Shown: positions 1 through 64,000 of the stretch, one piece after another
Position numbering within the stretch: position 1 is the first letter of the stretch
How the letters are laid out: each line of letters starts with the position of its first letter
Assembly: GCF_011386835.1 (NCBI RefSeq)
Contig: NC_088810.1
Span: forward strand, 24,738,001-24,802,000
Direction of reading: 5' to 3'
Origin: Chrysemys picta bellii
Lineage: Eukaryota
DNA: 64,000 bases
Translations under genes and position numbers: made by a program
The notes under the pieces: model-generated
What the model was told of the DNA's origin: nothing
Databases searched by the model: none
Seen by the model: the letters and a program-made list of their open reading frames with translations, nothing else

Positions 1-1454
1 GGCTGGGGGTGCCTCTGACTGGGGCTGGGCCCCAGGTGGCTCCATCCGCCTGCTTCAGCTGCCCTGATACCAGGCCCAATGCACCTTCCAAACATCTACC
101 CCGGCTGGGCCTGGGAGCTGGTGGGGGGAAGGGGGGCAGGGCCCACGGCGGCCAAGTCTCTGGGCCGAGTTTCCTGCAAAGCTCCTGCTGTTTATCCAAC
201 TTTTCCTTCCTGTGTTTGGGACATTATCAGCGTGGTCCCAGCCCCCTCCCCCAGCCAGCCCCCACTTGGGCGGGCAGGAGTCCCTCGCCCAGCACACTGG
301 GCCGCTGCTCAGAGTGAAGCTGGCATGGGCAAGGAAACGAGGAATGACCTGGGACGGGGGCTCTGCACAGCTCACAGGGGGCCAAATGCCCTGGGCCAGG
401 ACATGGCTCGACCCCCAGAGGGAGCATCTGTCCCCCCTCTGCCATGGAGCCCCGGCGCTGGGCAGGGGATGGGCCCCTGGGCCTGAGCACCAGGATGTCG
501 GGGTTCTTGTGCCAGCCCAGGGGTACCACAACTGGCATCGGAACCCCCCACTGCCTCCCGCAGCACCGGGGGCCCCGGGAGGGCTCGGGCAGGGCCGTGC
601 TGTAGCACCTTTGTCTGAGGGTCCCAGGAGTCCTGGTTCCCAGGCTACCCCTGCTCTAACTGCTAGCCCTTATGCTCTTTCCAGACACAGGGATAGAACC
701 CAGGATTCCTGGCTCCCAGCCCCCACTGCTCTCACCACTAGCCCCTGCTGCCAGTCCTCCCCTCCCCTCCCTTTATCTGGCTGTGACTCAGTTCCTTGTT
801 TAGAGAGCTGCTTTCTCGGCCTGTCTCCACTCCAGGCTGTTTCCTGTCGCCTGCCCCCCAAAGATCCCGCCCGTGGCTCTGCCAAGAGCCGGGGGAAGCT
901 GCAGAGGCGGGAATGCACCCAGCGGGCCAGACTGGCTGGAGCTCCGGCAAAGGTCACAGACCGACCGGCCACTGACCGGCAGCTTGGCGTGCACCAGGCC
1001 CTGCAGGGCCTCCCCGGCCCGGGGCATCCCAGCCTGGGCCTGGCAATGCAGGCGCCTGGGGGGGCCCAGGGGGAAGGCTGGGGGTGGGGCCTGGGTCCCC
1101 CCAGAGACCCTGGCTGCGCCATGCCGCCCGCCCCAGCAGAGGGGCTGCCCCTGGCACTGTCCCGGCACCGGCGGGGACCCGCTGTGCGGAGGCTCCGCAG
1201 GGCCTGGGCCCGGAGCAGAGTTGAGTGGCTGGCGCCAGCGAAACCTCCCTTATCTCAGTGGGAAGTTGGGAGCAGGAAGCCCGGCTGAAAGTGGGATAAG
1301 GGCCCGTTTACATTAACCGCCTTTCCATGGAATTTGCTCCCACCCTCTTAAAGGGCCAACCCCCCAGCGTCAGCCTCGGGGAGCCCCCTCCCCACAGCCT
1401 GAGCCAGGGCCCTGGGCGCAGAGCTGGGGGGGCGAGGGGGAGCAGAGAGGGGGT

Positions 1455-1680
1455 GGACAGAGGTGGTATGGGGGTAACAGCGGGGTGGGCCAACGGGCGT
1501 GGGGCCGGCAGAGGTGGTATGGGCGTAGCAGCGGGGCCAGCGGGGCAGGCCGACAGGCGTGGGGCCGGCAGAGGTGGTAGGGGGTAGCAGCGGGGCCGGC
1601 GGGGTGGGCTGACGGGCGTGGGGCTGGCAGAGGTGGTATGGGGGTAGTGGCGGGGCGGGCCGACAGGCGTGGGGCTGGCT
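1455..1680. repeat. G-rich degenerate minisatellite
   Basis: Recurring GGCAGAGGTGGTATGGGG...GGCGTGGGGC. Confidence 0.7.
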
Positions 1681-2639
1681 TCTCAGGCCAGTAGCCTCGG
1701 TGCCTTTGTGTGGCTGTGCGGGAGCCCAGACGGTGGGATTGGAGGCCTGGAGCCCGTCTCATCCCACAGTGCTCTGCCAGGGCCCTGCTCCCCCGAACCA
1801 CGGGGAACCCAGGGGTGTGACAGCAAAACTGGACGACCCAGAGGAGACACCAAGATGGCCCCACGCTACAGAGCCCCTCAGTGCCCCACAGAGCCCCCCA
1901 CCCAGCACTGCCGAGTCTGCCTGCCCCACAACACAGAGCCTCCCCCACTGGGCAGGGCAGACTCCGGCTTGAGGGGAAATGGGGGGAGTCGACCCCAAGG
2001 CAGCATGTGACCCCCCCATCCTGCTGGCCCCTCTGGCCAATTAATGCCGTGAATCAAACCAAAGATGGGGGTCTTCGTGTGAAAGGGGGAGGGGTGCTGT
2101 GAGCCCCGGGGTGAGCTGGTTGTGATGAGGGTCCTGGTACCTGCCCAGCTCCCGGCCCCTTGCCGCACTTTGCCGCCATCCGTCTCCTGTCTCTGGGGGC
2201 AGGGGCTGCTCCGGGCACCGCGTTTTGGGCCTTGTTCCCCTCTCAGAGCTCGCCCCTGCCCAGGGCTAGGCCCCTCCGGGGCTCCCCCTCAGCCCGCCCC
2301 CGCCCCCCGATCTGGGGATCTGCCCCCCTGGGGTTCCCCTCAGCCCATGCTCTCCCCGGTCTGGGGCTCTGCCCACCTGGGGCTCCTCCTCACCCCACGC
2401 TCCCCCCTGCCCCGGTCTGGGGCTCTGCCCCCCAGGTCCGCCTCAGCCCCAATCCCCCCTGTCCAGGTTCTGGCCCCCCGGGTCCCCTCAAACCCTCCTG
2501 CCTGGGGCTCTGCTCCCTGGGCTCCCCCTCCCCCCAGGGTCCCCCCTGCCTGGGGCTCTGTCCCCCAGGCTCCCCCTCCCCCCCAGCCCGGGGTTCCCCA
2601 TTGCATTGTTTTCACTGAGCTCAGCTTCCCTCTGTGTAG

Positions 2640-2836
2640 CCCAGCCAAGGCGTCTGGGCAGCCTCTAATCAATTGATTCCCCCGGCTGGGAGGGCCGTGG
2701 GAGGGGAGCCGCCTGCAGGAAAAAGCCCTGGCCGCTGAGTGCGCCAGGCAGAAGTGTGCCAGCCGCCCGGAGAGCAGGGCCCCTCCACTGAGACCCAGCG
2801 CCGGGCACCGCACCCGCCTGCTGCCCCACAGTGAGT
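2640..2836 (+). promoter_or_regulatory. Candidate promoter and non-coding first exon of the SMAD6-like gene
   Basis: CpG-rich patch with palindrome AATCAATTGATT (2667-2678), ending in donor CA|GTGAGT at 2831. The coding exon has an acceptor (CCCCCCACAG, ending 5754) 16 nt before the ATG, so an upstream exon is needed. Assignment is inferred. Confidence 0.45.
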
Positions 2837-2939
2837 GAACCGCCCGCCCCACGGGCACCATCCCCTCCCCGCTTGGCCTCTTCCTGTGACACCCCAGCTC
2901 TGCCAACGGCCCCCAGCTGCCTTGCCTGGCACCTGGCGT

Positions 2940-3440
2940 ATGCGTGTCACTGTGTGCACGCGTGTTTGTGAGCATGTGCTCTGTGTGCGTGTCAGTGAGC
3001 ACTGTGCTGTGTGCGACTGCATGTTCACATATGTCAGGGCGTGTGCGTGCGCCAGGCGGTACATGTGTTAGGGTGTGTGTGCGTGTGTGTGTGCACACCG
3101 GGAGGCATGTGTGTCAGGACGTGTGTGTGTGTGTGCCAGGCACTACGTGTGTCAGGGAATGTGTGTGTCAGTGTGTGTGTGTGTGTGCGCCAGGCACGGT
3201 ACGTGTGTCAGGACGTGTGTGTGCCAGGCACTATGTGTGTCAGGGAATGTGTGTGTCAGGATGTGTGTGTGTGTGCGCGCGCACCAGGTGCGGTACGTGT
3301 GTTAGGAAATGTGTGTGTATACCAGGCACTACGTGTGTCAGGCACTACGTGTGTCAGGACATGTGTGTGTGTACCAGGCACTACGTGTGTCAGACATTAT
3401 GTGTGTGCGTGTGTGTGCCAGGCACTACGTGTGTCAGGGC

Positions 3441-3471
<31 letters not shown>

Positions 3472-3580
3472 CGCGCCAGGCACTACGTGTGTCAGGGCAT
3501 GTGTGTGTCAGGATGTGTGTGTGTGTGTGTGTACGCGCCAGGCACTCCGTGTGTCAGGCACTATGTGTGTGTGTCAGTGG
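2940..3580. repeat. TG-rich minisatellite
   Basis: Recurring GTGTGTCAGGCACTACGTGTGT units. Confidence 0.9.
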
Positions 3581-4149
3581 CTGTGTCTCTTGGGGTGTCT
3601 GGGTGGGAGGCCGCCCAGACCAGGCCCTTGTCCCTCCTCCCTGCCCCGTCTTTGGCTCCATTTCTCTCCTCCGCCCCCTCCCAGCCCCCCCACCCCCCGG
3701 CCATAAATGCAGCTCATCACAGGCTGGGTCACTCAGATCCCCACCTGGGGAACGGGAGGTATGTGGGGAAGGGGGGGCAGGTCTGGGGGCTGGTGAGTGG
3801 GTACCTGTGTGTCCCTGCCTGAGGGAGGGGTGCGTGTGCTGTGGGCATGGGGGGGTTTGCTCTCTCCCTGGGGGGTCAGCACGGGGACCAGGCCCCAGTC
3901 CCAGCCGGGGCGCTCTGCCCCTCGCAGGGCCTAGCTACACACTCCGAGTGTGGACGCAGCGCTAGCGGGTGGAGGTATCCCGTCAGGGAGGGGTGAGCTG
4001 GCTGGGCAGGAGGCCCCGTCACTCCAGGGGGACTGGCCCGTCCCTGCCCAGGGCTGCACCCGTCACTAGACCAGGGGAGCTGCCCTGGGCAGTGCTGGCT
4101 CTGGAGATGGCCAGCAACGCTCAGCACGGCCTAGGGGAGCTGCTGCGTG

Positions 4150-5200
4150 GGTGTCAGTGTGTGTGTGTGACGGGGAGCAGCAACGTGTGTGTGACTGTGT
4201 GTGTGACGGGGAGCAGCAACGTGTGTGTGACTGTGTGTGTGCTGCAGTGTGTGTCTGCACAGGTATCAGGGTATGTGTGTGTGACAGTGAGCGGCAGCGT
4301 GTGTGTGCTGCATTGTGTGTCTGCACAGGTGTCAGGGTATGTGTGTGTGACAGTGAGCAGCAGCATGTGTGTGACTGTGTGTGTGACAGTGAGTGGCAGC
4401 ATGTGTATGACTGTGTGTGCTGCATTGTGTGTTTGTACAGGTATCAGGGTATGTGTGTGTGACAGTGAGCGGCAGCGTGTGTGTGCTGCATTGTGTGTCT
4501 GCACAGGTGTCAGTGACTGTGTGTGTGACGGGGAGCAGCAGCGTGTGTGTGACTGTGTGTGTGACAGTGAGTGGCAGCATGTGTATGACTGTGTGTGCTG
4601 CATTGTGTGTCTGCACAGGTGTCAGTGACTGTGTGTGTGACGGGGAGCGGCAGCGTGTGTGTGACTGTGTGTGTGACAGTGAGTGGCAGCATGTGTATGA
4701 CTGTGTGTGCTGCATTGTGTGTTTGTACAGGTGTCCATGTGTGTGTGACAGTGAGCGGCAACGTGTGCGTGACTGTGTGTGTGACTGAGCGGCGGCGTGT
4801 GTGTGACTGTGTGTGCTGCATTGTATGTCTGCACAGGTATCAGGGTATGTGTGTGTGACAGTGAGCGGCAACGTGTGTGTGACTGTGTGTGTGACGGGGA
4901 GCTGCAGTGTGTGTGTGACTGTGTGTCTGCACAGGTGTGTCTGTGACTGTGTGTGCTGCATTGTGTGTTTGTACCGGTGTCCGTGAGTGTGTGTGTGAGA
5001 CAGTGAGCGACAATGTGTGTGTGACTGTGTGTGTGACAGTGAGCGGCAGCGTGTGTGTCTGTGTGTGCTGAATTGTGTGTCTGCACAGGTGTCAGGGTAT
5101 GTGTGTGTGTGACGGGGAGCAGTATGTGTGTGCACAGGTGTCAGTGACTGTGTGTGTGACAGGGAGCAGCAGATGAGTGTCAGTGTGTGGCAGTGAGTGT
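4150..5200. repeat. TG-rich minisatellite
   Basis: Recurring GTGTGTGACTGTGTGTGTGACAGTGAGCGGCAGC units. Confidence 0.9.
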
Positions 5201-5770
5201 GTCAGGAGTGAAAACTGGCCTCTCCATCGAATTCTCGGTTTGACTCTCAGGGTCTCTGGGGACGTGGCTGCCCGGTGGGTGCTGCTGAGGGGTGATGGGT
5301 GCAGCCCCTCCGCTCCCTGGCAGGACCAGGTGCCCCGCTGCATCATCGGGGGGTTCGTTCCTGCCCCAGCAGCGGGCGCCAGAGGTGCAGAATCCCTGGC
5401 TGGCCTCCGGTGCCACCGGCCACTGGCCAGCGCCCAGCATTGATCCTGCCCCCTTCACTCAGGCCCTGGGTGTTTGGATACAGACTCCCAGCCCAGCGGG
5501 CCTGGGGGAGCTCTGGGGGAGACCGGCTCAGCGGAGCCCCAGCCAGCCTGGCCTAGACGAGGCAGGCCTGGAGCAGGCCGACTCCCCCTTGGGGACCCCG
5601 GTGTCCGGCTGGATCCCTGCTATACCTGATGCCGGGGGGCGGGGGGGTGCAGGGCAATACCTGCTTACCCCAGGTGCGGCTGGGTGCCCTGGGCCTGGAC
5701 AGGCAGGGACATGGGACTCTGGAGCGGCACGTGACCCCTCTCTCCCCCCCACAGGTGGGCCCAGCCCCCC

Positions 5771-8700
5771 ATGTTCCGCTCGCGGCGGGCCAGCCTGGTG
5801 CGGCGTCTCTGGAGGCATCGCTGTGCCGGGCCCGGCCCCGAGGATGGGCACGGCGCCCTCAAACCCGCCGCTCACGCCCTCTTCAAGAAGCTGAAGGACG
5901 AGGAGCTGGAGCTGCTGGTGCAGGCGGTGGAGAACCGGGGAGCCGGGCCGTCGGGCTGCGTCTGGGTGGCCCGGGCAGAGCCGCGTGGCACCAAGCAGGC
6001 CCTGCCCCCTCAGGTGCTGCTCTGCCGGCTCTACCGCTGGCCCGACCTCCGGCACCCCCATGAGCTCAAGCGCCTGAGCTGCTGCCAGAGCTTCGGGGTC
6101 TGGGGGGGCTGCGGCGAGGGGGCCACACTCTGCTGCAACCCCCACCACCTCAGCCGGCTCGCCATGCCCGGTGAGTGGGACGGGGGGGCCGGGCTGGGGG
6201 CCCACCCATGGCGCACCTCGCCNNNNNNNNNNNNNNNNNNNNNNNNNNNNNNNNNNNNNNNNNNNNNNNNNNNNNNNNNNNNNNNNNNNNNNNNNNNNNN
6301 NNNNNNNNNNNNNNNNNNNNNNNNNNNNNNNNNNNNNNNNNNNNNNNNNNNNNNNNNNNNNNNNNNNNNNNNNNNNNNNNNNNNNNNNNNNNNNNNNNNN
6401 NNNNNNNNNNNNNNNNNNNNNNNNNNNNNNNNNNNNNNNNNNNNNNNNNNNNNNNNNNNNNNNNNNNNNNNNNNNNNNNNNNNNNNNNNNNNNNNNNNNN
6501 NNNNNNNNNNNNNNNNNNNNNNNNNNNNNNNNNATCTATCTANNNNNNNNNNNNNNNNNNNNNNNNNNNNNNNNNNNNNNNNNNNNNNNNNNNNNNNNNN
6601 NNNNNNNNNNNNNNNNNNNNNNNNNNNNNNNNNNNNNNNNNNNNNNNNNNNNNNNNNNNNNNNNNNNNNNNNNNNNNNNNNNNNNNNNNNNNNNNNNNNN
6701 NNNNNNNNNNNNNNNNNNNNNNNNNNNNNNNNNNNNNNNNNNNNNNNNNNNNNNNNNNNNNNNNNNNNNNNNNNNNNNNNNNNNNNNNNNNNNNNNNNNN
6801 NNNNNNNNNNNNNNNNNNNNNNNNNNNNNNNNNNNNNNNNNNNNNNNNNNNNNNNNNNNNNNNNNNNNNNNNNNNNNNNNNNNNNNNNNNNNNNNNNNNN
6901 NNNNNNNNNNNNNNNNNNNNNNNNNNNNNNNNNNNNNNNNNNNNNNNNNNNNNNNNNNNNNNNNNNNNNNNNNNNNNNNNNNNNNNNNNNNNNNNNNNNN
7001 NNNNNNNNNNNNNNNNNNNNNNNNNNNNNNNNNNNNNNNNNNNNNNNNNNNNNNNNNNNNNNNNNNNNNNNNNNNNNNNNNNNNNNNNNNNNNNNNNNNN
7101 NNNNNNNNNNNNNNNNNNNNNNNNNNNNNNNNNNNNNNNNNNNNNNNNNNNNNNNNNNNNNNNNNNNNNNNNNNNNNNNNNNNNNNNNNNNNNNNNNNNN
7201 NNNNNNNNNNNNNNNNNNNNNNNNNNNNNNNNNNNNNNNNNNNNNNNNNNNNNNNNNNNNNNNNNNNNNNNNNNNNNNNNNNNNNNNNNNNNNNNNNNNN
7301 NNNNNNNNNNNNNNNNNNNNNNNNNNNNNNNNNNNNNNNNNNNNNNNNATCTGTCTATCCCCAGAACTTGGCCCCCCTTGCCCTGCTGGTTTTGGGGCTG
7401 TTTTGGGCCGGAAGGGGAGGGCTGGCATCGGAGTGGGGTGGGGAGGGGGCTGCCCCGAGACAGCTGCTCACTGGTTTCTGCTCTTGTCTGGTTCCCTTTC
7501 AGAGACACCGCCACCCCCTTATTCCAAAATCTCCCCCTTCAGCTGCCTCTGGGCAGAGGTGTCGGAGCGCCCCAACTCCAGCCACCTGGAGTCTGGTTGC
7601 AATGCCCACGGAGACTGGCGAGGTACGGTGGGGACCGGGGCACAAGGGATGCCCATAGGGACTGGGGGGCACCCAGGGGATGTGACCCCCCAGGCCCAGG
7701 CGGGGAGCGTCAGGGGACTCCGAATGACCAGCCCTGGGCTGGGTGGGGACCAGTGTTGCCAGGCTACAGCCCTGGGTATCGAGGGGATCCTGCTGCCACC
7801 TTCCTCCCGCACGAGATTTTGGGGGCCCCACTGGGGAAGAAGGGCCCCTGGGTGGAGCCATCGAGAAGCCCCCCGCTCAGGAACCAGCAGCACCAGGTGT
7901 GGGTCAGGTGCTCCCCCTCCCCCGCTGAGCCATCCCAGCCGTCGGAGCCTGGAGAGCTGCCGACATGGGGCCCCTGGGGCCTGCTGGGCCCTCCCCTGCC
8001 GGCTCAGCCCTTTGCAGAGCAGGGGCCCAGCTGCGGGGCCCGGGGCTTCCCCTTCCGTAGGTCAGAAAGAGTTGGGGGGAGGGGCGGGGGGAGGTCTGCC
8101 CCCCCCAGAGCAGATCTGACCTTGCTGCTGCCCCCCATCTCCTCTGGGGCTTCAGGGGAAGGGGTTGGGGGGGTGATAACCACCCCCCGTCCCCCGAGTC
8201 AGGCCCCCCCACCTGAGCCCGGGAGGAAAAGCTGCGCCTGTTATTTTTGGCCCGTCCGCGTTCCCCGCCGCAGGAAGTGCTGCCCACAGGGACACTCACA
8301 ATGTGCCTTGACGCACAAGCCGCGCTCCGGCCTGGCTGCCGGCCACCGGCTCCTTCCCCACGCTCCACCCTCCCTCCCACGGCTCCAGGGCCTTGGGACC
8401 GGCGCCCTCTGCCAGGCCCGCCCCCCACTTGCCGCGCCACGGCGGGCGGTCCCCTGGGACGGTGGCTGGGGCCGTCCTAGGCCTACGTGCCGGCTCACAG
8501 CACCCCACCGTGACTCACGCCCCCGGGGATAGTCCGGCTCCGCGACGGAGTCGGACGCCCTGCTCCAGCCCAGCTGCCCCACAGTACCCCGGGGGGCTGA
8601 CCCTGGGGAGCTGGGAGGTCCGTCTGCTTGGGGCCAGCGGGGTCAGGCAGCCAGAACCCCAGGAGGGCCAGCAGAGATGGGGCCTGAAACTGGCCCTTGC

Positions 8701-10145
8701 AGAGCCCAGGCCCCGTTGCCCACCCGCCCCCCACTGCTGGCCGGGCCCAATTTCAAGCTGGAGCATTCAGGCTGGCCTGCCGCCAGCCCCCAGCCACTTG
8801 AAAGAGACGCAGGGGCCTCCTCCGCTGCTGGGGCTAAACTGGTTCTGTATCCAGAGCCCCGCAGCTCACCCATGGCCAGTGCCAGGCAAGGGGTCCCTGC
8901 ATAACCAGCCCCCGTGCCCCACCCCAGAGCCAGCTGCCTCTCCACACCAGGTGAGGGGTCCCTGTTTAACTAGCCCTCACGTCCCCATCCCCCCCACAGC
9001 CAGTGCTGGGGGAGGGGTCCCTGCATAACCAGCCCCCGTGCCCCACCCCAGAGCCAGCTGCCTCTCCGCACCAGGTGAGGGGTCCCTGTTTAACTAGCCC
9101 TCACGTCCCCATCCCCCCCACAGCCAGTGCTGGGGGAGGGGTCCCTGCATAACCAGCCCCCGTGCCCCACCCCAGAGCCAGCTGCCTCTCCGCACCAGGT
9201 GAGGGGTCCCTGTTTAACTAGCCCTCACGTCCCCATCCCCCCCACAGCCAGTGCTGGGGGAGGGGTCCCTGCATAACCAGCCCCCGTGCCCTACCCCAGA
9301 GCCAGCTGCCTCTCCGCACCAGGTGAGGGGTCCCTGTTTAACTAGCCCTCATGTCCCCCCGCCCCAACGGCCAGTGCTGGGGGAGGGGTCCCTGTATAAA
9401 CACCCCTGCGTCCCACCCCAGAGGGGCTGCATCCCAGCACCGGGCGAGGGGTCTCTGTATAACCTGCCCCCCACACCCCACCCCAGAGGGGCTTCATCCC
9501 AGAGCCAGGGAGGGTCCCTGGGTGGTCTATTCATTCTCTGGGGGCTCAGTGGGGGGGTCTGGGGGCTGCTCTGTGCATGGGCTCAGAGGTTCCCTTCTCG
9601 CTCCTGCAGACCCCGGCCTGGCATGGAGCACCACCAGGGACGGCTGCTGGTGCAAGTTGGCCTATTGGGAGCACCGGACACGGGTGGGCCGTCTCTACGC
9701 CGTGCACGAAACCTCCGTCAACATCTTCTGCGAGCTGCCGCAGGGGAGCGGCTTCTCCCTGGGCCAGCTGCAGGCCGAGAGGCGCAGCGCGGCCGTACGC
9801 CGGGCCCGGAGCAAGATCGGCCGCGGGCTGCTGCTGAGCCGGGAGCGGGACGGGGTGTGGACCTACAACCGCAGCGAGCACCCCATCTTCGTCAGCTCTC
9901 CCACGCTGGGGCCCCCCAGCGCCCGCGGCCCACCCGTGCACAAGGTGCTGCCCGGTTACTCCCTGCAGGTCTTTGACTATGAGCGCGCGGGTGGCCAGGC
10001 CGGCTGGCGGAGGCCGGGCGATGGGCCCTGCGACCCCAACAGCATCCGCATTAGCTTCGCCAAGGGCTGGGGCCCCTGCTACTCGCGGCAGTTCATCACC
10101 GCCTGCCCCTGCTGGCTGGAGATCCTGCTCACCAAGCCCCGCTGA
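5771..10145 (+). CDS. SMAD6-like inhibitory SMAD (I-SMAD paralogue), 351 aa; coding exons 5771-6170, 7503-7622, 9610-10145
   Basis: Exon 1 encodes [15 protein letters not shown]...[20 protein letters not shown]...[10 protein letters not shown] (I-SMAD N-domain). Exon 2 carries the PY motif ETPPPPYSK. Exon 3 encodes an MH2 domain ([19 protein letters not shown]...[33 protein letters not shown]) closer to SMAD6 than SMAD7, with no C-terminal SSXS. All junctions are GT-AG and phase 1-1; total 1056 nt. An N gap lies in intron 1. Confidence 0.93.
6223..7348. other. Assembly gap or masked run (N), probably an (ATCT)n microsatellite
   Basis: N run with an island ATCTATCTA (6534-6542); sequence resumes with ATCTGTCTATC. 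Confidence 0.85.
8885..9400. repeat. 124-bp tandem repeat, ~4 copies, in the last SMAD6-like intron
   Basis: CCTGCATAACC starts at 8896, 9020, 9144 and 9268. Confidence 0.95.
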
Positions 10146-10669
10146 GCCGGGGCCCAGCCCAGCCGCTCCCGCTGCGGCCACGGGCCCTGCCAGCCGACTG
10201 GAGTGGGAGAGCGTCCTCGGGCCCCCCACCGCTGAGGCCTGGCCCAGCAGCCTCTGCCCCTCTGCCTAGAAACCCTATTGCAGCCTCCCTCTGCCCGACC
10301 CAATCATGGCCTCTGGGCCTCTCCAGCCATCCCCAGCCCGGGCGCTACGGCCCTGGTCAGCCCCTGTCTGCCCCACTCCCGCTGGCCTGCCCCCCAGCTT
10401 CCTCCCCCGCACCTCTTCCCCTTATCTCCAGCCCCCCATCCCCGTCCCTCTGGCAATCCCACCCCCCTGTCCTCCCCCAGCCCCACCCCATCCCTCTGCC
10501 CCCACATCCCTTCCCCACCCCATCTCCCTTTACCCCCAGCCCCCGTCCCTCTGCCTTCCCCCAGCCCCTGCCCTGTGGTGTCGGACACGCCTGGCAGGGA
10601 GGCAGTGGTGGGGGACTGGGCGGTTCTCACATTTATTTCAAATTATCTTATTTTTGTAAAGAAAAGTAG

Positions 10670-10675
10670 ATTAAA
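10670..10675 (+). terminator. Candidate polyA signal (ATTAAA) of the SMAD6-like gene; alternative AATAAA at 11438-11443
   Basis: ATTAAA at the end of an AT-rich island (10631-10680) about 530 nt after the stop codon. Confidence 0.4.
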
Positions 10676-11829
10676 AATCTGCAAGTGCGGGGGAGCGGCT
10701 CCATGTGCCAGCCTGACCCCCTGCCCACTTGCCAGCTGATCCATTCTGGCACTGGCCCAGGGGGTAGCCGGTCTCAGCCCCCGCTGGGAGCCTGCTGGGC
10801 TGAGCTGAGCTGGGCTGGGCTGGGCTGGGCTGAGCTGGGCTGGGCTGGGCTGGTTAGGGGTTTCGAGGTTGAGAGGGTCTGAGCACGTCTGCAAAGGTGG
10901 GGAGGAGGTGAAGCAGGAGGAGGTAGCAGTGGGGGCAGGACTCAGCACAGGGCGAATTCTTGGCCCTGGGGGCTCTGCCCAGGGCCCGATCCCCAGGGCT
11001 CAGAAGGATCCTGGTAGCCTCAGAGCTTGGGCTTTGGGGTGTGGGCTCAGAGGCTGGTCTGTGCATAGGGGGAGGCACAGAGAGTGGGGAGAGGCTGGGG
11101 GGCAGCTCAGAGCTGGCAGAAGAAGCCAGCAGGGCTGGGGGTGGCCAGCAGCAGCCAAAGCCCCCGCGTTAGGAGGGCTCCGGGGCTGGGGGGGGAGTTC
11201 TCATGACTGGCAGAGTGTCCTGCATGCAGCAGACAGCACCGGGCCCAGCCTGGCAGGGCAGAGGGGCAGTGCTGCAGGTTCCCCCGCAGTGCAGACCCAG
11301 ACCTGGCCATCTCCGCAGCCAGCCCTGCTGGGCACAGGGGCCCTGCTGGAGTCGGGCCGGGCCGGCACCGGTGTTGCATGAGGAGCTCTAAGTTCTTCCA
11401 GCCACATGCCTAGCCCGTCGCTGTTATTTATAACTCCAATAAACGGTGCCACCGAATCGCTGCTGCCAAGCGTTGTCCCTGCGCCGGACCCACCTCCTGT
11501 GCCCAGCGCATGGGGAGCTGCAGCGCCGCCCGGGGCGGGGGGGAGCTCGATAACCACCGTGGCAGTTGGCGAGGAGCCAGCCCCCCCAGTGCTGGGTGCT
11601 ACAGGTATTGTCCCATCACAGCTGGGTCTGGGTGTGGGGCAGGGAGGGACCCCAGCCTGTGGGCACCAGGCCTCCCTTAGAATTGGGGCTGGGGGTGGGG
11701 GCCTTCCTGCCATGGCTCTGATATGCACCCCCACCCCAAACACCGGCACCACCACATCACACACCATGGCCCCACAGCGGGTTCGCTGGGCAGCCCAGCC
11801 CGGTGTGCCACACGCATGTCCATGCACCC

Positions 11830-12255
11830 CTCACAGGCCAGCATGCACACGCATGGGCACACACACACGTATGTACAGCACCCCTGCACACACATACATA
11901 TACCCCCCTGCGCACACACACACGTACATGCACCCCTGCGTGCACACATGTACATACACCCGTGCGCGCGCACACACACGGGCACCCCTGCGCACACACA
12001 CACACACACCCCTGCGTGCACACACACACACACACACGTGCACCCCTGTGCGCACACACACACACATGTGCACCCTGTGCACGCACACACACACGCACAT
12101 GCACCCCTGCGCACACATTCACACACGTACATACACCCCTGTGTGCACACGGGCACGGGCACCCCTGCGCGCACGCACACACACACACATGTGCACCCCT
12201 GCGCACACTCGCACGGGCACCCCTGTGCGCACGCACACACGCACACACACACACG
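11830..12255. repeat. CA-rich minisatellite
   Basis: Recurring GCACCCCTGCGCACACACAC. Confidence 0.9.
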
Positions 12256-15200
12256 TGCAGCCCATGCCGGCTCCCCTTTGCACGCCGGCTCCGAAGCGCC
12301 TCTCCCCGGTCGGTGCCCAGCAGTGCCCTCTGCAGGCCAGAACAAGGCAGCGCCGCCCGCAGCTGTCGGCAATGACCGCCCGGTCCTTCCTGCCACGCTG
12401 CCCGGCTGGGCAGAGATGGGATCAGAGGCTCCCTGCCCTCAGGCTGGCCCCACTGCCCTCAGGCGTCTGCATCTCTGCTGTGCTGCCCAGCGCCCCGGAG
12501 GGCTGTGTCCTGGGGGGGCGGAAGGTGAGTGCCCGGCGATGCCCCCGCCTGCCCTGCTCGGGGCCCCTGGGAATGTCCTGGGCTGAGTGGGGACAGGGCA
12601 CCTGCAAAGCGACTTCCCAGCTCCCTCATGCTGGGGCTGAGCTGGGGGTGCCAGCCACCGCCCCAGGGTCTGCGGTGGGGGGCACGGCCAGACGAGGGCT
12701 GAGCTGGGGGTGCCGGCTGCACATGGGTGGTTTGGGGGCTCTGGCTGACAGGCTCGCCCGTGGCAGCAGAGACGGGGATGGGCCCAGCCCCCGTGCCACA
12801 TAGCCACAGCCCCGCACCCCAAAATAGACCAGTGCCTAAAAATAGCACCGCGCAACCCCAACAGGGGAAGGGGGTTGGTATCTGCCAGCCTGCACTGGGG
12901 CGAGGGCGGGGCGCCGGGGGGCTGTGTGGTTTGGTGTCTGGTTCCTAGAACACTAGGGGCTGCGGGCTCAGCAAGACCTGGGGGGGCCAGGGGGGAGAGA
13001 CTCTTTCCTATAAACACGCGCCAATCCAGCCCACGGGGCTTGCAGAGAAGCCGCCCGACTTAGAGAAAACCGGGGGAGGGGGAGAGAGAGCGAGGGAATG
13101 GGGAAGCGAGGGAGGAGGAGTGCGGCCTTGCCAGCTGTGAGCACTTCCCCCTACTACTCGCCGGAGCCAGGGGGTGTTGGGGGGGTGCCCGCCCAGCGCC
13201 CAGGCCTGACTCCCAGCAGCCAGCAATGGGCTTGGCTGGCACCATCTGCAGCGGGGAGGCCAGGGCAAAAGGGGGGCCGGACGCTGTCCCTGGCCTCTTG
13301 CTCTGCAGTGGAATCTCTCCATCCAGTGCTGGGCTCCCACCCCCATGGGCTCTGGCACCTGAACTGGGCTCCCCGGTAGCCCTGGGTGCCGCCCTATGTG
13401 GAAGTGGGAGGCCGTGGGCCAGGTCTGAGCTGATGCAGGGAGCTGGGGGCTCCTGCCCCTCCTGCCGGTTCCTCCTTAGAACCATTTCCCCTGCGGCGTC
13501 TATAAATAGCTGGCGACGCCGGGGCCTGCGGTGGGTTTGATTTCGGCTCTTGGCGGCCTCAGGGGGTTTGTGACACGAAGCACTGGGCGCCTTTCATCCT
13601 CCGAGCTGCCTCTGAAGTGGTCGGGGTGCAGGAAGGCTCGGAAGCTCCCCCCACCCGTCTGACGCCCCCAGGAGCCGGCTGGGACATGGATGTCTCTGCA
13701 CAGCAGGGTCTGCGCCTCTGCATCCCATTTCCCAGGGTGTGGTGCCCCCCACCCGGCCCATGGGGGCCAACGGTGACCAGCCCTCAGCGGGCCTGGGCCA
13801 GGCTTGCCTGGCATTGCCCAGCGCCTGGCACCTTAGGCCCGTGGTGGCCCTGATTCCAGGATCGTTCCAGGGACCAGGGCTGCCAGCCACATCCTGGCCC
13901 CCCAGCCCCCCCCACCTCCCTGGGGTGCAGCTGCACGGCCCCTGAAAGTGAAAGTGGGAGGGACCGTGGGAGGCTGGTTTCGGGCAGGTGGGCGGCTGGG
14001 CCGGCTGCAAGTCAGCACCAAAGAGGGGATTTTCTTTGGATTTCCCCCTCACTCGCCTCATCCGTCCCCACGCGTCCCCAGCTCCTCAGCAGCCCCCTCC
14101 CCTGCTTCCCTGCTCAGGCCAAGGGGGGACAGCAGCCAGGCTGGGCCAGGCAGGCCACTCCCTGGAGGTACCCCAGCTCTCGCCAGGCCCCCGGGTGGCT
14201 CCTGGCTAGCTCCCTCTGCCCCCCTCCCCAGCATGTGGGTTACTGTAAGCAGAGTGCCAGGGCTTTGCGGAGCAAGGGGGAGAGGGAGGGAGGGATGAGC
14301 AGATGGACCAAAGCTCCTCTCGCTCTCTCTGGACAATGCAGAGGATTTGCCCTGGTGGGGGGGGAGGAATGTGGGAGGGGGCGCGGGCAGGGCCAGGCAC
14401 CTCAAGGCCATCGCCCCAGAGGACAGGTTTGCAACCCTCCCCCACCCCACTGGGGACACACCCAAGGGCTGAACCCCCTTGTCGGGTCAGCAGCCAGGTA
14501 TGTGCAGGGTAATTGCCCCAGCAGGAGGGATGACCCGGCCCTGGATCTGTGCCCACTGGAATGGGCTCTGGCGGCAGTGATCCGGCAGCAGGGGAGAGCC
14601 GGAGCTGGATCCCTGCCCCCGGAATGGACTTGCCTCCTGCCAGTGAGCTAATGTCTGTACAGAGCCCCTGTTTGGCTTGGCGGCTGGGCAGTGGGGGCCT
14701 GGCCCAGGGCCATGTCTGAATCAGGCCGCCAGGGAGCCCCTCCTTGGAGCAGCAGGCGGGGGCAGGGGGTGGAGGGCAGGGGCGGGCGGGCGGGTGGGTG
14801 GGGTGAGCTGAGGTGAGCAAGGAGCCAGGAACATTTTGATTCTTTCCCTCCTGGGCACCGGTTGTGGCCAAACAGGTTGTGCCTGTGACCCCACCCGAGT
14901 CACCTGCGCAGGTGGGGGGAGCTGCTGCTCGGGGAGTCTGCCCCACCCTGGCCTGCCTTGCCCTCCTGCCTGCTCTGAGTGTCTCGCTTTACATGAGCCC
15001 CCATCGCCCTGGGGCCTTCCTGCCACTCTCCCAGGTGGGCACAGGGAAGGGAGGCTGGTGAGGCGAGTGTACTCGGGTGGATACCCCTCTCCCATCACCT
15101 CAGAGTCCTCCCTGCCCCCGGAGGAAGCGGGGCCTGGGCTATACCTCCGAGTTCACATCACCACCTCCATGCAGCGAGCTGGGGCTGGGGGACATCACCC

Positions 15201-15440
15201 AAGGCCACCCAGTGACTCTGGCAGACAGGGTTAGAACCCCGGAGTCCTGGCTCCCAGCCCCTCTGTTCCAGCCCCCTAGGCCCCCCTCCCCTCAAAGAGC
15301 CAGGGACAGACCCAGGAGTCCTGGCTCCCAGTCTTGTGTTCTGACCCAAATCCATCTTCTTCTCTCAGTGCCTCAGCCCGCATGCTGGGTTCCCTGTTGG
15401 CTGCGTAGTTATGCCCAGGTGCAGGTGAGACATTTGGACA

Positions 15441-15603
15441 TTGTTTGCCAGGAGCTGGGAATGGGCGACAGGGGATGGATCACTGGATGATTCCCTGCTC
15501 TGTTCATTCCCTCTGGGGCACCTGGCACTGGCCCCTGTCGGAAGACAGGATACTGGCCTAGATGGACCCTTGGTCTGACCCAGTAGGGCTGTTCCCATGT
15601 TCT
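15441..15603 (+). mobile_element. CR1 3'-UTR fragment
   Basis: Closely matches 40470-40629 (GCTGGGAATGGGCGACAGGGGATGGATCACTGGATGATTCCCTG...ATGTTCT). Confidence 0.85.
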
Positions 15604-15789
15604 GACAAGCAGGGCCCAGGGCGTGGGGCTGGGAGTGAGCGAACCGGTTTTCCAGCTGGCTGACACCGATGCTGCCCAGAGAACAGCCAGTCAGGTGGGG
15701 GCGGTGGGGAGGGAAAGCGTCCCCCATTCTGGCTGTGTCAGTGCCTCAGGGCTTTGGCTGGTGCGGTGACAGAGCACGAGGAGCGATTA

Positions 15790-16300
15790 GATGGGTCTAT
15801 GTGGGGATGGCTGGAGGGAGGGGCAGAGGGATCTGTGTGGGGATGGACAGATGGAGGGCGGGACGGACAGAGGGCAGGACAGAGGGATCTGTGTGGGGAT
15901 GGACGGATGGAGGGAGGTACGGACAGAGGGATCTGTGTGGGGATGGATGGACGGAGGGAGGGACGGACAGAGGGATCTGTGTGGGGAGGGACAGACGGAG
16001 GGAGGGACAGAGGGATCTGTGTGGGGAGGGACGGACAGAGGGAGGGACAGAGGGATCTGTGTGGGGATGGACGGACAGAGGGATGGATGGACGGACAGAG
16101 GGAGGGACAGAGGGATCTGTGTGGGGAGGGACAGACAGAGGGATGGATGGACAGACGGAGGGCGGGACAGAGGGATCTGTGTGGGGATGGATGGAGGGAG
16201 GGAGGGAGGGACGGTCAGAGGGATCTGTGTGGGGATGGACGGAGGGAGGGACAGAGGGATCTGTGTGGGGAGGGACGGACGGAGGGAGGGACGGTTGGAC
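15790..16300. repeat. Purine-rich minisatellite
   Basis: Recurring GAGGGATCTGTGTGGGGATGGACGGACAGAGGGAGGGACA. Confidence 0.9.
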
Positions 16301-16348
16301 GGAGGACAGCCAGGGCAGGGCGCCCGGGAACAGCCCTCCCCCCTGCTC

Positions 16349-16453
16349 TAGGGTTGCCAATTTCAGTTCGACGTGTTCCTGGAGGTTCCGTCACGTGACA
16401 TAAGCTTTAAGTCCTGGAGACTCCAGGCCAGTCCTGGAGGGTTGGCAAGCCGC
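16349..16453. mobile_element. ~105-bp MITE-like element (TAGGGTTGCCA...TGGCAACCCTA-type termini)
   Basis: Imperfect TIRs; a homologous copy lies in the opposite orientation at 27699-27802. Confidence 0.6.
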
Positions 16454-16659
16454 GGGAAGCGGCAGCCGCCACAGGCCGGGCCTTTGGGGGTGTCCAGTTC
16501 CGGGGCTCCCCGGCCAGGCCGGCCCCCCCAGTCGAGAGCCGGGCCAGGGACGGGTCATCCTTTCCAGCTGCAGCCTCCTTCCCCAGCGCCGTGACTCACC
16601 TTCCTCCCCGCCCGCCCTCGCCTGGCCCGAGTCCCGCCCTGCGGCCGCCGCCCCTCCCG

Positions 16660-17450
16660 GGCCGGGCCCCCCGCCCGCACTGCGAGCCCCCCCCCCATCC
16701 CGGGCCGGGCCCCCCCTCCCGCGCTGCGAGCCCCCCCCCCATCCCGGGCCGGCCCCCCCGCCCGCACTGCGAGCCCCCCCATCCCGGGCCTGGCCCCCCC
16801 CCCCGCACTGCGAGCCCCCCCCCCATCCCGGGCCGGGACCCCCCGCCCGCACTGCGAGCCCCCCCCCATCCCGGGCCGGGACCCCCCGCCCGCACTGCGA
16901 GCCCCCCCCCATCCCGGGCCGGGACCCCCCGCCCGCACTGCGAGCCCCCCCCCCATCCCGGGCCGGGCCCCCCCGCCCGCACTGCGAGCCCCCCCCCATC
17001 CCGGGCCCCCCCGCCCGCACTGCGAGCCCCCCCATCCCGGGCCGGGCCCCCCCGCCCGCACTGCGAGCCCCCCCCCATCCCGGGCCGGGCCCCCCTGCCC
17101 GCACTGCGACCCCCCCATCCCGGGCCTGGCCCTCCGCCCGCACTGCGAGCCCCCCATCCCGGGCCTGGCCCCCCGCCCGCGCTGCGAGCCCCCCCCCCAT
17201 CCCGGGCCTGGCCCCCCGCCCGCGCTGCGAGCCCCCCCCCCATCCCGGGCCTGGCCCCCCCGCCCGCGCTGCGAGCCCCCCCCCCCCCCCCGGCAGGGCC
17301 CCTCCGCACGCGCTGCGAACCCCCCCCCCCCATCCCGGGCACGGCCCCTCGCCACCGCTGCGACCCCCCCCCCATCCCGGGCACGGCCCCTCGCCACCGC
17401 TGCGAACCCCCCCATCCCGGCCACGGACCCCCGCCCGCTAGCGCTACGAG
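16660..17450. repeat. GC-rich VNTR (~18 units of ~40-44 bp) upstream of the ZBTB7B promoter
   Basis: Unit CCGCCCGCACTGCGAGCCCCCCCCATCCCGGGCCGGGCCCC. Confidence 0.95.
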
Positions 17451-17559
17451 CCCCCCCCAAGGGAGCGGTGCAGCTTTAAGGGACCCATTAGCCAGGGGGG
17501 GGGGACCCTAGCGGCCGCTGCTGCAGACACTGTCATCCCCCCCTCCCCCGCCAGCTCCT

Positions 17560-18031
17560 CCCCCCGCCCCTGAGAGGTGTGTCCTGGGGGGGCCCTGAAG
17601 GGCAGCACCCCCCACCAATGAGAGGCTGGGAACCCACCCCCTGCCCAATGAGCTGGGGAGGGGGCGGGCGCTTCCTGGTAGCAGGTTTAGGAGGGCGAGG
17701 GGGAGATGCTGAGCGGCTGGGGCCAGGTGGAGGGGAGGGGTCGGGAGGGGATCGGGGGGGCCCGGCCGGCGGAGGGGCGCGCAGCGACGGGGGCAGGCAG
17801 GAGGGGAGGGGCCTGGCTGCGGCTAGGCGGGGCTGGGGGGCCGCTGGGGGTAGGACAGGTGGGGGGCGGGGCGGGCCAGGTGAGGTGGGGACCGCGGGGG
17901 GCGGGGCGGGACAGGTGAGTGAGGTGGGGAGAGCGCAGGGGCGGGCAGAACGAGGGGCCCCTGGCGTCCGGCCCCCAGCGGAGCGCACCGACCCCGCCTG
18001 CTGCACCTGAGCCGAGCGGAGACCGGTGAGT
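17560..18031 (+). promoter_or_regulatory. Likely ZBTB7B distal CpG-island promoter and non-coding first exon
   Basis: CpG island ~16.4-18.7 kb; CCAAT at 17615 and 17645; several GGGCGG boxes; strong donors CAG|GTGAGT (17915) and CCG|GTGAGT (18026). The ZBTB7B coding exon has an acceptor 9 nt before its ATG (exon starts 38879), so an upstream exon is required. Confidence 0.55.
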
Positions 18032-21000
18032 CCTGCGCCTGGAGCTGCCTGGAGCCCCCGGGTGGGAATAGCTGGGGGGGTCCGGGTGCCCCGAGCCCCA
18101 TTAGCGTCCCCCTTGGTGCCCTGGCTCCTATCACCCCCCTCCCCCGCCCTAGCTCGGGTCCCTCCCTGGACCCCGCCAGGTGCGTCGTGGTCCCTTCAGT
18201 GGAGCCCCCCCCTCGCAGCCCCCATCACCCCCCGGGGAGGGCTGCCTTGGGCCGGGAGCAGGCCTGGTTGGTGGCTCAGGTCTGGGGTTATAAATAACCC
18301 TCCTTAAGCTGGTAGGTGAGTGGCAGGGATGGTGTGTGTGGCCCGGCCTGGCCCGGCTCGGCCTGGCCGGGGGATCAGAGACACCGGCTCCGTAGATCTG
18401 CGCTGTCTGGGCTGCCTGGGCCCCGGCTAGCCTGGCCGGTGCCCCTCGGGGCTGTTGGCAGCTCCCTGCGGAGCGTCAGCTCAGCCGCCGGCTGGGTAAA
18501 GGGCGGCCCGGGCTCCACCGGGCGCAGCTCCCTTGGCGCGCTGGGGGGCGGGAATGGAAACCCTGAGTGCGCCCGTGGGGAGCGGCAAGTTACGGCGAAT
18601 GTGGACACGTCGCCAGGCCGCTGGCTCTAGCTCTCCTGGAAGCTGCGGGTGGGCAGGGTGCCAGGCGGGAGGGGAGGGGTGGGGTGGATTACTCGTCGCA
18701 TCCCCTGCGCTGGCCGCGTCTGGGTGGGGGAGTCTGACTGCTAATGGGCTAAACTGGCAGGGGTGGGGAGAGGGACCGCGGTTCCTGGCATGGGTTGCTG
18801 TGTCCGGACGGGGCAGCGATGGAGGGGGCTGTCGCCAGGCTAGAAACTGGGTGTGGTGTGAGCTAAGCAGACCCCCCCCCCACACACACACACCCACATG
18901 CTATCTGGGGGGTGGCCTGCTCAGGCGTTGGGGCTCTTCCTGGCCAAGCTCCCCCCACCCCATGGCTGGGGAGGCCCCTGGGAGGACAGTCTGATCCGGC
19001 CCTTTCTGGGTCCTGTTTGCCTCTGCCTGGCTTCCGACCCAACAGTAACAAACCTGGTGAGCGCTCACCCCCTCTCTGTGTCCCGCTGGGCACAGGGCCC
19101 CTTGCCCTCCGGTGTCCTGGCCACTCTGATGGCCAGCGGGTGGCCCAGGGGAGCAGTCTCCCCGGGGGCCAGCAGAGCGGGGAGGAACTGGGTGATGCTG
19201 TCACCTGCAGTAGACTAACGCCTGTGGCACTTGAACTAGGCCCTGCACTGAACCGAAGACCCTCCCCCCGACCATCACTTAGCACATGTGATCTACTTTG
19301 TTTGTGTAGGGCCTACAGTAAATGGGGGGAGGGGGGGTTGTCTGGCTGTCCCTCAGCGAGGGAACGTTCCGTGGAAGTGTCACCTGTCCCTGAGTGGAAG
19401 GAGGCCTCATTGGGAAGGGATCATCCACCCCTCCCCGCCCTCATTAACGCTTATGTATCCCAGGATGACCGTGTGTGTCTGGCATGGGGGTTCTTGGGGC
19501 ATCTGGGTCAGACTCTGCTCCGGGGGCCGCCTGCCGGGAATCTGGTGCCCCATCATTCTCACCTTGCTCTGAGGCTGCTGGACTCTGCCCTGAGTGTGCC
19601 CAGCCCTTGGCAACTGTTCCCACCCGAGCCGGCCGCCCCTGGCCACGGTGTTTACCCAGGGGGTGGGGCGCGTATTTACCCTCCCAACACTGTCTGGGCC
19701 ACAGCGGGATGACGAGCAGCTGCTGTCTCAGGGCTGAAGCTCCCCTTGACCTGCTGGGATCTCCCTTCCCAGGACAGCTCCTGCTGGCACGCGGCTCCTG
19801 TGCTGGGCCGGAGTCCCAGGGGTGTTCTCATGGCTAGTGCCTGGGACTCCTGGGTTCTCGCCTGGCTCTGGGAGGGGAGTGGGGTCTAGTGGGTGGAGCT
19901 GGAAGCCAGGACTCCTGGGTTCTCGCCTGGCTTTGGGAGGGGAATGGGGTCTAGTGGCTAGAGTGCAGGGGGCGGGAGGACTCTCGGGTTCTACTTCTAG
20001 CTTCTGACACTGCGGCTTTGGGCGGCGAGTCCTTTCCTGGCTCTGCCTCGGTTTCCCCCTCCCTAATAGGGAATCGACTCCTGCTGAGAGTGGGGCAGGC
20101 AGGCTGCTGCACTCTGGCGCCTCCGGGTTCTGCCTGCTCGCCATCCAGGGGCGTGCCTATCGGCTGTCCCCGCGTGGGGCCCCCTCCTGGGCCCCTCACT
20201 GGGCTGGCATCCCGTGGGCACAGAGCTGTGGAAAGGGGAGGGGGCCTTGCGGGTCTCTCTGGAGGCCTGGATGGCCGTGTGTGAAGAGGGCGGGGGCACG
20301 GCTGGGGAAGTGTCCGCGGGTTGGAAGGGGAGGCGGTGCTCTGCAGGGCCTTGAAAGGCAGAACAAGGCGCTTGAGCTTGGTGTGGGGGAGAAGGCAGCG
20401 CTAGAGGGCCCTGGGGGTGGGGGGGAGGCTGGGTAGGAGGGCTGGGGGGGAGGTGGGCTGTATCTGCAGAGGGGTGCATCGGCCAAGGCAGGAGGCGCCG
20501 CTGGCTGTGTGGAGGGGCAGGTGTGGGGTGGGTGAGGCGTGAGCGATGGGGGTCAGGCCGGGAGGCAGTGCTGCTTGGCCCCCTGGCTGGTGTGTTCCTG
20601 GGAGTTCGGTGGCACTGGCCTTGCTGTGCTGGCAGTGCCCTGGGGAGGCTCTGAGATCCGGAGGGTATTTGGGGGGGGGGTCTGCCGAGGACGCCCCCAG
20701 CAGCCCGGGGAGTCCCAGCTGCATCACACAGGGGGCTGAGCAATGGGATTTGGAGCCGTTCCCTGCCCAGCGATGTGATGTGAGACCCAGGGAGTGCACC
20801 TGGGCCCCAGCTCCTCCCAACACCCCCTGCATCCATGACCCCTGGCTGGGGGCACCCTCTGCATCATGGGGTGCATGGAGAGCCCCGTGTGCTGGTGCCC
20901 TGGGCGCCCTCCCCAGCTGAGCGGGGTGCAGCAGGAGGTGGTCAGTGGGCCAGAGGGGCCCAGCCTGGTCCGGCCTGGCGGCGCTGGGTCTCAGAGGGGC

Positions 21001-22754
21001 AGGGGCTGCTGCCATGCCCAGCCCAGGAACCTCTCCCCCAGCAGGAGGGGGTGGATGATGAAACCACAGAGAAATCGCTGCTGGTAGCGTGCTGGAGCCC
21101 CGGGAGCCCACACCGTGCCTTGGGGCCTGCCGTAGTAACCTTGGCGTGCTGGGGGAGGGGGGCTCCAGCTTTGGGGGGATGGAGTTCCAGGAGTCGCGTG
21201 TGGGGGCGGGGGCAGAACTGAGTCTGGATGTGATGGGTGACTCCTTCGTGCTCCCCTGTGGGGGGCAGAGTGAGCCCCATTGGGCCAAGGGGACAGCATG
21301 ACATGTCCCTTGCTGCAGCGAGATGGGGCATCCTGGGGGCGGGGCGCCCACACGGGTCTCTGGAGTCAGGTGCTGGGCTCTGAGGTCCTGCAGACGATGG
21401 GTCTCGGCTGGGACTGGGGGATTTCTCCCTGCTGCGGGGGCCCAGGCTTTAAGGTCACTTGTGCTAGGGGGCCAGGCTGAGACCCAGCCAGCAGGAGGTG
21501 CCTGGTGCCCATTCGGGGAGCCCCAGGGAACCGCTCCGTCCACCCCTCTGAGGCTGGTGACCTTCAGCTCCTGTGGGGAGGCGCTGAGCCGCTCATGGTG
21601 TCCCTGCCCTGCCCATGTGCATTCTTGGCACCTTCTGGAGCTGCTGGGCCTTGGAGCCCCACGTCCCCAGGGAGCAGCCGGCGTGACTTGGCCGGGTTCC
21701 CCTGGCGGGTGGGCGGGCGGGGGGGGACCAAGCTGCGGGAGGGAAAATGAAAGCAGGTGATGCGGAAGGAGAAGTAGGTCAGGCGAGCTCTGGCCTCTCC
21801 CGGCAGGCAGGCTCAGGGTGTGCATGCGTTGCTGCTGCCAGCTTGTCCCTGCTGCTCCAGCCCCGGGCCCCGATGGGCAGCGCCTGGCAAGCGTGGTGAG
21901 TACTTCTCTGTGCGCTGCCCCTCTGGGCGGGGTCCTTCTGCCCAGGGCCACCCCCCCTTTCTGGGCACTGTCTCCTCCCAGCCTGCAGCCCAGGCACTGA
22001 TGTCAGGCTGGGCTCATCGGTGGCTCCCCCAGGGCTCCCGGTGAGGGGTGCTAGCTCTGCTCCCCGGCTGGCTGCTCTTGCTCCAATCCTCTCCTACTCC
22101 ATGTTCCCCCGGAGGGTCAGGCGTGGGGGGGGTCTTATCCAGTCTGACCCTGAGCCCCCTTCCGTGTGTCCTGGCTGATCGCCGTGGGGGAGCAGGGCCT
22201 GACCCCAAGCGAGCTCCTGAATCCAGGCACTGCTCTGTGCTCCACCCCCTGGGTGTCCTCCCCCCACCCCCAGCCTGGAGCTGCCCAGGACCCCTCCGCT
22301 CTGTGCACCGCTGGGTGGGAGCAGAGCCTTTGCCCAGGGCAGGGAGTAGCGTGAAGGAAGGTGCCTTGCTGGGCTTCCCCATCTCCAGGTGACCCAGTGT
22401 TGGGGAGACCTGCCCTGGCAGAGCTGGGTGGGAGGGAGCTGGCGAAGGCCCCCGGTGCTGGGAGCCCCTGCTGGCAAGGGGGAGCAGAGCTCGGGGACAT
22501 CCTGCTGCGCAGCACCTGTCCACGCTGTCCTGTGGCCCTGATGCCTCCCTGGTGCCGGCGGGGGGACAGCCGCAGGGGCAGCAGCACTGGCTATAAGCCC
22601 CCCCTCGCCCCCCCGTACTCAGGGTGCTGCAAGGACATTAGAGTCCTCTCCTAATTAGTAATAATTAACCCTGCACAGAGGGGTCGATGGGAAGGAGGTT
22701 TAGCAGAAGCGTGTGGGACTGCAGAGGAAATGAGTCCCCCCCCACCCTGGGCGG

Positions 22755-23135
22755 CAGGGCTCAGCAGGGGGCGCTCTCCCCTGGCAGTGCTGGCCCCAGT
22801 GCAGGGCTAGGGGGCGCTGTGCTGCAGGGAGCGGGTGGGGGCTCAGCAGGGGGCGCTCTCCCCTGGCAGTGCTGGCCCCAGTGCAGGGCTAGGGGGCGCT
22901 GTACTGCAGGGAGCGGGTGGGGGCTCAGCAGGGGGCGCTCTCCCCTGGCAGTGCTGGCCCCAGTGCAGGGCTAGGGGGCGCTGTACTGCAGGGAGCGGGT
23001 GGGGGCTCAGCAGGGGGCGCTCTCCCTGGCAGTGCTGGCCCCAGTGCAGGGCTAGGGGGCGCTGTGCTGCAGGGAGCGGGTGGGGGCTCAGCAGGGGGCG
23101 CTCTCCCTGGCAGTGCTGGCCCCAGTGCAGGGGGC
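22755..23135. repeat. 82-bp tandem repeat (~4.6 copies) carrying CTCF-like motifs
   Basis: TCAGCAGGGGGCGCT at 22761, 22843, 22925, 23007 and 23088. Confidence 0.95.
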
Positions 23136-35900: not shown

Positions 35901-38887
35901 TCCCCAGAGATGTGAGAGGCGAAGTATCCCGTGGCAGGCGGGCTGGGTGCTGCGGGGCAGCAGGGTCTGTGTAGCTGGCACGTCCCTTCTGTGGGCATCT
36001 GGGCAGGGGCTTGGACCAAACCCTGGAGATGGGCTTTCAGCCCTGCCGTGCCCCGCTGGCCCCGTGACGCTGCCCGCGCCAGGTGGGTGGCAGGGGCCGG
36101 GGGCCGGCTTGACTTGGCTTCCGCTTTCCGGGGGAGGCTCCTGCCCGCCCTGCCGGCGGATCCTGCTTGGCAGAGAGGGGAGGGGCAGCTTCGCTCAGCG
36201 CTGTTCCCACCTCCCTGCACCGGCAGGCAGTCCCAGCTGGCTGGTACCCAAGCACAGGGAGCGGCCGTGGGGGGCTGGGCCTGTTTGCCATGGGGCCGCC
36301 GTCCGCACCTCCCCCAGCTGGGCAAGAGGGGGCATGTCCCCCGCCTTCCCGCACAGCTGGGGACAGGGAGGGGCCCCTCACTCACCCTCATTCCTTGCTA
36401 CGCTCTGCCCCCACCCCCGCGCCGGGCGCTGATCCCGCGCCGCTTGGCCCCTCTCACCAGCTCGCAGTGGGGAGCGCTGGGGCAGGCTCCCCCGGCAGCA
36501 GCAGTCTCTGGTGGTGGGAGGCGGAGGGTGGGTGCCAGGACTCCTGGGTTCTATCCCTGGCTCTGGCTGACCTGGGCTAAGTCCCAGCTGCCCCTGTACC
36601 GTTTGCCTCCCTGGCGGGTCTGGGGCTCTCGGAGCTTGTGTTGGCGCTGGGCCCTGGAGCTCTTAGGGGCCACAACGTGGCTGGGGAAGGGGGTGCTGTG
36701 GGGTGAGGCTGGGCTGGGCCTTGTGGGGGGGGGGCTGGGGGGCTGGCAGTGCCCCTGGACAAAGCCCAGCCCTGTGTCCCAGCCAGGGAGGGGGTGCTGG
36801 GCCCAGGGAGCAGTCCCCATGGTACGTCTTGGGCCCATGTGGGAGGGGGGTTGTTCTCCATGGCCCTGCTGCCCTCAGCTTTGGGTGGGGGGCCCAGTTG
36901 GCGCTGCTTGTCTCAGGGTCCGTGGCTCCCTTCACACCTGTGCCTCCTGGAGCCCCCCAGCATGCCTGGGGCACCAAGCTGGGGTACGGTGCCCCAGCTC
37001 TGCCCCTCGCCTGGCCCCAGGGAAGTGCTGGGGTGGCCGGAGCTGCCTGTGCTATCCTGCCCCCTCCCCTGCCCGGGCAAGAGGTCTGGGAATGACCTAC
37101 TCCCGTGTCCGGGGCCACTCCCTGTCCGGCTGCGGGAGGGGTGCTCCACCCAGTGCCTGTCCCAGGAGCCAGGCCCCCCAGCTGTGCAGCCCCCAGGTGT
37201 GGTGTGGTGGGGGAGGCTGGCCCTGGGGGACTGCATGGGGGGAAGAGGAGGAAATCTCCCCCTGCCCAGACTCAGGCGGGCCAGGGCTGAGCCCAGCCTG
37301 TCTCCCCCTGGCCGGGCCACCGTCAGTTTTGCAGTATAAATCCTGCCGGTCCTAGCTGGGGAAGGCCCTACCCTTCCCCGCCGCACCCATGCTGGGCTGT
37401 GTGTGCTGGTGCCCCCCATCGCAGGGGCAGGAGCCTGGGTTCGCGCGGATCCTCCTCTGCCAAGGGCAGGAAAGGCGGCCCGGTCCCTGGTCTGGTTCCC
37501 AGCCTGGCTGGGCTCCATGAGGCTCTTGGCCTTGGCCGGGCCTCGTTCCCCAGCATGGGGGGGCACAGGAAGAGTAGCAGTGACAGCCTGGGGAACCCTC
37601 GCTCGACGCAGCCCGGGTAGCAGCTGGACACGCTCCCCTGCCCACCCCCAGTCCCCTCACTGTCTGGGGCAGAGAGAGGCCAGTCCGCTTGGCCTCTGCT
37701 GGGGCTGCCGGCATGGGTCCCATGTGTGCCCATGGGGATGGGGGCATCTGCCCCATTAGGAGCTCGGTGGCGAGGTTGGGGCCCTGGGCCCATGTCTCAT
37801 GCCCACGTGGGAGCTGGTGCGTGCCAGGGGAGGTCTCAGGGTTGGGCGCTGGGGGGCTGTGAGTGGCGGCTCAGGAAGCCGCCTGCGCCGGTTGCCAATT
37901 CAAATGCGGCGTGCTGAGATTTCCCCCTTTGGTGTGGTCGTACCGAGGGGGGCGGCGAGCGGGTGCTGCGGCTGCGTCTGGGCTGCGGGGGAAGGCGAAG
38001 CCCCGGTTCCTGGCAGGGGGCCCTTGCCCAAGAGTGAATCGAAGCCCTGGGCGTAGGTGCGTCCCCTGCCCTGCTCCCTGGGACCATAGGCATCAAGCCC
38101 CCTCCCCAGCTCTGGCCTCCGTCTGCACAGACTTATCTCCCCCTCCCCAGCTCTGGTCCCTGCTGGGGATAGGGAGCCCCTGGTAGCATCTGGCTTTAGT
38201 GCAGCTCAGTGGGTCCCCCAGAGAACTCGGGGGGGGGGGGGGCAGGGCTGCTGACACCCCTGAGATGGGGGGCAAGGAGCCGCTGAATTTCAGCACCTTC
38301 TCACTACCAGACGTTGCCCTCTGCTCGGGGGTCCTGCACATACTGCTCCCCTCCCCCCCCCCCGGCCTGGTTGGCGTCAGTCAGCTCCTCGGGGCAGATT
38401 TTATCGGTGCCGTGGGAGCGTGGAGCCGGCGTTATCTCTTCTAGGAATCTGCTGTGCTGGGGGGCTGCACGCCCACTCCCCCTCTGCGCACCGGCATTGG
38501 CACCGCTCCGGGGCAGGGGGGGGGGTTTCCTCAATCGATGGCGGAGCTGGCGCACTTAACGCTTTCACCACAGAAGTTTCCTTTGAGTAGCTGCTCCCTC
38601 CCCCTTCCATCGCCACGCGGCCCCGTGGGCTGCTCCCCTCCCCCCAGGCCCTGTGGGGCTGAGGGCACTGGCTGCCCCCCGGAGCAGTAGAGGGGGTTAT
38701 CCCTGGGGCTTGGGTGTTGAAGCTCTGGGGAGGGCCCCAGCCCCCTGCAGGGCCTGGCTAGTCCCAGTGTGGGAGCTGCCCTCGCTGCCCCCCGGCCAAG
38801 CCTGGCAGGAGCTGAGGCTGGCGCGGCAGGGAGCGTGGGGGGCGGAAGGCTCTGACCAGGCCGTGTCTCTGCCCGCAGGTGAGGAGG

Positions 38888-41294
38888 ATGGGGAGCCCCG
38901 AGGATGACCTGATCGGCATCCCCTTCCCGGAGCACAGCAGCGAACTCCTGAGCAGTCTGAACGAGCAGCGACAGCTCGGGGTGCTGTGCGACGTGACCAT
39001 CCGGACGCAGGGGCTGGAGTACCGCACCCACCGGGCCGTGCTGGCCGGCTGCAGCCGCTACTTCAAGAAGCTGTTTGCGGGGCCGGGGCCGGGCACGGGG
39101 CAGGAGGTCTGCGAGCTGGACTTCGTGGGGCCCGAGGCGCTGGGCGCGCTGCTGGAGTTCGCCTACACGGCCACGCTCACCATCAGCAGCGCCAACATGG
39201 GCGAGGTGCTGCAGGCCGCCCAGCTGCTGGAGATCCCCTGCGTCATCGCTGCCTGCGTGGAGATCCTGCAGGGCAGCGGGCGGGAGGCGCCCGGGCCCGA
39301 TGACGGGGACTGCGAGCGGGCGCGCCGCTATCTCGAGGCCTTCGCCACCCTGCCGGACGGGGCCGGGGCCCCCCTGCTCCCTGCCCGCCCGGCCCCCCGC
39401 CGCAGCAAGAAGACCCGCAAGTTCCTGCAGGCCCGATCCTCCCGGCTCAATCACCATGCCGAAGAGCCGGGCCCCGGCAGCCCCTTGCCCGAGCCTCGGG
39501 AGCCATCTCCCCTGCTGCCCCCGGCGCCCGAGGGCCTGGCCCAGCCCTACGAGGGCTACGAGGCGGCTGAGGAGGAGGAGCTGCCCCCGCACCCCTACCC
39601 CTACCCGTATCCCTACCCCTACCAGGCAGCCCTGTCCCCCGAGGACGCTGGCTCCGATGAGGACCCCATTGACCCTGACCTCATGGCCTACCTGAGCTCC
39701 CTGCAGCAGGAGCCCCTGGCCCCCGGCCTGGACAGCCCCGACAAGCTGGTGCGCAAGCGTCGCTCCCAGATGCCCCAGGAGTGCCCCGTCTGCCACAAGA
39801 TCATCCATGGCGCGGGCAAGCTGCCCCGGCACATGCGCACCCACACCGGCGAGAAGCCGTTCGCCTGTGAGGTGTGCGGCGTCCGCTTCACCCGGTGAGT
39901 GCTCCCCGCTTCGTCCACTGAGTCCCCCCCGTGTGCCCCCGCTTCACCCGGTGAGTCTCCCCCCTCCGTGTGCCCCTGTGCCCCTGCTTCACCCGGTGAG
40001 TCCCCCCCTCCGTGTGCCCCTGTGTGCCCCCGCTTCACCTGCTGAATGCCTCACACATGCCCCCTGCACCCCCTACTTCATCCAGTCAGTTCCCCTCCTT
40101 CCCCCTCCCCCCGCTTTGCCTGCTGATTTCCCCGTACGCACCCCTGCTTCTCGACTAAGGGTGGATATGCTAGAGGTCTATAAAATCATGACTGGTGAGG
40201 AGAAAGTAAACAAGGAAGTGTTATTTACTCCTTCTCCTAACACACGAACTAGGGGTCACCAAATGAAATTACTAGGCAGCAGGTTTAAAACAAATAAAAG
40301 GAAGTTCTTCTTCACACAGCGCACAGTCAATCTGTGGAACTCCTTGCCAGAGGATGTTGTGAAGGCCAAGGCTATAACAGAGTTCCAAAAAGAACTAGAT
40401 CAGTTCATGGAGGACAGGTCCATCAGTGCCCATTAGCCGGGATGGACAGGGAGGGTGTCCCTAGCCTCTGTTTCCCAGAAGCTGGGAATGGGCGACAGGG
40501 GATGGATCACTGGATGATTCCCTGTTCTGTTCACTCCCTCTGGGGCACCTGACATTGGCCACTGTGGGAAGACAGGACCCTGGGCTAGATGGACCCTTGG
40601 TCTGACCCCGTCTGGCCGTTCCTATGTTCCCAGGCCAGGGGATGGATGACGGCGCCCAGCTGGGACGGTGGTTGTATGCGGTGCGGGGGGGCACGGAGCC
40701 GCTGTCTGCCGGGGGAGTAGGGGCAGTTCTCGTGTGATCCTGGCCCTTGCTTAGGCTGAGCTTGGGCATCTCCTGGCCCAGCGCCCTCTGCCACTGACCG
40801 GCACCTCCCGCCCCGGCCCCCCGCTCACGGTTCTCTTCCCCACCCCCCACAGGAACGACAAGCTGAAGATTCACATGAGGAAGCACACGGGCGAGCGGCC
40901 CTACTCCTGCCAGCACTGCAGCGCCCGCTTCCTGCACAGCTACGACCTGAAGAACCACATGCACCTTCACACGGGCGCCCGGCCCTACGAGTGCTACCTC
41001 TGCCACAAGGCCTTCGCCAAGGACGACCACCTGCAGCGTCACCTCAAGGGCCAGAACTGCCTGGAGGTGCGGACGCGCCGGCGCCGCCGCGAAGAGCCGC
41101 CCCCGCCCCCTGCCGGCCCCCAGGGCCTCGACCTGTCCAACGGGCGCCTGGAGAGCCTGCGCCTCTCGCTGGCCCGCTTCTGGGACCCGGCCCGTGTCCC
41201 CCCGCCCAACGAGGACGAGGAAGAGGAGGAGGGGGAGGGGGAGGCAGAGGAGGGCCCGCAGCTGGACGGGGCCGTCCCCGTGGAGACCGCGTAG
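38888..41294 (+). CDS. ZBTB7B: ZBTB7B (ThPOK/cKrox), BTB domain plus four C2H2 zinc fingers, 482 aa; coding exons 38888-39894 and 40853-41294
   Basis: [55 protein letters not shown] start, [11 protein letters not shown]...[19 protein letters not shown] linker and fingers, ending [14 protein letters not shown]. Phase-2 GT-AG intron. Lies next to DCST2 as in human. Confidence 0.97.
40153..40629 (+). mobile_element. 5'-truncated CR1 LINE (ORF2 C-terminus plus 3' UTR) in the ZBTB7B intron between the two coding exons
   Basis: Encodes [12 protein letters not shown]...[33 protein letters not shown], the typical CR1 ORF2 end, followed by a 3' UTR ending ...CCTATGTTC. Confidence 0.9.
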
Positions 41295-41689
41295 GGCCCT
41301 GCCCCAGGCGGGCGGCCAGAGGCACTATCCCCAGGACGGGCGCTGCCCTGGGGGGGGCTGCTGCGGGCACAGCTCCAGCAGCTCCCGCTCTGGGGTTGGG
41401 AGTGGGGTGAGCATGCGCTGGGCGGGGCCGAGGCCCAGCGCCCCCTGGGGATAGTGCATCACGGCGCCCCCAGCTGGAGCACACGGACCCTGCCCCTGGT
41501 GGGAGCGGGCACAAGAAGCAATAAGGACCGTCTGGGGCTTTCGGGCATGTGGGTCTCGTGGGGGGAGGGCAGCCGGGGCTGCCTGAGGAGTATGTCCCAG
41601 CTCCCCTGGAGCAGGGGCTGTGGGCTGGGCCTCTTCCCCTTCTTGTGTCTCACGGCTCTTCCAAGCACTGGCAGAGGACTGGGAAACAA

Positions 41690-41874
41690 GACTCCTGGGC
41701 TCTGGGAGGGGAGGGGGACTGGTGGGTTAGAATGGGATGGCTGGGAGCCAGGACTCCTGGGTTCTCTGTCCGGCTCTAGGAGGGGAGTGGGGGCTGGTGG
41801 TTAGAGCGGGGGGGGGCTGGGAGCCAGGACTCCTGGGTTCTGTCCCCAGGTCTGGGAGGGGAGTGGGGTCTAGT

Positions 41875-41911
<37 letters not shown>

Positions 41912-42150
41912 CTGGGAGCCGGGACTCCTGGTTCTATCCCTAGCTCTGGGAGGGGAGTGGGGGCTGGTGGGTTAGAATTGGGGCGCTGGGAGCCAGGACT
42001 CCTGGGTTCTGTCCCCAGGTCTGGGTGGGGTGGAGGCTGGGGGGGGGTTAGAGATGTGCGGGGCTGGGAGCCAGGACTCCTGGGTTCTCTCCCTGCCTCT
42101 GGGAGGGTGGTGGGTTAGAGCAGGGGGCCAGGACTCCTGGGTTCTGTTCC
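41690..42150 (+). repeat. Cluster of tRNA-like SINE-head repeats in the ZBTB7B 3' UTR (other copies at ~620-750, 15232-15335 and 19830-19990)
   Basis: GGTCTAGTGGTTAGAGC...GGGAGCCAGGACTCCTGGGTTCT units. Confidence 0.8.
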
Positions 42151-43587
42151 CAGGTTGGGGTTGGGGTGGGGCTGCAGCCTGACCCTGCTCCCTGGGCGGG
42201 AAGCCATTCCCCACACAAACTGTCTCTCACTTGACGACGCAAGTTTCTGTTCCTGTTTTTCCCGTCGCTGTTTGTTCTGAATTATGCAAAGGGGGAAACT
42301 CCCCCTGGCGGATTTGCACAATGAAATGCTGGGGGGGCCTCGCCCTGCCCCTCCCCATAGCCTGGGGGGCAGTGCCAGGTGCTGGCTGCTGTGCCTGCAC
42401 TACCCAAGGGGGGTGAGACGGGATCTCGCGGTTCTGCCAGCTCACAGCCCCTCCCTGCTGGCTGGTGCTCAGAGCTGGGGGGGGGAGGGCAGCGTGTCCA
42501 CACCGACCCAGCTGGCAGGGAGCCACCCGCCCCGCGGGTGGGACAGGCTGTACCTGGAGCCAGCTTGTATCAGGTGCCCCTTCCCTGTATGAATCAGGTG
42601 TGTTTAACCCTTCGTGTGCCAGGCCTGGCTGCGCCCCCAGCGCTGGGGTGTCGCGCCCTGACAGCTGGCCATGGGGCGCCACCTGGTGGCCTCCCTGGGG
42701 CATGTGGCCGGGAGCTGGCTGTGCAGAGTGGGGACTTCACGCTCCCCCCTCCTGTGGGTTTGGCTGGCAGGGCCCTGGGGATGTGGGGGGGTCACTTAGC
42801 GATGCGCTGGCAGGAGCTGTGCTGCCCCCCTCCCCCCTGGGCATTTGCCAGCCCCTGGTTTTTAAAGCTGTATGTTTTTATTTCCCGGCTGGGCGGTGGA
42901 GGAGGAAAAGCGCTTAGTGCCCTGGGGCAGAGCTGGTGTCCCCGAGCGCCCCCTTCTTAGCCCCCCCCCCCATTGTAAATAGCTTGTGGACTAGAGCCCC
43001 CTGCCCCCAGCTGTCCACTGCAGGGAAATGCAAATCTAGGGTGCCCTCTGCACCTCCATGCCTTAACTGAGGAGCCGCCCCCCCACCCCGACGGGCCTCA
43101 CTCGCCCCTGCACTCCTTGCTGCTTTCTCTGGTTGCACTATTTGGGCAAGTTGGCCCAGGAAGGGGAGGGGGCCCAGACCCTCCTGCGGAGGCAGATGAC
43201 CCCAGGGGCCACCCCAGAGCTGCGGCTTTCCTCCCCCGAGGGGCGTCTCTGCTGTTTGCACATTCCCGTCTGCCCTGGCAGCAGCGCCCCCCAGCCCCCG
43301 GAGCGCCCGGGGAGTATTAGCCCCCAATCAGAGTTTATCTATATTTAAAGAGATGATGTAATATATTTCTCCCCCCTCCTAGCCCCCAGTGCTGTCTGCT
43401 GTCATTGTCAGTCCTTTGCGGGGGGGTGGGGGGCCTGGCCTGGCCTGGCTTTAAAGTGCCTTATGGTGAACTTGAAATCTCAGCTACTTGAACTTCTCTA
43501 GTGTAAAGAAACCAAACTACAACTAGAATCAGCGGGAGCTGGCCCAGGGTCGGGCCCCGCACGCGCTTTTCGGTTGCTGTTGTTATT

Positions 43588-43593
43588 TTTATT
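43588..43593 (-). terminator. Candidate polyA signal AATAAA of DCST2
   Basis: TTTATT on the + strand about 1 kb downstream of the DCST2 stop codon. Confidence 0.45.
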
Positions 43594-43615
43594 TTTTAAA
43601 TGAAGGCTGCTTGAT

Positions 43616-43621
43616 AATAAA
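43616..43621 (+). terminator. PolyA signal AATAAA of ZBTB7B (3' UTR ~2.3 kb)
   Basis: Canonical AATAAA after AT-rich 3'-UTR-like blocks at 42.9-43.6 kb. Confidence 0.6.
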
Positions 43622-44593
43622 CGGAGAAGCAGGGACCCTGGGCGCTCCTGTCTGTGTGTGGCTGGCTGCCTGGGGGAGCAGGGCCTGGCCCCAGACCCCT
43701 GGACCCTGCCTGTGCTGGGGACCCAGGGCTCCTGGCCCTCTCCTGCTCCTGGCCCTGGGGGTGGCCTGGGCTCTGCAGGGTCAAGAGCGCCCCCGGGTGG
43801 GGCAGGAGGTAAATGGGGGTTTCTAGGGTAACAGTAGCCCCTGGCCCCAGAGAGACGGGGGATGCAGCCAGGCATTGGGGGGCAGGGGGTGCATCTGTCT
43901 CCTTGGCACGGGCCCGGCTCCTGGTGCTTCCCTCAGTGGCTGGGATCTGGGATCATCTTCACTTCCTCCAGCTCCCCTGCCTCTGGGGGGCTGGGCCCCG
44001 GCAGGGCCCCTCCCTCCCCGTCACTGCCCTCGGGCTGGTCCTGGTAACTGAAGTCCAGGTCGCTGCAGGGCAGAGAGAGGAGGCCCGTGAGATCAGTGCT
44101 GGCAGATGGGGGCCAGGTGCTGAAGGCCCCGTGCTCCCCTCCCACGCAATCCTGCTGGGCCCCGTGCACCTGCTCTCCCTCCTCCTCCTCCTCCCCTCTC
44201 TGCTTCTTCCGGGGCTGGGAGCCCCTGCCCTTCAGCCCCGCCCAGCGGCTGCCAACATTGTCTTTAAAAAATCCGGGCTGGGCCATGTGTGGGTGCCTGC
44301 GAGACCCCCTGCGTGAGGTCACAGGCCTCCCCAGCTCTGGCCCAGCTGCCCCCTAGGAGAAATCCCTCCTGACTTTCAGGCCGGGCTGTAGTGGCGCCGG
44401 GGTGGGCATGCGGGGGCCAGATTGCAGCCCCAGCCCCAGGGAGGCTGGAAACACGGGGGGGAAAGGCAGCCTGGGCTGACGCAGTGTGGGGCAGGCAAGA
44501 GCCCTCCCCTAGAGCATAGGCCTCTTGGCTATCCCCTATGGGCCCTCGCACCTAGACCTGCCCCCCTTGGGCCTATGCCCCGTTCCCAGCCGC

Positions 44594-57641
<13,048 letters not shown>

Positions 57642-58594
57642 GGAGCTGGCGCTGGTGGGGGGGACCCCCCAATCTTCCGCTTCGCCCCACGGAATGGGGC
57701 CCGGGGCTGCGGAGAGACAAGGCATCGCTGGGACCCAGACACCTCCAGACCTGGCCCCTCTCCCCACCCCTCCTCAGCCTCCTCCCCGCCCCACCCCCAG
57801 CCTGCTTGGCTCTCTCCTGCTCCAGGTGCCCGCTACGTGCCCGGCTCTCAGCACACCTGGGGGGGCATGGGGCTGGCTCCCGCCTGCTCAGCCTGTGGGG
57901 GGCGTTGAGCTCGGCTGGTCCGGGGGGGCTGTGTGATGCACAGATCAGCTGGGCCCCACTGCGGACGAGGTTGGGGCCAGCCCATGCGGCTCTGGGGTGG
58001 TAGAACCCAGCTGGCCCTGGCCCCCACCAACTAGTGAGGGACCTTGTTTCTCCTTCTTACCAGCCCAGTCTGTGGGGCTCTGTGTTCGAGTCTGGCCTGG
58101 GGCAGGTGGCACACGCCAAGGGGCCGCGGCAGTGGGGTGTGTGGGGATGGGGGCAGCTGTGCAGTGGTGCGGGGACCCGGCGTCCCACTCCTGGAGAGTC
58201 ACAGGCACCGGTCTCACTCGGGCAGGATTCCATGGCGGGCATCGCTGCCCGTTGCCGGGATACGGGGCACTGGCGGGCGCAGGGAGCCCCAGGCATCGCT
58301 GCCCGTTGCCGGGATACGGGGCACTGGGGGGCGCAGGGAGCCCCAGACGTTGCTGTCCGTTGCCGGGATACGGGGCACTGACGGGCGCAGGGAACCCCAG
58401 GTGTCGCTGCCCGTTGCCGGGATACGGGGCACTGGCGGGCGCAGGGAGCCCCAGGCGTCGCTGCCCGTTGCCGGGATACGGGGCACTGGCGGGCGCAGGG
58501 AGCCCCAGACGTTGCTGCCCGTTGCCGGGATACGGGGCACTGGCGGGCGCAGGGAGTCCTGGAGCCACAGCGGAGGGAGGACAGCACAGGTGGC
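57642..58594. promoter_or_regulatory. Bidirectional DCST2/DCST1 promoter and 5' UTR region
   Basis: Divergent ATGs 953 bp apart. The head-to-head arrangement is also found in mammals. Confidence 0.65.
58238..58557 (+). repeat. 54-bp tandem repeat, 6 copies, just 5' of the DCST1 ATG
   Basis: Unit GGCATCGCTGCCCGTTGCCGGGATACGGGGCACTGGCGGGCGCAGGGAGCCCCA at 58238, 58292, 58346, 58400, 58454 and 58508. Confidence 0.95.
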
Positions 58595-61500
58595 ATGGGG
58601 AGACCGAGGCGGCAGAAACCGCCGAATACGAGTGAGACCCACTCTCAGGGATCCTGACCTGGGCCCCAGCCCCTTGAATCCCAGGCCCTGTTACTGGCGG
58701 GGCAGCCTCCCATGGCGCCCTGGGGAAACCTGGCATTAACCCCTGTCTCTTGTTGTACTTAAAGTACTGCACAGGATCTTTTCAGGGGGAATAAGGCAAA
58801 ACGCCACATTTATTAGTAATACATGTATTCATTAACACTGTATTATATGCATATAATATATTACACTTACACTCACACACACAAACACAAACCCATTCCG
58901 TCTTGTTGTTACCAATTAGTTGCTCCCCTTAACTTCACTGGCCAGGTGAGTTAGATGGGGGAGGGGGTGGAGCCGGGCTTCTGCCGATCCGGATCGATGC
59001 TCCCATGTTGACAAGACGAGACCCGGGGTCCTCTGCAAGACACCTCACTTTTATAGCAGCTTTCCTCTTATGCAAATCTATACCAGATTCAAACTCTGTG
59101 TCTGTGTCTATTGGTCCTTTGTGCTGCTTTCTTTTGAGTGTTGTCCCAATGCTGCAAAGAGGGTGTTTCCAAAAGAAGGTGCTTGCTTCTAACCCCCGAG
59201 GCCGTCCATATGTCTGCTTGTCTTTAATGAGCCCACTTGACACGTTTTATTGTCCTTGGGTCTGGCTCCCAGCCCCTCTCCAACAGTTGAGGCTGTCTGG
59301 AGGTGCTGCCTTCCATGCCTTGCTCATCCACACCTCATTCATTCAACAGGACAATTGATTAAGGGGGGCGGGGGGGAGAGCTCTTGTTCTACTGCTAGCA
59401 AAAAGAAATTTTTCTTCTATCTTATTCTATCCTTAGGGGCTATAATATTATACCAAGGGCAATGCAAAGTTTCTAAATGAGGCTTTGATACAAAGTTCCA
59501 TGAAAACAGAGGTCACACGTGGGTAGACCCACCACAAGGTTATATGAAGAGGCACAATGTAAAGTTATATGAAAATTATCAGAGATTTATCTACACTCTC
59601 CCCACAGCCCTGAAGCGAGCCGTGCTCGGCCTGCTGCCCGCCTGCTGTGCCCGCTTCCTCTGGAGCCAGCCCGACCAGCTCTGCCTCAGCAAGTTCTTCC
59701 TGGGCGCAGGCGTCGGGGGCTTCCTGGCCCTGGGTGAGTCCAGCCGGGACTTGTAGGGGGGCTGGGGAGGCCTTTGGGGTCCCTGCTGCGGGTGGGGGGG
59801 GTTAAACGGAGGGGCTGCTTGGGAGCCTGTGATGGGGGCCAGTAATGCCAGGGCATTGGTGACAACAGGGATGTTGGGGTGTCTGGGGGCACTGGGGTAT
59901 CGGGGGGATATTGGGGTGGGGGGGTCACCGCAGTTTAGCTCCATCAGCCTCCAACCCCATTTTGTTAAAGCGGTGCCATTGCCTTGCGCTGCCCAGGCTG
60001 CAGCCTTCCTGGGCGTGGCACAGCTGGGGGGCAGGGCGTGTGTGGGGCCGGAGGGAGGGATGTGTGGGCAGGGAAGGGCCCCAGGGGCTCAGGGCAGCTC
60101 CAACATTCCAGCTTCTTGGCTGTCCAGGCCTCTCCCAGCTCCTCATCTTCCCCATGAGCCTCGACGAGGGTCACAAGATCGAGCTGATGTACGGGCTGGC
60201 AGGTGGGTGCCCAGAGGGTCGGTGCCCCCTGGTGGGTAGGTGCCCATGGTGAGGGGTCAGTGCCCCATGGTGAGTGGGTGCCCAGGGGGTCAGTGCCCCA
60301 TGGTGGGTGGGTGCCCAGGGGGGCAGTTCCCCATGGTGGGTGGGTGCCCAGGGCAGGGCTGTTTGTGTTTCCTGTGGTGGGTGGGTGCCTTGTGGGCCTG
60401 ACTGGTGCCCAGCTGGGCCGCAGGCTGTGGGGAGAAGCCACCAGCTCTCTCAGCCCCTCTCCCCTGCAGGTGTCAATGCCCTGGGCTGGGGCATCTCCCC
60501 GCACTTCCGCTGCGCCAGCCTCCTGGTCGCCCCCAAGTTCCTGGGCAAGGAGGGGCGGCTCTACCTGCTCACCTACGTCCTGGCTGCCGTCTATGACGGT
60601 AAGGAGACAGGCCAAGGCTGGAGATAGGTAGGCGCGGGGCCCCCTTACTGGGCACCTGGTGTGACCCCCCCCCATTGGGTACCAGGTGTGACCCCTCCCT
60701 CCCCACTGCGCCCTCACTGGGCACCTGGGGGTGACCTTCCCCCCCGCCCGACTATAACGATGCTGCCTCTGGCAGGACACAACAGAGTGTATCAATTCAG
60801 GACAAATTGCTTAGAGCAGGGCAGTCACAGCCCAAGGCTGGCGTCCTTTACACACCCAGGCAAATCAAACCAGCCAGACAGAGAGGACTTCGGTCTCACC
60901 CCACTGGCTAACCACAAGTCACACAAGCAATTCCCTCAGACACTCCAGTTTCCCAGTATCCCCACCAGCGCCACTCGTTACGGGGACGAATGATTATGAA
61001 AACCAACACCCCAGTAAAAGAAAAAAGGTTCTCCGATCCCAAAGGACCAAGTCCCAGACCCAGGTCAATATACAAGTCAGATCTTACCCACAAATCACAC
61101 TGTTGCCAATCCTTTACAATCTAAAATCTAAAGGTTTATTCATAAAAAGAAAGAAATATAGATGAGCGCTAGAATTGGTTACATGGAATCAATTCCATAC
61201 AGTAATGGCCAAGTTCTTGGTTCAGGCTTGTAGCCGGGATGGGATAAGCTGCAGGTTCAAATCAAGTCTCTGGAACATCCCCCGCTGGGATGGGTCCTTC
61301 AGTCCTTAGTTCAGAGCTTCAGTGTAGCAAAGTCCCTCCAGAGGCAAGAGGCAGGATTGAAGACAAGATGGAGGAGCTGCAGCAACTTTTGATAGTCTCT
61401 TGCCATGTGACTTCTCTTTCTTTGTTCAAAAGACAAGCTGCCCAGCACATGGCCTGGAAAAACCTCCGAGTTCTGTCCATGGGCAGGTCCCTGCATGTCT

Positions 61501-63919
61501 TGCTGAGTCACAAGGTGTATCTGCTTCTCTCAATGGGTCAGTTGTGTAGCTGACGGTCCGTAATAGGCAATCAAGCAGGCTAGGCAGCGCTGACACCAAC
61601 TTGTCTGGGGTGTCACCCAGAAGCACACACGGAGTTGGAAATACAGACAGTCTAGAGCCGATACTTATAACTTTCAATACAAAAAGATCCATGCACCCTG
61701 ATAGCATCATCATACCCAGCAAACCAGAACCTTGTCGTAGACACTTTACTTGATCTCCTTTGTACAAGATTTGGTGCCACTACAGGACCTTGGTTGCAAC
61801 CATGACTTATATGGTCCCAGTTTGTGTCAATAATGTCACCCCCCTCCTCACTGCACCCTCACCGGGTACCTGGTGTGACCCCCCCCAGCCACTGCACCCT
61901 CACCAGGTACCTGGTGTGACCCCCCCCCAGCCACTGCACCCTCACCAGGTACCTGGTGTGACACCCCCCCAGCCACTGCACCCTCACCAGGTACCTGGTG
62001 TGACCCCCCCCCCAAGCCACTGCACCCTCACTCGGGGTATGGCAAGGGGGGGGTTGCGTTTTTCACCCCATCTCAGCAGGGGCTGGCAGGTGGTTCTGGC
62101 GCAGGGTGGGGGCTGCCAGGTGGTTCTGGCCCCAGGCCTTGCCCTGGCGCCAGGAGCTGTGACCTGGCCACATGGCCCATCCCCAGGCCCCATCGCCAAC
62201 ATGCGGCACAACCTAGACGAGGTGATCCGCTCCATGGGCTGCACCGTGGAGCTGCAGATCAACCACAGCCGGCAGATCTGGAGGGTGTCCACGGCCCCCC
62301 TGCGCGCCGTGCTGCGCGACATGGTGGTGAGGAGCAGGGAGCCTGGGCAGGAGACCGGCTGGGATGGGCAATGAGGAACTCGGGCCAGGGGGGCACAGTG
62401 TGTGTGCAGTGGAGGGAGCGTGGGGGATTGGGGGGGGGAGGCCTGGAGCACTGGGGAGCCTGGCTGGGAGGGGGGCAAAGACACCAGGATGGCGGGGAGC
62501 CCAGCTGGGGGGGCGCACGGACACCGGGGAGCCTGGCGGGGGGGGGGGGGGCGCGGGGACACCGGGGAGCCTGGCGGGGGGGCGCACGGACACCGGGGAG
62601 CCTGGCAGGGGGGGGGGGGGGCCGCGGGGACACCGGGGAGCCTGGCGGGGGGGGCGCGGGGACACTGGGGAGCCTGGCGGGGGGGCGCACGGACACCGGG
62701 GAGCCTGGCGGTGGGGGGCACAGGGATACCAGGGAGCCCAGCTGGGGCGGGCAGATGAGCTGGGCAGTTGAGGACAGGCACTGGGGTAAGGGCAGTGGGG
62801 CAGGAGCTGCACTGGGTGGTGGTTCCTGGGAGTCCCCCACTCAGCCCAGGGTGGGGTCCCCCCCATCAGCAGACTCCCCCCCCGTGAGCACCTTTTCCCC
62901 CAGCAGAAGGGCGGGCAGACCCTCAATGCGGAGACCCGGAACGTCTCGCAGGCGTTCGCGGGGCTAAACGAGCAGGTGGCCAGCGAGGCGGGGTACGGCG
63001 TGAGGCGCCCGCGCCGGGCACAAGGGCACCATGCCCCCAGCACACAGCAGCTGTACGAGCAGAAAACCAAACTGCGCTGCAAATGTGAGTGTGCCCAGGC
63101 TGCGCGGGAGTGGGGGGCACAGTGCCAGGCGGGCTGCGGGGGGCCGGGAGCCGAGGCAGGGCCAGGCTGCACCAGGCAGGGCTGCGGCTCCGCTCGCTCT
63201 GTCGGGCCGAGCCGGGGGGCTGCGCTGGGCTGTGGCGAGAGGCCCCAGTGACCTGCTCCCCCCCCCCCAGACGTGATTGACGAGGCGATCGGGCGTTGCC
63301 AGGCCTGGTTCGACGCCAAGCACAAGGCCTGTCTGCGGCGCGTTGCGGTGCCCCTCATCAGCCACCTGCTCTGTCTGCCCATGAAGTTCAAGTTCCTCTG
63401 CCACGTGGTTCAGGGTGAGTCTTTGGGGAGACCCTGGGCTGGGGGCAGCGGCGGGGGAGGGGAAGGGGCCAGAGGGTGACCCCATGGTGGAGGAGCTGGG
63501 AGCCCCGGGCTGGGGGGAGCAGGGCTGCTGCGTGCCCAGGTCCAGGGACGTGGGTGGTGGGGAGGACAAGGCCTGCTGCAGAGGGTGAGAGACCCTCGTT
63601 CCATCGCTCCCCCCACGCTGGGACCCTCCCCCATCCGGGGCCCCGGTGCTGCCAGACCCCGGCTCTGAGCCCAGAAGAGCCAGGAAGCCCCCCCACACCT
63701 TTAGCGGCCCTGAGGGACAGGTGGGGCTGTGCCCACGACGGGGGACAGGTGTGGGGCTCCCCACTCCATGCAGCTCACTTCACCACCACCCCCCCAGTGA
63801 TGCACGCCTGGTGCAGGGACAAGATCCCCGTGGAGGGCAACTTCGGCCAAACTTACGACAAGGTGAACGGCTCTGTGGCCGGCATCAGCCAGGACTTCAG
63901 CGCCCAGCTGGTCATCAAG
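58595..63919 (+). CDS. DCST1: DCST1 (DC-STAMP domain containing 1), 5' part (318 codons; continues beyond the window); exons 58595-58631, 59608-59733, 60128-60202, 60470-60598, 62187-62326, 62904-63084, 63271-63414, 63798-63919
   Basis: Phase-consistent GT-AG exons encoding [89 protein letters not shown], all characteristic of DCST1. Head-to-head with DCST2. Exon 1 is the least certain. Confidence 0.92.
58751..59595 (-). mobile_element. Solo LTR (845 bp) in DCST1 intron 1, antisense to DCST1
   Basis: TG...CA ends; 4-bp TSD CTCT (58747-58750, 59596-59599); AT-rich relative to flanks; minus-strand CCAAT (59114-59110), octamer (59070-59077), TATAAAA (59055-59049) and AATAAA (58814-58809). Confidence 0.8.
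60200..60350. repeat. ~30-bp minisatellite starting at the DCST1 exon 3 donor
   Basis: GGTGGGTGCCCAGGGGG...CCCCATGG units. Confidence 0.8.
60753..61840 (-). mobile_element. Probable solo LTR (~1.09 kb) in DCST1 intron 4, inserted in a minisatellite
   Basis: AT-rich non-coding block with decayed TG/CA-like ends (TATAACG...ATGTCAC) and a minus-strand AATAAA near 61135-61140, flanked on both sides by the same ~30-bp repeat. No clean TSD. Confidence 0.6.
61845..62030. repeat. ~30-bp minisatellite (also at 60640-60745, split by the solo LTR)
   Basis: CACTGCACCCTCACCAGGTACCTGGTGTGACCCCCCC units. Confidence 0.85.
62450..62750. repeat. G-rich minisatellite in DCST1 intron 5
   Basis: GGACACCGGGGAGCCTGGCGGGGGGG units. 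Confidence 0.85.
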
Positions 63920-64000
63920 GTGTGAACGCCCTGTCCGCGAAGTAACGCCCGCCCTTCCCCCTGCCCCTGATGTAACGCCTGCCCTTCCCCCATCCCTAGG

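Follow-up and report, generated by a model that had tools for sequence, protein, structure and literature searches.

The closest relatives of the gene studied here are the inhibitory SMADs (I-SMADs) SMAD6 and SMAD7. Roles have been described for their N domain and MH2 domain, and the N domain of Smad7 is what strengthens inhibition of the TGF-beta receptor (PMC2150897). The L3 loop and the basic groove act in receptor binding (PMC7589189). Zheng et al. (2018) described a 2R duplicate, 'SMAD6B', which forms a clade apart from SMAD6A, has coelacanth, Xenopus and squamate members and predates the tetrapods; turtles, birds, crocodilians, sharks, lungfish and bichirs are not listed in their survey (PMC5979292). 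Teleost smad6b is a SMAD3b-linked copy of canonical SMAD6 (PMC11110936). Chicken SMAD7B is a second SMAD7 locus; its protein shares 98% identity with SMAD7A and falls among the SMAD7 proteins (Vargesson and Laufer 2009, PMC2663054).

The 64,000-nt stretch of the painted turtle genome (Chrysemys picta bellii) analysed here, called the window below, contains a gene with one non-coding and three coding exons, located between FLAD1 and ZBTB7B. The best explanation, which we consider very likely, is that it represents, in the painted turtle, an ancient third I-SMAD. Judging from taxon composition, Zheng et al. most probably described the same gene as 'SMAD6B', which has the same taxa and the same topology as the SMAD6-like clade in our trees. 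The gene is already known: it has been annotated by RefSeq, and the existence of the paralogue was published as "SMAD6B" in 2018 (PMC5979292). The turtle locus is therefore a confirmation and not a discovery.

The turtle gene is a different gene from teleost smad6b. It shares with chicken SMAD7B that both are 'extra' inhibitory SMADs in sauropsids, but the two are otherwise unrelated. That they might be counterparts was a guess of the first-pass annotation, and nothing else speaks for it. The chicken gene is a near-identical SMAD7 copy, whereas the turtle gene is only ~50% identical to turtle SMAD7 and lies outside the SMAD7 clade. We reject the identification, and its chance of being right is negligible.

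The three coding exons (400 + 120 + 536 = 1056 nt) encode 351 codons and a stop (Table 1). This gene model equals RefSeq XP_005280691.1 (P0461), annotated as "SMAD6-like", and the exon translations match P0461 exactly (residues 1-133, 135-173 and 175-351), with GAG (E) and GAC (D) as the codons split by the introns. In an independent transcript contig (L008), which comes from a Mauremys-like turtle, position 6170 is spliced onto 7503 and 7622 onto 9610. The uninterrupted open reading frame and the predicted junctions are found both in L008 and in a bird transcript (L009), which also aligns at 2667-2730 in the 5' region. Furthermore, the junction of exons 1 and 2 is ungapped in the alignment to canonical SMAD6. 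The claim of the first-pass annotation that the window holds an intact I-SMAD of 351 aa, with N-domain, PPPY motif and MH2, is thus borne out. Window searches, Pfam scans and dN/dS calculations were run exon by exon, while P0461 served as the full-length protein. Another database model of the painted turtle genome, P0002, continues beyond the donor of exon 1 into intron sequence and was left out. The window has a GC content of ~68% and holds many long chance open reading frames.

Table 1. Features of the SMAD6-like gene and its downstream neighbour (positions in the window; L008 is the turtle transcript contig).
Feature	Position	Strand	Splice or terminal signals	L008 alignment	Remarks
Non-coding 5' exon (5' UTR)	2790..2830	+	Donor GTGAGT at 2831, joins 5755, matching the L008 junction sequence	Bases 5-48 to 2790-2833	3' end defined; start may be farther upstream
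Coding exon 1	5755..6170	+	Acceptor AG 5753-5754; donor GTGAGT 6171	Bases 39-461 to 5747-6170	16 nt of 5' UTR; ATG 5771; coding part 5771-6170; ends in phase 1; N-terminal MFRSRR..LVRRLWR motif and MH1-like domain
Intron 1	6171..7502	+	Donor and acceptor visible		Both N stretches inside
Coding exon 2	7503..7622	+	Acceptor AG 7501-7502; donor GTACGG 7623	Bases 461-581 to 7502-7622	Linker with PPPPY (PY) motif
Intron 2	7623..9609	+			124-bp tandem repeat, 8875-9463, 4.8 copies
Coding exon 3 and 3' UTR	9610..10520	+	Acceptor AG 9608-9609; stop TGA 10143-10145	Bases 580-1530 to 9608-10520	Coding part 9610-10145; MH2; UTR reaches at least 10520; ATTAAA near 10662
Downstream ZBTB7-type gene, coding exons (BTB and C2H2 fingers)	38879..41291	+			Coding exons 38879-39895 and 40875-41291; Pfam BTB 95 bits, zinc fingers

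The N runs (6223-6533 and 6543-7348) start 52 nt past the donor of intron 1 and end 154 nt short of its acceptor. They leave the reading frame unaffected, because in the turtle mRNA contig precisely these exons are spliced together. The orthologous intron of Trachemys is 650 nt long, and the part of it that matches the gapped region measures 447 nt, against 1130 positions in Chrysemys; this compares lengths only, and the N letters were left unfilled.

The encoded protein has the domains of an inhibitory SMAD. Pfam recognised MH1 in exon 1 (89 bits) and MH2 in exon 3 (PF03166, 166 bits, profile positions 3-173 of 174). The best solved relative of the MH2 domain is the Smad7 MH2 structure 7CD1 (202 bits), compared to just 75-87 bits for SMAD4 and SMAD2/3, and the nearest representatives are all I-SMADs; the gene groups with SMAD6/7 and invertebrate Dad, away from R-SMADs and SMAD4. 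In the alignment with 7CD1, the two basic positions of the L3 loop are the same, while the pair in the RSK stretch is R and K instead of K and K; hence, all four positions are basic. The N-terminus begins with [17 protein letters not shown] and aligns to the N-terminus of SMAD6, as a divergent N domain with an MFR..RRLWR motif. Residues 136-140 of the linker (PPPPY) form a PY (PPxY) motif, the predicted docking site for SMURF/NEDD4-type WW domains. The C-terminus reads ...EILLTKPR, which lacks the SSXS receptor-phosphorylation motif. Across the clade, the N-terminal motif, the PY motif and the SMAD6-type L3 loop are conserved, and the C-terminus has no SSXS. The PY motif is present in members as far apart as sharks and birds; it was lost in anuran frogs and in Lacerta, and therefore recruitment of SMURF would not be a clade-wide property. 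By its predicted domains and its grouping, the gene is a member of the inhibitory SMADs (SMAD6/7 class).

Chrysemys also has a separate canonical, SMAD3-linked SMAD6 (P0399, 467 aa), which is 56% identical to the SMAD6-like protein over 324 aa; overall identity to canonical SMAD6 is about 56-60%. Both share the MFRS..RRLWR motif, an MH1-like domain with CRLxRWPDL and CCNPxH, the PPPPY linker and the lack of an SSXS tail, and their L3 loops are identical or nearly so ([23 protein letters not shown]). In contrast to canonical SMAD6, the SMAD6-like protein lacks an insert of ~140 residues between the N-terminal motif and MH1, which agrees with the earlier observation that a long N-terminal insert is missing. 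The linker differs as well, the gene is located at FLAD1-ZBTB7B rather than beside SMAD3, and it belongs to a separate, faster-evolving clade. Turtle SMAD7 (P0573) shares the PY motif, the inhibitory-SMAD architecture and the K/R positions of the basic groove and the L3 loop, but has a different N domain.

Phylogenetic trees were built from MH2 alone (72 rows) and from full-length proteins (52 rows). Full-length data strongly supported the SMAD6-like clade (100/99), canonical SMAD6 (100/99) and SMAD7 (100/100). The turtle gene falls outside the canonical SMAD6 clade (95/94 on MH2, 100/99 on full length), in line with the first-pass annotation, which had not expected it to nest among SMAD6 orthologues. 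An alternative explanation might be that it stems from a tetrapod- or sauropsid-specific duplication of canonical SMAD6, with loss of the N-terminal insert, as its SMAD6-like name and the 56-60% identity to SMAD6 of the same species would suggest. However, sharks, rays, coelacanth and lungfish are in the clade, the canonical SMAD6 clade from which it is excluded itself holds teleosts and sturgeon, and turtles, crocodilians and birds have kept the same locus. Moreover, a duplication within tetrapods is rejected, since uniting the tetrapod copies of both genes costs 55.8 lnL (p-AU 0.0012). We regard such a recent duplication as very improbable.

In the full-length tree, the clade takes in sharks and leaves out invertebrates (SMAD6/7 of sharks and cyclostomes are absent from the sample). 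On the evidence of these trees, the lineage is older than the split between cartilaginous and bony vertebrates. The 1q21-like and 15q22-like regions are paralogous. An origin by vertebrate whole-genome duplication would fit this paralogy and the timing.

Neither the MH2 nor the full-length trees decide between SMAD6 and SMAD7 as the sister of the ancient third I-SMAD. SMAD7 is linked to ZBTB7C. The adjacency of ZBTB7B and an I-SMAD at the present locus would mirror this arrangement if the gene were the 2R sister of SMAD7, in which case 'SMAD6-like/SMAD6B' would name it wrongly, on the strength of ancestral residues that it has kept. With MH2, the SMAD7-sister topology beats the free search by 2.4 lnL (p-AU 0.56), and full-length data disfavour it by only 0.2 lnL (p-AU 0.39). 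The stem of SMAD7 is long (0.55-0.74). Among 34 diagnostic MH2 columns, the turtle protein has the SMAD6 state at 22 and the SMAD7 state at 2, yet at 17 of these 22 most invertebrates have the same state, which makes it ancestral. Conversely, the best full-length tree groups the clade with SMAD6 (82/57), identity is 60% to SMAD6 versus 50% to SMAD7, and four or five diagnostic columns agree with SMAD6 but not with invertebrates. We see a sister relationship to SMAD7 as possible but rather unlikely. The MH2 domain had initially been described as SMAD6-like; this holds for the states of the columns, and these are mostly shared ancestral ones.

The position next to FLAD1 and a ZBTB7-type gene, noted at the outset from the window, recurs in the synteny of turtles, alligator and bird. 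The order is CKS1B-FLAD1-SMAD6-like gene-BTB/zinc-finger gene in alligator, SHC1-CKS1B-FLAD1-SMAD6-like gene in the bird, and FLAD1-SMAD6-like gene in Trachemys and Chelonia, while in the softshell turtle Pelodiscus the SMAD6-like gene is directly followed by the BTB/zinc-finger gene. In Xenopus, where the SMAD6-like gene is on chromosome 8L, no called genes were present within 10 kb of it. The downstream neighbour in the window, on the same strand, has the BTB domain of ZBTB7A as its best solved match (152 bits) and is taken to be ZBTB7B. A search for the bipartite BMP-response element (GGCGCC-N5-GTCT and a looser form) found none near the gene and at most one at a distance, which is at chance level.

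Among tetrapods, orthologues of ~335-370 aa are present in turtles, birds, crocodilians, squamates and amphibians, and among fishes in coelacanth, lungfish, sharks, rays and bichirs; clade members include Latimeria XP_006003378, Xenopus, lizards and snakes. The 120 protein-database matches of at least 266 bits include no mammal or teleost other than a mammal-type canonical SMAD6 fragment (P0111) at that level; canonical rodent SMAD6 scores 255 bits, and no protein from mammals or teleosts exceeded canonical SMAD6. This agrees with the first-pass annotation, which expected no mammalian member; the absence in mammals is judged at the level of the protein database. The proposal of an ohnologue lost in mammals largely stands, given an ancient clade, the rejection of a tetrapod-internal duplication and the lack of a mammalian protein among the high-scoring matches. 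Its restriction to sauropsids was too narrow, since amphibians, lungfish, coelacanth, cartilaginous fishes and bichirs have kept the gene too. Within the sampled SMAD7 cluster, P0414, which also bears a human name, was left out. The bird model P0149 is a chimera of a SMAD7 MH2 and reverse-transcriptase-like sequence, and a word search with it still returned full-length SMAD7s.

The SMAD6-like gene is intact, and its splicing follows the prediction. Purifying selection acts on it, with dN/dS values of 0.069-0.244 in six comparisons. It evolves faster than SMAD7 (turtle-lungfish identity of 60% versus 90%) and also faster than canonical SMAD6. Faster evolution, together with the GC-rich sequence, could be taken to indicate a decaying or untranscribed relic, whose reading frame is a chance product. 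This is contradicted by the low dN/dS, by Pfam scores well over threshold, by a protein length that is 351 aa without exception in Pelusios, a pleurodire, and in twelve species of cryptodiran turtles, and by the spliced transcripts of turtle and bird; we give a relic practically no credence. Selection and expression are thus as the first-pass annotation had supposed.

How would this ancient third I-SMAD act? From homology, we infer a BMP-biased inhibitory SMAD. Its MH2 domain, with L3 loop, basic groove and SMAD6-type residues, would dock on activated type I receptors as SMAD6 and SMAD7 do, probably on BMP receptors, and the PY motif of the linker may recruit SMURF-type E3 ligases. Because the C-terminus has no SSXS, the protein would not be activatable and would act as a brake on BMP/TGF-beta signalling, one that is intracellular and compact, without the long N-terminal insert of canonical SMAD6. 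No functional study of any clade member was found in the literature searched.

A further idea, which we put forward only tentatively, is that the gene is not a SMAD6 duplicate but a third inhibitory SMAD equal in rank to SMAD6 and SMAD7, possibly even the sister of SMAD7. If equal in rank, it might be a compact brake without the insert that has a receptor or partner specificity of its own, and separate losses in mammals and teleosts would have moved its duties onto SMAD6/7. If sister to SMAD7, the linkage of I-SMAD and ZBTB7 genes could be ancestral.

Textbooks based on mammals recognise two inhibitory SMADs. Most other jawed vertebrates have a third, conserved and transcribed, which would make a clear example of an ohnologue that mammals have lost. 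Since chick and Xenopus are standard models for BMP signalling and limbs, knock-down and feedback experiments in these species could be confounded if a further BMP/TGF-beta brake goes unrecognised.

The coding sequence of the SMAD6-like gene is complete in the window. Its three coding exons amount to 400 + 120 + 536 = 1056 nt, or 351 codons plus the stop; the codons divided by the two introns are GAG (E) and GAC (D). Searches were made separately for each exon, with the Chrysemys RefSeq protein XP_005280691.1 (P0461, 351 aa) as proxy for the full-length protein. The three exon translations recur exactly in P0461, starting at residues 1, 135 and 175, and the residues at its two junctions are E and D. 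Moreover, a 1538-nt turtle transcript contig (L008, public run SRR27880531) carries an unbroken 351-aa ORF whose protein differs by 1–2 residues from that of Mauremys. It aligned to the window at 2790–2833, 5747–6170, 7502–7622 and 9608–10520, and these block ends indicate splicing at the same junctions as the predicted exons. The 3′ UTR extends to at least 10520. Hence, the intact 351-aa inhibitory SMAD (I-SMAD) described in the first-pass annotation is confirmed by both the exact match to P0461 and the transcript.

Features at the SMAD6-like locus (window coordinates)
Feature	Position	Strand	Details
Non-coding 5′ exon	ends 2830	+	donor GTGAGT; joined to acceptor 5753–5754 (transcript evidence)
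GT-rich minisatellite block	4134–5202		periods 36, 112, 178 bp and others
Coding exon 1	5771–6170	+	ATG at 5771; donor GTGAGT at 6171
N runs	6223–6533 and 6543–7348		both wholly within intron 1
Coding exon 2	7503–7622	+	acceptor AG 7501–7502; donor GTACGG at 7623
124-bp tandem repeat	8875–9463		intron 2; 4.8 copies, 93% matches
Coding exon 3	9610–10145	+	acceptor AG 9608–9609; TGA 10143–10145
Stretch absent from Trachemys assembly	10431–25011		~14.6 kb just 3′ of the SMAD6-like gene
BTB + C2H2 gene	38879–41291	+	same strand as SMAD6-like gene
LTR-flanked element	52008–56042		900-aa ORF 52806–55505

The N runs start 52 nt past the intron 1 donor and stop 154 nt ahead of the acceptor. These gaps were left unfilled, and frame continuity was judged from P0461, L008 and the alignment to canonical SMAD6, which has no gap over the exon 1/2 junction. 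The orthologous intron 1 of Trachemys measures 650 nt. The gap length written in the window is probably an overestimate, because in lengths alone the gapped region spans 1130 positions versus only 447 nt in the matching Trachemys part.

Exon 1 matches the Pfam MH1 domain (89 bits, profile positions 3–102 of 103), exon 2 encodes the PY motif TPPPPYS, and exon 3 matches MH2 (166 bits). The protein starts with the N-terminal I-SMAD motif and ends in EILLTKPR without SSXS. It shares 56% identity over 324 aa with canonical SMAD6 of the same species (P0399, 467 aa), but lacks the latter's insert of ~140 residues, which separates the N-terminal motif from the MH1-like domain. Among solved structures, the MH2 of the turtle protein is closest to that of Smad7 (7CD1, 202 bits). 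Aligned to 7CD1, the turtle protein has R and K at the two lysines of the RSK stretch and keeps both basic residues of the L3 loop, K and R; we take these positions to be the basic-groove residues of Smad7. Across the SMAD6-like clade, the L3 loop matches that of SMAD6 exactly or almost exactly. The I-SMAD hallmarks (N-terminal motif, PY motif, L3 loop, no SSXS tail) are kept from sharks to birds. The linker PPxY is present in sharks, lungfish, caecilians, turtles and birds, and is gone in anuran frogs (Xenopus, Bombina, Spea) and Lacerta (P0091, P0430, P0098, P0100, P0103). The C-terminal tail of the Xenopus protein also differs.

The SMAD6-like gene is an ancient paralogue. In the full-length tree (52 rows, 355 columns), branch support was 100/99 for the SMAD6-like lineage, 100/99 for SMAD6, 100/100 for SMAD7 and 100/99 for invertebrate I-SMADs, and within the SMAD6-like lineage sharks and rays branched first, then coelacanth together with lungfish, then tetrapods. 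A careful search on MH2 alone (72 rows, 179 columns) recovered canonical SMAD6 (95/94), SMAD7 (100/100), tetrapod SMAD6-like (100/98) and shark and ray SMAD6-like proteins (100/98); the whole SMAD6-like lineage was a clade in the best tree, with weak support (48/89). An alternative explanation, that the gene nests within SMAD6 orthologues, was tested by forcing tetrapod SMAD6-like and tetrapod SMAD6 proteins together. This grouping was rejected (lnL difference 55.8, p-AU 0.0012), which places the gene outside canonical SMAD6.

Its sister is less sharply defined. The best full-length tree paired SMAD6-like with SMAD6 (82/57), pairing with SMAD7 was 0.2 lnL worse (p-AU 0.39), and on MH2 alone the SMAD7 pairing was slightly better. 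Fixed differences between SMAD6 and SMAD7 occupy 34 MH2 columns. The turtle protein agrees with SMAD6 in 22 of them and with SMAD7 in 2, and departs from both in the other 10. Hence, the MH2 resembles SMAD6 as first proposed, but SMAD6 is not singled out as sister. Since 17 of these 22 columns match the invertebrate majority state, the 'SMAD6-like' character consists largely of retained ancestral states, with SMAD7 as the divergent one.

The turtle gene is already annotated: its 351-aa RefSeq model is called 'mothers against decapentaplegic homolog 6-like', and exon 3 is found at 100% identity in two Chrysemys picta bellii UniProt models. Twelve cryptodiran species and the pleurodire Pelusios have exactly 351 aa. 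A word search with the MH2 exon listed 120 proteins, all at ≥266 bits (canonical rodent SMAD6 scored 255 bits), typically of 335–370 aa and usually named 'SMAD6-like'. They came from turtles, many birds, alligator, squamates, caecilians, frogs, coelacanth, lungfish, sharks, rays and skates. Unnamed metagenome and run-assembly matches were bird-, squamate- or amphibian-like, except for one mammal-type canonical SMAD6 fragment. None of the high-scoring matches listed was mammalian or teleost, and the same database holds >80 mammalian SMAD6 entries. Retention in sauropsids and loss in mammals, as initially suggested, therefore agrees with our results in that the paralogue was not seen in mammals, but its range is far wider than sauropsids, including amphibians, coelacanth, lungfish and cartilaginous fishes. 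Bichirs (Erpetoichthys P0147, Polypterus P0429) have a very divergent member (branch ~1.0–1.2 substitutions per site); no other ray-finned fish member was seen, and the position of the bichir proteins within the clade was unstable. In teleosts, smad6a as well as smad6b is a copy of canonical SMAD6 linked to SMAD3 (PMC11110936), and tilapia smad6aa/6ab are canonical copies likewise.

Some database entries can mislead such homology lists. P0149 (Pitangus) and P0294 (Acipenser sinensis) look like chimeric gene models: the hits of the non-SMAD half of P0149 were bird proteins resembling reverse transcriptases, and P0294 gave very high scores with SMAD6 and SMAD7 queries alike. P0049 (Acipenser sinensis) stood out just by a score that was unusually high given its identity. 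The names of both sturgeon entries flag contamination.

Contrary to the initial guess, the gene is not chicken SMAD7B; the latter is a second, near-identical SMAD7 locus (93% nucleotide and 98% protein identity to SMAD7A; Vargesson and Laufer, 2009, PMC2663054). Instead, by taxa and topology it matches the 'SMAD6B' clade of Zheng et al. (2018, PMC5979292). With the gene annotated and the paralogue published, there is little new in the existence of the turtle gene. We found no functional work on this paralogue in the literature searched.

Gene order is FLAD1, SMAD6-like in Trachemys and Chelonia; SHC1, CKS1B, FLAD1, SMAD6-like in the shearwater Calonectris; CKS1B, FLAD1, SMAD6-like, BTB/zinc-finger in alligator; and SMAD6-like, BTB/zinc-finger in Pelodiscus. 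The closest solved structure to the BTB domain of the window gene is ZBTB7A. This order matches that of human 1q21.3, SHC1-CKS1B-FLAD1-LENEP-ZBTB7B. The Pelodiscus BTB/zinc-finger call begins ~2.8 kb past the SMAD6-like stop codon (L005 15746–16634, aligning to window ~12200–13200), which makes the two genes tight same-strand tandem neighbours. They might share regulatory DNA.

Nei-Gojobori counts, made for each exon and then summed without joining sequences, gave dN/dS values of 0.069 (Trachemys), 0.164 (Chelonia), 0.244 (Pelodiscus), 0.219 (Alligator), 0.229 (Calonectris) and 0.146 (Xenopus laevis), indicative of purifying selection in all six comparisons. The linker exon aligned in four of these, and there it was looser than the MH2 exon. 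Expression is apparent from spliced transcripts in one turtle (L008) and one bird (L009, 343 aa). The protein evolves faster than SMAD7, with a turtle–lungfish identity of 60% versus 90%.

Each unit of the 124-bp repeat contains a donor-like CAG|GTGAGG; the repeat has fewer units in Trachemys, where one stretch (L001 12459–12695) aligns to three window places. The minisatellite block lies in the intron that follows the 5′ UTR exon, ~570 nt before the ATG of coding exon 1, and yields long spurious His/Thr-rich ORFs. The ~14.6-kb stretch, which includes a GC-rich region at 16–18 kb, is absent from the collinear Trachemys assembly (L001 13646–13657). Chelonia (L007) and Pelodiscus (L005) both have it in collinear order; deletion or assembly collapse in Trachemys is the likely cause. 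The ORF of the LTR-flanked element matches SCAN, zinc-knuckle and integrase zinc-binding domains, and the LTR of this element also matches, at 94%, the beginning of the Trachemys locus close to FLAD1 (L001 1–459).

SMAD6 and SMAD7 bind activated type I receptors through two MH2 elements, the L3 loop and the basic groove, and recruit SMURFs through the PY motif (PMC7589189); their N domains modulate both specificity and localisation (PMC2150897). By analogy, the SMAD6-like MH2 would dock on activated type I receptors through the same elements, and its PY motif could recruit SMURFs, with the caveat that anuran frogs and Lacerta lack the motif. A further caveat, for BMP feedback, is that a search around the gene detected no BMP-response element. 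From this analogy we infer that the SMAD6-like protein may act as a compact, BMP-biased feedback inhibitor.
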